32,770 nt of DNA from IMG/VR virus record IMGVR_UViG_2913192161_000005, positions 1-32,770 of that record. One strand, given 5' to 3'. Within the stretch, counting starts at the first letter, position 1, and each line of letters starts with the position of its first letter. Below the pieces are notes generated by a model. The model was not told the origin of the DNA, made no database searches, and saw nothing but the letters and a program-made list of their open reading frames with translations. The translations under genes were made by a program, and so were the position numbers. This document shows positions 1 to 32,770 of the stretch, piece by piece. This stretch comes from a virus. Taxonomy: Duplodnaviria > Heunggongvirae > Uroviricota > Caudoviricetes.

Positions 1-996
1 TTATGGACGCATTATGGACATTCCTGACACCGGGTTAAGAGTCACTGCATCTTGTAAGAAATCCGGTGCAAAGTGTGCGTAGGTCATAGTTTGCTGAATG
101 TTAGAATGACCCAGGATGCGCTGCAATGTGATTATGTTACCTCCATTCATTATAAAATGTGTGGCAAATGTATGCCTCAAAACATGCACTGCCTGTCCGT
201 CAGGTAAATCGGGTTTTACTTCCCTGAGAGCGTTGCGCACTTTGTAGTAACTGGCATTAAAAAGCCTGCCTGAATTTTTGGTCTTGATCCGTTTAATCAG
301 GTCCTGCGAAACGGGAATTGTCCTGCGCTTTCCGTTTTTAGTTTTCATAAACGTAACCATCTGGTTAATGATGTGTTCAGCTTTTAAATTAGACACTTCA
401 CTCCAGCGTCCACCAGTAGAAAGGCAGACCAGAGTCGCATTTAATTCATCACCATCGAGCATGGATAACAGCCGTGTAATCTCTTCACTGGACAAAAAAG
501 CCATTTCTGTAACAGCTTCACGTAATCGCTTAACCTCACGGAACGGGTTGTGAGAATGGTATTCACCGGCGTCAATTAACTTGGTGAACATCCCGCTCAT
601 TATTGCCAGATGCCGATTTACGCTGGCTGGTTTTAGACCATCGTTCATCATTACAACGCGATAATCAGTTATCGTTTTCTTTGTTAGCTGGTCAGCTCTG
701 GACACTCCCATTTCTGCAAATTTGGCGATTATTGTCGTCAAACGCCCCCGTTCAATATCTCCACGCTCATGTGATTTTCCGTGATATATCCACCATCTGC
801 CTAACAACTCTGTAAGAGTTCGGCGGTCGGCCGGCTTCTCCAACCACTCTTTGTTGTGGTAGTTAACCAAGACATGACGCTCGAATGCCTGGGCTTCACC
901 TTTAGTTTTAAATTTCCGCCTGATACGTTTTCCATCTGCACCCTGCGGTCTGACGTCCACTTCATAACGACCATCATCGAGCTTTTTAATAGACAT
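1..996 (-). CDS. int: Tyrosine site-specific integrase (P2 Int-like), 331 aa
   Basis: ORF track 1..996 minus. C-terminal catalytic region HVLRHTFATHF..GGNIITLQRILGH..TMTYAHF is a typical tyrosine-recombinase box; N-terminus MSIKKLDDGRYEVD resembles P2 Int as I recall it. Sits next to divergent C repressor as in P2 prophage left end. Confidence 0.93.
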   Translation of the reverse strand: MSIKKLDDGRYEVDVRPQGADGKRIRRKFKTKGEAQAFERHVLVNYHNKEWLEKPADRRTLTELLGRWWIYHGKSHERGDIERGRLTTIIAKFAEMGVSRADQLTKKTITDYRVVMMNDGLKPASVNRHLAIMSGMFTKLIDAGEYHSHNPFREVKRLREAVTEMAFLSSEEITRLLSMLDGDELNATLVCLSTGGRWSEVSNLKAEHIINQMVTFMKTKNGKRRTIPVSQDLIKRIKTKNSGRLFNASYYKVRNALREVKPDLPDGQAVHVLRHTFATHFIMNGGNIITLQRILGHSNIQQTMTYAHFAPDFLQDAVTLNPVSGMSIMRP

Positions 997-1089
997 AAAG
1001 CCCTCCGATGACGCTGTTTACTTCTACTACTTGAAAATTAATGCAATTTTCTTTCGTACATTTACTGCACACATATGCTGAATAAATCG

Positions 1090-1401
1090 TCAGCCAGTCT
1101 TTTGGTCTGAGTGGTGCAAGGTTGTTGAGTCTTGCCCAATGTGCGCGAGCGCCGGGGCTATTTGTCCGCCAGCGGGATCAGTTTCATCAAACATGAACCA
1201 GTCACGGTACTTGCGAAATCTTTCTGGCTTGAAAAATTTCATACCTGCGTCAAAAGACATCTTTACTTTTCCCTGCTCATATCCAGCATAGGTGTTGTAG
1301 TTAATCCCAGTTAATTCAGCGACTTGCTTCCTTGTCATCCTTTCTGACTCCCTAATAAGTGCGAGTTTCTCTGCTTGAGATGTGATTTGTGTATTTGACA
1401 T
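1090..1401 (-). CDS. C: Immunity repressor C (P2 C-like), 103 aa
   Basis: ORF 1090..1449 minus; internal ATG at 1401 gives MSNTQITSQAEKL..., whose C-terminal half (GQIAPALAH.GQ..T...HS.QKTG) matches my recollection of P2 C. Position between int and cox. Confidence 0.8.
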   Translation of the reverse strand: MSNTQITSQAEKLALIRESERMTRKQVAELTGINYNTYAGYEQGKVKMSFDAGMKFFKPERFRKYRDWFMFDETDPAGGQIAPALAHIGQDSTTLHHSDQKTG

Positions 1402-1505
1402 GAATTGTCGTATCTCGTAATTTATGTTGCATGCGACAAGCCAGAACAACGCAGAGCGGCTTCAAATAGCTCTGGTTGAATGGCACCAAAGTTGAGGATA
1501 TCAAA
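1402..1505. promoter_or_regulatory. Divergent early promoter/operator region (Pc leftward, Pe rightward) of the lysis-lysogeny switch
   Basis: Intergenic region between divergently oriented C (minus) and cox (plus), as in P2. Specific -35/-10 and operator repeats were not resolved by eye. Confidence 0.4.
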
Positions 1506-1862
1506 ATGAGTATTGGATCAGAAATGAATAACGATGTTGGAGAAAAAGTATCTGATCTCACAAAAAGTAAAAAATGTGACATCAAGCTCGCTGCCGCACC
1601 GTCGGATCTACTCTCGAAAGAGGGTTTTGCTCTTTACATCGGTAAGACGCCTCGCGCTGTAGCTGAAATGGCGAAAGCAGGCAAGCTGCCTGCCTTTTAC
1701 ATGGCAGACCCATTAAAGCCGGGAGGTCATGCTGAGTTATGGATTAATCGTCGTGAGTGGGACAAGTACGCAGCACAGCTAGTCGATGAAGCTCCATCAG
1801 AATGGCACGACTGGAAAAATCGCATTAGTTATAGCAAATCAAGACATGGCCGTGCGGCTTAA
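1506..1862 (+). CDS. cox: Cox-like excisionase / early transcriptional regulator, 118 aa
   Basis: ORF track 1476..1862 (TTG start); ATG at 1506 preceded by GAGGAT 6 nt upstream. First rightward gene after C, as P2 cox; longer than the 91 aa I recall for P2 Cox. Confidence 0.55.
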   Translation: MSIGSEMNNDVGEKVSDLTKSKKCDIKLAAAPSDLLSKEGFALYIGKTPRAVAEMAKAGKLPAFYMADPLKPGGHAELWINRREWDKYAAQLVDEAPSEWHDWKNRISYSKSRHGRAA

Positions 1863-1872
1863 GGTGGAAAGG

Positions 1873-2043
1873 ATGAAGGAGCCGCGTTGTATTGCTCAGT
1901 TACTGCGTAACGAAAGCCCCAGGGCGATTGACTTCACCATCACCCACGGGAAGGGACGCAAGGGAATCATTATCCGCACCAAAAAACAGAGTCCGTTAAA
2001 AAAGGCTCTGACCTTTCTGAAAAGCCGGAGGGTATGGAAATGA
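1873..2043 (+). CDS. Small basic hypothetical protein, 56 aa (P2 orf78 position)
   Basis: In-frame ATG at 1873 within ORF 1786..2043, preceded by AAGGTGGAAAGG. Lys/Arg-rich; overlaps next gene start. Confidence 0.4.
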   Translation: MKEPRCIAQLLRNESPRAIDFTITHGKGRKGIIIRTKKQSPLKKALTFLKSRRVWK

Positions 2044-2540
2044 CAGTGATGACGCTCAATCTTGTTGAAAAACAGCCAGCAACTATGCGCCGGATAATTG
2101 GTAAGCATCTGGCCGTCCCTCGCTGGCAGGAGACATGCGATTATTATAACCAGATGATGGAACGTGAACGGCTAACGGTTTGCTTCCATGCGCAGTTAAA
2201 ACAGCGTCACGCAACGATGCGTTTTGAAGAAATGAACGACGTCGAACGTGAACGACTGGTATGTGCAATTGATGAATTGCGTGGGGCATTCTCAAAACGC
2301 CGTCAGGTTGGCGCAAGTGAGTATGCATATATTAGTTTTTTAACAGTCAGTCAGCGTCGCACTTTATTTATGCACGCACGACTGACAGAAAAAGAATTTA
2401 ACCAGCCATACTGGCGAATTAATGAGGAATCATGTTACTGGCGTGATGCTTTATTCCGTGCATTACGTGAATTATTCAGTCTGTTTGAGTATGCGCCGAC
2501 AATTCTGACGTCGGTAAAACCAGAGCAATATCTGCATTAA
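2034..2540 (+). CDS. B: Replication protein B-like, 168 aa
   Basis: ORF 2034..2540 with GGAGGG upstream. Assigned by position between cox and A and by size close to P2 B; no motif recognised. Confidence 0.5.
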   Translation: MEMTVMTLNLVEKQPATMRRIIGKHLAVPRWQETCDYYNQMMERERLTVCFHAQLKQRHATMRFEEMNDVERERLVCAIDELRGAFSKRRQVGASEYAYISFLTVSQRRTLFMHARLTEKEFNQPYWRINEESCYWRDALFRALRELFSLFEYAPTILTSVKPEQYLH

Positions 2541-2603
2541 GTAATTAACCAAAGTTTTTAACGCACTTAATCGTGCGGGGCTTCTTTTTGCCTGGAGAAA
2601 GTC

Positions 2604-2828
2604 ATGCATACAGTTTCTGAAAATCAGTGCGGTAAATACGCATTACTGCTGCAACAGGCCAGAACCGAAGCACAGGCCGACGCTGCGACGCGCTTTTCTT
2701 CTCATCTTGACGCCATGATTCGCCACATCACAAAGGCGGAGTTATCCCGCGTGGAGATAGTCGAGCTGCTCAGTCAGGAGTCGGAAAAATTTCACAATAT
2801 CGGATTGTCTCGCGGGGAGGTGCTTTGA
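2604..2828 (+). CDS. Hypothetical early-region protein, 74 aa
   Basis: ORF 2604..2828 with GGAGAAA upstream; stop overlaps next start (TGATG). Confidence 0.5.
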
Positions 2829-3127
2829 TGTCCTGTTCTCATTCAGTTGTATTACTGAACAATGCCTTAAAAATCTCCGTTATGAAAAATGGCGATTTGT
2901 CTCTTATTCAACTTTGTCTTGATAAAGAAAAACGCGACATAACTGAATCTGTTATCGCGATTTATCAGAATGAATTAAACCTCCTGTCTGATGTGGTCAA
3001 TTTACTTGTTAAACGCGCTGTATTCCACAAGCAAATTTCCTCAGTGGATGAACTGACAAAATTAACGACAGAACTTGCCAGTTATTGCGCTGATGTATCC
3101 AGGAAACTTAACGATAAAAGGAGCTGA
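2828..3127 (+). CDS. Hypothetical early-region protein, 99 aa
   Basis: ORF track 2825..3127 (TTG); ATG at 2828 overlaps upstream stop, suggesting translational coupling. Confidence 0.5.
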   Translation: MSCSHSVVLLNNALKISVMKNGDLSLIQLCLDKEKRDITESVIAIYQNELNLLSDVVNLLVKRAVFHKQISSVDELTKLTTELASYCADVSRKLNDKRS

Positions 3128-3129
3128 TA

Positions 3130-3354
3130 ATGCCGGACAACGTAGATTTTATTCAGGAACAACAGGCTGAATTACTGGAGCGCCAGATTAACGCGGCAAG
3201 GGTAAAACATTGCGGTGCTTCTGCGCTGGTTTGCGAAGAGTGTGACGCGCCAATACCTGCTGCCCGTCGTGCGGCTTATCCGTCAGCCACGCGTTGTGTT
3301 TCCTGTCAGTCAGTCTTTGAAGCAAAAAACAAACATTACCGGAGAACGGCATGA
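3130..3354 (+). CDS. TraR/DksA-family C4 zinc-finger protein, 74 aa
   Basis: ORF 3130..3354 with AAGGAGC upstream. Contains CxxC-(17)-CxxC (CEECDAPIPAARRAAYPSATRCVSC), typical of TraR/DksA-type zinc fingers. Confidence 0.6.
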   Translation: MPDNVDFIQEQQAELLERQINAARVKHCGASALVCEECDAPIPAARRAAYPSATRCVSCQSVFEAKNKHYRRTA

Positions 3355-3626
3355 GTATTCGTATTGAAATTGGCGAACGTTATGTCGTTACCAGTGACAG
3401 CTTTCAGTTTATTCTCCACGAGAAAAAGAGAGCTGAAAGCGGTAAAAACGCCGGTCAGGAATGGCTGGCGGTGGTTGGTTATTACCCGAAATTAAGCCAG
3501 CTCGTTTCCGGCCTGATGCATCACGATATTCTGACCGGAAGCGCAAAGTCTTTTGCTGATTTAAACGCGCAGGTTGAGCAACTCAGCAAGCGTTGTTCAG
3601 AGGCTTTTGGCTCATATGGCCGTTAA
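3351..3626 (+). CDS. Hypothetical protein, 91 aa (P2 orf83 position)
   Basis: ORF 3351..3626 with GGAGA upstream; 3' end overlaps start of A. Confidence 0.5.
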   Translation: MSIRIEIGERYVVTSDSFQFILHEKKRAESGKNAGQEWLAVVGYYPKLSQLVSGLMHHDILTGSAKSFADLNAQVEQLSKRCSEAFGSYGR

Positions 3627-5901
3627 AGCCTCCGGGCGTTTTGTCCCTCCGTCAGCATTTGCCGCAGGCACCGGTAAGACGTTTACCGGTGCTTATGCAT
3701 GGAACGCGCCACGCGAGGCTGTCGGGCGCGAAAGACCCCTTACACGTGACGAGATGCGTCAGGTGCAAGGTGTTTTATCCACGATTAACCGCCTGCCTTA
3801 CTTTTTGCGCTCGCTGTTTACTTCACGCTATGACTACATTCGGCGCAATAAAAGCCCGGTGCACGGGTTTTATTTCCTCACATCCACTTTTCAGCGTCGT
3901 TTATGGCCGCGCATTGAGCGCGTGAATCAGCGCCATGAAATGAATACCGACGCGTCGTTGCTGTTTCTGGCAGAGCGTGACCACTATGCGCGCCTGCCTG
4001 GAATGAATGACAAGGAGCTGAAAAAGTTTGCTGCCCGTATCTCATCGCAGCTTTTCATGATGTATGAGGAACTCTGCGATGCCTGGGTTGATGCACATGG
4101 CGAGAAAGAATCGCTGTTTACGGATGAGGCGCAGGCTCACCTGTATGGTCATGTTGCTGGTGCTGCACGTGCTTTCAATATTTCCCCGCTCTACTGGAAA
4201 AAATACCGTAAAGGGCAGATGACCACGAGGCAGGCATATTCTGCCATTGCCCGCCTGTTTAACGATGAGTGGTGGACTCATCAGCTTAAAGGCCAGCGTA
4301 TGCGCTGGCATGAGGCGTTACTGATTGCTGTCGGGGAGGTCAATAAAGACCGTTCTCCTTATGCCAGTAAACACGCCATTCGTGATGTGCGTGCACGCCG
4401 CCAGGCAAATCTGGAATTTCTTAAATCGTGTGACCTCGAAAACAGGGAAACCGGCGAGCGCATCGACCTTATCAGTAAGGTGATGGGCAGTATTTCTAAT
4501 CCAGAAATTCGCCGGATGGAGCTGATGAACACCATCGCCGGAATTGAGCGTTACGCCGCCGCAGAGGGTGATGTGGGGATGTTTATCACGCTGACCGCGC
4601 CGTCAAAGTATCACCCGACACGTCAGGTCGGAAAAGGCGAAAGTAAAACCGTCCAGCTTAATCACGGCTGGAACCATGAGGCATTTAATCCAAAGGATGC
4701 GCAGCGTTATCTCTGCCGTATCTGGAGCCTGATGCGCACGGCATTCAAAGATAATGATTTACAGGCCTACGGTTTGCGTGTCGTTGAGCCACACCACGAC
4801 GGAACGCCGCACTGGCATATGATGCTTTTTTGTAATCCACGCCAGCGTAACCAGATTATCGAAATCATGCGTCGCTATGCGCTCAAAGAGGATGGCGACG
4901 AAAGAGGAGCCGCGCGAAACCGTTTTCAGGCGAAACACCTTAACCGGGGCGGTGCTGCGGGGTATATCGCGAAATACATCTCAAAAAATATCGACGGCTA
5001 TGCACTGGATGGTCAGCTCGATAATGATACCGGCAGACCGCTGAAAGACACTGCCGCGGCTGTTACCGCATGGGCGTCAACGTGGCGCATCCCGCAATTT
5101 AAAACGGTTGGTCTGCCGACAATGGGGGCTTACCGTGAACTACGCAAATTGCCTCGCGGCGTCAGCATTGCTGATGAGTTTGACGAGCGCGTCGAGGCTG
5201 CACGCGCCGCTGCAGACAGTGGTGATTTTGCGTTGTATATCAGCGCGCAGGGCGGGGCAAATGTCCCGCGCGATTGTCAGACTGTCAGGGTCGCCCGTAG
5301 CCCGTCGGATGACGTTAACGAGTACGAGGAAGAAGTCGAGAGAGTGGTCGGCATTTACGCGCCGCATCTCGGCGCGCGTCATATTCATATCACCAGAACG
5401 ACGGACTGGCGCATTGTGCCGAAAGTGCCGGTCGTTGAGCCTTTGACTTTAAAAAGCGGCATCGCCGCGCCTCGGAGTCCTGTCAATAACTGTGGAAAGC
5501 TCACCGGTGGTGATACTTCGTTACCGGCTCCCACACCTTCTGAACACGCCGCAGCAGTGCTTAATCTGGTTGATGATGGTGTTATCGAATGGAATGACCC
5601 GGAGGTCGTGAGGGCGCTCAGGGGCGCATTAAAACACGACCTGAGAACACCAAACCGTCAGCAAAGAAACGGAAGCCCGTTAAAACCACATGAAATTGCA
5701 CCATCGGCCAGACTTACCCGGTCGGAAAGAATGCAAATTACCCGTATCCGCGTTGACCTTGCTCAGAAGGGTATCAGGCCGCAGCGATGGGAGCTTGAGG
5801 CGCTGGCGCGTGGCGCGACCGTAAATTATGACGGGAAAAAATTCACGTATCCGGTCGCTGATGAGTGGCCGGGATTCTCAACAGTAATGGAGTGGAGATG
5901 A
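3616..5901 (+). CDS. A: Rolling-circle replication initiator A (P2 gpA), 761 aa
   Basis: ORF track 3574..5901 (TTG); ATG at 3616 gives MAVKASGRFVPPSAFAAGTGK..., matching my recollection of the P2 gpA N-terminus, and gives the 761-aa length I recall for P2 A. Contains HWHMMLF and the catalytic-type YIAKYISKN tyrosine motif. Confidence 0.93.
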   Translation: MAVKASGRFVPPSAFAAGTGKTFTGAYAWNAPREAVGRERPLTRDEMRQVQGVLSTINRLPYFLRSLFTSRYDYIRRNKSPVHGFYFLTSTFQRRLWPRIERVNQRHEMNTDASLLFLAERDHYARLPGMNDKELKKFAARISSQLFMMYEELCDAWVDAHGEKESLFTDEAQAHLYGHVAGAARAFNISPLYWKKYRKGQMTTRQAYSAIARLFNDEWWTHQLKGQRMRWHEALLIAVGEVNKDRSPYASKHAIRDVRARRQANLEFLKSCDLENRETGERIDLISKVMGSISNPEIRRMELMNTIAGIERYAAAEGDVGMFITLTAPSKYHPTRQVGKGESKTVQLNHGWNHEAFNPKDAQRYLCRIWSLMRTAFKDNDLQAYGLRVVEPHHDGTPHWHMMLFCNPRQRNQIIEIMRRYALKEDGDERGAARNRFQAKHLNRGGAAGYIAKYISKNIDGYALDGQLDNDTGRPLKDTAAAVTAWASTWRIPQFKTVGLPTMGAYRELRKLPRGVSIADEFDERVEAARAAADSGDFALYISAQGGANVPRDCQTVRVARSPSDDVNEYEEEVERVVGIYAPHLGARHIHITRTTDWRIVPKVPVVEPLTLKSGIAAPRSPVNNCGKLTGGDTSLPAPTPSEHAAAVLNLVDDGVIEWNDPEVVRALRGALKHDLRTPNRQQRNGSPLKPHEIAPSARLTRSERMQITRIRVDLAQKGIRPQRWELEALARGATVNYDGKKFTYPVADEWPGFSTVMEWR

Positions 5902-6353
5902 TGGCAAAAATTCACGAGGTAAAGCTGCACGCAAAATATTTCGACCTTGTGCTGGAAGGAAAGAAACGCGCAGAGTTTCGGAAAAATGACCGTAATTATG
6001 AGCACGGGGACACGTTGATTTTGCATGAATGGGGGCAGGGTGTGTATACGGGGCGAAAGGTTGAAGCCCGGATAACAGATGTTACTGACCTGTCAGACTG
6101 GCTGGAAGATTATGTCTTGCTAAGTATTGAGCTGCTTAATACAGGCGCATATGAGATTGTGAACTGGAAAGAACTTAGTGAGCGTGGTCTGGTATTCAGA
6201 ATTAATCATGAAATTATGCATCAGCTCGGCCTTGCTGTTATGTATGAACCAGAGACGGGGATGTCTGGCGGGGCAATGGTTGCCACGGATGGAGCATGGA
6301 ACTATTCAGATGAACAGATGGAGCGTGCACAGCAAAACGGGTGGCTTGGATAA
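5898..6353 (+). CDS. DUF3850/ASCH-like protein with C-terminal extension, about 151 aa (P2 orf91 position)
   Basis: In-frame ATG at 5898/5901 within ORF 5865..6353, overlapping A stop. N-terminal MAKIHEVKLHAKYFDLVLEGKKRAEFRKNDRNYEHGDTLILHEW fits the DUF3850 (ASCH-like) pattern as I recall it. Confidence 0.65.
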   Translation: MMAKIHEVKLHAKYFDLVLEGKKRAEFRKNDRNYEHGDTLILHEWGQGVYTGRKVEARITDVTDLSDWLEDYVLLSIELLNTGAYEIVNWKELSERGLVFRINHEIMHQLGLAVMYEPETGMSGGAMVATDGAWNYSDEQMERAQQNGWLG

Positions 6354-6559
6354 TGCACAGAATACCAGGCGAGATACCGCACCATAAAACTAAAAATATC
6401 AAGCTGATGGCTATTGTTCAGCGTTTACAGCGGATTATGGTCAACGAAAATCTGACGCCCGATGAGCTGGTCGGGTGTGCCGAAATAGTCCGGGATAATT
6501 ACGGGCGGTTTAATCATATCGGTCAATCAAGAGTTACGCCACCACCACGCAGACGATAG
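6353..6559 (+). CDS. Small hypothetical protein, 68 aa
   Basis: ATG at 6353 overlapping the upstream stop (TAATG) within ORF 6341..6559. No recognisable motif; stop is 3 bp before repeat copy 1. Confidence 0.35.
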   Translation: MHRIPGEIPHHKTKNIKLMAIVQRLQRIMVNENLTPDELVGCAEIVRDNYGRFNHIGQSRVTPPPRRR

Positions 6560-6561
6560 AG

Positions 6562-6630
6562 AACGCCGCCAGTCGTGAAACTTGTTTTCAGGGCTGGCGG
6601 GGTTGAACAACGAGCGAAGCGAGGCGTTAG
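6562..6630. repeat. 69-bp structured direct repeat, copy 1
   Basis: aacgccgccagtcgtgaaacttgttttcagggctggcggggttgaacaacgagcgaagcgaggcgttag. Roughly 62 of 69 positions identical to copy 2. Internal 15-position hairpin (ccgccag...ctggcgg) and outer complementary ends aacgcc/ggcgtt. Confidence 0.7.
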
Positions 6631-6782
6631 TTGACAGACATATTTTTACTGCGTTGGTGCCGGTTTTTGACGGTTGAAAGGAGTTAGGTTGGAGAGCTAA
6701 CAACTTACAAATATTCAAAAGTAAGCATCCTGTTGCTAACATGAGGTCGATTTTTTATGTGGATGATGCAAAAAGGATAGCT

Positions 6783-7514
6783 ATGGATACTATAATCGCT
6801 TTTCTATCACTCGCTTTTTTCGTTGCTTTCTTCATCGGGTTAATCAAGCCATCACTGGTGCGAATGCCAAACCGCAAACGTGCAAGTGCGGTTTATCTCG
6901 GAGGAGGTTTTGTATTGAGCATAATTGGTTCAATACTCTATCCAACAGAAAAAAGCCAGCCAGTTGCCAAAACTGAAACATCAACCGTTGCAGAACACAA
7001 AGTCCAAAAAACATTCGAATATGGTGAAAAAACACTCAAGGAATATCGGAACGAGTCAAAGAAAACACGACACGATATTGTGAATAGTTACATTGATTTT
7101 AAGGAAGTGCCAGTCACCGCATCAGATGCATTTTATGCCTGCATGAGTGAGTATACATTTACCAAAGATGATGAGTTGAAACTCGGTGATGTTCTTGGGT
7201 GGTGCTTTAATGATTATGAAAATGCCCCGGATTCACTAAACAATAAAATCAATCTTGATACATTTCAGAGTAATTTTAGTGGTTGGGATGGTTCTTATCG
7301 TCCATTGGAAAAACTAATTAAAGATAATATGAACGATGATTCATCTTATAAACATGTGTCAACGGTATATCATTTGGTTTTGAATAAAGACCCGCACGCC
7401 ATTGTGAAAACCACGTTTCGCGGCACTAATGCTTATGGTGGAGTGGTAAAGCAGACCGTAGCGGCGCGCGTCAACGTGCGAACGGGTGAGGTCGATTCGA
7501 TACTCGACAATTAA
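6783..7514 (+). CDS. Cargo membrane protein, two N-terminal TM helices plus about 170-aa soluble domain, 243 aa
   Basis: ORF track 6741..7514; ATG at 6783 has AAGGA upstream and is preferred. Hydrophobic stretches IIAFLSLAFFVAFFIGLI and AVYLGGGFVLSIIGSILY. AT-rich; no P2 backbone counterpart recognised. Confidence 0.6.
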   Translation: MDTIIAFLSLAFFVAFFIGLIKPSLVRMPNRKRASAVYLGGGFVLSIIGSILYPTEKSQPVAKTETSTVAEHKVQKTFEYGEKTLKEYRNESKKTRHDIVNSYIDFKEVPVTASDAFYACMSEYTFTKDDELKLGDVLGWCFNDYENAPDSLNNKINLDTFQSNFSGWDGSYRPLEKLIKDNMNDDSSYKHVSTVYHLVLNKDPHAIVKTTFRGTNAYGGVVKQTVAARVNVRTGEVDSILDN

Positions 7515-7528
7515 ACAATATAGTGACA

Positions 7529-7597
7529 AACGCCGCCAGTACTGAAACTTGTTTTCAGTGCTGGCGGGGTTAAACAACGAGCCACGCGAGGCGTTAG
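7529..7597. repeat. 69-bp structured direct repeat, copy 2
   Basis: aacgccgccagtactgaaacttgttttcagtgctggcggggttaaacaacgagccacgcgaggcgttag. Starts 15 bp after the stop of the 6783..7514 gene; hairpin ccgccagtactgaaa-cttg-ttttcagtgctggcgg at 7533..7567. Confidence 0.7.
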
Positions 7598-7621
7598 ACT
7601 AAATTAAATTGAGGCCGAAAA

Positions 7622-8284
7622 ATGCTTTGGAAAGTGATTACATTTGTACTTGTCGGTGTTTGTATTTTTGTTCTCGGCTTATGGCTAGGTTCTATTCAGG
7701 CTGAATGGTCGAAACCAGAGCATAAAGATGCTGTTGCTTATTTAACTATGATAGGCGGATGGGTCTCAGGAATTGCAACATCAATAGCAGTAATTGTTTC
7801 ACTGTATGCGACATATCAATCATCACAAAATAATATTGAAAAATTAGCTTTATTCTATAAGCCTTACCCGAGCGATAATAATGAAAATTACTGTGCAAAT
7901 GTTGAAGTGAAGAATATGCGGAGTGTTTCGGCGCATATACAAGAGTTTTGTTTGGAAATTAGTGGGGTAGATGGTCACATCAATATAAACAAACTAAAAG
8001 CTAATGGGCTACGAATCCCGTATTCTTTATGCCAAATAGGCGAAGTATGGGAGTTTGCTTTTTATCCTGCTGCAAGTCAGAAAAATATGAAGTTCTATCA
8101 TGAACTGAGTGTTAATGGGAGTCCAACTTTCCGAAGTGGTTTCTTTGTGGTTAAAACATCAATGAAGCAATACAAACTAAGGATACCTAAAGTGTTGTTG
8201 AGAATGATGAAAGCTAACTATGAAAAACAAATAAAAATACGGGAGATGTATAAGGAAATGCATGGTAAAGATATGGATATATAA
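7622..8284 (+). CDS. Cargo membrane protein, two N-terminal TM helices plus about 150-aa soluble domain, 220 aa
   Basis: ORF 7622..8284 with GAGG upstream. Hydrophobic stretches VITFVLVGVCIFVLGLWLGSI and VAYLTMIGGWVSGIATSIAVIVSLYA. Strongly AT-rich. Confidence 0.6.
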   Translation: MLWKVITFVLVGVCIFVLGLWLGSIQAEWSKPEHKDAVAYLTMIGGWVSGIATSIAVIVSLYATYQSSQNNIEKLALFYKPYPSDNNENYCANVEVKNMRSVSAHIQEFCLEISGVDGHININKLKANGLRIPYSLCQIGEVWEFAFYPAASQKNMKFYHELSVNGSPTFRSGFFVVKTSMKQYKLRIPKVLLRMMKANYEKQIKIREMYKEMHGKDMDI

Positions 8285-8407
8285 GACGCATTAAATAGCA
8301 TCAAATTGCATGGTTTTTCCTCCCCTGCAGTGAGTGAGCGCCACCAGTGCTGGCGCGTCTCCGACGTGTTTGTGCAACTGCATTAAAACCGACCCATGAA
8401 GCGGGCG

Positions 8408-8426
8408 GGCGAGGCGGGGAAAGCAC
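8408..8426. other. cos cohesive-end site (P2-type 19-nt cos)
   Basis: ggcgaggcggggaaagcac matches the P2/P4 cohesive-end sequence as I recall it. Located in the GC-rich intergenic region immediately beyond the 3' end of Q, as in P2. Confidence 0.65.
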
Positions 8427-8568
8427 TGCGCGCTGGCGGTGGTGCTGATTTTATTTTTTCAGCGTCTGAGCGCGTCGTGACGGCGTTTGGATTGTGCGCC
8501 GGGGCGTTGGTGGGTCTGCGGGATGTTTTGTGCGGTGGTGAGCGTGTGAGGGCGTGATGACGGGGTGT

Positions 8569-8589
8569 AAAAAGCCGCCCGCAGGCGGC
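8569..8589 (-). terminator. Intrinsic terminator downstream of Q
   Basis: Stem gccgcc/ggcggc (8574-8579 and 8584-8589) with loop cgca, followed on the minus strand by a T-run (plus-strand aaaaa at 8569-8573); 6 bp beyond the Q stop. Confidence 0.5.
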
Positions 8590-8594
8590 GATGT

Positions 8595-9629
8595 TCAGCC
8601 GTTGTCAGTGTCCAGTGAGTAGTTTTTAAAGCGGATGACCTCCTGACCGAGCCAGCCGTTTATCTCGCGGATCCTGTCCTGTAACGGGATAAGTTCATTG
8701 CGGACAAAGACCTTTGCCACTTTCTCAATATCACCCAGCGACCCGACGTTCTCCGGCTTGCCGCCCATCAACTGAAAGGGGATGCGGTGCGCGTCCAGCA
8801 GGTCAGCGGCGCTGGCTTTTTTGATATTAAAAAAATCGTCCTTCGTTGCCACTTCACTGAGCGGGATAATTTTAATGCCGTCGGCTTTCCCCTGCGGGGC
8901 ATAGAGAAACAGATTTTTAAAGTTGTTGCGGCCTTTCGACTTAACCATGTTTTCGCGAAGCATTTCGATATCGTTGCGATCCTGCACGGCATCGGTGACG
9001 TACATGATGTATCCGGCATGTGCGCCGTTTTCGTAATACTTGCGGCGGAACAGCGTGGCCGACTCATTCAGCCAGGCAGAGTTAAGGGCGCTGAGATATT
9101 CCGGCAGGCCGTACAGCTCCTGATTAATATCCGGCTCCAGCAGGTGAAACACGGAGCCGGGCGTGAAAGGTGTCGGCTCGTTGAAGGACGGCACCCACCA
9201 GTAAACATCCTCTTCCACACCACGGCGGGTATATTTTGCCGGTGAGGTTTCCAGTCTGATGACCTTACCGGTGGTGCTGTAACGCTTTTCCAGAAACGCA
9301 TTACCGAACACCAGAAAATCCAGCACAAAGCGGCTGAAATCCTGCTGGGAAAGCCACGGGTGCGGGATAAATGTCGAGGCCAGAATATTGCGTTTGACGT
9401 AAATCGGTGAGCTGTGATGCACGGCAGCACGCAGACTTTTTGCCAGACCGGTAAAGCTGACCGGCGGCTCATACCATCTGCCGTTACTGATGCATTCTAC
9501 GTAATCCAGAATGTCACGGCGGTCGAGTACCGGCACCGGCTCGCCAAAGGTGAATGCCTCCATTTTCAGGGCGCTGGCGGTCATTGTTTTTGCCGCAGGT
9601 TGCGGTGTTTTCCCTTTTTTCTTACTCAT
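8595..9629 (-). CDS. Q: Portal protein (P2 gpQ), 344 aa
   Basis: ORF 8595..9629 minus. Size and position match P2 Q (first leftward gene beside cos, upstream stop overlaps as TGATG with P). Confidence 0.92.
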   Translation of the reverse strand: MSKKKGKTPQPAAKTMTASALKMEAFTFGEPVPVLDRRDILDYVECISNGRWYEPPVSFTGLAKSLRAAVHHSSPIYVKRNILASTFIPHPWLSQQDFSRFVLDFLVFGNAFLEKRYSTTGKVIRLETSPAKYTRRGVEEDVYWWVPSFNEPTPFTPGSVFHLLEPDINQELYGLPEYLSALNSAWLNESATLFRRKYYENGAHAGYIMYVTDAVQDRNDIEMLRENMVKSKGRNNFKNLFLYAPQGKADGIKIIPLSEVATKDDFFNIKKASAADLLDAHRIPFQLMGGKPENVGSLGDIEKVAKVFVRNELIPLQDRIREINGWLGQEVIRFKNYSLDTDNG

Positions 9630-11401
9630 CAGTAAAACTCCAGAATGGTGGATGTCAGCGGGGTGCTGATACCGGCGGTGAGTGGCTCATTTAACAGGGC
9701 GTGCATGGTCGCCCAGGCGAGGTCGGCGTGGCTGGCTTCCTCGCTGCGGCTGGCCTCATAGGTGGCGCTGCGTCCGCTGCTGGTCATGGTCTTGCGGATA
9801 GCCATAAACGAGCTGGTGATGTCGGTGGCGCTGACGTCATATTCCAGACAGCCACGGCGGATAACGTCTTTGGCCTTGAGCACCATTGCGGTTTTCATTT
9901 CCGGCGTGTAGCGGATGTCGCGCGCGGCGGGATAGAACGAGCGCACGAGCTGGAACACGCCGACACCGAGGCCGGTGGCATCAATTCCGATGTATTCGAC
10001 GTTATATTTTTCGGTGAGTTTGCGGATGGATTCCGCCTGGGTGGCAAAGTCCATGCCTTTCCACTGGTGACGCTCAAGTATTCTGAATTTGCCACCGGCC
10101 ACCACCGGCGGTGCCAGCACCACGCATCCGGCACTGTCGCCACGGTGTGACGGGTCGTAACCAATCCAGACCGGGCGGGAGCCGAACGGATTCGCGGCAA
10201 ACGGCGCATAGTCTTCCCATTCTTCCAGCGTGTCGACCATGCAGCGTTGCAGCTCCTCGAACGGGAATACCGACGCCTTGTCGTCAACAAATTCACACAT
10301 GAACAGGTTTTTAAAATCGTCGGCGCTGTTTTCACGTTTGAGCTGCTCAATGTCGAACAGCGTGCAGCCGCCTTTCAGCGCGTCCTCAATGGTGACAATC
10401 TGCCGCCACTGGCCGTCTGCACAGAGAAGCCCACCGGCAAGGGCGTTATGACTGACGTCGATTTCCACGCGTTCGGCGGCGCTGGCGCGTCCCCGGTTAA
10501 ACAGTTCACCCGACCAGAACGGGTAGGCGTCGTGCGCCAGCGTGGACGGGGTGGAGAAATAGGTCGAGCGCAGGTGACTCTGTGAGGCCATACCTGATGC
10601 CACCTTACGCAGTACCTGAAAATTCGGGATCCAGAAAATCTCGTCGACGTACAGGTCGCCGTTATGGCTCTGTGCGGTGTTGGAGTTGGTGCCGAGAAAA
10701 ATCAGTTTTGCGCCGTTATTGCCCAGGACAATCGGGTCACCGGTCAGGTCAACGTCAACCAGCCGGGCAAAGGCGATGATGTATTCGCGGAACACATACG
10801 CCTGCGTTTTACTGGCCGACAGAAAAATCTGGTTATGACCGGTTTTCAGGGCGCGCAGCAGCGCCTCGCGGGAAAAATAAAACGTCGCGCCAATCTGGCG
10901 GGATTTCAGAATATCGCGGATGCGGTGCTCAAGCCCGGCGCGATACCAGTGCAACTGATAGTCGAAAGACTGCTCAAAGAAAATCTGCTCCAGCTTTTCG
11001 ATGGCCTTGTCACTGAAAAAATTCTTTTTCAGTTTGCGCCGCCCGCCTTTGTTGCGGTTAGCGACGTTCGGATTAAGGTCTGCCTCGTTGCCGGTCTGAC
11101 TGTAACGGTTTACCCGTGCCAGTCGTTCAATCTGGCGTCCCAGCAGGTCAATTTCCTTGAAGTCACCGCCGGTTTTCTGCGGTTTGATGATGAGCTGGGT
11201 CAGCCGCGCTTCCAGACTCATTTCGACACGGCTGATGGGGGCAACGCTGTCCCAGCCGTCGCGCTGTTTCCAGCTCTGCACCGTCGGGCGTTTCATCTGC
11301 AACATGGCGGCAATCTGCGGCACGGAAAACCCCTGCCAGTACAGCAGCGCCGCCTGACGACGTGGGTCGTGTAAAAGAGTGGTGTCTGTGGTGATGGTCA
11401 T
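9629..11401 (-). CDS. P: Terminase large (ATPase) subunit (P2 gpP), 590 aa
   Basis: ORF track 9629..11431; ATG at 11401 (MTITTDTTLLHDPRRQ...) has GAGGT 5 nt upstream and gives 590 aa, the length I recall for P2 P. Divergent from O as in P2. Confidence 0.92.
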   Translation of the reverse strand: MTITTDTTLLHDPRRQAALLYWQGFSVPQIAAMLQMKRPTVQSWKQRDGWDSVAPISRVEMSLEARLTQLIIKPQKTGGDFKEIDLLGRQIERLARVNRYSQTGNEADLNPNVANRNKGGRRKLKKNFFSDKAIEKLEQIFFEQSFDYQLHWYRAGLEHRIRDILKSRQIGATFYFSREALLRALKTGHNQIFLSASKTQAYVFREYIIAFARLVDVDLTGDPIVLGNNGAKLIFLGTNSNTAQSHNGDLYVDEIFWIPNFQVLRKVASGMASQSHLRSTYFSTPSTLAHDAYPFWSGELFNRGRASAAERVEIDVSHNALAGGLLCADGQWRQIVTIEDALKGGCTLFDIEQLKRENSADDFKNLFMCEFVDDKASVFPFEELQRCMVDTLEEWEDYAPFAANPFGSRPVWIGYDPSHRGDSAGCVVLAPPVVAGGKFRILERHQWKGMDFATQAESIRKLTEKYNVEYIGIDATGLGVGVFQLVRSFYPAARDIRYTPEMKTAMVLKAKDVIRRGCLEYDVSATDITSSFMAIRKTMTSSGRSATYEASRSEEASHADLAWATMHALLNEPLTAGISTPLTSTILEFY

Positions 11402-11574
11402 GAATACCTCGCCGTGATGAATACACGGCAAGGCTACTGAGTCGCGCCCCGCGATTCGCTAAGGTGCTGTTGTGTCAGTGATAAGCCATCCGGGACTGAT
11501 GGCGGAGGATGCGCATCGTCGGGAAACTGATGCCGACATGTGACTCCTCTAATCACTATTCAGGACTCCTGACA

Positions 11575-12429
11575 ATGGCAAAAAAAGTCTCAAAATTCTT
11601 TCGTATCGGCGTTGAGGGTGACACCTGTGACGGGCGTGTCATCAGTGCGCAGGATATTCAGGAAATGGCCGAAACCTTTGACCCGCGTGTCTATGGTTGC
11701 CGCATTAACCTGGAACATCTGCGCGGCATCCTGCCTGACGGTATTTTTAAGCGTTATGGCGATGTGGTCGAACTGAAGGCCGAAAAGATTGACGACGATT
11801 CGGCGCTGAAGGGCAAATGGGCGTTGTTTGCAAAAATCACCCCGACCGATGACCTTATCGCGATGAACAAGGCCGCGCAGAAGGTCTACACCTCAATGGA
11901 AATTCAGCCGAACTTTGCCAACACCGGCAAATGTTATCTGGTGGGGCTGGCCGTCACCGATGACCCGGCAAGCCTCGGCACGGAATACCTGGAATTCTGC
12001 CGCACGGCAAAACACAACCCCCTGAACCGCTTCAAATTAAGCCCTGAAAACCTGATTTCAGTGGCAACGCCCGTTGAGCTGGAATTTGAAGACCTGCCTG
12101 AAACCGTATTCACCGCCCTGACCGAAAAGGTGAAATCCATTTTTGGCCGCAAACAGGCCAGCGATGACGCCCGTCTGAATGACGTGCATGAAGCGGTGAC
12201 CGCTGTTGCTGAACATGTGCAGGAAAAACTGAGCGCCACTGAGCAGCGCCTCGCTGAGATGGAAACTGCCTTTTCCGCACTTAAGCAGGAGGTGACTGAC
12301 AGGGCGGATGAAACCAGCCAGGCATTTACCCGCCTGAAAAACAGTCTCGACAACACCGAAAGTCTGACCCAGCAGCGCCGCAGCAAGGCCACCGGCGGTG
12401 GCGGTGACGCCCTGATGACGAACTGCTGA
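11575..12429 (+). CDS. O: Capsid scaffolding protein (P2 gpO), 284 aa
   Basis: ORF track 11509..12429; ATG at 11575 gives MAKKVSKFFRIGVEGDTCDG..., matching my recollection of P2 O, and a length of 284 aa. Confidence 0.9.
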   Translation: MAKKVSKFFRIGVEGDTCDGRVISAQDIQEMAETFDPRVYGCRINLEHLRGILPDGIFKRYGDVVELKAEKIDDDSALKGKWALFAKITPTDDLIAMNKAAQKVYTSMEIQPNFANTGKCYLVGLAVTDDPASLGTEYLEFCRTAKHNPLNRFKLSPENLISVATPVELEFEDLPETVFTALTEKVKSIFGRKQASDDARLNDVHEAVTAVAEHVQEKLSATEQRLAEMETAFSALKQEVTDRADETSQAFTRLKNSLDNTESLTQQRRSKATGGGGDALMTNC

Positions 12430-12486
12430 CCGTGTCAGTCAGTCCGGGAAAACCTTCACGATTAACCCTTAATTTCAGGAAAAACT

Positions 12487-13560
12487 ATGCGCCAGGAAAC
12501 CCGCTTTAAATTTAATGCCTACCTGTCCCGTGTTGCCGAACTGAACGGCATCGACGCCGGTGATGTGTCGAAAAAATTCACCGTTGAACCGTCGGTCACC
12601 CAGACCCTGATGAACACCATGCAGGAGTCCTCTGATTTTCTGACCCGCATCAATATTGTGCCGGTCAGCGAAATGAAAGGGGAAAAAATTGGTATCGGTG
12701 TCACCGGCTCCATCGCCAGCACCACCGACACCGCCGGTGGCACCGAGCGTCAGCCGAAGGACTTCTCGAAGCTGGCGTCCAACAAGTACGAATGCGACCA
12801 GGTTAACTTCGATTTTTATATCCGCTACAAAACGCTGGACCTGTGGGCGCGTTATCAGGATTTCCAGCTCCGTATCCGTAACGCCATTATCAAACGCCAG
12901 TCCCTTGATTTCATCATGGCCGGTTTTAACGGCGTGAAGCGTGCCGAAACCTCTGACCGCAGCAGCAATCCGATGCTGCAGGATGTGGCAGTCGGCTGGC
13001 TGCAGAAATACCGCAATGAAGCCCCGGCGCGCGTGATGAGCAAGGTCACTGACGAGGAAGGCCGCACCACCTCTGAGGTCATCCGCGTGGGTAAGGGCGG
13101 TGATTATGCCAGCCTTGACGCGCTGGTGATGGATGCGACCAACAACCTGATTGAACCGTGGTATCAGGAAGACCCTGACCTTGTGGTGATTGTGGGTCGC
13201 CAGCTACTGGCGGACAAGTATTTCCCCATCGTCAACAAGGAGCAGGACAACAGCGAAATGCTGGCCGCTGACGTCATCATCAGTCAGAAACGCATCGGTA
13301 ACCTGCCGGCGGTACGCGTTCCGTACTTCCCGGCGGATGCGATGCTCATCACGAAGCTGGAAAATCTGTCCATCTACTACATGGATGACAGCCATCGCCG
13401 CGTGATTGTGGAAAACCCGAAACTCGACCGCGTGGAGAACTACGAGTCAATGAACATTGATTACGTGGTGGAAGACTACGCCGCCGGTTGTCTGGTGGAA
13501 AAAATTAAGGTCGGTGATTTCTCCACACCGGCTAAAGCGACCGCAGAGCCGGGAGCGTAA
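12487..13560 (+). CDS. N: Major capsid protein (P2 gpN), 357 aa
   Basis: ORF 12487..13560 with AGGA upstream; size and position as P2 N. Confidence 0.93.
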   Translation: MRQETRFKFNAYLSRVAELNGIDAGDVSKKFTVEPSVTQTLMNTMQESSDFLTRINIVPVSEMKGEKIGIGVTGSIASTTDTAGGTERQPKDFSKLASNKYECDQVNFDFYIRYKTLDLWARYQDFQLRIRNAIIKRQSLDFIMAGFNGVKRAETSDRSSNPMLQDVAVGWLQKYRNEAPARVMSKVTDEEGRTTSEVIRVGKGGDYASLDALVMDATNNLIEPWYQEDPDLVVIVGRQLLADKYFPIVNKEQDNSEMLAADVIISQKRIGNLPAVRVPYFPADAMLITKLENLSIYYMDDSHRRVIVENPKLDRVENYESMNIDYVVEDYAAGCLVEKIKVGDFSTPAKATAEPGA

Positions 13561-13563
13561 CCG

Positions 13564-14307
13564 ATGACGAGTCCCGCACAGCGCCACATGATGCGGGTCT
13601 CGGCAGCGATGACCGCGCAGCGGGAAGCCGCCCCGCTGCGACATGCAACTGTCTATGAGCAGATGCTGGTCAAGCTGGCCGCAGACCAGCGCACACTGAA
13701 AGCGATTTATTCAAAAGAGCTGAAGGCCGCGAAAAAGCGCGAACTGCTGCCGTTCTGGTTGCCGTGGGTGAGCGGCGTGCTGGAGCAGGGCAAAGGCGCA
13801 CAGGATGACATTCTGATGACGGTCATGCTGTGGCGTCTGGATACCGGCGATATTGCCGGTGCGCTGGAGATTGCCCGTTATGCCCTGAAGTACGGTCTGA
13901 CCATGCCGGGTAAACACCGCCGTACCCCGCCGTACATGTTCACCGAGGAGGTCGCGCTCGCGGCCATGCGCGCCCACGCTGCCGGTGAGTCTGTGGATCC
14001 CCGCCTGCTGACGGACACCCTTGAACTGACCGCCACGGCTGACATGCCTGATGAAGTGCGCGCAAAGCTGCACAAAATCACCGGTCTGTTTCTGCGTGAC
14101 GCTGGTGATGCCGCAGGGGCGCTGGCGCATCTGCAACGTGCGACACAGCTCGACTGTCAGGCAGGCGTCAAAAAAGAGATTGAACGACTGGAGCGGGAGC
14201 TGAAACCGAAGCCGGAGCCGCAGCCAAAAGCGGCCACCCGTACCCCGCGTAAGACCCGGAGCGTGACACCGGCAAAACGTGGACGCCCGAAAAAGAAAGC
14301 CAGTTAA
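13564..14307 (+). CDS. M: Terminase small / endonuclease subunit (P2 gpM), 247 aa
   Basis: ORF 13564..14307 directly after N; size as P2 M; basic Lys/Arg/Pro-rich C-terminal tail. Confidence 0.9.
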   Translation: MTSPAQRHMMRVSAAMTAQREAAPLRHATVYEQMLVKLAADQRTLKAIYSKELKAAKKRELLPFWLPWVSGVLEQGKGAQDDILMTVMLWRLDTGDIAGALEIARYALKYGLTMPGKHRRTPPYMFTEEVALAAMRAHAAGESVDPRLLTDTLELTATADMPDEVRAKLHKITGLFLRDAGDAAGALAHLQRATQLDCQAGVKKEIERLERELKPKPEPQPKAATRTPRKTRSVTPAKRGRPKKKAS

Positions 14308-14406
14308 CAACCGAATGCGCCCCGCGCCAGGGCGGCACGCCGGTCAGTGAGGGTGAATCACCTGACACTGCACCGGCGTCCACCGCCCGACTTTTCAGAG
14401 GTAGTC

Positions 14407-14916
14407 ATGATGACGCTGATTATTCCGCGAAAGGAGGCTCCCGTGTCCGGTGAGGGTACGGTGGTCATCCCGCAACCGGCAGGCGACGAGCCGGTGATTA
14501 AAAACACGTTCTTTTTTCCCGATATCGACCCGAAGCGCGTCCGGGAACGTATGCGCCTTGAGCAGACCGTCGCCCCCGCCCGTCTGCGTGAGGCCATCAA
14601 GTCAGGCATGGCGGAGACGAATGCGGAGCTGTACGAGTACCGCGAACAGAAAATTGCCGCCGGTTTTACGCGTCTGGCGGACGTTCCGGCGGACGACATC
14701 GACGGTGAAAGCATCAAAGTTTTTTACTACGAGCGCGCCGTGTGTGCGATGGCGACCGCGTCGCTTTATGAGCGTTACCGCGGCGTGGATGCCAGTGCCA
14801 AGGGCGACAAGAAGGCCGACAGCATTGACAGCACCATTGATGAGCTGTGGCGGGATATGCGCTGGGCGGTGGCGCGTATCCAGGACAAGCCGCGCTGCAT
14901 CGTGAGTCAAATCTGA
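14407..14916 (+). CDS. L: Head completion/stabilisation protein (P2 gpL), 169 aa
   Basis: ORF track 14347..14916 (GTG); ATG at 14407 with GAGGT upstream gives 169 aa as P2 L. Confidence 0.88.
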   Translation: MMTLIIPRKEAPVSGEGTVVIPQPAGDEPVIKNTFFFPDIDPKRVRERMRLEQTVAPARLREAIKSGMAETNAELYEYREQKIAAGFTRLADVPADDIDGESIKVFYYERAVCAMATASLYERYRGVDASAKGDKKADSIDSTIDELWRDMRWAVARIQDKPRCIVSQI

Positions 14917-15119
14917 TGAAGACCTTTGCGCTACAGGGCGACACGCTCGACGCCATTTGTGTCCGGTATTACGGGCGCACTGAGGGCGTGGTTGAGACCG
15001 TGCTCGCCGCAAATCCGGGACTGGCTGAACTGGGTGCGGTGCTGCCGCACGGCACCGCCGTCGAACTGCCCGACGTTCAGACCGCGCCCGTAGCTGAAAC
15101 TGTCAATCTGTGGGAGTAA
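14916..15119 (+). CDS. X: Tail protein X (LysM-like), 67 aa
   Basis: ATG at 14916 overlapping the L stop (TGATG) within ORF 14847..15119; MKTFALQGDTLDAICVRYYGRTEGV...; size as P2 X. Confidence 0.85.
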   Translation: MKTFALQGDTLDAICVRYYGRTEGVVETVLAANPGLAELGAVLPHGTAVELPDVQTAPVAETVNLWE

Positions 15120-15122
15120 CGC

Positions 15123-15404
15123 ATGACAGCAGAAGAAAAAAGCGTCCTGTCGCTTTTCATGATTGGGGTGCTGATTGTTGTCGGCAAGGTGCTTGCCGGT
15201 GGTGAACCCATCACCCCGCGTCTGTTTATCGGGCGCATGTTGCTCGGTGGTTTTGTCTCGATGGTTGCCGGTGTTGTTCTGGTGCAGTTTCCTGACCTGT
15301 CACTGCCTGCGGTGTGCGGCATCGGATCCATGCTGGGTATCGCCGGTTATCAGGTGATTGAGATTGCCATTCAGCGCCGTTTTAAGGGCAGGGGGAAACC
15401 GTAA
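15123..15404 (+). CDS. Y: Holin (P2 gpY), 93 aa
   Basis: ORF 15123..15404; hydrophobic TM segments (LSLFMIGVLIVVGKVLAGG, MLLGGFVSMVAGVVLVQF); precedes endolysin. Confidence 0.85.
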   Translation: MTAEEKSVLSLFMIGVLIVVGKVLAGGEPITPRLFIGRMLLGGFVSMVAGVVLVQFPDLSLPAVCGIGSMLGIAGYQVIEIAIQRRFKGRGKP

Positions 15405-15901
15405 TGCCGGTAATTAACACGCATCAGAATATCGCCGCCTTTCTCGACATGCTGGCCGTGTCCGAAGGGACGGCGAACCATCCGCTGACGAAAAACCGGG
15501 GCTATGACGTGATAGTCACCGGACTGGACGGAAAGCCGGAAATTTTCACCGACTACAGTGACCACCCGTTCGCACATGGTCGACCGGCGAAGGTGTTTAA
15601 CCGTCGCGGTGAAAAATCCACGGCCTCCGGTCGCTATCAGCAGCTTTACCTGTTCTGGCCACACTACCGCAAACAGCTTGCCCTGCCGGATTTCAGTCCG
15701 TTGTCACAGGACAGACTCGCCATTCAGTTGATCCGCGAACGCGGTGCACTGGAGGACATTCGGGCGGGACGCATTGAGCGCGCCATTTCACGCTGTCGCA
15801 ATATCTGGGCGTCCCTGCCGGGTGCCGGTTACGGTCAGCGTGAGCATTCACTGGAAAAACTGGTCACCGTCTGGCGTACCGCCGGCGGTGTACCGGCTTA
15901 A
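15404..15901 (+). CDS. K: Endolysin (P2 gpK), 165 aa
   Basis: ORF 15404..15901, start overlapping Y stop (TAATG); size and position as P2 K. Confidence 0.88.
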   Translation: MPVINTHQNIAAFLDMLAVSEGTANHPLTKNRGYDVIVTGLDGKPEIFTDYSDHPFAHGRPAKVFNRRGEKSTASGRYQQLYLFWPHYRKQLALPDFSPLSQDRLAIQLIRERGALEDIRAGRIERAISRCRNIWASLPGAGYGQREHSLEKLVTVWRTAGGVPA

Positions 15902-15915
15902 ACGGAGTCAACACC

Positions 15916-16341
15916 ATGAAGAAATTATCCCTTTCACTGATGCTGAACGTGTCGCTGGCGCTGATGCTGGCACTGTCCCTGATTTACCCGCAGAGCGTGG
16001 CCGTCAATTTTGTCGCTGCCTGGGCGATTCTGGCGACGGTTATCTGTGTGGTTGCCGGCGGTGTCGGCGTGTATGCCACAGAGTATGTACTGGAACGCTA
16101 CGGGCGGGAGCTGCCGCCGGAATCGCTGGCCGTGAAGATTGTCACGTCGCTGTTTTTGCAGCCGGTGCCGTGGCGCAGACGGGCGGTGGCTCTGGTGGTG
16201 ATGGTGGCGACATTTATCTCGCTGGTCGCTGCCGGGTGGATTTTTACCGCGCTGATTTATCTCGTGGCGTCGCTGTTTTTCCGGCTGATACGTACGGCCT
16301 GCCGTCAGCGTTTTGAGGGGCGGGAACCATGTCAAAGCTGA
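15916..16341 (+). CDS. lysA: LysA, multi-TM lysis timing protein (antiholin-like), 141 aa
   Basis: ORF 15916..16341 with GGAG upstream; several hydrophobic helices; size and position as P2 LysA. Confidence 0.8.
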   Translation: MKKLSLSLMLNVSLALMLALSLIYPQSVAVNFVAAWAILATVICVVAGGVGVYATEYVLERYGRELPPESLAVKIVTSLFLQPVPWRRRAVALVVMVATFISLVAAGWIFTALIYLVASLFFRLIRTACRQRFEGREPCQS

Positions 16342-16754
16342 TGATTGTGCTGGTTGTGTTGTTATCGCTGGCGGTGGCCGGGCTGTTTCTGGTGAAGCAT
16401 GAAAACGCCAGCCTGCGCGCCTCGCTGGACAGGGCGAACAACGTCGCCAGCGGGCAGCAGACGACCATCACCATGCTGAAAAATCAGCTTCATGTTGCCA
16501 TCACCAGGGCAGATAAAAACGAGCTGGCGCAGGTTGCACTGCGTCAGGAGCTGGAGAACACCGCGAAGCGTGAAGCACAGCGCGAGAAAACCATCACGAG
16601 GTTACTGAATGAAAACGAAGATTTCCGCCGCTGGTACGGTGCTGACCTGCCTGATGCTGTGCGCCGGTTGCACCAGCGTCCGGCCTGCACTGACGCCAGT
16701 GATTGTCCACAACGCCTGCCCGAAAGTGAGTCTTTGCCCGATGCCGGGCAGTGA
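16329..16754 (+). CDS. lysB: LysB, inner-membrane spanin (Rz-like), 141 aa
   Basis: ORF 16329..16754; N-terminal TM MSKLMIVLVVLLSLAVAGLFLV followed by a charged, coiled-coil-like region. Confidence 0.8.
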   Translation: MSKLMIVLVVLLSLAVAGLFLVKHENASLRASLDRANNVASGQQTTITMLKNQLHVAITRADKNELAQVALRQELENTAKREAQREKTITRLLNENEDFRRWYGADLPDAVRRLHQRPACTDASDCPQRLPESESLPDAGQ

Positions 16755-16899
16755 CCCGCAGAAGAACGGCGATTTAAGTGCCGATATCCGGCAGCTTGAG
16801 AACGCGCTGGCACGTTGTGCCAGCCAGGTAAAAATGATTAAACACTGTCAGGACGAAAACGATGCTCAAACCCGACAGCCTGCGCAGGGCACTGACTGA
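16609..16899 (+). CDS. lysC: LysC, outer-membrane lipoprotein spanin (Rz1-like), 96 aa; starts inside lysB in another frame
   Basis: ORF 16609..16899 overlapping the 3' end of lysB in a different frame; signal peptide with lipobox (VLTCLMLCAGC). Confidence 0.72.
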   Translation: MKTKISAAGTVLTCLMLCAGCTSVRPALTPVIVHNACPKVSLCPMPGSDPQKNGDLSADIRQLENALARCASQVKMIKHCQDENDAQTRQPAQGTD

Positions 16900-17329
16900 T
16901 GCCGTCACGGTGCTGAAAACCAGCCCCGAGATGCTGCGGATATTCGTGGATAACGGGAGTATTGCCTCCACACTGGCGACGTCGTTGTCATTCGAAAAGC
17001 GTTACACGCTCAATGTCATTGTGACCGACTTTACCGGTGATTTTGACCTGCTCATTGTGCCGGTGCTGGCGTGGCTGCGGGAAAATCAGCCCGACATCAT
17101 GACCACCGACGCAGGCCAGAAAAAGGGCTTCACGTTTTATGCAGACATCAACAATGACAGCAGCTTTGATATCAGCATCAGCCTGATGCTGACCGAGCGT
17201 ACGCTGGTTAGTGAGGTGGGCGGTGCGCTGCATGTGAAGAATATCCCGGAACCTCCGCCGCCGGAGCCGGTCACCCGCCCGATGGAGCTGTATATCAATG
17301 GCGAACTGGTGAGCAAGTGGGATGAATGA
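16862..17329 (+). CDS. R: Tail completion protein R, 155 aa
   Basis: ORF 16862..17329; size and position as P2 R. Confidence 0.88.
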   Translation: MLKPDSLRRALTDAVTVLKTSPEMLRIFVDNGSIASTLATSLSFEKRYTLNVIVTDFTGDFDLLIVPVLAWLRENQPDIMTTDAGQKKGFTFYADINNDSSFDISISLMLTERTLVSEVGGALHVKNIPEPPPPEPVTRPMELYINGELVSKWDE

Positions 17330-17774
17330 GTTTAAGCGTTTTGAAGACCGACTGACCGGACTGATTGAGTCGCTGTCACCGTCAGGGCGTCGGCGACTGA
17401 GTGCCGAACTGGCGAAACGTCTGCGGCAGAGTCAGCAGCGTCGGGTGATAGCACAGAAAGCCCCGGACGGCACACCCTACGCGCCACGCCAGCAGCAGAG
17501 CGCCAGAAAAAAGACCGGTCGCGTTAAGCGAAAAATGTTTGCGAAACTTATCACCAGTCGTTTTTTGCATATCCGCGCCAGCCCGGAGCAGGCATCAATG
17601 GAATTTTACGGCGGGAAGTCACCGAAAATCGCCAGCGTGCATCAGTTCGGTCTGTCGGAAGAAAACAGGAAAGACGGTAAGAAAATTGATTATCCGGCGC
17701 GTCCTCTGCTCGGCTTTACCGGTGAGGATGTGCAGATGATTGAAGAGATTATTCTGGCTCACCTGAATCGCTAG
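17322..17774 (+). CDS. S: Tail completion protein S, 150 aa
   Basis: ORF 17322..17774, overlapping R stop; size and position as P2 S. Confidence 0.88.
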   Translation: MNEFKRFEDRLTGLIESLSPSGRRRLSAELAKRLRQSQQRRVIAQKAPDGTPYAPRQQQSARKKTGRVKRKMFAKLITSRFLHIRASPEQASMEFYGGKSPKIASVHQFGLSEENRKDGKKIDYPARPLLGFTGEDVQMIEEIILAHLNR

Positions 17775-17848
17775 CTTTATTGATCTGAGAATATAAGAAT
17801 GAAATTATTTGATTTAGTATGATTTATTTTGAATCTTTACGTTAATAA

Positions 17849-17875
17849 ATAAAAGGCCAGTTATTGGCCTTTTAT
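17849..17875. terminator. Bidirectional intrinsic terminator between S and the minus-strand cargo gene
   Basis: Hairpin aaaaggcca-gttat-tggcctttt with A-run and T-run on either side; lies between the S stop (17774) and the cargo gene stop codon (17878-17880). Confidence 0.7.
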
Positions 17876-17877
17876 CA

Positions 17878-18951
17878 TTACTTGCCATTTTTCAATGCAT
17901 TGATTAACGATGCTATTTGTTCAATACCATCAAATGTAGATGGTATCTTATCATCGGATAGCATGATGTTCGAAAATACTACGTCTTCAAATTTTGAAAG
18001 AGCTTCTGGGTTGTTTTCCCTTATCTCTGAGGAATAGTCGCTATAACTCTGAATAAACTGACAAAGGCTCTTTCTGAGTTCTATTTGCATAATCTGAGTT
18101 CGTAACGATATGTGATTTATCAGTACAACTCTAAAGTAATACATGAAAATCAATGTGACTGATGCAAAAGGTAGTGCTGACATGAAATATGTGGCAGCAT
18201 TTGTCGTTTCGAGAGTTGGTAATTTATGCATTCCATAGTATATCAGCGGGGATGGGATGATTATAGCTAAGATGATAAGGATTATTCTTGATAGTAAAAT
18301 TTCACGTTCTTTCTTTTTGCCAAGTGAATTAAAGCCTTCAAACAATCCAACAAAATTAAATGCGACCTCATACCCTTTCAATGATTCTTTAATTGACTCT
18401 ATTTTGGTATGTTGTTCCTTTAAAAAGGACTCGCATTTTTCGAAAAATTGACGACCTTCGCTTAAACTATCAATATATTTTTTATATGTGTCCACATTGC
18501 CTGAGCTTAAAACTTCTTTAACCATTGCTAATGGTAGTTCTCTAAGAGAAAAGTCTATCTGTGCTCTGCTTTGTTCATCGAATTCATTATAGTTATACAG
18601 AGCGAAATCCTTGATGGTTTTTAGTGGTGAAAAGAAAGTATCTGTCTCAGGAGAGAGAATACTTGGCTCAATAATAAATCTAAAAAAACAAGTGAATATA
18701 AAATTGATGCTGTTGTTATCCTCTCCCTTTTCTTTTAATAAGTTTGTAAAGGTATTACCAATCCTGACAATGTTGTACTGGGATTTTTTGTCCCAATCTT
18801 CTGGGTTTTCAGAAATGAAGTCTATTGCTTGAGCAATTATTTTGTTTCTGTTTGATTCAAAGGTTGTGCTGGGTGTCAGCGTGTTCAAAAAGACCAGATA
18901 ATCTTTGAACAATTCTTTCATTGTTTTTGATGAGAAAAAGTAAGTGTTCAT
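17878..18951 (-). CDS. Cargo membrane protein at the orf30 locus, about 358 aa (start uncertain: 18951, 18921 or GTG 19047)
   Basis: ORF track 17878..19047 minus; the GTG at 19047 would overlap the V start, so ATG 18951 (MNTYFF...) or 18921 (MKELFK...) is more likely. Soluble N-terminal region of about 250 aa, then two hydrophobic helices (ILLSRIILIILAIIIPSPLIYYG, AATYFMSALPFASVTLIFMYYFRVVLI), then a C-terminal domain of about 80 aa. AT-rich, opposite strand to flanking late genes. Confidence 0.7.
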   Translation of the reverse strand: MNTYFFSSKTMKELFKDYLVFLNTLTPSTTFESNRNKIIAQAIDFISENPEDWDKKSQYNIVRIGNTFTNLLKEKGEDNNSINFIFTCFFRFIIEPSILSPETDTFFSPLKTIKDFALYNYNEFDEQSRAQIDFSLRELPLAMVKEVLSSGNVDTYKKYIDSLSEGRQFFEKCESFLKEQHTKIESIKESLKGYEVAFNFVGLFEGFNSLGKKKEREILLSRIILIILAIIIPSPLIYYGMHKLPTLETTNAATYFMSALPFASVTLIFMYYFRVVLINHISLRTQIMQIELRKSLCQFIQSYSDYSSEIRENNPEALSKFEDVVFSNIMLSDDKIPSTFDGIEQIASLINALKNGK

Positions 18952-19037
18952 TATGGATTTTGTTGTCCCTTGTTGTTCTGTGCACCAGAAATCGTTGCGT
19001 GATTTACTTCGGGATTGTACAGAATCATTATTCTCGA

Positions 19038-19667
19038 ATGAATACACAATACAATGAAATACTTCGCTTTATACGCAATATGATTCGCACCGGCATTATC
19101 GTCGAAACCGACCTTAACGCCGGTCGCTGCCGTGTGCAGACCGGCGGCATGTGCACCGACTGGCTTCAGTGGCTGACCCATCGCGCCGGACGTTCGCGCA
19201 CATGGTGGGCACCTTCCGTGGGGGAACAGGTGTTGATTCTGTCCGTGGGCGGTGAACTCGACACGGCGTTTGTTCTGCCGGGGATTTATTCCGGCGATAA
19301 TCCCGCGCCGTCTGCGTCGGCGGATGCCCTGCATATCCGTTTCCCTGACGGGGCGGTGATTGAGTATGAACCCGAAACCAGTGCACTTACGGTAAGCGGA
19401 ATTAAAACGGCCAGCGTGACGGCTTCTGATTCTGTTACCGCCACGGTGCCTGTGGTCATGGTGAAAGCATCAACCCGCGTCACCCTGGACACACCGGAGG
19501 TGGTCTGCACCAACAGGCTGATTACCGGCACGCTGGAAGTGCAGAAGGGCGGGACGATGCGCGGCAACATTGAACACACCGGCGGTGAACTCTCATCAAA
19601 CGGTAAGGTACTGCATACCCATAAACACCCCGGCGACAGCGGCGGCACAACCGGGAGTCCTCTATGA
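19038..19667 (+). CDS. V: Baseplate spike/assembly protein V, 209 aa
   Basis: ATG at 19038 within ORF 18921..19667; size close to P2 V; first gene of the V-W-J-I-H-G block. Confidence 0.88.
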   Translation: MNTQYNEILRFIRNMIRTGIIVETDLNAGRCRVQTGGMCTDWLQWLTHRAGRSRTWWAPSVGEQVLILSVGGELDTAFVLPGIYSGDNPAPSASADALHIRFPDGAVIEYEPETSALTVSGIKTASVTASDSVTATVPVVMVKASTRVTLDTPEVVCTNRLITGTLEVQKGGTMRGNIEHTGGELSSNGKVLHTHKHPGDSGGTTGSPL

Positions 19668-20011
19668 CAGCGCGTTATCTCGGAATGAATCGCAGTGATG
19701 GCCAGACTGTCACTGACCTTGAGCATATCAGCCAGAGTATCGGCGATATCCTGCGCACACCGGTCGGCTCACGGGTGATGCGTCGTGATTACGGCTCGTT
19801 GCTGGCATCAATGATTGACCAGCCGCAGACCCCGGCGCTTGAGTTGCAGATTAAGGTCGCCTGTTACATGGCGGTGCTGAAATGGGAACCCCGAGTCACC
19901 CTGTCATCCGTCACCACTGAGCGCAGTTTTGACGGGCGAATGACGGTCACGTTAACCGGCCAGCACAACGACACCGGCCAGCCACTTTCGTTAACCATCC
20001 CTGTGAGTTGA
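19664..20011 (+). CDS. W: Baseplate protein W (gp25-like), 115 aa
   Basis: ORF 19664..20011 overlapping V stop (ATGA); size as P2 W. Confidence 0.88.
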   Translation: MTARYLGMNRSDGQTVTDLEHISQSIGDILRTPVGSRVMRRDYGSLLASMIDQPQTPALELQIKVACYMAVLKWEPRVTLSSVTTERSFDGRMTVTLTGQHNDTGQPLSLTIPVS

Positions 20012-20015
20012 AACC

Positions 20016-20924
20016 ATGCCGATTATCGACCTGAACCAGCTACCCGCACCGGATGTGGTCGAGGAGCTGGACTTTGAAACCATTCTTGCCGAACGCAAGG
20101 CGACACTGATTTCCCTTTACCCGGAAGACCAGCAGGAGGCGGTCGCCCGTACCCTGACGCTGGAATCTGAGCCTCTCGTCAAACTGCTGGAGGAAAATGC
20201 TTATCGTGAGCTTATCTGGCGTCAGCGTGTGAATGAGGCTGCACGGGCGGTGATGCTGGCCTGTGCAGCCGGTAATGACCTTGATGTGATTGGTGCCAAT
20301 TACAACACCACGCGCCTGATTATCACCCCGGCAGATGATTCGACCATCCCGCCGACACCGGCAGTGATGGAATCTGACACCGATTATCGTCTGCGTATTC
20401 AGCAGGCGTTTGAAGGTTTAAGCGTCGCCGGGTCGGTGGGTGCCTATCAGTATCATGGCCGCAGTGCCGACGGGCGTGTCGCGGATATCTCTGTCACCAG
20501 TCCGTCTCCGGCCTGCGTCACCATCTCTGTGCTGTCACGTGAAAATAACGGCGTCGCATCCGAAGACCTGCTGGCTGTGGTGCGTAACGCCCTTAATGGC
20601 GAGGACGTCAGGCCGGTGGCCGACCGCGTGACCGTGCAGTCTGCCGCCATCGTTGAATACCAGATAAACGCCACGCTTTACCTTTACCCTGGTCCCGAAA
20701 GCGAACCCATCCGCGCTGCCGCCGTGAAAAAACTAGAAGCGTACATCACGGCACAGCACCGGCTGGGGCGCGACATCCGTCTGTCTGCCATTTATGCCGC
20801 TTTGCATGTGGAAGGCGTGCAGCGTGTCGAGCTGGCCGCACCACTGGCCGACATTGTGCTCAACAGTACGCAGGCGTCTTTCTGTACCGAATACAGCGTC
20901 GTGACCGGAGGCTCGGATGAGTGA
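20016..20924 (+). CDS. J: Baseplate protein J, 302 aa
   Basis: ORF 20016..20924; size and position as P2 J. Confidence 0.9.
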   Translation: MPIIDLNQLPAPDVVEELDFETILAERKATLISLYPEDQQEAVARTLTLESEPLVKLLEENAYRELIWRQRVNEAARAVMLACAAGNDLDVIGANYNTTRLIITPADDSTIPPTPAVMESDTDYRLRIQQAFEGLSVAGSVGAYQYHGRSADGRVADISVTSPSPACVTISVLSRENNGVASEDLLAVVRNALNGEDVRPVADRVTVQSAAIVEYQINATLYLYPGPESEPIRAAAVKKLEAYITAQHRLGRDIRLSAIYAALHVEGVQRVELAAPLADIVLNSTQASFCTEYSVVTGGSDE

Positions 20925-21447
20925 TTCGCGACTGCTGCCGACCGGCTCATCACCGCTTGAAGTTGCCGCCGCAAAAGCCTGTGCGGAAATTGAAAAAACA
21001 CCGGTCAGTATTCGTGAGCTGTGGAACCCGGACTCCTGTCCGGCAAATCTGCTGCCGTGGCTGGCGTGGGCGTTTTCGGTCGACAGGTGGGATGAAAAGT
21101 GGCCGGAAGCGACAAAACGCGCCGTTATCCGCGATGCGTATTTCATCCACTGTCATAAAGGCACTATCGGCGCAATCCGGCGTGTGGTGGAGCCGCTCGG
21201 CTATCTCATTAACGTAAAGGAATGGTGGGAGACAAACGACCCGCCCGGAACCTTCCGCCTTGATATCGGCGTACTGGAAAGCGGCATCACGGAGGAGATG
21301 TATCTGGAAATGGAACGGCTGATTGCCGATGCCAAACCCGCAAGTCGCCACCTTATCGGTCTGAACATTATCCAGGACATTCCCGGCTATCTGTATACAG
21401 GCGGTGTGGTCTGTGATGGTGATGTTATTACTGTTTATCCCGGATAA
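20917..21447 (+). CDS. I: Baseplate/tail protein I, 176 aa
   Basis: ORF 20917..21447 overlapping J; size and position as P2 I. Confidence 0.9.
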   Translation: MSDSRLLPTGSSPLEVAAAKACAEIEKTPVSIRELWNPDSCPANLLPWLAWAFSVDRWDEKWPEATKRAVIRDAYFIHCHKGTIGAIRRVVEPLGYLINVKEWWETNDPPGTFRLDIGVLESGITEEMYLEMERLIADAKPASRHLIGLNIIQDIPGYLYTGGVVCDGDVITVYPG

Positions 21448-21457
21448 GTGAGAAACA

Positions 21458-24082
21458 ATGAGCACGAAATTTAAAACCGTTATCACTACTGCCGGAGCCG
21501 CAAAGCTGGCAGCCGCCACTGTCCCCGGCGGGAAAAAAGTAAACCTGTCTGCAATGGCCGTGGGTGACGGTAATGGCAAATTGCCGGTGCCGGATGCCGG
21601 TCAGACGAAACTGGTGCATGAGGTCTGGCGTCATGCTCTGAATAAAGTCAGCGTGGATAATAAGAATAAAAACTATATCGTGGCTGAACTGGTTGTACCG
21701 CCCGAAGTGGGCGGCTTCTGGATGCGTGAGCTTGGTCTGTATGACGATGCCGGAACACTGATTGCGGTATCCAACATGGCAGAAAGCTATAAACCAGAAC
21801 TGGCTGAAGGCTCCGGACGTGCGCAGACCTGCCGCATGGTTATTATTCTCAGCAATGTGGCGTCCGTTGAGCTGAGTATTGATGCCAGCACAGTGATGGC
21901 GACGCAGGATTATGTCGATGACAAAATCGCAGAGCATGAGCAGTCCCGCCGCCATCCTGACGCCACGCTGACAGAAAAAGGTTTTACTCAGTTAAGCAGT
22001 GCAACAAACAGCACCAGTGAAAAGCTGGCGGCAACGCCAAAGGCAGTAAAAGCAGCCTATGACAATGCTGAGAAACGTCTGCAGAAAGACCAGAACGGTG
22101 GCGATATTCCAGATAAGGGCGCTTTTCTGGACAATATTGGCGTTACCAGCCTGACGTTTATGAAACACAATGGAATGATTCCAACCACTGACAATCTTGA
22201 CTCCTATGGCCCAGAAGAAAAATATCTTGGAACGTGGTCATGTCCGTCACAATCCACTGCAAAACCAGAGTCTGGTTACCCTGAAGATAAAGGCAATGGG
22301 GTTCTGGAAGTATTCAATGCTGGTCGCTTTCACTGCACACAACGCTACACCACCCGAACCGGTAATATTTACATTCGGATGCTTGATGCAGAATGGAACC
22401 CTGTCAGTCCTGTATGGAGTGCATGGAGAGTTATTACAAGCGGGACTCGCCCATTAAGCACGTCAATTGACCTGAATTCTTTAGGTGGTGCGGAACACCT
22501 GGGAATATGGCGCAATAGCAGTACATCAATAGCCTCATTTGACCGTCATTTCCCGGAGGAAGGGAGTTTTGGGCAGGGTATTCTGGAAGTCTTTGAAGGC
22601 GGTCTGTATGGGAGGATGCAACGTTACACCACCCGTAGTGGGACTATGTACATTCGCGGACTGACTGCCTCATGGGATGCAGAAAATCCACAATGGGAGG
22701 ACTGGATTGCTGTTGGGTATCAGTCCACGGGATGGACTTATTCAGGGGATCTTGATGACCTTTTAAAGCCTGGTATTTATAGCGTTACGAAACAGGCCAC
22801 AAATGCACCTGTCACCGACTCTAAAGATCTTGCTGTTGGCTCAATAGTTGAAGTGAAAAAACGTTGTGATATTGAATCGTATATCCAGACATACACGACT
22901 GTTTCAGCAACGGATGCCTATAAAAACCGGACATTTCAGCGAACCCGCGCCAGCGGTGAAACTGACTGGGGGGAATGGGCGGAAGTATACAACTCAAAAT
23001 CATTACTCACTAAATTAGGTGTCGGCGGTGTTACCGACAGGTTATCCAGTCTGGACTGGCAGACCTACGACTTTATACCGGGCAGCATGATAACTGTCAG
23101 GCTTTCAGATATGACCAATATTCCCGATGGGATGGAATGGGGCGTCATTGATACTAACCTGATAAATATCACTGTTGGCCCCAGTGAAGGCGGAGGTGTC
23201 GCCCGTTCAATGCAGGTATGGCGCAGCACTTCAAACAAAACCAACTATCGTTTTTTTACAGTCCGCTTATATGGAAATCCTGGGGAGCGTAGCTTCAATA
23301 TTCGTCGGCTACCAATTATCGACGAAGCCCAGACATGGGAGGCAAAACAGACATTCAGTGCAGGCCTTTCTGGTGAACTGTCCGGCAATGCGGCTACAGC
23401 AACAAAGCTGAAAACGGCAAGGACAATTAACGGCGTAAAATTTGACGGCTCGGCAAATATTGAAGCGTTTCCGCCTGGTGTTCCGCTGCCGTGGCCATCA
23501 GATACACCACCTGCGGGCTATGCAATTATGCAGGGGCAGACGTTTGATAAGGCAGCATATCCGAAACTGGCTATAGCCTATCCTTCTGGTGTTATTCCAG
23601 ATATGCGCGGCTGGACAATCAAGGGCAAACCCGCCAGTGGGCGTGCCGTATTGTCACAGGAACAGGACGGGATTAAATCGCATACTCACAGCGCCAGTGC
23701 GTCAAATACGGATTTGGGAACGAAAACAACCAGTTCATTTGATTACGGCACGAAGACAGTCAGTACGTTTAACTACGGAACAAAAACCACTAATACCACA
23801 GGTAACCATACACATACCATTTACAGAGGGAATGCCAATACTAATGGTGAAACCGGTAAAACAGGCTTTGACAACCCATCGTTTAATGGCACATCAGGAG
23901 CTGCCGGGAATCATGCCCACACGGTAGATATTGGAGCACATAACCATACTGTTGGTATTGGTGCACATTCACACACGGTTGCTATTGGCTCACACGGGCA
24001 CTCTATTACCGTTAATGCTACAGGTAATACCGAAAACACCGTCAAAAACATCGCATTTAACTATATTGTGAGGCTTGCATAA
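21458..24082 (+). CDS. H: Tail fibre protein H, 874 aa (P2-like N-terminus, divergent distal part)
   Basis: ORF 21458..24082. N-terminal roughly 200 aa ([25 protein letters not shown]...[43 protein letters not shown]) matches my recollection of P2 H. C-terminus has His-x-His-rich repeats ([36 protein letters not shown]) typical of fibre tips. Longer than the size I recall for P2 H. Confidence 0.9.
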
Positions 24083-24660
24083 TGGCTTTCAGAATGAGTG
24101 CAGAAGCACAAACTATCCGCGTTTTCAATTTACTTGATGGAACCAATGAATTTATTGGCGAAAGTGATGCATATATTCCGCCGCATACAGGTCTGCCTGC
24201 AAACAGTACAGATATTACACCACCTGATATTCCGGCGGGTTTTGCTGCCGTTTTCAATGCAGATGAAATGAAATGGGAACTGATGGAAGACCATCGCGGA
24301 AAGACTGTCTATGAAACGAAAACGGGAGCAGCCATTTATATTTCTGAACTTGGCGCATTACCTCCAGACGTGACAGCCATTTCCCCGGAGGGGGATTATC
24401 AGAAATGGAACGGCAATGCGTGGGTGAATGATGAGAATGCAGAGCGTGATGCGCTTGTCAGAGCGGCTGACTCTCAGAAGAAAGAGCTGATTGCATATGC
24501 AGGTGAAATTATTGCCACGCTGCAGGATGCTGTCGATTTAGATATGGCTACCGAGGAAGAAAAGTTAAGCCTGACACACTGGAAAAAATACCGTGTGTTA
24601 CTGAATCGCGTTCAGCCGGAAGATGCTCCGGATATAGAATGGCCGGAAATGCCGCAATAA
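24082..24660 (+). CDS. G: Tail fibre assembly chaperone G, 192 aa
   Basis: ORF 24082..24660 starting at the H stop (TAATG); position as P2 G. Confidence 0.85.
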
Positions 24661-24759
24661 ATTGTAGAAGCTCTGATGTGAGTTTATACATCTATGGCAC
24701 AGAGTAAAAAATAATCTGACAGTTCGCTCTGTGCCAAAAGCAGAATTTACCTCTTACGA

Positions 24760-25866
24760 TTATACACCATGTAAAAAACGGTTATTTCTTCGTCGCTCTC
24801 CCTCGCTGCTAACTTCATTAAAAAATCCTCTGCTAACATCATCAGAAACATCAATAATGTGTTTTAACGCAGAAAGGGTCTCAAATTGCTTGCTCGTTAA
24901 GGCTGACTTATCAATCGCTAATTGCTCGTCATTTACATCTTTTAAGTAAGAAAAATACTTACCCAAAAAGCCTGCGATAACATCAGATAGTTGGACAGCC
25001 TCTGAGTCGTGGGATTTAACGAATTCATGATTCTGTATTGGTATGCCATTTTCAGTTAACGGGAAGTTTTTAACTTCATCTTGAATGCTTTTTTCTTCAT
25101 CAAATATGTGAATGGAATTTTTAAATAGATACAAGTTTCTTAAATAGAATACCATAAAGCTATCGATCAGTTCTCGACCATGAAATCCCGATATGAACGG
25201 TAGTTCTTCGATTTTTAGAGATTCTTTAACCAAATTTTCGAGTGCGAGTGCTCGAAAATCTGGTAGCATACAACTGTGCATGCATGTAAAATCGATAAGC
25301 CAGAGGCAAAACTCATAAACTTTTTCTTCTGGAATATCGGGGTAGTTAAATTTATGTAGAGCATTCAGGAAAACATCGGGATTGCTATTGGCAAGCTCAT
25401 AAAAATCGCTCTTAAATGACATGTGGTTCATGATATAAAAAGGATTGTGTAGCTCTCCAATAATAGAATCAACAATGTCAATAATAGACCAGTATGTGAC
25501 ATTAAGATTAAAATAATGGATATAGAAATTGTTTTCGATAAGCCAGTTTAGAATAATTAAAATCTTATCAGATTTAAGCATGTCCAAAAAACTACCCTTA
25601 GCAATATGTCTGAGTTTTAACTCATGGGCACTTTTTTGAAGATTAAGCTTTTGAAATAGGGTTGAATAATCGCTGTCAGTGCTTAACCCTTTGTGTAGTA
25701 TTCCTGCAAGGATGAAATTATCCGCCTTTACAACATTGAAACCAGAATCTTTTAAATATAGTTTTCGAATGTTATTCGTTTCATCATAATAAAACGTATA
25801 GACTTCATCAGTATTTTGAAGACCATTATGCTTGATAAGTAACTCTCTAAGTTCATTGACATCCAT
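24760..25866 (-). CDS. Cargo protein at the Z/fun locus, 368 aa, with DUF3800-like motifs (tentative)
   Basis: ORF 24760..25866 minus, ATG at 25866. AT-rich; opposite strand to G and FI. N-terminal YTFYYDETNN and C-terminal VQLSDVIAGFLG resemble the D-E-S and Q..D motif pair I associate with DUF3800; unverified. Confidence 0.75.
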   Translation of the reverse strand: MDVNELRELLIKHNGLQNTDEVYTFYYDETNNIRKLYLKDSGFNVVKADNFILAGILHKGLSTDSDYSTLFQKLNLQKSAHELKLRHIAKGSFLDMLKSDKILIILNWLIENNFYIHYFNLNVTYWSIIDIVDSIIGELHNPFYIMNHMSFKSDFYELANSNPDVFLNALHKFNYPDIPEEKVYEFCLWLIDFTCMHSCMLPDFRALALENLVKESLKIEELPFISGFHGRELIDSFMVFYLRNLYLFKNSIHIFDEEKSIQDEVKNFPLTENGIPIQNHEFVKSHDSEAVQLSDVIAGFLGKYFSYLKDVNDEQLAIDKSALTSKQFETLSALKHIIDVSDDVSRGFFNEVSSEGERRRNNRFLHGV

Positions 25867-26036
25867 TTTATTCCCCTAATGCAATTCTCAAACTAAGATT
25901 AATTTCAGTAATCATCATATAAAGTTAGCCTAACAAACATATTAATGAATGTCTGCTATTCGCTCAAGGCAGACTGTCAGATTTAATAGCGTTTTGATTA
26001 TGTAACTTGTCAGCTGGAAGCTAAGTGAGAACAAAT

Positions 26037-26071
26037 AAAGAAAAGGCGGGCTGATTGCCCGTCTTTTCTTT
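26037..26071. terminator. Bidirectional intrinsic terminator / insulator between the Z/fun cargo island and FI
   Basis: Long hairpin aaagaaaaggcgggc-tgatt-gcccgtcttttcttt (about 15 bp of stem with one G-U), with A/T runs on both sides. Confidence 0.6.
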
Positions 26072-26167
26072 ATCTGTTGTTTCATTCACTGACCAGCCAG
26101 GTCAAATAGCGTCTCATGCACTGCCCAACAGAAAATAGTTGTACCCATTAACCACGGAGTTAAACGG

Positions 26168-27358
26168 ATGAGTGACTATCATCATGGCGTGCAGGTGCTG
26201 GAGATTAACGACGGCACCCGCGTCATTTCCACTGTATCCACTGCCATTGTCGGCATGGTCTGCACGGCCAGCGATGCGGATGCGGAAACCTTCCCCCTCA
26301 ATAAACCGGTGCTGATTACCAATGTGCAGAGCGCAATTGCAAAGGCCGGTAAAAAAGGCACGCTGGCGGCGTCGCTGCAGGCCATCGCCGACCAGTCAAA
26401 ACCGGTCACCGTTGTCGTGCGCGTGGAAGACGGCACCGGCGACGACGAAGAAACGAAACTCGCGCAGACCGTTTCCAATATCATCGGCACCACTGACGAA
26501 AACGGTCAGTACACCGGACTGAAAGCCCTGCTGGCGGCGGAGTCGGTAACCGGTGTTAAACCGCGCATTCTCGGCGTGCCGGGACTGGACACCAAAGAGG
26601 TGGCTGTTGCACTGGCATCAGTCTGTCAGAAGCTGCGCGCTTTCGGGTATATCAGCGCATGGGACTGTAAAACCATTTCCGAGGTGAAAGCCTATCGCCA
26701 GAATTTCAGCCAGCGTGAGCTGATGGTCATCTGGCCGGATTTCCTCGCATGGGATACGGTCACCAGTACCACCGCCACCGCGTATGCCACCGCCCGTGCA
26801 CTGGGCCTGCGCGCTAAAATTGACCAGGAGCAGGGCTGGCATAAAACGCTGTCCAACGTCGGGGTGAACGGTGTTACCGGCATCAGCGCATCTGTATTCT
26901 GGGATTTGCAGGAGTCCGGCACCGATGCTGACCTGCTTAACGAGTCAGGCGTCACAACGCTGATTCGTCGTGACGGTTTCCGCTTCTGGGGTAACCGTAC
27001 CTGCTCTGATGACCCGCTGTTCCTCTTTGAAAACTACACCCGCACCGCGCAGGTGCTGGCCGACACGATGGCTGAGGCGCACATGTGGGCGGTGGACAAG
27101 CCCATCACCGCAACGCTGATTCGCGACATCGTTGATGGCATCAATGCCAAATTCCGAGAGCTGAAAACAAACGGCTATATCGTGGATGCGACCTGCTGGT
27201 TCAGTGAAGAATCCAACGATGCGGAAACCCTCAAGGCCGGAAAACTGTATATCGACTACGACTATACCCCGGTGCCTCCTCTTGAAAACCTGACCCTGCG
27301 CCAGCGTATTACTGATAAATACCTGGCAAATCTGGTCACCTCGGTTAACAGCAATTAA
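26168..27358 (+). CDS. FI: Tail sheath protein FI, 396 aa
   Basis: ORF 26168..27358; size and position as P2 FI. Confidence 0.93.
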   Translation: MSDYHHGVQVLEINDGTRVISTVSTAIVGMVCTASDADAETFPLNKPVLITNVQSAIAKAGKKGTLAASLQAIADQSKPVTVVVRVEDGTGDDEETKLAQTVSNIIGTTDENGQYTGLKALLAAESVTGVKPRILGVPGLDTKEVAVALASVCQKLRAFGYISAWDCKTISEVKAYRQNFSQRELMVIWPDFLAWDTVTSTTATAYATARALGLRAKIDQEQGWHKTLSNVGVNGVTGISASVFWDLQESGTDADLLNESGVTTLIRRDGFRFWGNRTCSDDPLFLFENYTRTAQVLADTMAEAHMWAVDKPITATLIRDIVDGINAKFRELKTNGYIVDATCWFSEESNDAETLKAGKLYIDYDYTPVPPLENLTLRQRITDKYLANLVTSVNSN

Positions 27359-27370
27359 GGAGCCTGACCG

Positions 27371-27889
27371 ATGGCAATGCCGCGCAAACTCAAATACATG
27401 AATGTCTTTCTGAACGGCTACAGCTATCAGGGCGTTGCAAAGTCCGTCACGCTGCCAAAACTGACCCGTAAGCTCGAAAACTATCGCGGTGCGGGGATGA
27501 ACGGCAGCGCACCGGTAGACCTCGGCCTTGATGATGATGCGCTGTCAATGGAGTGGTCGCTCGGGGGCTTCCCGGATTCGGTTATCTGGGAGCTTTACGC
27601 TGCAACCAGTGCTGATGCCGTACCGATTCGTTTTGCTGGTTCTTACCAGCGCGACGATACCGGCGAAACGGTGGCCGTCGAAGTGGTCATGCGTGGGCGT
27701 CAGAAAGAAGTCGATACCGGAGAGGGTAAACAGGGAGAGGATACCGAATCGAAACTCCCGGTGATTTGTACTTATTTCCGGCTGACGATGGACGGTAAGG
27801 AGCTGGTCGAAATCGACACCATCAACATGATTGAGAAGGTGAACGGCGTCGACCGGCTGGAGCAACACCGCCGAAATATCGGCCTGTGA
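27371..27889 (+). CDS. FII: Tail tube protein FII, 172 aa
   Basis: ORF 27371..27889; size and position as P2 FII. Confidence 0.93.
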   Translation: MAMPRKLKYMNVFLNGYSYQGVAKSVTLPKLTRKLENYRGAGMNGSAPVDLGLDDDALSMEWSLGGFPDSVIWELYAATSADAVPIRFAGSYQRDDTGETVAVEVVMRGRQKEVDTGEGKQGEDTESKLPVICTYFRLTMDGKELVEIDTINMIEKVNGVDRLEQHRRNIGL

Positions 27890-27945
27890 TTTTCATCCGG
27901 TCAGCCTGGCTGACCGGTTAACCCTGATTCAGAAGTGAGAAAACC

Positions 27946-28221
27946 ATGAACAAAGAAAATGTGATTACCCTGGACAATCCGGTCAAGCGTGGTGAGCAGG
28001 TTATCGAACAGGTCACGCTGATGAAACCCAATGCCGGGACGCTGCGCGGTGTCAGCCTGGCTGCGGTCGCGAACTCCGAAGTCGATGCACTGATTAAGGT
28101 GCTGCCGCGCATGACGGCACCGATGCTGACCGAGCAGGAAGTCGCCGCGCTGGAACTGCCTGACCTTGTGGCGCTGGTCGGTAAGGTGGTCGGTTTTTTG
28201 TCGCCGAACTCGGTGCAGTGA
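27946..28221 (+). CDS. E: Tail assembly chaperone E, 91 aa
   Basis: ORF 27946..28221; size and position as P2 E; contains the slippery heptamer near its 3' end. Confidence 0.85.
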   Translation: MNKENVITLDNPVKRGEQVIEQVTLMKPNAGTLRGVSLAAVANSEVDALIKVLPRMTAPMLTEQEVAALELPDLVALVGKVVGFLSPNSVQ

Positions 28222-28373
28222 CGTTTCCGAAAAATCTCTCGGTCGATGACCTGATGGCGGATGTGGCAGTGATATTTCACTGGCCGCCATCAGAACTGTA
28301 TCCCATGAGCCTGGCCGAACTCATCACATGGCGCGAAAAGGCGCTCCGGCGAAGCGGAAACACGAATGAGTAA
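27946..28373 (+). CDS. E': E+E' fusion product made by programmed -1 ribosomal frameshift at TTTTTTG (28194-28200), 142 aa
   Basis: Slippery T TTT TTG at 28194..28200 inside E. Reading the -1 frame from 28200 continues without a stop to TAA at 28371-28373, overlapping the T start. The predicted 142 aa matches the P2 E+E' length I recall. Confidence 0.7.
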
Positions 28374-30813
28374 CAATGTAAAATTACAGGTATTGCTCAG
28401 GGCTGTTGACCAGGCATCCCGCCCGTTTAAATCCATCCGCACAGCGAGCAAGTCGCTGTCGGGGGATATCCGGGAAACACAAAAATCACTGCGCGAGCTG
28501 AACGGTCAGGCATCCCGTATTGAGGGGTTCCGCAAGACCAGTGCACAGCTCGCCGTGACTGGTCAGGAACTGAAAAAAGCCAGACAGGAAGCCGCAGCTC
28601 TGGCTGTCCAGTTTAAAAATACTGAACGACCGACAAATGCACAGGCAAAGGCAATGGAAGCCGCGCGTAAAAATGCGTCTGAGTTACAGGCGAAATATAA
28701 CAGCCTGAGATTGTCGGTACAGCGCCAGCGTCAGGAATTGAGTCAGGCGGGTATTAATACCCGTAATCTGGCGCATGATGAACGAGGGCTGAAAAACCGT
28801 ATCAGTGAAACCACCACACAGCTTAACCGTCAGCGTGATGCGCTGGCGCGTGTCAGTGCGCAACAGGCAAAACTTAACGCAGTAAAACAGCGTTATCAGG
28901 CCGGAAAGGAGCTGGCCGGAAATATGGCCTCGGTGGGCGCTGCCGGTGTGGGGATTGCGGCGGCGGGAACGATGGCCGGAGTTAAGCTGCTGATGCCCGG
29001 TTATGAGTTTGCGCAGAAAAACTCAGAATTGCAGGCCGTGCTGGGAGTGGCAAAAGACTCCGCCGAAATGACCGCACTCCGCAAGCAGGCGCGCCAGCTC
29101 GGCGACAATACCGCAGCCTCGGCAGATGATGCAGCCGGTGCACAGATTATCATTGCGAAAGCGGGTGGAGATGCTGCGGCTATTCAGGCGGCAACGCCGG
29201 TCACGCTGAATATGGCACTGGCGAATCAGCGGTCGATGGAAGAAAACGCGCAACTGTTGCTGGGGACTAAGGCATCCTTTCAACTGTCAAATGATGATGT
29301 CAGCCATGTGGGCGACGTGTTGTCGGCAACGATGAATAAGTCGGCGGCTGATTTTCAGGGACTCAGTGATGCACTGACTTACCTCGGTCCGGTTGCGAGG
29401 ACGGCAGGTGTAAGTCTTGAGCAGGCAGCGGCCATGACAGGTGTGCTGCATGATAATAACATCAGGGGGTCAATGGCGGGGACGGGGAGCAGTGCCGTTG
29501 TCACCCGATTACAGGCACCGACTGGAAAAGCATGGGATGCACTCAAAGAGCTTGGCGTTAAAACCTCGGACAAAAAGGGAAATATGCGTCCGTTGTTCAC
29601 CATTCTGAAAGAGATTCAGGCCAGCTTTGATAAACACAAGCTGGGAACGTCTCAGAAGGGGGAATACCTTAAAACCATTTTTGGTGAGGAAGCCCTGAAA
29701 TCAGCGAACGTTTTACTGGCAGCGGCAGCAAGCGGAAAACTGGATACGCTGGCCGCCACGCTGAAAGCCTCGGACGGTAAAACGGAAGAGCTGGTTAAAA
29801 TCATGCAGGATAACCTCGGCGGTGACTTTAAGGAGTTTCAGTCCGCTTATGAGGCAGTGGGGACTGACCTGTTTGACCAGCAGGAAGGCGCACTGCGTAA
29901 GCTCACTCAGACTGCCACAAAGTATGTGTTAAAACTCGACGGCTGGATCAAGAAAAACAAATCACTGGCGTCAACCATCGGCCTCATTGTCGGTGGCGCG
30001 CTGGCACTTATTGGCATCATCGGTGCCATTGGTCTTGTAGCCTGGCCGGTTATCACCGGCATCAATGCCATTATCGCGGCAGCAGGCGCAATGGGGGCAA
30101 TCTTCACGACGGTTGGCAGTGCTGTTATGACGGCCATCGGGGCGATTAGCTGGCCGGTTGTGGCCGTGGTGGCCGCCATTGTCGCCGGGGCGTTGCTTAT
30201 CCGTAAATACTGGGAGCCTGTCAGCGCATTCTTTGGCGGTGTGGTTGAAGGGCTGAAAGCGGCATTTGCGCCGGTGGGGGAACTGTTCACGCCACTGAAG
30301 CCGGTGTTTGACTGGCTGGGCGAAAAGTTACAGGCCGCGTGGCAGTGGTTTAAAAACCTGATTGCCCCGGTTAAAGCCACACAGGACACCCTGAACCGTT
30401 GCCGTGATACGGGCGTCATGTTCGGGCAGGCACTGGCTGACGCGTTGATGCTGCCGCTTAATGCGTTCAACAAACTGCGCAGTGGTATTGACTGGGTACT
30501 GGAAAAACTCGGTGTTATCAACAAAGAGTCAGACACACTTGACCAGACCGCCGCCAGAACTCATGCCGCCACGTATGGTACCGGTGGCTATATTCCGGCG
30601 ACCAGCTCTTATGCAGGCTATCAGGCTTATCAGCCGGTCACGGCACCGGCTGGCCGCTCTTATGTAGACCAGAGTAAAAACGAATATCACATCAGCCTGA
30701 CGGGTGGTACTGCGCCGGGGACACCGCTTGACCGCCAGTTACAGGACGCGCTCGAAAAATACGAGCGGGATAAACGTGCGCGCGCCCGTGCCAGCATGAT
30801 GCATGACGGTTAA
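28366..30813 (+). CDS. T: Tail tape-measure protein T, 815 aa
   Basis: ORF 28366..30813; size as P2 T; Ala/Gly-rich hydrophobic central segment typical of tape-measure proteins. Confidence 0.93.
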   Translation: MSNNVKLQVLLRAVDQASRPFKSIRTASKSLSGDIRETQKSLRELNGQASRIEGFRKTSAQLAVTGQELKKARQEAAALAVQFKNTERPTNAQAKAMEAARKNASELQAKYNSLRLSVQRQRQELSQAGINTRNLAHDERGLKNRISETTTQLNRQRDALARVSAQQAKLNAVKQRYQAGKELAGNMASVGAAGVGIAAAGTMAGVKLLMPGYEFAQKNSELQAVLGVAKDSAEMTALRKQARQLGDNTAASADDAAGAQIIIAKAGGDAAAIQAATPVTLNMALANQRSMEENAQLLLGTKASFQLSNDDVSHVGDVLSATMNKSAADFQGLSDALTYLGPVARTAGVSLEQAAAMTGVLHDNNIRGSMAGTGSSAVVTRLQAPTGKAWDALKELGVKTSDKKGNMRPLFTILKEIQASFDKHKLGTSQKGEYLKTIFGEEALKSANVLLAAAASGKLDTLAATLKASDGKTEELVKIMQDNLGGDFKEFQSAYEAVGTDLFDQQEGALRKLTQTATKYVLKLDGWIKKNKSLASTIGLIVGGALALIGIIGAIGLVAWPVITGINAIIAAAGAMGAIFTTVGSAVMTAIGAISWPVVAVVAAIVAGALLIRKYWEPVSAFFGGVVEGLKAAFAPVGELFTPLKPVFDWLGEKLQAAWQWFKNLIAPVKATQDTLNRCRDTGVMFGQALADALMLPLNAFNKLRSGIDWVLEKLGVINKESDTLDQTAARTHAATYGTGGYIPATSSYAGYQAYQPVTAPAGRSYVDQSKNEYHISLTGGTAPGTPLDRQLQDALEKYERDKRARARASMMHDG

Positions 30814-30827
30814 GGAGGTGACGAAAA

Positions 30828-31307
30828 ATGATGCTCGCGTTAGGTATGTTTGTTTTTATGCGCCAGACGCTGCCACACCAGACCATGCAGCGTGAATCAG
30901 ATTATCGCTGGCCGTCAAATTCCCGTATCGGTAAACGGGATGCCTACCAGTTTCTCGGTGTGGGTGAGGAAAACATGACGCTTGCCGGTGTGCTTTATCC
31001 CGAACTGACCGGCGGAAAGCTGACGATGACCACGCTCAGGCTGATGGCAGATGAAGGCCGGGCGTGGCCGTTGCTGGATGGCACTGGCATGATTTACGGC
31101 ATGTATGTCATCAGCAAGGTGAGTGAAACAGGGAGTATTTTCTTTGCAGACGGCACACCCCGGAAAATTGATTTTACGCTGTCTCTCACCCGCGTTGATG
31201 AATCACTGGCCGCGCTTTATGGCGATATCGGTAAACAGGCGGAGTCGCTCATCAGTAAGGCCGGCAGTATGGCGACCAGATTCACGGGTATGACGGGGGC
31301 AGGATAA
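30828..31307 (+). CDS. U: Tail protein U, 159 aa
   Basis: ORF 30828..31307 with AAGGAGGTG upstream; size as P2 U. Confidence 0.9.
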   Translation: MMLALGMFVFMRQTLPHQTMQRESDYRWPSNSRIGKRDAYQFLGVGEENMTLAGVLYPELTGGKLTMTTLRLMADEGRAWPLLDGTGMIYGMYVISKVSETGSIFFADGTPRKIDFTLSLTRVDESLAALYGDIGKQAESLISKAGSMATRFTGMTGAG

Positions 31308-32470
31308 TGCTGGATGCGCTGACATTTGATGCAGGCAGTACGCTGACGCCGGATTACATGCTGATGCTCGACAGCAGGGATATTACCGGCAATATCAGCG
31401 ACCGTCTGATGAGCATGACCCTGACGGATAACCGGGGCTTTGAGGCTGATCAGCTTGATATTGAACTGAACGATGCCGACGGGCAGGTCGGGCTGCCGAT
31501 TCGTGGCGCTGTCCTGACGGTGTATATCGGCTGGAAAGGTTTTGCCCTGGTATGCAAAGGGAAATTTACCGTTGATGAGGTTGAACACCGGGGCGCGCCG
31601 GATGTGGTCACCATCCGCGCCCGGAGTGCAGATTTTCGCGGGACGCTCAATTCCCGCCGTGAAGGCTCCTGGCATGACACCACGCTCGGTGCGATTGTTG
31701 AGGCGATAGCCTCCCGTAACAGGCTGGAAGCCAGTGTCGCGCCGTCACTGGCAGGAATTAAAATCCCGCACATCGACCAGTCGCAGGAGTCTGATGCGAA
31801 ATTCCTGACCCGTCTTGCAGAACGCAACGGCGGTGAGGTCTCGGTAAAAATGGGAAAACTGTTGTTTCTCAAAGCGGGGCAGGGGGTGACGGCCAGCGGT
31901 AAAAAAATCCCGCAGGTCACCATAACCCGCAGCGACGGCGACCGCCATCATTTTGCGATTGCTGACCGTGGAGCCTATACCGGCGTAACGGCAAAGTGGT
32001 TACACACCAAAGACCCGAAGCCACAAAAGCAGAAGGTAAAACTGAAACGCAAAAAGAAAGAGAAACACCTGCGCGCACTGGAGCACCCGAAAGCGAAACC
32101 AGTCACGCAGAAGAAAGCGCCAAAAGTACCGGAAGCGCGCGAAGGTGAATACATGGCTGGTGAGGCTGACAACGTTTTTGCCCTGACCACGGTATATGCC
32201 ACGAAAGCGCAGGCCATGCGCGCCGCTCAGGCGAAGTGGGATAAGCTGCAACGGGGCGTTGCGGAGTTCTCCATCAGTCTGGCTACTGGTCGGGCAGATA
32301 TTTACACGGAAACGCCGGTCAAAGTGTCAGGCTTTAAGCGCGTCATAGACGAGCAGGACTGGACAATCACTAAGGTGACACATTTTCTGAATAATAGCGG
32401 CTTCACGACGTCCTTAGAGCTTGAGGTCAGGCTTTCTGACGTGGAGTACGAAACAGAAGATGATGAGTAA
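31307..32470 (+). CDS. D: Tail protein D (late control gene D), 387 aa
   Basis: ORF 31307..32470 overlapping U stop (TAATG); size as P2 D. Confidence 0.9.
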   Translation: MLDALTFDAGSTLTPDYMLMLDSRDITGNISDRLMSMTLTDNRGFEADQLDIELNDADGQVGLPIRGAVLTVYIGWKGFALVCKGKFTVDEVEHRGAPDVVTIRARSADFRGTLNSRREGSWHDTTLGAIVEAIASRNRLEASVAPSLAGIKIPHIDQSQESDAKFLTRLAERNGGEVSVKMGKLLFLKAGQGVTASGKKIPQVTITRSDGDRHHFAIADRGAYTGVTAKWLHTKDPKPQKQKVKLKRKKKEKHLRALEHPKAKPVTQKKAPKVPEAREGEYMAGEADNVFALTTVYATKAQAMRAAQAKWDKLQRGVAEFSISLATGRADIYTETPVKVSGFKRVIDEQDWTITKVTHFLNNSGFTTSLELEVRLSDVEYETEDDE

Positions 32471-32551
32471 TGATTTGTTTTTATCTATTTGTTTTATAAG
32501 GATAAACTAACTAAAATGGCACCATCAACAAAACCGGAAGAGGTGCTCGCG

Positions 32552-32770
32552 ATGTTTCATTGTCCTTTATGCCAGCATGCCGCACATGCGCGTACAAGCC
32601 GCTATATCACTGACACGACAAAAGAGCGTTATCACCAGTGTCAGAACGTGAATTGCAGCGCCACGTTCATCACTTATGAGTCGGTACAGCGATACATCGT
32701 GAAGCCGGGAGAAGTCCACGCCGTAAGGCCGCACCCATTGCCGTCAGGGCAGCAAATTATGTGGATGTAA
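32552..32770 (+). CDS. ogr: Ogr zinc-finger late-gene transcriptional activator, 72 aa
   Basis: ATG at 32552 within ORF 32489..32770 gives MFHCPLCQHAAHARTSRYITDTTKERYHQCQNVNCSATF..., matching P2 Ogr as I recall it, including the CxxC...CxxxxC zinc motif. Stop is at the window end. Confidence 0.9.
   Translation: MFHCPLCQHAAHARTSRYITDTTKERYHQCQNVNCSATFITYESVQRYIVKPGEVHAVRPHPLPSGQQIMWM

Follow-up and report, generated by a model that had tools for sequence, protein, structure and literature searches.

A strand-specific hairpin-plus-tail element at the cargo junction of P2-like prophages, with relatives beside plasmid origins

The window, a stretch of 32,770 nucleotides, is a P2-like prophage. 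It contains two copies (E1 and E2) of an element that closes off small rightward genes where swappable cargo begins in P2-like prophages. Each unit is a + strand hairpin followed by a 26-nt tail (GAACAACGAGCnnnGCGAGGCGTTAG). We describe it as a previously undescribed, strand-specific hairpin-plus-tail family; an older description is possible. The element is a real functional module, and its candidate jobs are an RNA processing signal or a single-strand DNA replication signal. Tentatively, and at a little below an even chance, we favor a sense-RNA intercistronic or 3'-flanking module that would also serve as portable homology for cargo swapping.

E1 follows an orf92-like gene and E2 follows an Orf97 homologue (Table 1). 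Both lie in the variable hotspot that runs from gpA to cos. The 220-aa cargo ORF begins 24 nt 3' of E2, and homology among relatives picks up again at about 8341-8379, the right edge of the hotspot. The remaining window has the gene size and order of P2 late genes.

Table 1. Features of the window that bear on the element
Feature	Positions	Strand	Basis or remark
P2-type phage integrase	1-996		Sole recombinase identified in the window
Replication gene A (HUH nickase)	3574..5901	+
ori motif GCGCCTCGGAGTCCTGTCAATAAC	5467-5490	+	Placed by identity with the annotated P2 nick site
orf91-like gene (DUF3850/ASCH)	5865..6353	+
orf92-like small gene (phrog_11386)	6341..6559	+	Stop codon 2 nt 5' of E1
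E1, full 69-nt unit	6562..6630	+	Direct repeat D1; covariance model R1
E1 hairpin 1, AAC-closed, 19-pair stem, 5-nt loop	6562..6604	+	Folds, covariation
E1 conserved tail GAACAACGAGCGAAGCGAGGCGTTAG	6605..6630	+	Column conservation
Candidate mini-hairpin in E1 tail, CGAGC-GAA-GCGAG with tandem G.A	6611-6623	+
GAGG in E1 tail	6621-6624	+
Phage 186 Orf97 homologue (phrog_3403)	6741..7514	+	Cassette bracketed by E1 and E2
E2	7529..7597	+	Hairpin 7529-7571, tail 7572-7597; fold, R1 score
220-aa cargo ORF, putative (phrog_16957)	7622..8284	+	ATG at 7622, own GAGG
Position equivalent to P2 right cohesive end (cos)	8408..8426	.	Comparison with P2

Fold, strand and tail of the element

E1 and E2 are direct repeats with 6 differences over 69 positions. 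An earlier reading of the sequence alone had placed both copies correctly and counted about 62 identical positions; the identity is 63/69 (91%). That reading also described an inverted repeat of about 15 pairs with a 4-nt loop. The inverted repeat is present, but it is larger, with 19 pairs and a 5-nt loop. From E1 to E2, one C-G pair has become A-U and a G.G mismatch has become C-G. The RNA minimum free energy is -30.6 kcal/mol for E1 and -34.9 kcal/mol for E2 (z = -3.4 and -6.1 against dinucleotide shuffles). Folding with DNA parameters gave -18.6 and -21.9 kcal/mol (z = -3.9 and -5.6).

The hairpin is supported by covariation. Compensatory change was found at 8 pairs in 71 close copies, and the observed value was reached by 0 of 500 shuffles. 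In 90 diverse copies it was found at 14 of 19 pairs, with 298 compensated cells against 80 ± 16 in shuffles. The covariation score of that set was 0.40, and slid partners scored 0.11 at most. The base of the hairpin (AAC/GUU) and an A/U apex are kept, and the middle of the stem drifts by compensatory change. The sequence-only reading had considered that the hairpin might not be conserved in homologues; it is conserved, by way of these changes.

Its outer closure, AACGCC paired with GGCGTT, did not hold up. The two ends are complementary, yet they show 0 compensatory changes across the 71 distinct copies, with 14 unpaired cases where position 4 varies. Position 4 instead covaries with the G directly following the hairpin on its 3' side (CG 9, GC 4, GU 2, UG 2, and UA 1), so the 5' AAC pairs with the proximal GTT.

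One strand is selected. G.U pairs outnumber A.C pairs by 163 to 10, and therefore one strand is under selection. The + fold is more stable than the - fold in all 71 copies, by a mean of 9.2 kcal/mol. Covariance model R1 scores E1 at 94.2 bits on the + strand and 27.7 bits on the - strand, and E2 at 96.3 and 31.7 bits. The best explanation is that E1 and E2 work as a folded single strand of + polarity.

The tail columns are at least 90% conserved, as measured in copies picked by the hairpin apex only. Folding programs predicted an AACG/CGTT helix in the tail. This helix shows no compensatory change and is disrupted in 12 TCGC variants, and it was rejected. A candidate CGAGC-nnn-GCGAG mini-hairpin with tandem G.A suits those variants better, and a GA-to-UC swap in the tail brings back Watson-Crick pairs in 12 copies. 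The tail was also rejected as protein-coding sequence. All three codon positions are conserved with one triplet free, there is no coding pattern, and one frame is shut by TGA...TAG. A Chi-like GCTGGCGG and parS-like half-sites in the stem were set aside, their bases not being retained across the wider family.

Gene ends, cargo and a proposed sense-RNA module

The element sits at gene ends. A same-strand stop codon lies 1 to 25 nt 5' of it in about 97 of 107 contexts. The close stop codons reported for the window are there, with ORFs 6341-6559 and 6741-7514 ending just before the two copies (the second 14 nt 5' of E2). The upstream stop codons belong to three unrelated gene families and three minor ones. 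The orf92-like family is the commonest in the phage set (51/102 contexts), and a DinI/TumB-like gene is the commonest partner in distant phages. In the latter, 56 of 93 contexts have exactly 42 nt between stop codon and tail, and 75 of 93 have 41 to 43 nt.

Genes also start close to its 3' end. In 57 of 206 contexts, the tail is followed within 12 nt by the start of an ORF. Most ORFs starting near the tail have their ATG 2 to 4 nt past it, which puts the GAGG 8 to 9 nt upstream. Members of phrog_2100 made up 40 of the 58 post-tail ORFs recovered in follow-up clustering. A promoter search of the tail gave hits no commoner than in shuffles.

The association with cargo boundaries proposed from the sequence alone is real and sharp. 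The flanks fell into 8 left and 30 right clusters, and 40 combinations were seen. Pairs sharing only the left flank diverge within 6 nt past the last base in 373 of 524 cases, and 222 of these diverge at the very next base. Pairs sharing only the right flank diverge within 6 nt ahead of the first base in 122 of 153 cases. Homology to the window stops at 6630-6634 in nine relatives and at 7597 in two. The flank breakpoints thus coincide exactly with the two ends of the element. Tail positions 51-56 are slightly more tied to the right than to the left flank; this linkage trend is too weak to place crossovers inside the element.

In the reading we favor, rightward accessory genes of P2-like phages (DinI/TumB-like, orf92-like, and Orf97-like) would carry the element as a 3'-flanking or intercistronic module. 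It would be cotranscribed with the upstream accessory genes, and the hairpin would form in the mRNA once the ribosome leaves the stop codon. The hairpin may then be a processing site, a block to 3' exonucleases, or both, and it may uncouple the upstream message from the downstream cargo. RNA would be the active form, and processing or stabilization its activity. For the next cistron, the tail would serve as a leader that already contains a Shine-Dalgarno-like GAGG. The stem has 19 to 20 pairs with one or two mismatches and is selected on the sense strand; this is at the lower length limit for an RNase III hairpin, which takes about two turns of largely regular double-stranded RNA. Since otherwise unrelated neighbors have nothing but the element in common, it may also act as a homology patch for cargo exchange by recombination. 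Such exchange would be homologous, not site specific. The gene order is tumB-E-orf92-E in PSP3 and orf92-E-orf97-E in the window, where the duplication may represent an orf97-E cassette placed behind orf92-E.

Known systems resemble parts of this module. In the intercistronic RNase III sites of T7 early mRNA and in lambda sib, a hairpin shields the upstream message after cleavage. Like the element, they are imperfect hairpins of about 20 bp between or after cistrons, are specific to the sense strand, and have no U-tract, and the ribosome-binding region of the next gene follows immediately. Unlike the element, they lack a conserved single-stranded tail and do not recur at plasmid origins. For the homology patch, the nearest likeness is to the linker or boundary sequences of mosaic lambdoid phages (the Susskind-Botstein model and HK620-type comparisons). 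Those are also short conserved stretches that join unrelated neighbors, with flanks reassorting on both sides. The element differs in being structured and strand selected, with evident function beyond homology, and in its occurrence at plasmid origins.

REP/BIME units are also intergenic, strand-specific palindromes right after stop codons, and they count among the 3' stabilizer hairpins of enterobacterial operons. A chromosome carries hundreds of REPs, in either orientation and with another consensus, whereas the element is confined to P2-like prophages and some plasmids, at one or two copies per genome. It was found in 522 of 5,426 Escherichia coli genomes, at one or two places in each, and a REP/BIME-type host unit was rejected. 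The sequence-only reading had raised a common host intergenic palindrome. This does not fit one or two copies per genome in contexts that, as examined for this question, were all P2-like prophage; over all contexts examined, the setting was P2-like prophage or plasmid.

The family is present in P2, 186 and PSP3-type phages, and among species representatives it was found only in Enterobacterales. Its orientation is always that of gpA. Canonical P2 and about half of the close P2-like relatives lack it. In phage 186, the element lies 8 nt after the orf97 stop, between that stop and the annotated terminator t95b of the p95 transcript. The hairpin is not needed there as a 3' end, because a normal terminator follows 24 nt later. 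In relatives, an ordinary terminator stands in place of the element after the Orf97 gene.

Plasmid relatives and competing explanations

At least three plasmid backbones have a divergent copy of the element next to a DnaA box, an AT-rich tract, and iterons. The order of element, DnaA-box-like site, AT-rich tract, six 22-bp iterons, and Rep3 gene was found in three plasmid types: pPrY2001-like plasmids, IncX8 (pHI4320-like), and Providencia huaxiensis p1_000369. Their iteron sequences differ, and the element alone is common to all. In a fourth family, 26-kb MOBC plasmids, about 500 nt separate it from short repeats that lie downstream of repA. The genes upstream of it are divergent in two backbones, with none codirectional, and pPrY2001 has a bona fide terminator ahead of it. 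Promoter hits upstream of the plasmid copies were no commoner than in shuffles and were not conserved between backbones. A 1-nt insertion abolishes the GAGG in plasmid tails, and viral contigs yielded no tail of this type. Common ancestry is possible for three of the plasmid origins, which may therefore not be independent. The hairpin-plus-tail unit, the DinI/TumB-like partner, and these plasmid-origin relatives could not be seen from the sequence alone.

A role in the 3' untranslated region of an mRNA fails to account for the plasmid copies near origins, and the loss of the GAGG also counts against the sense-RNA module. So do its absence from canonical P2 and about half of the close relatives, the normal terminator downstream of it in 186, and the terminator that replaces it after Orf97. 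The strongly conserved single-stranded tail exceeds the needs of a stabilizer hairpin.

A single-strand DNA initiation signal, the main rival and one that the sequence-only reading did not list, is possible but on balance unlikely. The folded + strand would help to load a helicase or primase or would prime the complementary strand. In the phages it would act on the strand displaced after gpA nicks ori, and in the plasmids on the strand exposed beside the unwinding region. Closeness to ORFs would merely reflect compact genomes, and the GAGG would have been co-opted. The placement beside the DnaA-box-like site, AT-rich tract, and iterons in three backbones with unlike iterons argues for such a signal, as does the position near repeats in the MOBC plasmids. 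As we read the maps, synthesis from a primer on the strand that forms the hairpin would run away from the origin in all four families. E1 and the ori motif share a strand, with E1 about 1.1 kb farther 3'; in the phage context the element is 1.1 to 1.8 kb 3' of the nick motif. The hairpin is stable with DNA parameters, G.T is the best-tolerated DNA mismatch, and the strand specificity is also consistent. G4-type ssi signals are common to a phage and plasmids, and phage 186 reportedly requires host DnaA and DnaC; we count both in its favor.

The phage copies fit an initiation signal less well. The element is dispensable, as its absence from canonical P2 and about half of the close relatives indicates. 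Copies are often in tandem, each behind its own gene, with a fixed spacing to the stop codon and start codons directly past the tail. Nicking of the + strand by gpA is itself inferred from how the ori motif is oriented. A conserved CTG primase start is missing from the tail, and known PriA sites need no conserved sequence. The possible common ancestry of three plasmid origins weakens the count of backbones.

Known ssi signals (phiX174-type primosome sites, the G4-type sites of R1/R100/F, and ssiA/ssiB of RSF1010) are hairpins, strand and orientation specific, and origin adjacent. Like the element, they are common to phages and plasmids and individually dispensable. The element differs in lying inside operons between ORFs and in being often duplicated. 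Somewhat more doubtful is a combined reading, in which the element would be an unrecognized single-strand origin accessory signal and also a universal crossover patch at the P2 hotspot. If true, the signal would be common to P2-like phages and R6K-like iteron plasmids, and a conserved host replication factor would read the folded + strand DNA hairpin together with its conserved tail. Every carrier would keep the element, which would make it a crossover patch for defense and other cargo, possibly also between phages and plasmids.

A transcription barrier is improbable. This would be a factor-dependent or weak terminator or insulator that ends an early or SOS operon ahead of the cargo or shields an origin from read-through. 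The element does lie at the ends of rightward operons, a classical terminator substitutes for it after orf97 in relatives, and its place after tumB in other phages is that of the partial terminator t95a after tum in 186. But no U-tract lies behind it, the mapped 186 terminator is downstream of it, and ORFs that need read-through begin 2 to 25 nt past it. Two plasmid families have no codirectional gene upstream. An intrinsic terminator was rejected: GGGGUUGAACAACG follows the stem without a U-tract, and the terminator scan lists neither copy. The sequence-only reading was right that these are not classical terminators.

Recombination sites delimiting a cassette were also proposed from the sequence. 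In the site-specific, attC-like version, a recombinase would mobilize gene-element cassettes through the folded hairpin. This is very improbable, and we consider it largely refuted. Like integron attC sites, the element lies at the 3' end of a gene, in cassette-like arrays (the PSP3 and window orders above), and has a folded single strand, a variable stem, and sharp module ends. Its hairpin base is AAC...GTT, and GTTGAAC matches the attC R' consensus GTTRRRY. The 5' side (GAGAAAC, ACAAAAC, and GATAAAC) departs from RYYYAAC, and the four bases ahead of AAC are purine-rich (GAGA, ACAA, and GATA) and do not pair with GAAC, so the inverse core is not matched. Homology ends past the tail (position 70) and not at G|TT (positions 41-43); 373 of the 524 informative pairs lose homology at position 70-75, and a single pair loses it inside the hairpin. 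An integron integrase (IntI) is absent, and the P2-type integrase was the sole recombinase found among the window ORFs scanned. Conservation of the tail sequence is foreign to attC, and the left end of the 186 orf97 cassette has no element.

A MITE-like selfish miniature element or a small-RNA gene of its own is highly unlikely: the 69-nt unit is discrete, with sharp ends, short terminal complementarity, and many contexts, but it has a single orientation, a single locus type, and one or two copies per genome, target-site duplications were not found (the flanking bases are not duplicated), no conserved promoter or terminator of its own was found, and Rfam has no match. The duplicated small structured RNA suggested earlier accordingly gets no support as a free-standing gene. 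A secondary nick site for gpA (HUH) was rejected as well. The element is not similar to the ori core of P2 and 186 (TCGGAGTnCTGTCAATAAC). It matches ori over just 7 nt (CGCCTCG), and this match is to the other strand, in a stretch of ori not shared with 186. Overall, the interpretation made from the sequence, which also named an RNA stability or processing element and a protein-binding site, is partly supported.

Novelty and meaning for P2-like phages and plasmids

The window has no match in Rfam at gathering thresholds. At a permissive threshold the sole match was spurious (Giardia RNase MRP, 20 bits against 60). The hairpin is not mentioned in the hotspot papers, the 2026 paper on P2-like diversity, or the pPrY2001 paper; it may have been described in older work. 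A literature search with sequence strings returned only unrelated primers.

Few reservoirs of anti-phage systems have been studied as well as the hotspot of P2-like phages between gene A and cos. Recent hotspot surveys stress fast cargo swapping. No hairpin or repeat at the hotspot border was reported in the surveys searched. The element is a concrete, sequence-defined left anchor for many cargo swaps. It is structured, 69 nt long, and delimited to the base on both sides, and so makes the exchange mechanism directly testable. It is also a covariation-supported structure, absent from Rfam, that ties the ends of phage operons to plasmid origins. This link points to a shared host factor, which may be a nuclease, a primosome component, or something different. 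Identifying that factor would account for a feature that two large groups of mobile elements have conserved.

The element and its conservation

The window is a P2-like prophage. The sequence-only reading had reported a pair of 69-nt direct repeats there, and both copies of the element (E) were confirmed. E1 and E2 differ at six positions over 69 nt. Each forms a 19-pair hairpin with an AAC...GTT closing base and a 5-nt loop. The RNA folding energy was -30.6 kcal/mol for E1 and -34.9 kcal/mol for E2, with z scores of -3.4 and -6.1 against shuffled controls. The DNA folding energy was -18.6 and -21.9 kcal/mol, and stability was again above shuffled controls. Pairing is restored by two of the six differences (C-G to A-U and G.G to C-G). 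The positions of the replication nick motif (ori) and the right cohesive end place both copies inside the variable region between gene A and the cohesive end site (cos). E1 contains the exact heptamer GCGAAGC (6611-6617), which forms a DNA mini-hairpin of unusual stability. It is probably incidental, because its central triplet varies freely among other copies.

Features of the window around the two copies of E
Feature	Position	Remark
Integrase	1-996 (- strand)	
Replication gene A	3574-5901	
ori nick motif	5467-5490	placed by identity with P2
orf91-like DUF3850 gene	5865-6353	
orf92-like ORF, 72 codons		ends 2 nt 5' of E1
E1	6562-6630	+ strand
Phage 186 Orf97 homologue	6741-7514	ends 14 nt 5' of E2
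E2	7529-7597	+ strand
220-aa ORF		starts 24 nt 3' of E2
Right cohesive end	~8408-8426	placed by identity with P2
Portal gene	from 8595	strand opposite to E

E is a family rather than a local duplication. The 69-mer matched 74 phage records at 87-100% identity, including P2-like coliphages, WPhi, 186, PSP3, Erwinia EtG, and Yersinia and Klebsiella phages. Of 5,426 complete E. coli genomes, 522 had matches, with one or two sites each, which rules out a REP-type host repeat. E is absent from the canonical P2 sequence. Of the 80 prophages with gene A 98-99% identical to that of the window, roughly 41 have E, in every case on the gene A strand. A hairpin-pattern scan of one genome per species confined full-length E to Enterobacterales (Citrobacter, Kluyvera, Enterobacter, Trabulsiella, Scandinavium, Erwinia, Symbiopectobacterium, Rosenbergiella, and Escherichia), and the remaining matches were chance fits to the hairpin pattern alone. 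No Rfam family matched E. A sub-threshold match of window 6562-6655 to Giardia RNase MRP (20 bits versus a gathering score of 60) was spurious and driven by the hairpin ends.

Seventy-one distinct copies, selected by the hairpin apex, were aligned and showed E to consist of hairpin 1 (positions 1-43) and a 26-nt tail, GAACAACGAGCnnnGCGAGGCGTTAG. Although this selection left the tail free to vary, most of its columns had at least 90% sequence agreement. When metagenomes were scanned with the tail pattern, 120 loci were found; their hairpin sequences diverge strongly, with pairing kept in all. Because every retrieval fixed one half of E, that half is in part invariant by design; independent support for tail conservation comes from the apex-selected set and from plasmid copies found by BLAST. 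In a model-guided alignment of 90 diverse copies, which was fitted to the model and hence biased toward structure, 14 of the 19 hairpin pairs changed on both sides. Compensated cells numbered 298 versus 80 ± 16 in shuffles, and the covariation score was 0.40 (shuffles, 0.18; slid partners, at most 0.11). A MAFFT-based set gave covariation in the same direction. The AAC/GUU base and three apical A-U pairs are almost invariant, and the mid-stem is free. The outer closure AACGCC...GGCGTT proposed from the window was unsupported across the copies compared. G.U pairs (163) are far commoner than A.C pairs (10), and in 71/71 copies the more stable fold is that of the + strand. Hence a single strand is under selection.

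A five-pair mini-hairpin with tandem G.A pairs, CGAGC-nnn-GCGAG, may form in the tail. In twelve copies, GA to UC changes give it Watson-Crick pairs. The same changes disrupt an alternative helix, AACG/CGTT, that folding programs predicted. Decayed copies of E are also present (L007, L063, L038, and L047). The decayed copies at L007 7105-7170, L035 7159-7224, and L063 8626-8690 have either an apex deletion or a short stem with an intact tail, so the halves can be lost separately.

Gene neighbors and reassortment of flanks

Of 107 distinct phage contexts, about 97 have a same-strand ORF that ends 1-25 nt 5' of E. These ORFs belong to three unrelated main families and three minor ones. The main families are orf92-like (51 contexts, stop mostly 2 nt from E), Orf97-like (32 contexts, 8-14 nt), and DinI/TumB-like (14 contexts, mostly 2 nt). 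The tail search also retrieved distant P2-like phages (gene A 30-45% identical, portal ~60%). There the DinI/TumB-like gene is the nearly universal upstream neighbor, and the stop-to-tail distance is 42 nt in 56/93. An ORF starts within 12 nt 3' of the tail in 57 of 206 contexts, mostly with ATG 2-4 nt beyond it and the tail GAGG at Shine-Dalgarno distance. Follow-up clustering recovered 58 post-tail ORFs, 40 of them from the small-protein family phrog_2100. This family is conserved, 74-93 aa long, and of unassigned function; it starts 2-4 nt past the tail (L325 5375-5600 and 39 other contexts) and is often the last gene before cos in distant P2-like phages.

In phage 186, E is flanked by the orf97 stop codon on one side and by t95b, the annotated terminator of the SOS (p95) transcript, on the other, so it is sense-transcribed. 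PSP3 has the order tumB-E-orf37(orf92-like)-E, a tandem pattern that recurs in several contigs. The window order, orf92-E-orf97-E, is also found in L006, L018, L032, and L061. In the close relative L003 (8060-8100), and likewise in L004, L037, and L045, a classical Rho-independent terminator, and not E, stands 3' of the Orf97 gene. The two are alternative 3' ends of this gene. E itself is not a classical intrinsic terminator, as the sequence-only reading held.

Homology end points were mapped relative to the window in 80 close relatives. The commonest end point was the end of gene A (~42 relatives), followed by the interior of orf91 (about a dozen). Homology stopped at 6630-6634 in nine relatives, at the orf97 end in another nine, and at 7597 in two. 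E is therefore one among several recurrent borders and not the sole one. Across all phage contexts, 8 left-flank and 30 right-flank kinds occur in 40 combinations, and the 186-type terminator with cos is found with four different left flanks. Pairs sharing only the left flank (n = 524) diverge at the first base past E in 222 cases and within six bases in 373. Pairs sharing only the right flank (n = 153) diverge within six bases 5' of E in 122. The edges of E are base-precise in these comparisons. Such edges are characteristic of a common homology patch where neighbors are exchanged. A weak linkage gradient across E is consistent with such exchange, although it is no proof of crossovers within the element. 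The orf97 and E2 segment is 78% identical to its counterpart in 186-like Yersinia phages. Similarity begins only at the orf97 ribosome-binding site; the right end of this cassette is therefore set by E and the left end is not.

The motif TTACAATTAAACCTAT lies 10-25 nt 3' of E in three otherwise different cargo contexts, in the P2 SIAC10 isolate and two IMG/VR prophages (L002 5085-5100, L029 ~6535-6550, and L033 ~6575-6590). It may be a common cargo promoter or operator. A 137-bp internal segment of gene A (window 5570-5706) is repeated directly 3' of gene A at 87% identity in five related prophages (L019 [6124-6259], L022, L039, L051, and L058).

Relatives at plasmid origins

BLAST retrieved phage-type E from plasmid-integrated prophages, e.g., in an IncC plasmid, and a divergent form from four plasmid families. 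E is the only sequence common to the four backbones.

(a) pPrY2001-like plasmids. These conjugative plasmids of Providencia, Proteus, and relatives comprise 79 records. The stem differs in sequence and is fully re-paired (GCGAGAGACA/TGTCTCTCGC). The apex and tail are retained except for two single-base insertions. E lies 3' of the stbAB operon intrinsic terminator, with a DnaA-box-like site 17 nt downstream. It is ~130 nt 5' of six 22-bp iterons, an AT-rich tract, and a Rep3 gene.

(b) IncX8 (pHI4320-like) plasmids. These have the pPrY2001-like order with different iterons and divergent upstream genes.

(c) Providencia huaxiensis p1_000369. The order is the same here, the iteron sequence is a third one, and the genes upstream are divergent.

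(d) MOBC plasmids. These 26-kb plasmids are from Klebsiella and Enterobacter. E starts 10 nt past a partition-operon ORF, and short repeats lie ~500 nt away, on the downstream side of a convergent repA.

E, the DnaA-box-like site, and an AT-rich tract with a TTTCTTTCTTTT motif follow one another in this order at L237 4186-4317, L362 3779-3911, and L365 2718-2849. These three plasmid backbones have unrelated 22-bp iterons despite the common upstream arrangement. Irrespective of Rep/iteron specificity, the "enhancer" side of the origin seems to be a modular part that can be exchanged. A second common motif, CCGTGAGCG(T/A)AGCGAACCAA, is near E in two plasmid families (L362 3347-3368 and L363 2847-2868) and holds a GAGCGnAGCGA core as in the E tail.

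Possible roles of the element

We favor, tentatively and at somewhat under even odds, an intercistronic or 3'-flanking RNA module. In mRNA, the hairpin would serve as a site of processing, block 3'-exonucleases, or both, and the tail would provide the following cistron with a standard leader. Such a putative activity would resemble that of the RNase III sites that separate T7 early genes. The RNA module best explains the phage data because E is in sense orientation without exception, has fixed spacing to the stops of unrelated genes, has start codons right past its tail, is included in the 186 p95 transcript, and occurs once per gene in tandem arrays. Evidence against it comes from the plasmid contexts, the terminator 3' of E in 186, and tail conservation beyond the needs of a simple stabilizer.

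A function in single-stranded DNA is the other of two surviving readings and the less likely one. It best explains the plasmid data, where E is outside any obvious transcription unit and always beside the origin unwinding region. It fits the phages if gpA, the gene A nickase, nicks the + strand, as the orientation of the ori motif suggests; this motif shares its AATAAC end with the phiX174 plus-strand origin. However, E is dispensable and often duplicated. The junction data indicate that E acts as a portable homology patch through which cargo is exchanged, whether RNA or DNA is active.

Four other identities were rejected. An attC site fits at the 3' core but not in the inverse core, breakpoint position, or integrase. 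A MITE is excluded by the single orientation, single locus type, and lack of target duplications, a second gpA nick site by comparison with ori, and a coding role by the alignments of copies.

No description of E was found in Rfam or the searched literature; some older P2 variable-region papers were outside the search and may mention it. It is unmarked in the GenBank annotations of 186, P2, and PSP3. As a kind, E is familiar, namely, a conserved, strand-specific intergenic hairpin module. New to us is the combination of a drifting stem and conserved tail, the hotspot-edge place, base-precise modular reassortment, and relatives at plasmid origins. The fixed place of E is the edge of a defense hotspot.

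What the first reader, a model, noticed from the sequence alone, without database searches (positions are those of the whole stretch)
6783..7514. 243-aa membrane protein is precisely bracketed by the 69-bp structured repeats
The gene sits between copy 1 (6562-6630, about 150 bp upstream of its start) and copy 2 (7529-7597, 15 bp after its stop), giving a discrete repeat-gene-repeat cassette. That is the arrangement expected of a mobile or recombinationally exchanged moron. The protein itself (two TM helices, then a hydrophilic domain rich in D/E/K/N) has no motif I can assign.
Basis: seen in the sequence. Interest (0 to 1): 0.6.

Follow-up and report, generated by a model that had tools for sequence, protein, structure and literature searches.

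The report
PhiX174-type priming sites flank orf97
The two 69-bp "structured repeats" around this P2-like prophage gene are copies of the same hairpin signal that phage phiX174 uses to recruit the host PriA primosome, and the gene between them is a homologue of phage 186 orf97. The repeat-gene-repeat layout came from ordinary recombination inside the gene, not from a cassette jumping between the repeats.

Summary
Two 69-nt direct repeats lie at 6562-6630 and 7529-7597 (63/69 identical) and bracket a 243-aa ORF at 6783-7514.

The window is a P2-like prophage. The ORF is a full-length homologue of phage 186 Orf97, whose GenBank note reads "expression from plasmid blocks 186 infection". It has two N-terminal TM helices and a probably periplasmic domain.

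The repeat is a conserved, strand-specific two-hairpin element found in many P2/186-like phages. It always lies between gene A and the portal gene Q, and always on the A strand.

A covariance model built from those copies hits the phiX174 F-G intergenic hairpin, the classical PriA/n' primosome assembly site (37 bits, E about 1e-7). It also hits the F-plasmid traT-traD spacer, small Mob plasmids and other GpA-type replicons.

I read the repeats as phiX174-type primosome assembly sites for the A-driven rolling-circle replicon. They are accessory: reference P2 and most close relatives lack them.

The cassette reading is only partly supported. Flanks do reassort at the element's edges, but orf97 occurs with no copy, one copy or two. 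In this window, copy 2 arrived through a crossover inside orf97.

This is a new member of a known kind, of moderate interest.

The parts
3574..5901 (+). Gene A, the rolling-circle replication initiator (GpA/HUH family).
   Evidence: Pfam Phage_GPA 3e-123 plus REP_ORF2-G2P. 97-99% identical to A of P2-type loci. The P2 and 186 records annotate A as the nicking replicase.
5467..5490 (+). ori: a 24/24 match to the P2 nick-site sequence GCGCCTCGGAGTCCTGTCAATAAC.
   Evidence: The P2 record marks 'nick site at ori' inside this sequence. Copy 1 lies about 1.09 kb and copy 2 about 2.05 kb downstream on the same strand.
5865..6353 (+). orf91 homologue (DUF3850/ASCH domain).
   Evidence: Pfam DUF3850 8e-18, ASCH 1e-10.
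6341..6559 (+). 72-aa ORF ('sm72'). Its stop codon lies 2 nt before copy 1.
   Evidence: PHROG 11386, function unknown. It sits directly upstream of an element in P2-type loci and between two elements (405-bp spacing) in many 186-type loci.
6562..6630 (+). Element copy 1, a phiX174-type primosome assembly site homologue. Hairpin 1 is AAC-G-CCGCC..GGCGG-G-GTT. Hairpin 2 is GAAC-AA-CGAGC-GAA-GCGAG-GC-GTT and contains the GCGAAGC mini-hairpin.
   Evidence: Covariance model R1 scores 92.5 bits. Covariation.
6783..7514 (+). orf97 homologue: 243 aa, two TM helices plus an alpha/beta C-terminal domain.
   Evidence: 79% identical over its full length to 186 Orf97 (tblastn; DNA match; annotation). PHROG 3403. 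AF2 pLDDT 84.9.
7400..7450 (.). Left recombination junction of the mosaic, inside the 3' end of orf97.
   Evidence: Sliding identity: P2-type L002/L056 are at least 92% identical up to 7449 and 36-78% after; 186-type L054 is 56-90% before and 82-100% from 7400 to about 8350. Alignment.
7529..7597 (+). Element copy 2, a phiX174-type primosome assembly site homologue.
   Evidence: R1 scores 95.2 bits. In several E. coli genomes homology to the window ends exactly at 7597.
7622..8284 (+). 220-aa ORF ('o220') that arrived together with copy 2.
   Evidence: 88-91% identical protein follows orf97-EL in 186-type loci L054 and L084. PHROG 16957, function unknown.
8350..8400 (.). Right junction of the mosaic, where identity returns to the P2-type sequence.
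   Evidence: L002/L056 identity rises to 100% from 8400.
8595..9629 (-). Portal gene Q, the conserved right border of the variable region.
   Evidence: Pfam Phage_portal. 99% identical in 80 IMG/VR loci.

Best explanation
Each 69-nt repeat is a phiX174-type primosome assembly site (PAS, also called n'-pas or ssi signal). It is read as folded single-stranded DNA on the strand that carries gene A.

Proposed mechanism:
1. The GpA-family initiator A nicks ori inside its own gene (5467-5490) and starts rolling-circle synthesis.
2. The displaced + strand folds into hairpin 1 (the PriA/n' recognition hairpin) and hairpin 2.
3. PriA, with PriB and DnaT, loads DnaB/DnaC there, and DnaG primes the complementary strand, as on phiX174 viral DNA.

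The element is accessory, because P2-type phages also have their own route to loading DnaB. It sits in the variable A-to-Q region. Because it is a short island of conserved sequence among unrelated cargo genes, cargo on either side reassorts at its edges.

The gene between the two copies is a homologue of 186 orf97, an inner-membrane protein with a probably periplasmic domain. It most likely acts as a superinfection-exclusion or defence moron.

In this window the second copy, together with the 220-aa ORF, was joined on by a homologous crossover within orf97. The parents were a P2-type phage (sm72-EL-orf97) and a 186-type region (orf97-EL-o220).

Shown: homology to the phiX174 PAS, strand-specific conserved structure, constant orientation, the mosaic junctions, and dispensability. 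Inferred: PriA dependence, the strand that A nicks, and the role of Orf97.
For: 1. Homology to the phiX174 PAS region.
- phiX174 2308-2372 reads AACGCC-[hairpin]-GGGGTTGACCAAGCGAAGCGCGGTAGG, against AACGCC-[hairpin]-GGGGTTGAACAACGAGCGAAGCGAGGCGTTAG in the element.
- Model R1 was built only from P2-like copies plus one F copy. It hits that region at 37.4 bits, E 1e-7 in 120 kb and 1.5e-10 when searched alone.
- That this hairpin is the n'/PriA site rests on established knowledge (Shlomai & Kornberg 1980). PMC5778457 confirms that the PAS is a hairpin on phiX ssDNA where PriA, PriB, PriC and DnaT load DnaB.
- Phage G4, which uses a primase-only origin, gives no match.

2. Conserved, strand-specific structure.
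- In hairpin 1, 8 of 14 pairs show changes on both sides, 95.6% of cells are paired, and 0 of 500 shuffles reach the observed score.
- G-T wobbles on the + strand outnumber A-C by 289 to 33.
- Hairpin 2's outer pair covaries across families: GAAC..GTTAG versus GGAC..GTCAG.

3. Orientation and context.
- All strong copies lie on the A strand, between A and Q: about 120 pattern-derived loci and 65 of 65 hits in unbiased samples.
- The F-plasmid copy (73 bits) lies between traT and traD, antisense to the tra genes, which puts it on the transferred strand (the strand assignment is from F biology).
- Copies follow other GpA-like rep genes on the same strand (L209 and L252, 68 and 59 bits) and occur on small Mob plasmids.
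- ColE1 carries CGAGC-GTA-GCGAG about 130 nt downstream of ori on the displaced strand, where ssiA lies (PMC3167613).

4. A is a GpA/HUH initiator, and the P2 nick sequence is present 24/24 on the + strand.

5. Mosaic origin of the layout.

Against: - The element is dispensable. Reference phage P2 has none.
- Only about 15 of 67 close P2-type relatives and about 44 of 70 186-type loci carry one.
- I could not verify from a held source which strand A nicks, or the direction of fork movement. I have an uncertain recollection of old electron-microscopy work describing P2/186 replication as 'right to left'. If that is correct, the + strand would be the leading-strand template and would not be exposed as ssDNA.
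- The location of the phiX174 n' site is from my own knowledge, not from a paper I could open.
- The ColE1 similarity is weak by the covariance model (8 bits, E 6).
- The abundance of G-U-type wobbles would also suit an RNA.
Confidence: 0.7

Rival explanations
1. The repeats are site-specific recombination sites, attC-like folded sites or targets of a dedicated recombinase or HUH enzyme. They would define mobile gene cassettes, of which orf97 is one.
For: - The element has sharp, fixed edges: 108 of 128 copies are exactly 69 nt.
- It always starts 2-50 nt after a stop codon and ends in GTTAG, resembling an attC R' box.
- Left and right flanks reassort freely.
- Gene-plus-element units occur in permuted order, and as EL-sm72-EL arrays.
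- Several E. coli genomes lose homology exactly at the end of copy 2.
- From memory only, Nilsson et al. 2004 (MBE 21:1) proposed site-specific recombination at a repeat in this region. The paper could not be opened.
Against: - The end-to-end (R''/R'-like) pairing has no covariation: 0 pairs with double changes, and shuffles do as well. The F copy breaks that pairing.
- The element subtype can travel with its right flank as well as its left. The 'CTCGC-ACC' subtype stays with sm72 behind either orf97 or gene X. That is not what a fixed crossover point predicts.
- orf97 occurs without a downstream element in many phages.
- This window's junction is inside orf97.
- The only recombinase in the window is the ordinary phage integrase.
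- The element is homologous to a priming signal.
Confidence: 0.1
2. The element acts mainly as RNA. It would be an intercistronic stem-loop that stabilises the upstream mRNA, acts as a leaky terminator or RNase III site, or presents GAGG as a ribosome-binding site for the next gene.
For: - It is co-oriented with transcription in all P2-like phages and placed just after stop codons.
- It is rich in G-U-type wobbles.
- In 186 it sits between orf97 and terminator t95b.
- In several loci an ATG follows 3-5 nt after the element, with GAGG 8-10 nt upstream.
Against: - In F-like plasmids, and next to the mob genes of a Vibrio plasmid, it is antisense to the neighbouring genes.
- No U-tract follows hairpin 1, and no terminator-like site is called at either copy.
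- There is no Rfam family match.
- The closest characterised relative works as ssDNA.
- The GC-GNA-GC mini-hairpin of hairpin 2 is a DNA-stable motif (own knowledge).
Confidence: 0.12
3. The element has no present function in the phage. It would be a selfish or relic miniature repeat (REP- or MITE-like) that merely provides homology for recombination.
For: - It is absent from many close relatives.
- Related copies are multi-copy and dispersed in two Acidobacteria MAGs, some in 255-bp tandem units and preceded by GTAG plus a palindrome, like REP elements.
Against: - E. coli genomes that have it hold a median of one copy, in a prophage or F plasmid, so it is not a dispersed host repeat.
- Position and orientation are constant in P2-like phages.
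- Extensive compensatory change shows the fold is under purifying selection.
Confidence: 0.05

Closest known systems
phiX174 primosome assembly site (n'/PriA recognition site, F-G intergenic hairpin; complementary-strand origin)
   Same: - Same architecture and conserved letters: AAC-G-CC[variable long hairpin]GG-G-GTT-GAxCAA, then a GCGAAGC mini-hairpin, then ..GCG.TAG.
- Intergenic, starting shortly after a stop codon.
- On the same strand as the genes and as the GpA-family initiator gene.
- The fold is strand-specific.
   Different: - Hairpin 2 is longer in the P2/F version (CGAGC-NNN-GCGAG with tandem G-A, closed by GAAC/GTT).
- The host replicon is a 33-kb dsDNA phage that replicates by rolling circle, not an ssDNA virus.
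- The element is optional and can be present in two copies.
- Function was not tested here.
Plasmid ssi / n'-pas signals (ColE1/pBR322 ssiA; ssi signals of F, R100 and others)
   Same: - Hairpin signals on the strand that becomes single-stranded.
- The F traT-traD copy is a strong model match (73 bits).
- ColE1 has the CGAGC-GTA-GCGAG core about 130 nt downstream of ori on the displaced strand.
   Different: - ColE1 as a whole barely matches the model (8 bits).
- I could not confirm from a held paper that the F traT-traD element is one of the mapped F ssi signals.
Integron attC sites and gene cassettes
   Same: - Structured, strand-specific imperfect palindrome of 57-141 nt at the 3' end of ORFs.
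- Ends in GTTAG.
- Gene-plus-site units occur in arrays and in permuted order.
   Different: - No R''/R' covariation.
- No integron integrase or attI.
- The site is not strictly linked to the upstream ORF.
- Junctions occur at both edges.
- It is homologous to a priming signal.
Phage 186 Orf97 (AAC34191)
   Same: 243 aa, 79% identical over the full length, and the same position in the A-to-Q region, followed by the same element.
   Different: In 186 it belongs to the LexA-controlled p95 (tum) operon, with terminator t95a upstream and a single element downstream. Here it follows sm72-EL in a P2-type backbone. The exclusion phenotype is known only from the 186 record's note.

Membership tests
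phiX174-type primosome assembly site (PriA-dependent ssi) | Sequence and structure similarity to the phiX174 n' recognition hairpin. | tested here: met
   Model R1, trained without phiX174, hits NC_001422 2302-2378 at 37.4 bits, E 1e-7. The shared motifs are visible.
phiX174-type primosome assembly site (PriA-dependent ssi) | A strand-specific stable hairpin maintained by selection. | tested here: met
   Covariation 0/500 shuffles, and 8 of 14 pairs with double changes. G-T versus A-C is 289 to 33. DNA-fold z is -5.4 and -4.6.
phiX174-type primosome assembly site (PriA-dependent ssi) | Lies on the strand that becomes single-stranded (displaced or transferred). | tested here: inconclusive
   F copy: antisense to tra genes, hence on the T-strand by F biology. 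ColE1 core: on the displaced strand. P2-likes: always the A-gene strand, but the strand nicked by A was not verifiable here.
phiX174-type primosome assembly site (PriA-dependent ssi) | Binds PriA, activates its ATPase, and supports rifampicin-resistant SS-to-RF conversion. | not testable with these tools
   Needs biochemistry or an M13-delta-ori assay.
G4-type (primase-only) ssi | Similarity to the G4 complementary-strand origin (three hairpins, with CTG at the primer start). | tested here: not met
   No R1 match in the G4 3700-4200 region. The sequences are visibly unrelated.
Integron attC / gene cassette | Terminal R'' (RYYYAAC) and R' (GTTRRRY) boxes that pair with each other. | tested here: not met
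   GTTAG is present, but the bases outside AAC/GTT are not complementary. The end-to-end helix has no covariation. AAC and GTT pair locally within each hairpin instead.
Integron attC / gene cassette | Associated integron integrase, attI and cassette promoter. | tested here: not met
   The only recombinase in the window is the prophage integrase at 1-996. The A-to-Q region holds no recombinase.
Integron attC / gene cassette | Each ORF consistently carries its own site at its 3' end. | tested here: not met
   orf97 lacks a downstream element in P2-type relatives. The element subtype follows the right flank in EL-sm72 units.
Intrinsic transcription terminator | G+C-rich hairpin followed directly by a T/U run. 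| tested here: not met
   Hairpin 1 is followed by GGGGTTGAAC. The scan calls no terminator at either copy. In 186 the annotated terminator t95b is a separate hairpin 22 nt downstream.
Ubiquitous host intergenic repeat (REP/BIME/ERIC-like) | Many dispersed copies per host chromosome. | tested here: not met
   Genomes that have any hold a median of 1 and a maximum of 4 places. Full-length copies occur in 479 of 5426 E. coli genomes. The remaining matches are the partial F-plasmid copy.
Phage 186 Orf97 protein family (PHROG 3403) | Full-length homology to 186 Orf97. | tested here: met
   79% identity at coverage 1.0. PHROG 3403 at 5.5e-145. 160 homologues, almost all 243 aa, all in Enterobacterales.
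Phage 186 Orf97 protein family (PHROG 3403) | Blocks infection by 186-like phages when expressed. | not testable with these tools
No PADLOC or Pfam family matches.

The most novel reading that the evidence does not exclude
Primosome assembly sites may be more than priming signals. They could be the portable junctions that drive turnover of defence and accessory genes in P2-like hotspots, and exchange with plasmids. A conserved, PriA-loading hairpin would nucleate replication restart and template switching, or simply offer the only shared sequence between otherwise unrelated mobile elements. Gene-plus-PAS units would then behave like integrase-free cassettes. The same motif family, dispersed in Acidobacteria and present on plasmids of several phyla, would be a general and so far unannotated signature of ssDNA-stage mobile DNA.
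Probability: 0.2. Interest if true: 0.75.

Novelty: new member of a known kind. Interest (0 to 1): 0.5.

Why it matters
- It names a conserved, unannotated 69-nt element in a heavily studied phage family. The detailed 186 record does not annotate it, and Rfam has no model for it.
- It links P2/186 lagging-strand initiation to the classical PriA primosome.
- It offers a testable explanation for the observed junction structure of the P2 defence-gene hotspot. The mechanism of exchange there was left open in PMC9122126.
- The covariance model also picks up the same signal in F-like plasmids, small mobilisable plasmids, other GpA replicons and distant phyla. PAS-type signals could therefore be charted systematically and used to infer which strand of a mobile element becomes single-stranded.
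- For the gene itself, the result points to a periplasm-facing exclusion protein worth testing as a defence factor.

Tried and rejected
- **Rfam:** no family at the element, at gathering thresholds on the window or at E-value thresholds on seven related loci.
- **attC reading:** rejected on pairing and context.
- **Terminator reading:** rejected.
- **Host repeat (REP/ERIC):** rejected on copy number.
- **G4-type origin:** rejected.
- **Similarity of the element to the P2/186 ori nick site:** only a 7-nt complement in P2, not kept in 186. Dropped.
- **10-nt identity to the 16S rRNA 1100 region:** recalled from memory and judged to be chance. Not pursued.
- **Literature search for the motif as text:** found only an unrelated primer.
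- **Papers that could not be opened:** Nilsson et al. 2004, Odegrip et al. 2006, Christie & Calendar 2016 and Shlomai & Kornberg 1980. What I say about them is from memory.
- **Two hotspot papers:** neither mentions repeats, hairpins or terminators at this locus.
- **Essential-origin hypothesis:** rejected, because P2 and most close relatives lack the element.
- **afdb50 fold library:** unavailable.
- **First flank-extraction script:** failed and was rewritten.

Full report
**1. What is in the sequence**

The window is a P2-like (Peduoviridae) prophage.
- It encodes an integrase (1-996, minus strand), the GpA-family replication initiator A (3574-5901), and portal Q and terminase P on the minus strand.
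- The P2 ori nick sequence is present 24/24 at 5467-5490 on the + strand (P2 annotation).
- Between A and Q lie orf91 (DUF3850/ASCH), a 72-aa ORF I call sm72, repeat copy 1 (6562-6630), a 243-aa ORF (6783-7514), repeat copy 2 (7529-7597), a 220-aa ORF (o220) and a 53-aa ORF.

The two repeats are 63/69 identical, are the only such family in the window, and are not expected by chance.

**2. The gene**

The ORF is a full-length homologue of phage 186 Orf97.
- It is 79% identical at the protein level, and the DNA match covers the gene plus copy 2.
- The 186 record notes for Orf97 that "expression from plasmid blocks 186 infection".
- The family has 160 detectable members, nearly all exactly 243 aa, all in Enterobacterales, none with a Pfam domain or a name. 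It corresponds to PHROG 3403, of unknown function, and is absent from PADLOC.

An AlphaFold model (pLDDT 84.9) shows two N-terminal helices (2-26 and 31-52), a disordered linker, and a confident alpha/beta domain.
- The loop between the helices is rich in K and R, which places the C-terminal domain in the periplasm.
- Cys120 and Cys141 are invariant.
- Foldseek against the PDB finds nothing significant.

I infer an inner-membrane, periplasm-facing superinfection-exclusion or defence protein. This was not tested.

**3. The repeat is a widespread, structured, strand-specific element**

BLAST finds it in 78 phage records from Escherichia, Yersinia, Klebsiella, Salmonella and Erwinia hosts, with one or two copies each. 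In E. coli genomes that have any copy, the median is one place, so it is not a host-wide intergenic repeat.

Pattern scans of IMG/VR gave about 140 loci. In every one, the element lies between A and Q on the A strand and starts 2-50 nt after a stop codon.

Conservation begins sharply at AAC and ends sharply at GGCGTTAG, and 108 of 128 distinct copies are exactly 69 nt.

On an alignment of 122 copies:
- A long hairpin (hairpin 1) has 8 of 14 pairs with changes on both sides, 95.6% of cells paired, and 0 of 500 shuffles reaching the observed score.
- G-T wobbles on the + strand outnumber A-C by 289 to 33, so it is the + strand that folds.
- The 3' part forms a second small hairpin, GAAC-AA-CGAGC-NNN-GCGAG-GC-GTT, with tandem G-A pairs. 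Its outer pair covaries across distant relatives, GAAC..GTTAG versus GGAC..GTCAG.
- Rfam has no matching family.

**4. Identification**

About 1800 F-like plasmids carry a copy between traT and traD, with an unrelated hairpin-1 sequence but the same frame. It is oriented antisense to the tra genes, which by F biology puts it on the transferred strand.

A scan of one genome per species with the 3' motif found further copies:
- on small mobilisable plasmids;
- next to other GpA-like rep genes, on the same strand;
- in IncP-like contexts;
- as a multi-copy family in two Acidobacteria MAGs.

ColE1 carries the core CGAGC-GTA-GCGAG about 130 nt downstream of its origin on the displaced strand. That is where the PriA-dependent ssiA lies (PMC3167613).

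That lead pointed to phiX174. Its F-G intergenic region reads AACGCCGAAGCGGTAAAAATTTTAATTTTTGCCGCTGAGGGGTTGACCAAGCGAAGCGCGGTAGG. This has the same frame and conserved letters as the element, including the GCGAAGC mini-hairpin found in copy 1.

A covariance model built from the P2-like copies gave these scores:

| Target | Score |
|---|---|
| phiX174 F-G region | 37.4 bits (E 1e-7 in 120 kb; 1.5e-10 alone) |
| F-plasmid traT-traD copy | 73 bits |
| GpA-plus-umuD loci (L209, L252) | 59-68 bits |
| Acidobacteria and plasmid copies | 23-46 bits |
| Phage G4 | no match |
| Reference P2 | no credible match (best 14.6 bits, E 0.11, inside gene A) |

From established knowledge, this phiX174 hairpin is the n'/PriA recognition site, the primosome assembly site. 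PMC5778457 describes that site as the hairpin on phiX ssDNA where PriA, PriB, PriC and DnaT load DnaB. I therefore identify the repeats as phiX174-type primosome assembly sites.

**5. How the layout arose, and how far the cassette idea holds**

orf97 is found in several layouts:
- with an element only downstream (186-type, more than 35 loci);
- with an element only upstream (P2-type relatives, each with different unrelated DNA after the stop codon);
- with both, as in this window, one IMG/VR locus (L289) and at least a dozen E. coli genomes;
- followed by an internally deleted element (L042).

Sliding identity shows the window is a mosaic:

| Window region | Best match |
|---|---|
| 6300 to about 7440 | at least 92%, mostly 98-100%, identical to P2-type loci |
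| about 7450 to 8350 | about 90% identical to a 186-type orf97-EL-o220 locus; unrelated to the P2-type loci |
| 8400 onward | P2-type again |

The left crossover therefore lies inside orf97. The repeat-gene-repeat bracket is a by-product of homologous recombination between lineages that carry the element on opposite sides of the gene.

The two copies share no identical run longer than 16 nt, so recombination between them should be inefficient.

On the wider scale the element is a genuine junction:
- 16 left-flank and 37 right-flank classes reassort.
- Units occur in permuted order.
- Homology in several E. coli genomes stops exactly at the end of copy 2.

But junctions occur at both edges, the element subtype can follow either flank, the attC-like end pairing has no covariation support, and no dedicated recombinase is present. 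Exchange at a conserved island within variable DNA explains the data without a site-specific system.

**6. Dispensability**

- Reference P2 lacks the element: orf91 is truncated and tin/old follow.
- In an unbiased sample of 67 complete loci with a 99%-identical Q, only about 15 carry it.
- Among 70 complete 186-type loci, about 44 carry it. The difference is significant (Fisher p about 2e-6), although the loci are not independent.

The element is therefore an accessory part of the variable region, not a core origin. Its higher frequency in 186-type phages fits an auxiliary priming role, because from memory these lack the P2 B-type helicase loader. This is an inference.

**7. Uncertainties**

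- I could not confirm from a held source which strand A nicks, or the direction of fork movement. The mechanism requires the + strand to be displaced, as in phiX174.
- The exact coordinates of the phiX174 n' site, the content of Nilsson et al. 2004 (which, as I recall, already noted a repeat in this region and proposed site-specific recombination), and the list of mapped F ssi signals all rest on memory.
- An additional RNA-level role, as an mRNA 3' stabiliser or leaky terminator, cannot be excluded.

**8. Verdict**

The repeats are new members of a known kind (PriA-type primosome assembly sites). The gene belongs to the Orf97 family, whose mechanism is unknown. Interest is moderate. It would be higher if the junction role of these sites in hotspot turnover, or their cross-phylum distribution, proves real.

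Noticed in passing
L124:1466-1536 (+), E. coli plasmid NZ_CP015086, traT-traD spacer: F-like plasmids (about 1800 records) carry a full homologue of the element, 73 bits with model R1. Hairpin 1 has a completely different sequence but the same frame. It is oriented antisense to the tra genes. A second F-like variant has yet another hairpin-1 sequence.
   Followed up: partly
L212:116-724, L191:147-511, L205 (Acidobacteria MAGs p16x34bins.10 and p16x33bins.48): The hairpin-2 motif, preceded by GTAG plus a GC-rich palindrome, occurs dozens of times on many contigs. Some copies are in 255- or 302-bp tandem units that also contain an inverted variant copy. This looks like a REP- or MITE-like dispersed family sharing the PAS tail.
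   Followed up: partly
L209:1724-1806, L252:6261-6343 (-), L221 about 7135-7206: A 438-aa GpA-like rep gene is followed on the same strand by the element. An umuD-like or other ORF then starts with an ATG only 3-5 nt after GTTAG, so the element's GAGG sits at Shine-Dalgarno distance.
   Followed up: partly
L266:1322-1372 (ColE1 NC_001371): GAACGAC-CGAGC-GTA-GCGAG-TCAG, followed by GAGCGAGGAAGCGG, lies about 125-170 nt downstream of the inferred ori on the displaced strand, the expected ssiA region. Only the core resembles the element (R1 8 bits).
   Followed up: partly
window 6341-6559, and loci L013, L016, L052, L090 and others: The 72-aa ORF sm72 (PHROG 11386, function unknown) always ends just before an element. 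In 186-type phages it sits between two elements 405 bp apart. The upstream element of that pair is a distinct subtype whose hairpin 2 is fully Watson-Crick (CTCGC-ACC-GCGAG).
   Followed up: partly
L042:668-760: After orf97 there is an internally deleted remnant of the element (ACAAACGCCGCCGGTGTTGAAAAACGACTACCGCGAGGCGTTTG). It is followed by sm72 and an intact element.
   Followed up: no
window 5865-6353: orf91 has a DUF3850/ASCH (PUA-like, RNA-binding type) domain plus DUF7415. It is truncated in reference P2 and absent, together with sm72 and the element, from about three quarters of close relatives.
   Followed up: no
window 7622-8284: The 220-aa ORF after copy 2 (PHROG 16957, function unknown, hydrophobic N-terminus) is found at 88-91% identity after orf97-EL in 186-type loci. 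Distant versions (24-27% identity) occupy the same position in other phages.
   Followed up: no
L236 (period about 3751 bp; copies at about 2095-2176 + and 3170-3250 -), L240:3333-3423 (-), L199:3095-3137 (-), L177:1171-1264 (-): Small mobilisable plasmids (MOBV- and MOBQ-type relaxases; one with a PAGEV RNA) carry one or two copies. In L236 two inverted copies flank a 146-aa ORF.
   Followed up: partly
L171:1666-1956: Four tandem 90-bp units, each containing the hairpin-2 motif, lie next to a tRNA gene in a deltaproteobacterial MAG.
   Followed up: no
L161:457-544: In Pseudomonas avellanae a copy lies about 1.3 kb upstream of an OLD-family ATPase/nuclease plus UvrD-like helicase pair, which looks like a Gabija-type defence system.
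   Followed up: no
window 13167-13197/28152-28182, 17026-17057/17711-17742, 11154-11188/29800-29834: Three other short two-copy repeat families (72-77% identity), reported by the repeat finder within structural genes. They are probably chance or paralogous coding similarity.
   Followed up: no

Follow-up and report, generated by a model that had tools for sequence, protein, structure and literature searches.

A 220-residue membrane protein encoded next to cos in a P2-type prophage is a candidate phage-exclusion factor

Phage P2 encodes Old, an ATPase-nuclease, and Tin, which targets T-even replication. Both genes lie in the gpA-gpQ locus (PMC9122126). This cos-adjacent region has been documented as an anti-phage reservoir, in which 1,650 arrangements are known (PMC9122126; PMC13586616), and it also bears non-defence cargo, for example partition systems and the CDT toxin (PMC9122126). 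In phage 186, GenBank record U32222 gives the order LexA-controlled promoter p95, tum, partial terminator t95a, orf97 and terminator t95b, with no gene between orf97 and its terminator or the genome end. The note on orf97 in this record reads 'expression from plasmid blocks 186 infection', a phenotype known here from the record annotation. At the membrane itself, SNIPE has been described as a membrane-bound nuclease at the site of genome injection (PMC13190303).

Here, we analysed a gene that shares this location, within a window of 32,770 nucleotides (the whole stretch studied, positions 1 to 32,770 of IMG/VR record IMGVR_UViG_2913192161_000005, to which all coordinates refer). The window is a P2-type prophage with integrase, C-like repressor and cox-side early genes, in which gpA (3574-5901) is followed by a DUF3850/ASCH protein, a 72-aa ORF, an orf97 homologue, the gene under study, cos, Q and P (Table 1). 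Because the hotspot is an anti-phage reservoir and the neighbouring gene is annotated as blocking 186 infection, we tentatively favour the reading that the gene encodes a non-enzymatic inner-membrane phage-exclusion factor, exposed on the cytoplasmic face and co-expressed with Orf97. Any defence or abortive-infection function is one that we infer only from location and architecture.

An AT-rich accessory gene next to cos

We take the 19-mer listed in Table 1 to be the P2/186/P4 cohesive end, and the linear record of Peduovirus P24A7b terminates at the base matching window position 8407; the gene, whose stop codon lies 123 nt before this 19-mer, is thus the last one before cos, as a preliminary description of the locus had stated. 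The same description had placed it where P2 old sits and had seen no backbone role for it, and the gene indeed lies between gpA and gpQ, the old/tin locus of P2 (PMC9122126), and is without a backbone homologue. It also proved as AT-rich as described, with a GC content of 35.4% (GC3 30%) where the window has 51.1% and gpA, portal and terminase have 53-57%, a deviant base composition of the kind that marks morons; the GC content of the orf97-like neighbour is also low (40%).

Pairwise comparison with its homologues gave dN/dS values of 0.09-0.34 over the whole gene, and because of these values we consider it a genuine coding gene under purifying selection; together with the recovery of 26 close and 116 profile homologues, they also show that it is not a chance ORF. 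The TGAGG upstream of the start codon is retained in 5 of 6 homologous loci linked to orf97. In a 99.2% identical E. coli locus, the RefSeq layout agrees with that of the window and the gene is annotated as "hypothetical protein".

Table 1. Positions of the gene under study, its encoded segments and the surrounding elements in the window
Feature	Position	Strand	Details
69-nt hairpin repeat, first copy	6562..6630	+	5' of the orf97-like gene
Phage 186 orf97 homologue	6783..7514	+	243 aa from the annotated start (RefSeq); mechanical ORF from 6741, 257 aa
69-nt hairpin repeat, second copy	7529..7597	+	between orf97 stop and RBS of the gene under study; no T-tract after it
Shine-Dalgarno GAGG	7611..7614	+	7 nt 5' of the ATG; sequence
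CDS under study, 220-aa membrane protein	7622..8284	+	ATG start, stop codon included; ORF list
Residues 1-66: TM1, short periplasmic loop, TM2 (predicted)	7622..7819	+	hydropathy, AlphaFold2
Residues 67-189: seven-strand Ig/FN3-like β-sandwich plus one helix, predicted cytoplasmic	7820..8188	+	
Residues 190-220: charged C-terminal α-helix (predicted)	8189..8281	+	AlphaFold2 helix 190-214
cos 19-mer GGCGAGGCGGGGAAAGCAC (cohesive-end sequence)	8408..8426	+	exact single match; 123 nt 3' of the stop codon
Portal gene Q	8595-9629	-	3' of cos; terminase P next, also on the strand opposite to the gene under study

The gene is rare and its slot turns over quickly. Megablast searches of 5426 complete E. 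coli genomes found this allele in 4 and orf97 in 88, and behind orf97 copies of 94-96% identity the slot is filled by a divergent member of the family (hmmsearch 2.6e-49), by an unrelated 224-aa gene or by an unrelated 429-aa gene, the products of the latter two showing no Pfam or PADLOC match. In loci where Orf97 is 78-82% identical to the window copy, the cos-adjacent protein is only 32-54% identical. The genes upstream of family members also differ by locus, being orf97, an 85-aa phrog_2100 protein or others, and the phrog_2100 protein is itself widespread in P22-like and SSU5-like phages. We rejected an obligate partner gene, as Orf97 and the phrog_2100 protein each occur without the cos-adjacent gene, which is accessory and without a fixed partner; from the absence of a conserved partner, it therefore behaves as a single-gene module.

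The orf97 neighbour and the region between the two genes

Comparison of phage 186 with window positions 6733-7601 showed 77.6% nucleotide identity, the match running over orf97. The encoded protein matches phrog_3403 (6.8e-145) and shares 78-82% amino acid identity with six homologues. Two 69-nt direct repeats, 91% identical and each containing a hairpin with a 15-bp stem (predicted RNA fold of -37 kcal/mol, z about -4.7), flank the gene, and the repeat between orf97 and the cos-adjacent gene is conserved in homologous loci. In phage 186 the 69-nt element after orf97 is followed by the T-tract terminator t95b, whereas in the window and its relatives t95b is missing and the RBS and ATG of the cos-adjacent gene occupy its place. 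Such a repeat bracketing the cassettes may help to explain how cargo is swapped at the hotspot.

No terminator-like site was found between orf97 and the cos-adjacent gene, and for this reason the latter is probably read through from orf97, so that the two genes would share a transcript. Additionally, a consensus scan of the stretch from the hairpin to the ATG detected nothing like a σ70 promoter, and scanning 3' of the gene gave no clear T-tract terminator. That the gene showed no convincing promoter or terminator of its own counts against exclusion. Carriers of the 186 type, L003 for example, retain tum and a perfect LexA box upstream. Neither could be found in the P2-type backbone of the window, and we rejected LexA/SOS control there for want of the LexA box that distinguishes these 186-type relatives. 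The regulatory logic of 186 may not apply in a window that has neither tum nor a LexA box, an observation that counts against exclusion.

The tandem arrangement raises the question of whether the two proteins act as a unit, that is, as an obligate two-gene system in which a periplasm-facing Orf97 and a cytoplasm-facing 220-aa protein would form one trans-membrane exclusion complex. In the window, as in 13 of 22 surveyed loci, the two genes lie in tandem, and the conserved region of about 110 nt between them has no T-tract terminator. Both proteins carry two TM segments with charge patterns suggesting opposite topologies: the loop between the TM segments of Orf97 is basic (RMPNRKRSS), which by the positive-inside rule suggests that its C-domain is periplasmic, opposite to that of the 220-aa protein. 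Each gene, however, occurs without the other. Phage 186 has orf97 alone, orf97 outnumbers its neighbour by 88 to 4 in the E. coli genomes searched by megablast and is followed by unrelated genes elsewhere; orf97 in turn is missing from L004-L011, L021 and L022, which carry the cos-adjacent gene, and from the loci of all distant relatives. The two families also differ greatly in evolutionary rate and are unrelated, since alignment of their profiles with hhalign gave a probability of 0.5%, a value on which we likewise rejected paralogy. Taken together, an obligate two-gene system appears highly improbable.

Predicted topology, fold and constraint of the protein

The preliminary description had read a pair of N-terminal TM helices with a soluble domain of about 150 aa behind them, and both features are borne out by hydropathy analysis and AlphaFold2 models. 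Hydropathy placed the TM segments at roughly residues 2-27 and 38-64, and AlphaFold2 predicted that they form a helical hairpin (H2-28 and H32-70), with a pLDDT of 82 for the full-length 220-aa model and a pLDDT of 90 and pTM of 0.83 when residues 66-220 were modelled alone. Structure prediction and a fold search, which the description had proposed as checks, thus give a TM hairpin, a generic Ig-like β-sandwich and a C-terminal helix. The described folds closest to the sandwich are TMEM106B luminal/LEA-2-like domains, ApaG (DUF525) and archaeal pilin/archaellin β-sandwiches, a resemblance at the level of the generic fold, and in BFVD the model matched nothing but phage proteins that combine a β-domain with a TM segment and are uncharacterised. 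We rejected a pilin reading on topology and on the lack of a prepilin signal. A profile search against solved structures gave only a weak match, to an archaeal pilin (E 0.018), which is driven by the hydrophobic helix; the 220-aa protein shows neither a class III signal peptide nor a prepilin-peptidase site, and its β-domain is predicted to be cytoplasmic.

Distant relatives, which lack TM1 and have a single TM segment, were informative on orientation. Their TM segment is preceded by an acidic or neutral stretch (mean K+R 0.46) and followed by a strongly basic one (mean 3.4), and by the positive-inside rule the β-domain is therefore predicted to face the cytoplasm. In the form with two TM segments, the N-terminus would also be cytoplasmic and a loop of about 10 aa would lie in the periplasm. 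Localisation of the protein to the inner membrane is by prediction only, from two hydrophobic helices and the positive-inside pattern. A protein with mostly cytoplasmic bulk and almost nothing in the periplasm is unusual among classical injection blockers, and this counts against exclusion.

Constraint is distributed unevenly along the protein. Across the family, conservation is highest in TM2 (VAYLTMIGGWVSGIATSIAVIVSLY), with dN/dS values of 0.04-0.23 for residues 1-66 and a dN/dS for TM2 below that of the soluble part, and the only residues invariant across 29 diverse members, G45, W47 and A56, all fall within it (motif SMLGGWVSGIGTLAAVVVSLWLA). The soluble domain of these 29 relatives shares structural motifs only (LP..L.YGE...F, V.T...F), and the C-terminal helix is the least constrained part (dN/dS 0.3-0.7), varying in length and sequence within the family. 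Synonymous sites have also diverged less in the 5' part, which codes for the TM helices, than in the 3' part (0.52 vs 1.30 in one pair, and 0.02 vs 0.40 in another), which suggests that the gene is mosaic within, with a common 5' end and exchangeable 3' ends. Positive selection is unsupported, as all pairwise dN/dS values are below 1 apart from that of a single short segment with low counts, and the gap in dS points to mosaicism.

Attention had been drawn earlier to several Cys and His residues in the soluble domain. The cited motifs are present in this copy, but none of its 4 Cys and 5 His is conserved: of 23 relatives with at least 40% identity, two keep C137 and three keep H119, no Cys or His is conserved among the 23 close homologues and none is invariant in the 29-member alignment. 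We consequently rejected a metal or redox site and attach no functional meaning to these residues. The 29-member alignment also revealed no catalytic-looking residues, and on its sequence the 220-aa protein is non-enzymatic, without catalytic signature or metal site.

This pattern of conservation bears on a different function, that of an abortive-infection effector, in which the β-sandwich would sense a phage protein and the TM helices would oligomerise into a pore, depolarising and killing the infected cell. Such an effector would follow the logic of 2TM effectors like CBASS Cap15, though with no nucleotide signal. A conserved effector combined with a variable sensor would look much like this protein, with G45, W47 and A56 invariant, a small-residue face (GGxxSGxAT) and a lower dN/dS in TM2 than in the soluble part, and its layout of two TM segments and a β-rich domain resembles that of S_2TMBeta effectors, which are found in the same P2 hotspot (Table S5, PMC9122126). 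One diverse member gave a weak match to the PADLOC '2TM effector' model (E 0.015), and TM proteins in defence systems are usually suicide effectors according to Rousset et al. Against a suicide effector argues, to some extent, the apparent expression of the gene with the phage's own SOS or late genes described below, and we regard abortive infection as unlikely.

Distribution of the family and functional readings

The 220-aa protein had no match in Pfam or NCBIfam and none in PADLOC-DB 2.0 at E up to 1, and its sole significant PHROG match was phrog_16957 (6.8e-69), of unknown function. A PADLOC search with 29 diverse members returned a single sub-threshold match, that to the generic '2TM effector' model mentioned above. 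We therefore rejected assignment to known families, since the Pfam, NCBIfam, PADLOC and PHROG results for the protein and its 29 relatives amount to sub-threshold, TM-driven noise (DUF996, tetraspanin, holin-like, GRDA) and a PHROG of unknown function. Defence-type membrane cargo, as implied by the preliminary description, agrees with the accessory nature of the gene, its place in the gpA-gpQ hotspot and its orf97 neighbour, but no known defence family matches it. The lack of homology to any known Sie or defence protein, in a hotspot that bears non-defence cargo too, counts against exclusion.

An exhaustive HMM search of 1.84 billion cluster representatives retrieved 82 members of roughly 40-260 aa, mostly 170-230 aa, and a profile search of a 5.8-billion-sequence set retrieved 116 homologues, all named 'hypothetical' and none with a Pfam domain, from Enterobacterales, Acinetobacter, the Pseudomonas group and Chromohalobacter. 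Homologues in phage genomes were unannotated ones only, and none was found among 72,556 plasmids. No mention of the family was found in the literature searched, and the tables of Rousset et al. list the orf97-like gene ('DinI + hypothetical') and do not contain the accession of the 220-aa protein (PMC9122126).

Clear phage genes are present in 30 of 31 loci with a family member, the exception being L032, with umuDC-like genes only. Close or intermediate homologues occur at 22 loci, all of them in P2-like or 186-like prophages, and there the gene is always placed between gpA and portal and shares its strand with gpA. The distant relatives with one TM segment occur between lysis cassette and terminase in lambdoid prophages of Enterobacter, Serratia and Yersinia; in three of these lambdoid prophages the homologue lies directly 3' of the holin-endolysin-spanin cassette, on the same strand and 5' of terminase, and in L023 it starts 40 nt after a spanin-like gene. 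In Acinetobacter prophages it directly follows an Arc-like gene beside bro, near integrase or P2-type tail genes, in a P2-like prophage of the Pseudomonas group it is found at the prophage end, and in Chromohalobacter it lies beside umuDC-like genes. The family is confined to phages and prophages, and wherever the context can be classified its positions are typical accessory ('moron') slots.

A homologue near an SOS promoter or lysis genes fits expression during the phage's own lytic development, and in several lineages the gene appears, from its position, to be expressed with the phage's own SOS or late genes. Such timing would suit non-lethal exclusion somewhat better than a suicide toxin. 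The same neighbourhoods could also indicate an accessory role in the phage's own cycle at the membrane, either in holin and lysis timing or in membrane-associated replication or packaging, as the gene adjoins the lysis cassette in three lambdoid prophages and cos in P2-like ones, and a membrane-tethered cytoplasmic domain could bind a holin tail. Holin-like matches were obtained at E 0.09-0.27, which is sub-threshold and most probably reflects TM composition alone. The gene is, however, dispensable and rare, being missing from P2 and 186 themselves and present in 4 of 5426 E. coli genomes; its P2-like copies are far from lysis genes and the Acinetobacter copies sit beside arc/bro near integrase, and so high a sequence turnover would be unusual for a core life-cycle partner. 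The gap between lysis genes and terminase is, moreover, a common accessory slot in lambdoid phages, which also counts against a role in the phage's own cycle, and we hold such a role to be very unlikely.

Lysogenic conversion was also considered, in which the gene would act on host physiology (envelope stress, transport or colonisation) and have no phage-phage role. It would accord with AT-rich foreign cargo in a prophage, with a hotspot that bears the CDT toxin and partition systems, and with a generic interaction-module fold whose TMEM106B/LEA-2-like and ApaG-like counterparts have non-immune roles. What makes it quite unlikely in our view is that all finds of the family are in accessory slots of phages and prophages, across several phage types, with none on the plasmids searched, that the gene adjoins a phage-blocking gene with which it is apparently transcriptionally linked, and that the protein has no signal peptide or surface-exposed part for host interaction.

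Under the favoured exclusion reading, the gene would be single-gene accessory ('moron') cargo of the P2 gpA-cos hotspot, and its product would come from a transcript shared with orf97, the exclusion gene upstream. The β-sandwich and C-terminal helix, on the cytoplasmic side of the inner membrane, would act by protein-protein contacts and hinder a superinfecting phage at genome entry or in its first steps, and the cell would not be killed. The conserved TM helix may allow the protein to self-associate or to dock to a membrane component that is itself conserved, and specificity may come from the β-sandwich, which evolves faster. A broader version, which we consider doubtful, would make of these proteins a prophage-restricted single-protein immunity family across P2-like, lambdoid and Acinetobacter/Pseudomonas prophages, in which the TM helix (GGWVSGIAT...AV..SL) would be the effector or docking element and the diversifying Ig-like sandwich would recognise incoming phage components, as a minimal receptor without enzyme or second messenger.

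If phage exclusion is its function, the family would be a compact one of about 200 aa, without enzymatic domain and invisible to Pfam, NCBIfam and PADLOC, and in Gammaproteobacteria it recurs in the accessory slots of several temperate-phage lineages that are unrelated to one another. Its pairing with orf97, a 186 gene long neglected, would then provide a tractable system, with one partner facing the periplasm and the other the cytoplasm, and a route to study how temperate phages protect the cell at the inner membrane, perhaps while they are themselves under SOS induction. Without a phenotype, the gene is one of many hypothetical hotspot genes. Specialists expect many unknown genes in this hotspot; the family picture, the orf97 linkage and the small size make this one directly testable.

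Comparison with described systems

The closest counterpart by location is phage 186 Orf97, encoded in the SOS operon p95-tum-orf97, which resembles the 220-aa protein in hotspot, strand, low GC and an N-terminal anchor of two TM segments followed by a soluble domain. The two nevertheless share no sequence or profile similarity, their topologies are probably opposite, and Orf97 is highly conserved whereas the 220-aa protein is highly variable. P2 old and tin and other gpA-gpQ cargo (Rousset et al. 2022) share with the gene a cos-adjacent slot, accessory status, AT-richness and swapping between near-identical prophages, but the 220-aa protein has neither the kind of domain found in Old nor that found in Tin.

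Among proteins that act at the membrane, those of the P22 SieA and T4 Imm type are, like the 220-aa protein, single inner-membrane proteins encoded by phages or prophages and without enzymatic motifs. No homology to them was found, and most of the mass of the 220-aa protein is a predicted cytoplasmic β-sandwich and not membrane-embedded; exclusion by this protein is a candidate function. CBASS Cap15/S_2TMBeta proteins, likewise of about 200 aa, have the same layout, with a small all-β domain behind two N-terminal TM helices. Pfam gave no S_2TMBeta match for the 220-aa protein at E up to 1; its 29 relatives matched 40 families, and S_2TMBeta is not among the 25 most frequent of these. No CD-NTase or cyclase was found beside the gene, whose neighbours are orf97, DUF3850, the 72-aa ORF and portal, or in the inspected family loci. 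SNIPE is similar in concept, as a membrane-tethered, cytoplasm-facing protein able to meet incoming phage components at the inner membrane; it differs in having a nuclease domain, and the 220-aa protein has no catalytic domain and no homology to it.

Because HMM and profile tests were negative, no cyclase lies near and the sandwich fold is generic, the protein is a member of none of these systems, and at most it works like Orf97, SieA and Imm or like Cap15. The family, new and previously undescribed, is best filed under a kind already known, as prophage hotspot cargo and a candidate exclusion gene.

Variable content between orf97 and cos

The slot between the homologue of phage 186 orf97 and cos, which in the window holds the gene for the 220-aa membrane protein, is itself a mini-hotspot, and its occupants in the compared E. 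coli loci L034, L035 and L036 are listed in the table. Searches against Pfam and PADLOC returned no match for any of these slot proteins; in the L036 product, a D...VLVEVKSS stretch recalls PD-(D/E)xK nucleases. In some E. coli genomes RefSeq lists the GC-rich ORF lying across the cos 19-mer as a 'hypothetical protein'; this ORF is most likely an artefact of how the cos region is annotated.

Features of the window and of the compared loci
Feature	Sequence	Coordinates	Strand	Remarks
DUF3850/ASCH + DUF7415 protein	window	5865-6353	+	predicted RNA-binding fold; phrog_1812/phrog_986; overlaps gene A end
72-aa ORF	window	6341-6559	+	phrog_11386; after DUF3850/ASCH gene
69-nt direct repeat	window	6562-6630 and 7529-7597		strong hairpin with 15-bp stem; copies 91% identical
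Partial third repeat copy	window	8345-8355		CAGTGCTGGCG
Phage 186 orf97 homologue	window	6783-7514	+	
Cos-spanning GC-rich ORF	window	8396-8557	+	53-61 aa across window, L034 and L036 (MKRAGEAGKALRAGGG...)
Its counterparts	L034; L036	4090-4251; 4736-4921		
Very divergent member of the membrane protein family	L034, E. coli chromosome	3316-3972		orf97-cos slot
Unrelated 224-aa soluble protein	L035, E. coli chromosome	3392-4066		orf97-cos slot
Unrelated 429-aa protein	L036, E. coli chromosome	3345-4634		orf97-cos slot
IS3-family transposase	L001, E. coli bR_120_Kylling	3889-5117		between 72-aa ORF and orf97
ApeA-like HEPN protein	L004, Kosakonia sp. BYX6	7945-9330		PF18862/PF18739
Match to one-TM family member	Listeria phage PSU-VKH-LP041	45468-45842		tblastn, E 2e-9

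The orf97 homologue and its flanking repeats

According to the GenBank annotation of 186 orf97, its expression from a plasmid blocks 186 infection. The homologue in the window, found in 88 of 5426 complete E. coli genomes and still labelled 'hypothetical' by RefSeq, lies on a P2-type backbone that has neither tum nor a LexA box, and its basic inter-TM loop suggests that the C-terminal domain would be periplasmic. Copies of the 69-nt repeat flank this gene on both sides, both AT-rich cargo genes in the window are closely preceded by a copy, and in phage 186 the same element stands 3' of orf97, before the annotated t95b terminator. For hotspot cargo, the element may mark a cassette boundary, anchor recombination or act as an attenuator. 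In L001, the E. coli genome closest in similarity to the window, the IS3-family insertion falls just past the first copy. Upstream, the DUF3850/ASCH protein and the 72-aa ORF are both conserved in the P2 sub-lineage of the window and uncharacterised.

Possible mosaicism and reach of the membrane protein family, and its company

When the membrane protein gene (window 7622-8284) was compared with its homologues in L003, L005/L007 and others, dS in the 5' third, which encodes the TM part, was far below that in the remaining 3' two-thirds, with values of 0.02 and 0.40, respectively, between L005 and L007. This difference suggests intragenic recombination, by which a common 5' end would have been retained while 3' ends were exchanged.

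A hint that the family, or at a minimum the core formed by TM and β-domain, may reach phages of Gram-positive hosts comes from the Listeria phage match, with 33% identity across 74% of the one-TM family member. In the 186-like prophage of Kosakonia, a family member is followed by the gene for the ApeA-like HEPN protein and then by the portal gene, and the family thus shares its hotspot with a recognised defence-type gene.

Follow-up and report, generated by a model that had tools for sequence, protein, structure and literature searches.

Between the tail completion gene S and the baseplate spike gene V of a P2-like (Peduovirus) prophage lies an AT-rich gene on the strand opposite to the late operons, and the question raised by this locus is what the gene is and what it does there. 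The prophage is complete and constitutes the window, a term used here for the whole stretch of viral DNA that was analyzed (IMGVR_UViG_2913192161_000005, 32,770 nucleotides). Its genes are arranged in the order int, C, cox, A, Q, P, O, N, M, L, the lysis genes, R, S, V, W, J, I, H, G, FI, FII, T, U, and D. The S-V region, also called orf30, has already been named among three variable P2 regions with foreign genes (PMC3091744), and a 2026 survey placed defense loci 'within the tail genes' with no further detail (PMC13586616). Two studies searching P2 hot spots for defense systems covered only the A-Q and Z/fun slots (PMC9122126, PMC9519451). Those two hot spots gave many new anti-phage systems, and the S-V slot is unmined. 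An earlier interpretation made from the DNA alone (the sequence-only reading) suggested that the gene is a horizontally acquired moron expressed independently of late transcription, and a candidate for lysogenic conversion or exclusion.

Results

The S-V interval contains a foreign module

The S-V interval was 1,263 bp long and contained a single long minus-strand ORF, hereafter the cargo gene (Table 1). The ORF calls and base composition agreed with the sequence-only reading, in which S ended at 17774, V started at 19038, and an AT-rich minus-strand gene interrupted the late genes. The GC content was 0.335 in the cargo CDS and 0.331 in the whole S-V interval, compared with 0.54 in S and 0.58 in V, and the GC3 was 0.34 in the cargo gene compared with 0.58-0.63 in the flanking S and V. 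In a megablast comparison with 76 genomes of P2-like phages, the alignment was limited to the S and V flanks. In the C-terminal residues of S (…AHLNR), the penultimate codon was the one difference from P2 and Wphi, and the left edge of the module was therefore placed at the S stop codon. The spacer next to S showed no similarity to the S-V intergenic DNA of P2 or Wphi. On the other side, the first ~13 codons of V (to ~19078) diverged from P2 and Wphi, indicating that the exchanged module extends into V. In Wphi, S and V are only 66 bp apart and the slot is empty; the slot is likewise empty in the viable phage fiAA91-ss. An Rfam scan of the window detected no RNA family. The other two P2 hot spots of the same prophage were also occupied by AT-rich cargo, and one of these matched the PADLOC candidate PDC-S51.

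Table 1. Coordinates of the cargo gene, its protein segments and the surrounding elements in the window
Feature	Position	Strand	Remarks
Gene S (tail completion), left flank	17322-17774	+	
AT-rich spacer, part of the cargo module	17775-17848		
Bidirectional intrinsic terminator hairpin (predicted)	17849-17875		stem AAAAGGCC/GGCCTTTT, loop AGTTA
Cargo CDS, 357 aa	17878-18951	-	phrog_9373 member
Residues 281-357, cytoplasmic C-terminal segment	17881-18111	-	most conserved part
Residues 219-280, transmembrane hairpin	18112-18297	-	from hydropathy
Residues 151-218, long stalk helix	18298-18501	-	ends in conserved AFNFVGL(Y/F)xGF just before the membrane
Residues 1-150, cytoplasmic seven-helix bundle	18502-18951	-	AF2, pLDDT 92.7 when modelled alone
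Divergent control region, 86 bp	18952-19037		holds the late promoter pV
Candidate leftward σ70 promoter	19014-19042	-	-35 TTCATT (19042-19037), -10 TACAAT (19019-19014)
Gene V (baseplate spike), right flank	19038-19667	+	

Start codon and selection on the cargo gene

The longest minus-strand frame runs from a GTG at 19047 to 17878 (389 aa), and the frame from the ATG at 18951 encodes 357 aa. Almost all homologues were 352-360 aa in length and began with MxxxFF, in which F6 was invariant in 55 diverse sequences. Based on the family length of ~355 aa and these N-termini, the ATG at 18951 was assigned as the start codon. The GTG at 19047, which overlaps V, was rejected because the family N-termini align at the ATG at 18951 with F6 invariant, and an internal ATG at 18921 was rejected on the same evidence. 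The sequence-only reading had likewise dismissed the GTG and had expected the start within 18921-19037; its length of about 358 aa was one residue too long. RefSeq annotates 1,074 nt for most E. coli copies, and the cargo protein is identical to WP_130258228.1 of Escherichia sp. E10V10. The dN/dS values among the E. coli alleles were 0.05-0.29, with dS reaching 0.23-0.37. It is therefore apparent that the cargo gene is a real, translated gene under purifying selection. In these alleles, no domain showed the dN/dS above 1 that would mark positive selection, and all values were below 0.3.

Terminator and control region

The hairpin downstream of the cargo gene is perfect and lies 2 bases beyond its stop codon. 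Its folding energy was -14.3 kcal/mol (z = -3.4), and T-runs are present on both strands, which supports the strong bidirectional terminator described at this position in the sequence-only reading. A terminator is annotated at the equivalent place in the P2 record, and a generic terminator scan did not pick up the hairpin. The hairpin is predicted to end the late O-operon transcript on the plus strand and the cargo transcript on the minus strand.

In the divergent control region, an Ogr-type dyad region (TGTTGT…, ~18961-18985) is located beside the cargo start codon, and related phages have a strict TGT-N12-ACA at positions -64 to -73. In the window, as in most cargo-bearing relatives, exactly 6 nt separate the -10 sequence of pV (CATTAT, 19026-19031) from the V ATG, an arrangement that fits the P2 annotation, in which transcription starts at the first base of V. 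A weak Shine-Dalgarno sequence for the cargo gene (AAGGGA) was found at 18966-18971. At the IMG/VR loci with both start codons assignable, the distance from the cargo start to the V start was 79-147 bp, mostly 84-100 bp (50 distinct intergenic sequences). Because the cargo start is ~10 bp from the dyad, any promoter of the cargo gene has to overlap with pV or with the 5' end of V. The -35 sequence of the candidate σ70 promoter overlaps the V start codon, and an alternative candidate -10 sequence (AATAAT, 19032-19027) mirrors that of pV. These σ70-like candidates are weak, and the promoter-scan count was no higher than in shuffled sequences. If either candidate is real, the cargo promoter and pV would not be occupied together, and the cargo gene would be on in lysogeny, while pV is silent. 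The sequence-only reading had confined the cargo start, the cargo promoter, and pV to 18921-19037; this held for the start and pV, whereas the likeliest cargo promoter extends to 19042 with its -35 sequence.

Architecture and conservation of the cargo protein

Hydropathy analysis placed two transmembrane segments at residues ~219-241 (TM1) and ~252-280 (TM2), separated by a loop of ~10 residues (~241-251). Clusters of Lys and Arg precede TM1 and follow TM2, which under the positive-inside rule predicts a cytoplasmic location for both termini (N-in/C-in), with only ~10 residues facing the periplasm. No signal peptide was found in the protein. The two closely spaced hydrophobic helices and the C-terminal domain of about 80 aa (here ~77-84 aa) were recovered as in the sequence-only reading, and the soluble N-terminal region was also present, but at ~215 aa instead of about 250 aa. 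In the full-length model, the protein consists of a cytoplasmic bundle, a stalk, and a helical hairpin with a hydrophobic tip. One long helix (residues 152-231) continues into the first hydrophobic segment, and a second (residues 252-310) starts with the second hydrophobic segment; the last 28 residues of the tail (330-357) were modelled with low confidence. The C-terminal segment carries the motifs QIELRKSLCQFIQSY…KFExxxFSNI…K-IPSTFDG, and QIELRKSLCxFIQxY, KFExxxFS, and PSTFDG are invariant motifs within the tail.

The frequency of the commonest residue in the family was 0.42 in the N-domain, 0.39 in the stalk, and 0.22 in the outer loop, which is the least conserved segment, and it was 0.69 in the AFNFVGL(Y/F)xGF motif, 0.66 in TM2, 0.74 in the post-membrane helix, and 0.67 in the tail. 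TM2 was far more conserved than TM1, and P261, Y271, and F273 were invariant. When the window allele was compared with the commonest E. coli allele, 25 of the 27 substitutions fell within residues 1-219. The dN/dS values of the N-domain (0.14-0.29) were three- to fivefold higher than that of the membrane/C-terminal half (0.05), and residues 1-150 were the fastest-evolving part. We propose that the N-terminal bundle is a candidate sensor or specificity domain, and that the C-terminal segment is a candidate effector or assembly module.

Homology and fold searches

The remote-homology and structure-based searches by which the sequence-only reading was to be checked yielded a single match, phrog_9373. 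The HMM of this family matched the protein over its full length (E = 1.2e-126, residues 20-356 on profile positions 32-387 of 388). Since phrog_9373 has no functional annotation, membership gives no function. In PADLOC-DB v2.0.0, no family matched the window protein at E <= 1 or a Yersinia homologue at E <= 0.01, and a Klebsiella homologue gave a single chance-level match to BnzB (E = 0.0056). NCBIfam gave no match to the window protein, and Pfam gave nothing above noise. No Pfam family recurred among 55 family members, which showed scattered chance matches (DUF3810, OmpH, BrkB), and neither SLATT nor any other Pfam 2TM effector domain was found at E <= 1 in the window protein or these 55 members. 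A profile search of PDB sequences detected no relative. Foldseek of the full model against the PDB returned nothing at E < 0.001, with axonemal coiled coils as the only hits at E > 0.04. The absence of a recognizable catalytic motif, recorded in the sequence-only reading, still stands after the Pfam, NCBIfam, PADLOC, and PDB searches. The possibility that the cargo protein is a homologue of P2 Orf30 (AAD03281.1) was rejected (best BLASTP E = 1.2). A literature search that included the DefensePredictor supplements found no mention of the protein, phrog_9373, or its motifs.

Distribution of the family and occupancy of the slot

An exhaustive profile search retrieved 926 clusters (50% identity), of which 675 had E <= 1e-30. 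Nearly all of the best 150 of these 926 clusters were 340-400 aa in length with one architecture, and the few shorter ones look truncated. The carriers among species representatives belonged to Gammaproteobacteria, Betaproteobacteria, Campylobacterota, Nitrospirales, Desulfobacterota, and Bacteroidota, together with a Petrotogaceae MAG. The spread among species was very patchy and crossed phyla, with many non-phage genomes and many free-living environmental bacteria among the carriers.

Only 5 of the 80 loci from species representatives were in the P2 S-V slot, and the remaining 75 had no adjoining S or V. These non-P2 loci had ordinary neighbors, such as ABC transporters, two-component systems, and his and lpt genes. 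No conserved partner gene was found across the 80 loci. In a rough ORF-based survey of neighbors, made with no control set, there was no defense-island signal: the 110 immediate and 144 further neighbors were mostly housekeeping genes, and defense or mobile genes at the non-P2 loci amounted to about two type I R-M S subunits, one KAP NTPase, and a few integrase/IS200 genes. A position next to hisB is syntenic in five or six genera of Pasteurellaceae, and in several Pasteurellaceae the gene directly follows hisB and is itself followed by a hisH-like gene; in Neisseria a homologue lies near lptA.

Among phages, 73 of 80 IMG/VR homologue loci were in the S-V slot of P2-like phages, and in 72 of these 73 the gene faced against V; the homologue on one distant P2-like contig (L159) was co-oriented with the late genes. 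At the IMG/VR loci, the cargo proteins were 28-45% identical to the window protein, compared with 54-82% for V and 65-83% for J. The gene was present in 60 of 5,426 complete E. coli genomes, in every case in the S-V slot of a P2 prophage, one of which is a decayed remnant. In addition, 213 Klebsiella phage-plasmids (~110 kb) carry a distant branch of the family, with 26-31% identity over the C-terminal 60-70%. In pJN2-26, the single annotated phage-plasmid record examined, the homologue is on the strand opposite to the adjacent replication genes. These results indicate that the family has long-term fidelity to the S-V slot in P2-like phages, with the Klebsiella phage-plasmids as its second home.

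The contents of the slot were surveyed in 60 evenly spaced records out of 1,677 matching E. coli records. In these sampled P2 prophages, the slot was empty in ~29, held an orf30-type gene in ~15, and held this gene in 4; the remainder included a 359-aa RelA/SpoT-domain protein (1), two small forward ORFs (2), and an IS21 element (1). The RelA/SpoT-domain protein is encoded in the same orientation as the cargo gene and matches the PADLOC candidate PDC-S33. We presume it to resemble the fused toxSAS defense proteins of the CapRel type.

Discussion

The identification of the cargo gene as a moron, that is, a self-contained accessory gene, in the variable S-V ('orf30') slot is structurally well supported. 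The foreign GC content, the opposite strand, the gene's own terminator, and a slot that is often empty confirm the horizontally acquired cargo of the sequence-only reading, and the occurrence of the family in many non-phage genomes supports the acquisition further. The cargo gene is dispensable for P2-type virions.

As a candidate function, we tentatively favor, at somewhat less than even confidence, a lysogen-expressed moron whose product is a one-protein inner-membrane anti-phage sensor-effector. In such a scheme, leftward transcription would start from a weak constitutive promoter overlapping the silent late promoter pV, and the protein would form a helical hairpin in the membrane, its N- and C-termini both remaining cytoplasmic. 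The variable N-terminal bundle would recognize a component of an infecting phage, and the signal would travel along the stalk helix. The invariant TM2 and the C-terminal module might then reorganize or oligomerize, so that the membrane is compromised or a membrane-linked step is blocked and the infection is aborted. We infer the promoter, the expression in the lysogen, the anti-phage activity, and the membrane-damaging effector step from the following features. These are the anatomy of a moron, the dispensability for the virion, the fidelity to a swap-prone slot, the toxSAS-like gene found elsewhere in the same slot, the presence of the gene in two lineages of temperate phages, its patchy spread across phyla, its stand-alone organization, and the combination of a variable N-terminal part with a conserved C-terminal part. 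It is also known that P2 hot spots are rich in defense genes and that unknown genes from hot spots of this kind, in tests made in the P4 satellite, often validate (PMC9122126, PMC9519451, PMC13586616). On the other hand, the lack of homology to defense families, the ordinary chromosomal neighbors, the fixed place next to hisB, the absence of any domain with dN/dS above 1, and promoter candidates no better than chance count against a sensor-effector. The fixed hisB-adjacent place in several Pasteurellaceae genera looks more like that of a stable cell gene.

The serious rival is a non-immune inner-membrane function, such as envelope or membrane homeostasis or the scaffolding of a cytoplasmic partner, by which the gene would aid the physiology of the lysogen. 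We regard this as unlikely, yet it draws real weight from the chromosomal copies, which sit amid housekeeping genes with no defense or prophage signature and show synteny with hisB in Pasteurellaceae and proximity to lptA in Neisseria. The extreme conservation of the cytoplasmic C-terminal segment across phyla suggests a conserved cellular partner, and purifying selection throughout the protein is in keeping with such a role. A cellular function of this kind is harder to reconcile with the confinement of the gene to P2 prophages in E. coli, the very patchy species distribution, the AT-rich foreign DNA and moron anatomy, and the carriage by two unrelated temperate-phage lineages.

Superinfection exclusion, in which the membrane protein would block genome entry, including that of P2 relatives, without killing the cell, appears improbable. 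A prophage membrane protein encoded where P2 has the membrane protein Orf30, with a long-standing association with P2-like phages, would suit such a role. However, the tiny periplasmic loop is the only part that faces the periplasm and is unconserved, which makes exclusion less likely, and all conserved parts are cytoplasmic. A cytoplasmic domain of 215 aa is also unlike the known small exclusion proteins. The many homologues outside phages also argue against it.

There is little to commend a lytic-cycle helper of the phage, acting in lysis timing or membrane remodelling and not expressed in the lysogen. The lysis cassette (K, lysA, lysB, and lysC; ~15404-16900) precedes the cargo gene by a few genes, the cargo product is a membrane hairpin, and the L159 homologue is co-oriented with the late genes, but the gene opposes the late operons at all the other S-V loci from IMG/VR. 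In addition, the closeness of the dyad to the cargo start rules out an Ogr-type promoter for the gene, which is absent from most P2-like phages and present in non-phage genomes. Hardly credible is a released α-helical pore-forming toxin or virulence factor of the ClyA/AhlC/IpaB kind acting in classical lysogenic conversion: the fold matches were dominated by generic coiled coils (SMC, prefoldin, tektin) with nothing significant in Foldseek, the lack of a signal peptide and the positive-inside pattern fit a resident inner-membrane hairpin, and many carriers of the family are free-living environmental bacteria. A virion or assembly role like that of a conserved P2 gene, the outcome that the sequence-only reading had set against its own proposal, has its position between tail genes as its sole support and was rejected, because P2 Orf30 is unrelated and is itself annotated as nonessential in GenBank, the slot is empty in the viable phages Wphi and fiAA91-ss, the strand and composition are foreign to the late genes, and most species-representative homologues are found away from S and V.

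The dominant occupant of the S-V slot is thus a family of ~355-aa membrane proteins with at least 900 clusters at 50% identity in many phyla, which has been kept in the slot while diverging to ~30% identity. If the cargo gene is an immune gene, it would make the S-V slot the third defense locus of P2 and contribute a widespread one-protein system, and the split into a variable sensor and a conserved effector, if true, would be convenient for work on the mechanism. If it is not, the question is why two temperate-phage lineages retain a cellular membrane protein. Either way, the gene offers an inexpensive single-gene test of a large uncharacterized family.

Comparison with known systems

P2 orf30 resembles the cargo gene in its place in the S-V slot, its leftward orientation, the layout of terminator, gene, and pV, its AT-richness, and its predicted membrane protein. 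Apart from the lack of sequence similarity noted above, the two differ in that P2 Orf30 has 261 aa and three separate hydrophobic segments, whereas the cargo protein has 357 aa and one hairpin. The cargo of the other two P2 hot spots, old/tin (A-Q) and Z/fun, is similarly prophage-borne, AT-rich, self-contained, and inserted in a fixed gap between conserved genes, and it is swapped between otherwise near-identical phages (PMC9122126, PMC9519451). Unlike the validated A-Q and Z/fun cargo, the gene described here is in the third slot and has no homology to the PADLOC models, which include those systems.

By analogy, the proposed sensor-effector may be likened to abortive infection systems with transmembrane effectors, which combine a cytoplasmic sensing part with a small helical membrane module and show the same asymmetry between a variable sensor and a conserved effector. 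Examples of such systems are the 2TM/1TM partners of TIR in phage AC1, the TM effectors of retrons and CBASS, SLATT-type 2TM domains, and lactococcal AbiZ. The cargo protein differs from them in having no sequence match in Pfam or PADLOC and no nucleotide-signalling partner or enzyme, and its conserved module has a cytoplasmic tail of ~80 residues with its own invariant motif.

A far-reaching extension, which we put forward as a long shot, is that the family could be a large set of one-protein membrane 'executioners', in which the N-terminal bundle would be the bacterial counterpart of CC, HeLo, and MLKL domains. The gene would then be carried by P2-like phages and Klebsiella phage-plasmids as the signature cargo of a third, so far overlooked immune slot, with a -10 sequence shared with pV, on in lysogeny and off when the phage is lytic. 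The four-helix-bundle cell-death domains concerned are the plant CC/CC-R domains of MLA13 and NRG1, MLKL, and HeLo-like domains, with which the N-terminal domain might share its fold.

The V promoter and the 5' end of V

In the window (region 19026-19040), a CATTAT hexamer was found exactly 6 nt upstream of the start codon of V, and the same motif occurs at the same 6-nt spacing in most of the cargo-bearing P2-like phages (intergenic regions of the viral loci L091-L170). This position implies that V would be translated from a leaderless mRNA. In addition, codons 1 to approximately 13 of V in the window are unlike those of P2 and Wphi. The variants whose S-V slot holds P2 orf30 or a RelA/SpoT gene have a V N-terminus of the P2/Wphi type, which is common to both. 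The module that is exchanged therefore seems to extend over the late promoter pV and the 5' end of V.

Other genes in the S-V slot

The RelA/SpoT-domain protein from E. coli FDAARGOS_1284 matched the PADLOC candidate PDC-S33 (E = 3e-17), and its gene resembles fused defence genes of the toxSAS type. Its location indicates that defence-type cargo can occupy the S-V slot. Some P2-like contigs carry additional genes between S and the family member, namely, a 222-aa multi-transmembrane protein, a pair resembling HigB/HigA that was identified solely by eye, and a 210- to 221-aa protein to which no family was assigned; a single slot can therefore accommodate several cargos. In a distant P2-like contig, L159 (IMG/VR 2693429658_000002), the homologue in the S-V slot faces the same way as S and V; none of the other examples in this slot, 73 in total with L159, does so.

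Coordinates of cargo genes, homologues, and related features
Feature	Locus	Coordinates	Strand	Remarks
RelA/SpoT-domain protein, S-V slot	L086 (E. coli FDAARGOS_1284)	2056-3135	-	359 aa; orientation as window cargo
Additional S-V slot genes	L121/L162	7192-7860
Additional S-V slot genes	L141/L149	about 7100-8870
Additional S-V slot genes	L132/L145/L148/L160
Decayed P2 remnant	L005 (E. coli NCTC9041)	16500-28281
Klebsiella phage-plasmid homologue	L003	3572-4738		388 aa
Z/fun-slot gene between G and FI	window	24760-25866	-	368 aa; AT-rich, 34% GC
Old/tin-slot ORF, A-Q gap	window	6741-7514	+	257 aa; AT-rich, 38% GC
Old/tin-slot ORF, A-Q gap	window	7622-8284	+	220 aa; AT-rich, 38% GC
ORF overlapping 3' end of A	window	5865-6353	+	162 aa; ASCH/DUF3850 and DUF7415 domains

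Alleles, remnants, and homologues of the cargo gene

Between the window cargo gene (17878-18951) and the L089 allele, dS was 0.10 in the N-domain and 0.24-0.26 elsewhere, and this unevenness suggests intragenic recombination between cargo alleles. In the decayed P2 remnant of E. coli NCTC9041, all genes that would lie between cox and S are gone, S is shortened at the 5' end, and I and FI are broken; the remnant retains an intact cargo gene (99.4% identical).

In several Pasteurellaceae genera (L064, L071, L078, L080, L083, and L085), the family member directly follows hisB on the same strand with a hisH-like gene downstream, and is apparently inserted inside the histidine operon. In Klebsiella, 213 phage-plasmids, each about 110 kb in size, carry a distant homologue (26-31% identity over the C-terminal 60-70%; plasmid hits H116-H138). 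In pJN2-26, the one annotated record examined, it adjoins primase, helicase, and ligase genes on the opposite strand.

Other cargo in the window prophage

The product of the Z/fun-slot gene matched Pfam DUF3800 as well as the PADLOC candidate PDC-S51 (E = 7e-107), and this gene is a second putative defence cargo. Because neither of the two old/tin-slot ORFs matched PADLOC or Pfam, the pair was regarded as cargo of no recognised family; the slot in which it resides is the best-known, classical defence hot spot of P2.

Follow-up and report, generated by a model that had tools for sequence, protein, structure and literature searches.

The window analysed here is a stretch of 32,770 nucleotides (IMGVR_UViG_2913192161_000005:1-32770) with the late genes of a P2-like prophage. 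Its open reading frames (ORFs) follow the order V-W-J-I-H-G, then a cargo gene and then the sheath gene FI, and are collinear with the P2 late operon and with the annotations of L-413C and P24A7b. Gene H is an ATG-started, uninterrupted ORF on the plus strand (21458..24082, stop codon included) encoding 874 aa, the length also given in a preliminary description of this DNA, and it matches PHROG tail fibre families by profile. The downstream chaperone gene G and the flanking tail genes are likewise intact, and the ATG of G overlaps the stop codon of H in a one-base ATGA overlap. The features of the two genes, all on the plus strand, are as follows.

21458..24082, +, gene H, tail fibre protein, 874 aa (ORF; 99.66% aa identity to the P24A7b tail fibre; PHROG)
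21458..21910, +, baseplate-attachment domain of P2 gpH type, aa 1-151 (Pfam PF12571 Phage_tail_fib, E 4e-57, full profile)
21965..22087, +, Phage_fiber_2 repeat, aa 170-210 (Pfam PF03406, E 2.8e-21)
22175..22447, +, knob unit 1, aa 240-330
22451..22729, +, knob unit 2, aa 332-424, paralogue of unit 1 (43.75% identity, E 6e-18; hhalign 99.8%)
22736..23014, +, probable third, diverged knob-like unit, aa 427-519 (hhalign, HMM, AF2)
23015..23326, +, fourth beta-rich unit, aa 520-623, fold uncertain (AF2: five strands, mostly pLDDT < 50)
23378..23449, +, conserved linker, aa 641-664, with junction 2 at nt 23430 (blastn end point against L-413C and NC_070906, multiple alignment)
23477..23620, +, collar domain, aa 674-721 (Pfam PF07484, E 2.6e-10)
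23621..24079, +, needle with six HxH motifs and a short divergent head (2XGF match, HxH count)
23822..23902, +, divergent head, about aa 789-815 (alignment to 2XGF)
24082..24660, +, gene G, tail fibre assembly chaperone of lambda Tfa type, 192 aa (Pfam PF02413 Caudo_TAP, E 2e-40)

The ORF map, which covered ORFs of at least 80 aa, gave no sign of an invertible (Mu/P1-type) or diversity-generating tip; past G, the next ORF of that size is a DUF3800 cargo gene on the minus strand, and the sheath gene FI comes after it.

The genes around the fibre operon deserve a short description of their own. The cargo ORF past G (24760..25866, minus strand, 368 aa, GC 31-37%) lies in the gap between G and FI, where P2 has fun(Z). 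It matches DUF3800 weakly (PF12686, E 1e-6), the PADLOC candidate defence model PDC-S51 over its full length (E 6.6e-107) and phrog_15126, a family of unknown function; it is probably an anti-phage cargo gene in this classical P2 hotspot. P24A7b carries other genes in the same gap. A second cargo gene flanks the tail-fibre operon in the S/V gap, where P2 has orf30 (17878..19047, minus strand, 389 aa). It had no match in Pfam, NCBIfam or PADLOC and only one to phrog_9373 (unknown function, E 1.7e-126), and since that match begins at aa 47, translation probably starts downstream of the listed GTG. At a coverage of 80% or more, the segment is found in 60 of the 5,426 complete E. coli genomes. The baseplate spike gene V (18921..19667, plus strand) is listed with a TTG start and overlaps this upstream minus-strand ORF; comparison with P2 V (211 aa) suggests that its real start is probably an internal ATG giving MNTQYNEILRF...

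The exact combination of modules found in H has already been deposited. The tail fibre of Peduovirus P24A7b (YP_009877362), an isolated and ICTV-classified coliphage (Escherichia virus P2_4A7b, NC_049390 / LR595887), is of equal length and 99.66% identical over 874/874 aa, with 3 substitutions, and its assembly protein (YP_009877363) is 96.4% identical to G. The fibre gene holds the same position in the V-W-J-I-H-G operon in both, whereas the S/V and G/FI gaps contain different cargo genes. In the P24A7b record H is labelled generically, as 'tail fiber protein' only. The architecture of H and G is shared with P24A7b at 98.3% nucleotide identity, and the 31 nucleotide differences between the two H genes translate into only 3 amino acid changes, indicating that H is under purifying selection. 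Both genes are present at full length and about 98% nucleotide identity in 20 of the 5,426 complete E. coli genomes, while parts of them match in 3,808. No 100% match was found in the collections searched.

These comparisons bear directly on whether H makes a fibre at all. Tail-fibre genes of prophages are often rearranged, and that observation, together with the missing exact match, could be taken to mean that a defective prophage carries H as a decaying or chimeric remnant, or that H is an assembly artefact, and that it yields no functional fibre. We consider this hardly credible: the ORF is unbroken, chaperone and flanking tail genes are intact, the same architecture occurs in an isolated phage as well as in the 20 complete genomes, and the substitutions relative to P24A7b are overwhelmingly synonymous. 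A pseudogene was rejected on the same grounds of an uninterrupted ORF, a counterpart in an isolated phage and synonymous substitutions. H is an intact tail-fibre gene of a P2-like prophage, and every one of its modules comes from a characterised family. The GC content drops from about 57-60% in the baseplate genes to about 44-50% over most of H and G, which fits a foreign origin of the distal fibre parts.

The first of three modules is the P2 baseplate anchor (aa 1-~210). Residues 1-204 are 84.8% identical to the canonical P2 gpH (NP_046775 of NC_001895, 669 aa), and blastp found no similarity to P2 gpH beyond aa 204-207 of H, so that collinearity over shaft and tip is absent. In blastn the DNA homology to P2 extends from gene I to position 22063 and is taken up again only at 24637, the last 24 nt of G, and the density of mismatches to P2 triples past nt 600 of H. 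Junction 1 is accordingly placed by the blastn end point and alignment at nt 22063 (~aa 202), at the 3' edge of the first Phage_fiber_2 repeat. Residues 167-246 also match the Mu fibre S structures 5YVQ/8JU3. With its Phage_tail_fib N-domain, its place in the V-W-J-I-H-G series and an assembly gene after it, H belongs with the P2 gpH family. It exceeds P2 gpH by 205 aa, and the latter, at the same operon position, has neither the knob pair nor the collar and HxH tip. As judged by sequence comparison with P2, H is replaced from about aa 204 onwards, and so is almost the whole of G. The loss of collinearity past aa ~204 is expected of a mosaic member of the family and is likewise seen in L-413C gpH. 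The preliminary description had proposed that only the N-terminal ~200 aa are P2-like and that the host-range module is swapped relative to P2. Both proposals were borne out, full-length collinearity with P2 H being absent, and the gene proved more modular than had been claimed. Alignment to P2 and L-413C, in line with the check that was suggested with them, located two junctions, one towards P2 (nt 22063) and one towards L-413C (nt 23430).

The relationship to Yersinia phage L-413C reaches much further into H. Residues 1-675 are 96% identical to L-413C gpH (NP_839867, 913 aa), which covers the P2 anchor and the whole knob module, and only the last ~216 aa of H together with G differ. In blastn the DNA homology to L-413C stops at nt 23430 (aa 658), within the conserved linker, and resumes at 24637. 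The tip of L-413C is of the gp37_C / gp37_trimer type (PF12604, PF20744) and is accompanied by a P2-type G, unlike the collar, HxH needle and lambda Tfa-type G in the window. Since the homology ends at 23430 and the tip and G of L-413C are of other types, H is an L-413C-type anchor and knob module joined to a lambda/T4-type tip-and-chaperone cassette. GpH of L-413C has itself been described as a mosaic of four parts, in which a P2-like N-terminus of 207 aa is followed by a mosaic middle that is not of P2 origin (PMC7460101, citing Garcia et al. 2008). Its binding to Y. pestis cells has been shown experimentally, and its receptor-binding role was demonstrated with fluorescent fusions (PMC7460101).

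Two further observations were made in this comparison. Within the first 1973 nt of H, one 150-nt bin (nt 600-750 of H, 22058..22207 in the window, aa ~200-250) holds 20 nucleotide differences from L-413C, against 0-7 in each of the other bins. This patch coincides with the boundary between anchor and knob module, where one of the two sequences compared reads AANDNANSRLAKNQNGADIQDKS, and it suggests a small extra recombination patch at the junction. The other concerns the RefSeq entry NC_070906.1, named 'Peduovirus P2' (31,490 bp). Its positions 3001-5760 encode an L-413C-like H of 919 aa that includes the knob module and shares 73% identity with the H of the window over aa 1-675; this is not the canonical 669-aa P2 gpH of NC_001895. 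Since this entry carries an L-413C-like H, the name 'P2' in a database is no guarantee of the reference fibre.

The second module, the knob module (aa ~224-640), is also found in L-413C gpH and in T-even gp37. It contains the tandem duplication claimed in the preliminary description, whose two quoted strings lie at aa 279-316 (nt 22292-22405) and aa 372-411 (nt 22571-22690), and the repeats hold up under alignment. Between the paralogous stretches aa 246-323 and 338-416 the identity is 43.75% over 80 aa (E 6e-18), and the Smith-Waterman score of unit 1 against unit 2 is 161, compared with 28 +/- 4.8 and a maximum of 55 in 500 shuffles. Profile-profile comparison with hhalign, each unit being represented by 21-23 homologues, gave a probability of 99.8% (E 1e-27). 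A self-blastp of the whole protein returned the identity match alone, and the internal repeat was recovered after the sequence had been split. The following segment (aa 427-519) is a probable diverged knob-like unit: hhalign against unit 1 gave 59% probability (E 9e-5, 32 in-register columns), the HMM domain i-E was 0.1 in H and 0.0017 in the NC_070906 homologue, and a matching strand pattern is seen in the AlphaFold2 (AF2) model at a pLDDT of about 70-80. The fourth unit (aa 520-623) showed no profile similarity to units 1-3 (hhalign E 0.2-0.5).

The naming of the module as knob-like draws on homologues and on structure. Database searching with aa 224-660 as query yielded 740 homologues. NCBI calls many of these 'pyocin knob domain-containing protein', including many of 60-65% identity, whereas the region in H itself matches no Pfam or NCBIfam model. 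Specifically, no Pfam model matched aa 224-660, the NCBIfam scan returned nothing useful for H or G, and a PDB sequence search with full-length H gave for the middle module only chance-level matches to kinesin (E ~0.3-0.7). Gp37 of the T-even Shigella phage JK23, the distal subunit of the long tail fibre, is a homologue of the knob module at 50% identity.

Residues 224-660 were modelled as a monomer with AF2 from an alignment of 26 sequences. The mean pLDDT is 62, with 70-83 over aa 237-513, and the model displays a 5-6-strand beta unit four times with a period of ~95 aa. Antiparallel 5-6-stranded beta-sheet domains of ~85-95 aa in tandem copies are what defines the pyocin-type knob, and the tandem units of H belong to this fold class. 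The following structures were tabled with the model, each given here with its tabled value.

6EU4, Acinetobacter phage AS12 tailspike, 10.1
9EUF, phi812 receptor-binding protein, 9.7
6CU2, R2 pyocin fibre, 9.5
6CL6, R2 pyocin fibre, 8.9
5EFV, phi11 receptor-binding protein, 8.5
9B45, Pa193 tail fibre, 8.2
5NXH, T4 gp34, 6.8
5M9F, phage K gp144, 6.6

Buth et al. give 5EFV, 5M9F and T4 gp34 as relatives of pyocin Knob1/Knob2, and conclude that the two pyocin knobs arose by duplication (PMC6116203). The knob units of H are only 17-19% identical to Knob1-Knob2 of the R1/R2 pyocins (6CL5, 6CL6, 6CU2). The two copies are more alike in H (44% between units 1 and 2) than in the R2 pyocin (20%). Unlike the R1/R2 pyocin fibre, H continues with one or two further units after the knob pair, and it ends in a gp37-type needle where the pyocin fibre ends in a lectin-like foot.

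Two adjacent, clearly related units of equal length, in a fibre 205 aa longer than that of P2, might suggest that a recent duplication in situ made the fibre longer in this prophage lineage. The age of the units speaks strongly against it. Protein identity between them is merely 44%, and similarity at the DNA level is down to a single 38-nt patch. L-413C gpH and the NC_070906 phage carry the two units in the same order, and of the 120 best database homologues 97 have both, T-even JK23 gp37 among them. Furthermore, each unit aligns more closely with its orthologue in other phages than with its neighbour. The shared two-unit order and the low DNA similarity effectively refute a recent origin. 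The knob duplication is ancient, an old and fixed feature of a transferable module that is not particular to this phage.

The third module is the tip (aa 655-874), a collar-needle-head of the T4 gp37 / lambda Stf type. It matches the T4 gp37 tip structure 2XGF with an E value of 3.4e-76 (phmmer against PDB sequences) and is 58% identical to T4 gp37 785-1026 and 59% to lambda orf-314, the C-terminal part of Stf (blastp). The collar domain, which precedes the needle, is also present in T4 gp37 (816-863) and lambda orf-314 (73-120). Collar, HxH needle and conserved C-terminal strand are shared by H, T4 gp37 and lambda Stf, the identity of 58-59% extending over ~220-260 aa; the H tip is joined to a P2 anchor, while that of T4 sits on the distal half-fibre and that of lambda on the side fibre. 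Relatives of the tip were found in 629 phage records across P2-like, lambda-like, Felix-O1-like and T-even phages. The last 135 aa contain six HxH motifs (aa 742, 784, 819, 828, 837 and 846), compared with a mean of 0.45 and a maximum of 4 in the shuffled protein. T4 gp37 has seven. Two of the six precede the head loop, on the outbound strand, and four follow it on the return strand, as in the out-and-back arrangement of the solved tip. In the alignment to 2XGF the collar, the residues flanking the HxH motifs and the C-terminal strand are conserved, and the ~30 residues between the second and third motif are divergent; the loop is shorter than that of T4 gp37 (about 30 against 32 aa) and has little identity to it.

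In the six-stranded needle of T4, the HxH motifs bind iron ions that lie buried along its length (PMC12609058; PMC6116203), and the small head at the turn is the receptor contact (PMC12609058). The R-pyocin fibre shaft and the P2 gpV spike likewise have buried HxH-Fe sites of a structural kind (PMC6116203). By homology with T4, we infer that the HxH motifs of H are buried structural iron sites of the needle, below the tip that contacts the receptor, and three symmetry-related motifs would provide octahedral coordination of each Fe. Since the HxH flanks are conserved while the loop between motifs 2 and 3 is divergent, this ~30-residue head (aa ~789-815), and not the HxH repeats, is likely the receptor contact and specificity determinant. 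An alternative is that the repeats themselves form a receptor-binding or catalytic metal site at the fibre tip, given that they are concentrated in the C-terminal 135 aa and that fibre C-termini usually bind the receptor. This is very improbable, as the segment can be matched one residue at a time to the T4 gp37 tip, where the motifs hold needle iron and the head touches the receptor, as the motifs are equally buried in the pyocin shaft and the gpV spike, and as the divergence lies where a specificity determinant is expected. The preliminary description had spoken of a metal-binding fibre tip built from such repeats. The repeats are present, four of the six within 23890-24010, and the tip is homologous to the iron-containing 2XGF; their location has to be corrected, since they lie in the needle shaft and not in the receptor-contacting tip.

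The product of gene G is 65% identical to lambda Tfa over the full length and 28% identical to T4 gp38, and the 39% identity to P2 G (NP_046776) is confined to the C-terminal half (aa 95-192). A Caudo_TAP profile (PF02413), a location immediately 3' of the fibre gene, a conserved C-half and a tip-specific N-half are the marks of the Tfa family, and G shows all of them. This two-half pattern matches the two-domain model of Tfa, in which the variable N-terminal domain binds the fibre tip and the conserved C-terminal domain drives trimerisation (PMC9608196). The 65% identity to lambda Tfa indicates that tip and chaperone were exchanged together.

The most plausible reading of these observations, to which we would give a probability of about 0.9, is that H is the functional receptor-binding tail fibre of a Peduovirus prophage, assembled from three horizontally exchangeable modules. 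The N-terminal P2-type anchor would dock a fibre, presumably trimeric, on the baseplate encoded by V-W-J-I. By analogy with pyocin fibres, the knob domains probably act as nuclei of trimerisation and folding and as spacers that set length and rigidity, and they may also bind saccharide or give secondary glycan contacts. Beyond the collar, each chain would run out and back to build a six-stranded needle, in which each of its six HxH motifs would help to coordinate an Fe ion octahedrally on the threefold axis, about six Fe ions in all, and the ~30-residue head at the turn likely contacts the receptor. G would be translationally coupled to H through the ATGA overlap; it would align the three C-termini, be required for folding of the tip, and fold and trimerise it from the C-terminus, its variable N-half being matched to the tip and its conserved C-half held in common with P2 G. 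Host range would have been changed by recombination at the end of the Phage_fiber_2 repeat and at the GNAATATKL...FDG motif, these events moving tip and chaperone as a single cassette.

Glycan binding has been suggested for the knob-like domains of saccharide-binding fibres. One may speculate that H is a two-site adhesin, in which the tandem knob pair, conserved to an unusual degree, binds a surface glycan independently of the head and the head sees a receptor other than the OmpC/LPS of T4. We regard this extension as unlikely. If it were true, the combination of P2 anchor, knobs and needle would be a natural scaffold for engineering dual-receptor host range.

H is real but ordinary, and nothing in it goes against current understanding. 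The junctions at nt 22063 and 23430 are natural splice points for the engineering of P2-based particles. The host-recognition genes of this prophage can be given the precise labels of P2 anchor, knob module, gp37/Stf-type tip and Tfa-type chaperone. Such exchange of modules has been known for the fibres of P2, lambda, Mu, P1 and the T-even phages for decades, and H is a clean example of fibre module exchange at short conserved linkers, with tip and chaperone travelling as a cassette.

What the first reader, a model, noticed from the sequence alone, without database searches (positions are those of the whole stretch)
24760..25866. Z/fun hotspot carries a 368-aa AT-rich minus-strand protein with DUF3800-like motifs
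A single ORF on the opposite strand lies between the tail-fibre assembly gene G (ends 24660) and the sheath gene FI (starts 26168), which is the position of Z/fun in P2. Its island is visibly AT-rich (spot counts of 60-nt stretches give roughly 35-40% GC here against roughly 60% or more in structural genes; these are approximate hand counts). A long hairpin at 26037-26071 separates it from FI. The protein has an N-terminal YTFYYDETNN and a C-terminal VQLSDVIAGFLG that resemble the D-E-S / Q..D motif pair I associate with DUF3800, a family without an established function. P2-family variable loci are known to hold anti-phage genes (Old, Tin and Fun in P2 itself), so this is a strong candidate for an uncharacterised single-gene defence or exclusion function.
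Basis: partly seen in the sequence, partly recalled or inferred. Interest (0 to 1): 0.78.

Follow-up and report, generated by a model that had tools for sequence, protein, structure and literature searches.

The report
RNase H-like defence candidate, P2 hotspot
A P2-like prophage carries, in its known variable slot between the tail-fibre and tail-sheath genes, one imported AT-rich gene for a DUF3800 protein with an RNase H-like nuclease fold; the family is already listed as an untested anti-phage candidate, so this is a plausible and easily tested lead but not a new kind of system.

Summary

Corrections: the long hairpin (26035-26073) and the flanking inverted repeats belong to the slot, not the cargo. 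The same slot occurs in non-P2 phages, and its boundary element flanks the gene in a Vibrio island.

Best reading: a stand-alone, self-regulated metal-dependent nuclease used for phage exclusion. Its role and substrate are inferred. I found no experimental test of a stand-alone DUF3800 protein. I rate it a new member of a known kind, of moderate interest.

The parts
24760..25866 (-). DUF3800 / PDC-S51 gene. It encodes a 368-aa protein with an RNase H-like core (beta strands 23-29, 36-39, 51-59, 115-121, 252-256), a helical insertion of about 130 residues, and a C-terminal helical region.
25867..25921 (-). 5' leader that travels with the gene. It contains the Shine-Dalgarno sequence AGGGGA and a conserved TATGAT -10-like hexamer.
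   Evidence: Nucleotide homology to the Vibrio, Shewanella and Pectobacterium loci starts at 25921-25886. The consensus scan found no strong sigma-70 site.
24726..24759 (-). 3' trailer that travels with the gene. It runs into the boundary element.
   Evidence: Homology to non-P2 loci ends at 24726-24730.
24695..24745 (.). Left boundary of the slot (the 'left inverted repeat'). It has a 10-bp hairpin TGGCACAGAG/CTCTGTGCCA and a degenerate GTTCGC-N12-GCAGAA element.
   Evidence: Inverted repeats I1 and I20. Conserved in P2, P2-EC58, P24A7b, 9W and Stx phages. Annotated as a repeat_region in AJ512683.
25951..25983 (.). Right boundary of the slot (the 'right inverted repeat'): GTCTGC-N12-GCAGAC followed by TGTCAGATT.
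   Evidence: Annotated in AJ512683. 100 viral stretches (apparently the reporting cap; 80 loci returned) carry its core.
25984..26034 (.). Conserved spacer of the slot between the right repeat and the terminator. Its function is unknown.
   Evidence: Conserved in P2-type and non-P2 slots.
26035..26073 (+). Rho-independent terminator-like hairpin of the slot, shaped to work in both directions. It ends next to the mapped position of the pF activator site.
   Evidence: Three different stem sequences keep the hairpin and T-run across slots. The P2 annotation of the pF activator site, shifted by the 8,516-nt offset between the FI start codons, maps to about 26071-26099.
24082..24660 (+). Gene G (tail-fibre assembly), the left neighbour.
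   Evidence: Caudo_TAP, E 2e-40.
26168..27358 (+). Gene FI (tail sheath), the right neighbour.
   Evidence: Phage_sheath_1, E 2.6e-33.

Best explanation
The gene is horizontally acquired cargo in the hypervariable Z/fun slot of a P2-like prophage. It encodes a stand-alone DUF3800 enzyme.

Shown: the protein has an RNase H-type core. Invariant carboxylates and polar residues (D28, E29, D130, H253, D256, E258, Q292, D295) are available for a metal-ion centre. The core carries a helical insertion of about 130 residues and a C-terminal helical region. The gene has its own leader and no partner gene.

Inferred: it is expressed from the lysogen and protects the host, and therefore the prophage, against other phages. 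I think the most likely mechanism is a self-contained sensor-nuclease. The helical regions keep the RNase H-like centre inactive or untargeted until infection. The enzyme then cuts a nucleic acid typical of phage replication or transcription, most plausibly RNA:DNA hybrids or structured RNA or DNA. That either blocks the invader directly or aborts the infected cell.

My rough probabilities are: real, selected accessory gene about 0.95; RNase H-fold nuclease about 0.7; anti-phage role about 0.6; the specific substrate and activation scheme about 0.3.
For: Identity:
- Pfam DUF3800 above the cut-off, with both motifs invariant.
- PADLOC PDC-S51 over the full length.

Fold:
- pLDDT 94 and pTM 0.91.
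- The best Foldseek PDB hits are also RNase H2/HII.
- Independent literature calls DUF3800 RNase H2-like or an RNase H-fold nuclease (PMC7736814, PMC10910872, PMC12669027).

Selection and spread:
- dN/dS 0.16-0.19.
- 1,130 representatives, nearly all stand-alone proteins of about 370 aa.

Defence association:
- Vibrio integrase-bounded island with PD-T7-1 immediately upstream plus SIR2 and DUF87.
- Alteromonas with Shedu, GmrSD and DUF4365.
- Pectobacterium mobile element with Shedu.
- Shewanella next to JetC/JetD and NERD.
- PDC families were derived from genes embedded in BREX, DISARM and type I RM loci.

Locus:
- P2 fun(Z), which blocks T5, occupies the same slot.
- Vassallo 2022 found three validated systems at this locus.
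- In my survey, 60 slots held 44 cargo types, including PD-T4-6 and PDC-S71.

Single gene:
- The cargo is about 1.2 kb with one ORF.
- The upstream neighbours in Vibrio and Shewanella are unrelated to each other.
Against: - I found no experimental test of any stand-alone DUF3800 protein. The full-text search for DUF3800 returned 18 papers and none was a defence assay. PDC entries are explicitly untested.
- Guilt by association is imperfect. Seven of 10 other slot cargos had no PADLOC match. P2 hotspots also hold non-defence cargo such as partition systems and cdt toxins (PMC9122126).
- Similarity to RNase H is by fold only. The profile gave no PDB sequence hits, hhalign against E. coli RNase HII gave nothing, and the Foldseek E-values are not significant.
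- I could not check that the invariant acids cluster in space, because model coordinates are not exposed.
- No clear sigma-70 promoter was found.
- The gene is rare: 6 of 5,426 complete E. coli genomes and 2 of 80 surveyed slots.
- Other DUF3800 proteins work with partners (a retron RT, Cas12a2/a3, ncRNAs), so a missing partner cannot be fully excluded.
Confidence: 0.55

Rival explanations
1. The protein is an accessory ('moron') nuclease that benefits the prophage or host in some way other than excluding phages. Examples are removing R-loops or RNA:DNA hybrids, modulating P2 or P4 development, or acting against plasmids or other mobile elements.
For: The nearest structural relatives, RNase HII and H3, are housekeeping repair enzymes. 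P2 hotspots also carry non-defence cargo (PMC9122126). Seven of 10 other slot cargos are unrecognised.
Against: There is no sequence relationship to housekeeping RNase H. The gene is rare and patchy, keeps 33% GC in hosts whose loci are 39-46% GC and in this 51% GC window, and repeatedly lies next to defence systems in unrelated hosts.
Confidence: 0.17
2. The protein is only half of a system. Like other DUF3800 proteins, it would need a non-coding RNA or other nucleic-acid partner (guide, antitoxin or activator) that I did not recognise.
For: Eleven RNA motifs associate with DUF3800 genes (Weinberg 2017). DUF3800 is a retron type VII effector and an accessory protein of Cas12a2/a3. About 55 nt of leader and 34 nt of trailer are conserved together with the ORF.
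Against: No Rfam family, including DUF3800-I and DUF3800-IX which are in the release searched, matched the window or three homolog loci. The leader folds no better than shuffled sequence (z = -0.6). The cargo leaves only about 84 nt upstream and 14 nt downstream of the ORF. The co-conserved trailer is the slot boundary element, which is shared with unrelated cargos.
Confidence: 0.12
3. The protein is a mobility enzyme, that is, a DDE-type transposase or integrase relative with an RNase H fold that moves the cassette bounded by the inverted repeats.
Against: The same repeats bound 44 different cargo types, and only 2 of 80 slots encode DUF3800. There is one copy per genome in all six E. coli carriers, always at the same locus. 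The best fold matches are RNase HII/H3, not transposases.
Confidence: 0.05
4. The gene is a decaying or inert passenger with no current function.
For: It is rare and AT-rich, and no strong promoter was found.
Against: The full-length ORF is intact. dN/dS is 0.16-0.19. Putative catalytic residues are invariant down to 36% identity. The length is uniform across 1,130 representatives.
Confidence: 0.03

Closest known systems
Pfam DUF3800 (PF12686)
   Same: The HMM match is above the gathering score. The N-terminal D-E and C-terminal QxxD motifs are present and invariant.
   Different: The 149-position domain is spread over residues 25-302, because this subfamily has a helical insertion of about 130 residues and an extra C-terminal helical region.
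PADLOC phage defence candidate PDC-S51
   Same: End-to-end match (residues 2-366 against profile 4-370 of 376, E 6.6e-107). Both are single-gene.
   Different: PDC-S51 is a prediction only. PDC systems were derived by 'guilt-by-embedding' and are untested. Here the gene sits in a prophage hotspot and not inside a BREX, DISARM or RM locus.
RNase HII / H2 / H3 (type 2 RNase H)
   Different: There is no detectable sequence similarity. The remaining catalytic positions are not alignable, and the literature speaks of a 'catalytic rearrangement'. Large extra domains are present. The gene is accessory and mobile, not housekeeping.
Retron type VII DUF3800 effector (Mestre et al. 2020)
   Same: Same Pfam domain and DE motif. 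Both sit in a defence-related context.
   Different: There is no reverse transcriptase or msr/msd next to this gene. The retron proteins lack the Q of QxxD, and this family keeps it invariant.
TPR-DUF3800 accessory proteins of Cas12a2/a3 and VI-F loci
   Same: Same nuclease domain, predicted to have an RNase H fold.
   Different: No TPR region, CRISPR array or cas gene is present here.
P2 Fun(Z) and other Z/fun-slot cargo (e.g. PD-T4-6)
   Same: Same slot, same minus-strand orientation as fun(Z), AT-rich, single gene. Fun(Z) blocks T5. PD-T4-6 was found as cargo of the same slot.
   Different: The proteins are unrelated. The resemblance is in position and ecology only.
Phage fiAA91-ss orf20 / PHROG 15126
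   Same: The same gene at the same locus, 95.8% nucleotide identity. PHROG 15126 matches at E 4e-247.
   Different: It is annotated only as a hypothetical protein of unknown function.

Membership tests
Pfam DUF3800 (PF12686) | HMM score at or above the curated gathering cut-off | tested here: met
   30 bits against a cut-off of 21, E 1e-6, profile positions 2-147 of 149.
Pfam DUF3800 (PF12686) | N-terminal D-E motif and C-terminal QxxD motif (as described in PMC7736814) | tested here: met
   D28-E29 and Q292-L-S-D295, all invariant in 49 homologs.
PADLOC PDC-S51 | Full-length match to the PDC-S51 model | tested here: met
   E 6.6e-107, residues 2-366 against profile 4-370 of 376. It was the only PADLOC hit.
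PADLOC PDC-S51 | Demonstrated anti-phage activity | not testable with these tools
   PDC systems are described as untested or unvalidated. No assay was found in the literature searches.
RNase H-like superfamily (type 2 RNase H as nearest) | RNase H fold (five-stranded mixed sheet with flanking helices) | tested here: met
RNase HII/H2 family | Sequence or profile similarity to RNase HII | tested here: not met
   The profile gave 0 hits against PDB sequences at E up to 10. hhalign against E. coli RnhB gave probability 0.1%.
RNase H-like superfamily | Carboxylates clustered into a two-metal active site, and metal-dependent cleavage | not testable with these tools
   Invariant D28, E29, D130, D256, E258 and D295 exist.
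P2 Z/fun hotspot cargo | Lies between G and FI, inside the annotated inverted repeats, and is replaced by other cargo in related phages | tested here: met
   In the survey, 56 P2-type slots were found and 60 complete slots held 44 cargo types.
Retron type VII | Adjacent reverse transcriptase and msr/msd ncRNA | tested here: not met
   The cargo is about 1.2 kb with one ORF. No RT domain was reported among the called genes of the five homolog contexts. There were no Rfam hits.
Cas12a2/a3- or VI-F-associated TPR-DUF3800 | TPR fusion and a neighbouring CRISPR-cas locus | tested here: not met
   DUF3800 was the only Pfam family above threshold. The window is a P2 prophage whose large ORFs follow the P2 gene order and leave no room for a cas locus.
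DUF3800-associated RNA motifs (Weinberg 2017; Rfam RF02968, RF02969 and others) | A covariance-model match near the gene | tested here: not met
   No DUF3800 motif at E up to 10 in 24000-27000. Nothing at gathering score in the window or in L003, L005 and L006. The models are in Rfam 15.
Insertion sequence / DDE transposon | Terminal inverted repeats specific to the enzyme gene, and multiple copies per genome | tested here: not met
   The repeats flank 44 other cargo types. There is one copy per genome in 6 of 6 E. coli carriers.

The most novel reading that the evidence does not exclude
Two linked possibilities remain open.

1. The stand-alone DUF3800 protein would be the first experimentally tractable member of a single-protein immunity class built on an RNase H-like nuclease. 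If so, it would also reveal what the DUF3800 module does in type VII retrons and in Cas12a2/a3 loci.

2. The gene may travel as a cassette of a dedicated, integron-like exchange platform. That platform would be the slot defined by the GTCTGC-N12-GCAGAC boundary elements, a conserved spacer and a terminator. The slot is shared by P2-like phages and at least one unrelated phage, and its boundary elements flank the gene in a Vibrio island. Cassettes would move by site-specific recombination and not only by homologous exchange between conserved flanks.
Probability: 0.2. Interest if true: 0.8.

Novelty: new member of a known kind. Interest (0 to 1): 0.5.

Why it matters
DUF3800 recurs in bacterial immunity. 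It is the effector of type VII retrons, an accessory gene of Cas12a2/a3 and VI-F CRISPR loci, and the partner of eleven unexplained RNA motifs. No paper I could search reports a biochemical activity or phenotype for it.

This locus offers the domain in its simplest form: one gene with its own leader, in an E. coli P2 prophage, at a slot that already yielded Fun and several validated systems. A plaque assay with two point mutants would settle whether it defends. A substrate screen could then explain the domain's role in the more complex systems.

The slot may also matter in its own right. If it is a portable docking site shared by unrelated phages and chromosomal islands, that helps explain how defence genes are shuffled.

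Tried and rejected
- NCBIfam gave no hit.
- The alignment profile against PDB sequences gave no hit at E up to 10.
- hhalign of the family profile against E. coli RNase HII found nothing. I therefore do not file the protein in the RNase HII family, only in the fold.
- Foldseek against PDB ranked RNase H2/HII first but not significantly. Foldseek against viral structures found only another DUF3800 protein (E 7e-3).
- The AFDB50 library was unavailable.
- Model coordinates are not exposed to scripts, so I could not test spatial clustering of the invariant acids.
- Rfam, both at E-value threshold around the locus and at gathering score on the window plus three homolog loci, gave no relevant RNA. 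The sraA, mir and Bp1 hits at 26000-26115 are sub-threshold matches to the terminator hairpin.
- I tested the gene of about 440-460 aa upstream in Vibrio and Shewanella as a possible conserved partner. The two are unrelated, and the Vibrio one is PD-T7-1.
- I considered and rejected an IS or transposon reading of 'RNase H-fold ORF between inverted repeats'.
- Nilsson et al. 2004, which first described these repeats, could not be read. What I say about it rests on the GenBank annotation, its title as cited in PMC9122126, and my memory.
- A full-text search for 'PDC-S51' found nothing.
Full report
**1. Observation**

The window is a complete P2-like prophage, and its large ORFs follow the P2 gene order. 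Its closest annotated relative at this locus is phage fiAA91-ss, with 95.8% nucleotide identity.

A 368-aa ORF lies at 24760-25866 on the minus strand. It sits between a Caudo_TAP tail-fibre assembly gene (G, 24082-24660) and the tail sheath gene (FI, 26168-27358). In reference P2, fun(Z) lies at the same place on the same strand. Its annotation reads 'cloned gene blocks growth of T5'.

The island is AT-rich. Windows of 200 nt give 28-38% GC, the cargo as a whole is 33.2%, and the window is 51.1%.

The hairpin at 26035-26073 is real and strong: 17 bp, -33.9 kcal/mol, z = -8.4. Both quoted peptide motifs are present, at residues 23-32 and 291-302.

**2. What the protein is**

- Pfam DUF3800 matches above the curated cut-off, at 30 bits against 21. 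The 149-position model is stretched over residues 25-302.
- PADLOC gives one hit, the single-gene candidate PDC-S51, end to end at E 6.6e-107.
- PHROG 15126 (unknown function) is essentially this protein. NCBIfam has nothing.
- The homolog search found 521 relatives. They are full-length proteins of about 370 aa from Enterobacterales, Vibrio, Shewanella, Alteromonas and more distant Proteobacteria.
- An exhaustive profile search found 1,130 representatives at 50% identity, 554 of them at E ≤ 1e-30. Nearly all are stand-alone, of uniform length, and matched end to end.
- In 49 homologs going down to 36% identity, F25, D28, E29, N31, N32, R34, D130, S134, K152, H253, D256, E258, S285, Q292, D295 and G299 are invariant.
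- dN/dS against the Pectobacterium, Vibrio and Shewanella orthologs is 0.16-0.19.

**3. Fold**

The AlphaFold2 model built from that alignment is confident, with pLDDT 94.1 and pTM 0.91.

At the sequence level there is nothing. The profile gave no PDB sequence hit, and hhalign against E. coli RNase HII gave no match. So the protein has an RNase H-type core but is not a member of the RNase HII family.

The D28-E29 pair lies at the end of strand 1, as in type 2 RNase H. The segment S285...Q292-x-x-D295-V-I-A-G-F-L-G-K looks to me like the RNase HII segment GDS...AASILAK, with the acid shifted along the helix. That comparison is my own by-eye inference, not a test.

The model adds a helical insertion (roughly residues 140-250) and a C-terminal helical region (roughly 300-366) to the core.

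Published work reaches the same fold-level view. DUF3800 is described as 'structural homology to RNase H2' in type VII retrons (PMC7736814). [quoted passage not shown] It is described as an 'RNase H fold nuclease' in VI-F and V-A2 loci (PMC12669027).

**4. Is it a lone gene?**

The cargo between the conserved flanks is about 1.2 kb and holds one ORF. About 84 nt lie upstream of the ORF and 14 nt downstream.

I examined homologs in five contexts:
- E. coli RM7190 has the gene at the same P2 locus.
- Vibrio has it in an integrase-bounded island with SIR2, DUF87, PLD and a methyltransferase.
- Alteromonas has it beside Shedu (SduA_C), GmrSD and DUF4365.
- Pectobacterium has it in a relaxase/integrase element beside Shedu.
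- Shewanella has it next to Wadjet JetC/JetD and NERD.

No neighbouring gene is shared between these contexts. The same-strand upstream genes in Vibrio and Shewanella are unrelated to each other. The Vibrio one is PD-T7-1, a validated single-gene system.

DUF3800 genes are known to associate with eleven RNA motifs (PMC5737381), so I searched Rfam. No DUF3800 motif or other relevant RNA was found around the gene at E up to 10. Nothing reached gathering score in the window or three homolog loci. The DUF3800-I and DUF3800-IX models are in the release searched. The leader folds no better than shuffled sequence.

**5. The locus is a hypervariable slot, and the hairpin belongs to it**

Alignment with P2, P2-EC58, P24A7b and 9W shows that the backbone is conserved up to about 24745 on the left and from about 25951 on the right. 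Each of these phages has a different cargo in between.

The cargo is bracketed by an imperfect 32-nt inverted repeat, at 24713-24744 and 25952-25983. It coincides with the 'left/right inverted repeat' features of GenBank AJ512683.

The inner part of each arm is a small element, GTCTGC-N11/12-GCAGAC.

The long hairpin lies in the conserved right flank. Its T-run ends next to the mapped position of the pF activator site, about 26071-26099. I obtained that position by shifting the P2 annotation by the 8,516-nt offset between the FI start codons.

I scanned viral contigs for the core of the right repeat. The scan reported 100 stretches, which appears to be its reporting cap, and returned 80 loci. 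Of these:
- 56 are P2-type, with FI starting about 207 nt to the right.
- 15 have at least 700 nt of right flank but no FI.
- 9 are undetermined.

Sixty complete slots held 44 cargo clusters. The cargos are 0.2-6.2 kb, nearly all 33-46% GC, mostly hold one or two sizeable ORFs, and occur in either orientation.

Of ten representative cargo proteins, one is the validated PD-T4-6, one is PDC-S71, one matches PDC-S33 weakly, and seven have no PADLOC match. Only 2 of 80 slots carry a DUF3800 gene. Only 6 of 5,426 complete E. coli genomes carry this gene, each once and on the chromosome.

Across slots the hairpin is kept with at least three different stem sequences, always followed by a T-run: GGCGGGC/GCCCGCC, GGCACGT/ACGTGCC and GGGAGC/GCTCCC. 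So it is a structurally conserved terminator of the slot, not a feature of this island.

The scan found no other terminator-like site between G and the hairpin. I therefore infer that late V-operon transcription may run antisense through the gene until 26073. This was not tested.

**6. An unexpected extension**

Nucleotide homology between this cassette and the Vibrio, Pectobacterium and Shewanella loci is 86-90%. It runs from up to 55-57 nt upstream of the ATG (20 nt in Pectobacterium) to 30-34 nt past the stop codon, which is into the boundary element.

The 44 nt immediately upstream in the window (25922-25965, reaching into the right repeat) recur in Vibrio at 95% identity. There they lie upstream of PD-T7-1. 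So in Vibrio, PD-T7-1 and the DUF3800 gene form a tandem pair sharing the same boundary sequences.

A viral contig that is not P2-like (L021) has lysozyme and siphovirus-type tail genes and no nucleotide match to known phages. It carries a 403-aa DUF3800 protein only 29% identical to this one. That gene lies between the same left and right repeats, spacer and terminator, but in the opposite orientation.

The left repeat also occurs in Stx-converting phages.

The slot is therefore portable between phage families, and its boundary elements also flank the gene in a chromosomal island. DUF3800 proteins have entered it at least twice. Whether exchange is site-specific or simply homologous recombination between conserved flanks is open. 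The title of Nilsson et al. 2004 favours site-specific recombination, but I could not read that paper.

**7. Function**

What is shown:
- The gene is intact, under purifying selection and horizontally mobile.
- It encodes an RNase H-fold DUF3800 protein and has no conserved partner.
- It sits in a slot and in neighbourhoods that are enriched for defence.

What is inferred: the protein defends against phages as a self-contained nuclease.

The defence reading has three supports. The first is the PADLOC candidate status, derived independently from genes embedded in BREX, DISARM and RM loci. The second is the five defence-rich contexts. The third is published evidence that this locus is a second P2 defence hotspot with three validated systems (PMC9519451).

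The mechanism I favour is that the helical regions gate or target the RNase H-like centre, which then cuts RNA:DNA hybrids or structured nucleic acid made during infection. This rests only on the fold and on the company DUF3800 keeps: retron msDNA, RNA-triggered Cas12a2/a3, and ncRNAs.

Against it:
- No assay of a stand-alone DUF3800 protein was found, and PDC entries are explicitly unvalidated.
- No clear promoter was found.
- The active-site geometry is unverified.
- The gene is rare.

**8. Verdict**

The hairpin and repeats belong to the slot. The candidate is already catalogued as DUF3800 / PDC-S51 / fiAA91-ss orf20.

I rate it a new member of a known kind. Its interest is moderate. It offers a simple, tractable E. 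coli entry point to a domain that recurs in retron and CRISPR immunity and has no reported activity.

Noticed in passing
window 24695-24745 and 25951-26073; L021 3850-3895 and 5275-5390; L011 2501-2573; L046, L048, L062, L063, L102: The whole Z/fun slot (left repeat, right repeat GTCTGC-N12-GCAGAC+TGTCAGATT, a conserved spacer of about 50 nt, and a terminator) is not confined to P2-like phages. Fifteen of 80 sampled viral loci have it without the sheath gene alongside, and Stx-converting phages carry the left repeat. It looks like a portable docking platform for cassettes.
   Followed up: partly
L003 6463-9144 (Vibrio fluvialis island): PD-T7-1 and the DUF3800 gene lie in tandem between two GTCTGC-N11/12-GCAGAC elements, with a degenerate copy between them. 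The 44 nt that precede the DUF3800 leader in the window precede PD-T7-1 in Vibrio at 95% identity. This resembles a cassette array.
   Followed up: partly
window 17878-19047 (minus strand): A second AT-rich island (34% GC) with a 389-aa minus-strand ORF lies between the 150-aa ORF at 17322-17774 and the next plus-strand ORFs. From my memory of the P2 map, this is the S/V position where P2 has orf30. It has no Pfam or PADLOC hit, and PHROG 9373 is of unknown function. It is another uncharacterised moron in the same prophage.
   Followed up: partly
window 5865-8284: The AT-rich region at about 6.0-8.5 kb lies between the 775-aa ORF (3574-5901) and the minus-strand ORFs from 8595. By gene order I take this to be the P2 old/tin (TO) hotspot. 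It holds an ASCH/DUF3850+DUF7415 protein (5865-6353) and two ORFs (6741-7514 and 7622-8284) with no Pfam or PADLOC hit (PHROGs 3403 and 16957, unknown function).
   Followed up: partly
window 25984-26073 (plus strand): The conserved right flank of the slot ends in a Rho-independent terminator and shows some covarying pairs (AT versus TA at alignment columns 40/51). It could encode a small RNA or be a protein-binding site. No promoter was identified.
   Followed up: no
window 24660-26073: No terminator-like site lies between the end of gene G and the hairpin at 26035-26073. P2 itself annotates a V-operon terminator just inside its cargo. Late transcription may therefore read antisense through the DUF3800 gene.
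   Followed up: no
window 24425-24623 (plus strand): A sub-threshold Rfam match to IS009 (55 bits against a gathering score of 117, E 4e-11, full model length) lies inside the 3' part of gene G.
   Followed up: no
L013 11143-12024 (Pectobacterium parmentieri): A second, shorter DUF3800 protein (244 aa, weak PDC-M04A match) lies about 4 kb from the 370-aa one. A copy of the post-stop motif with 3 mismatches lies about 130 nt beyond its 3' end.
   Followed up: no
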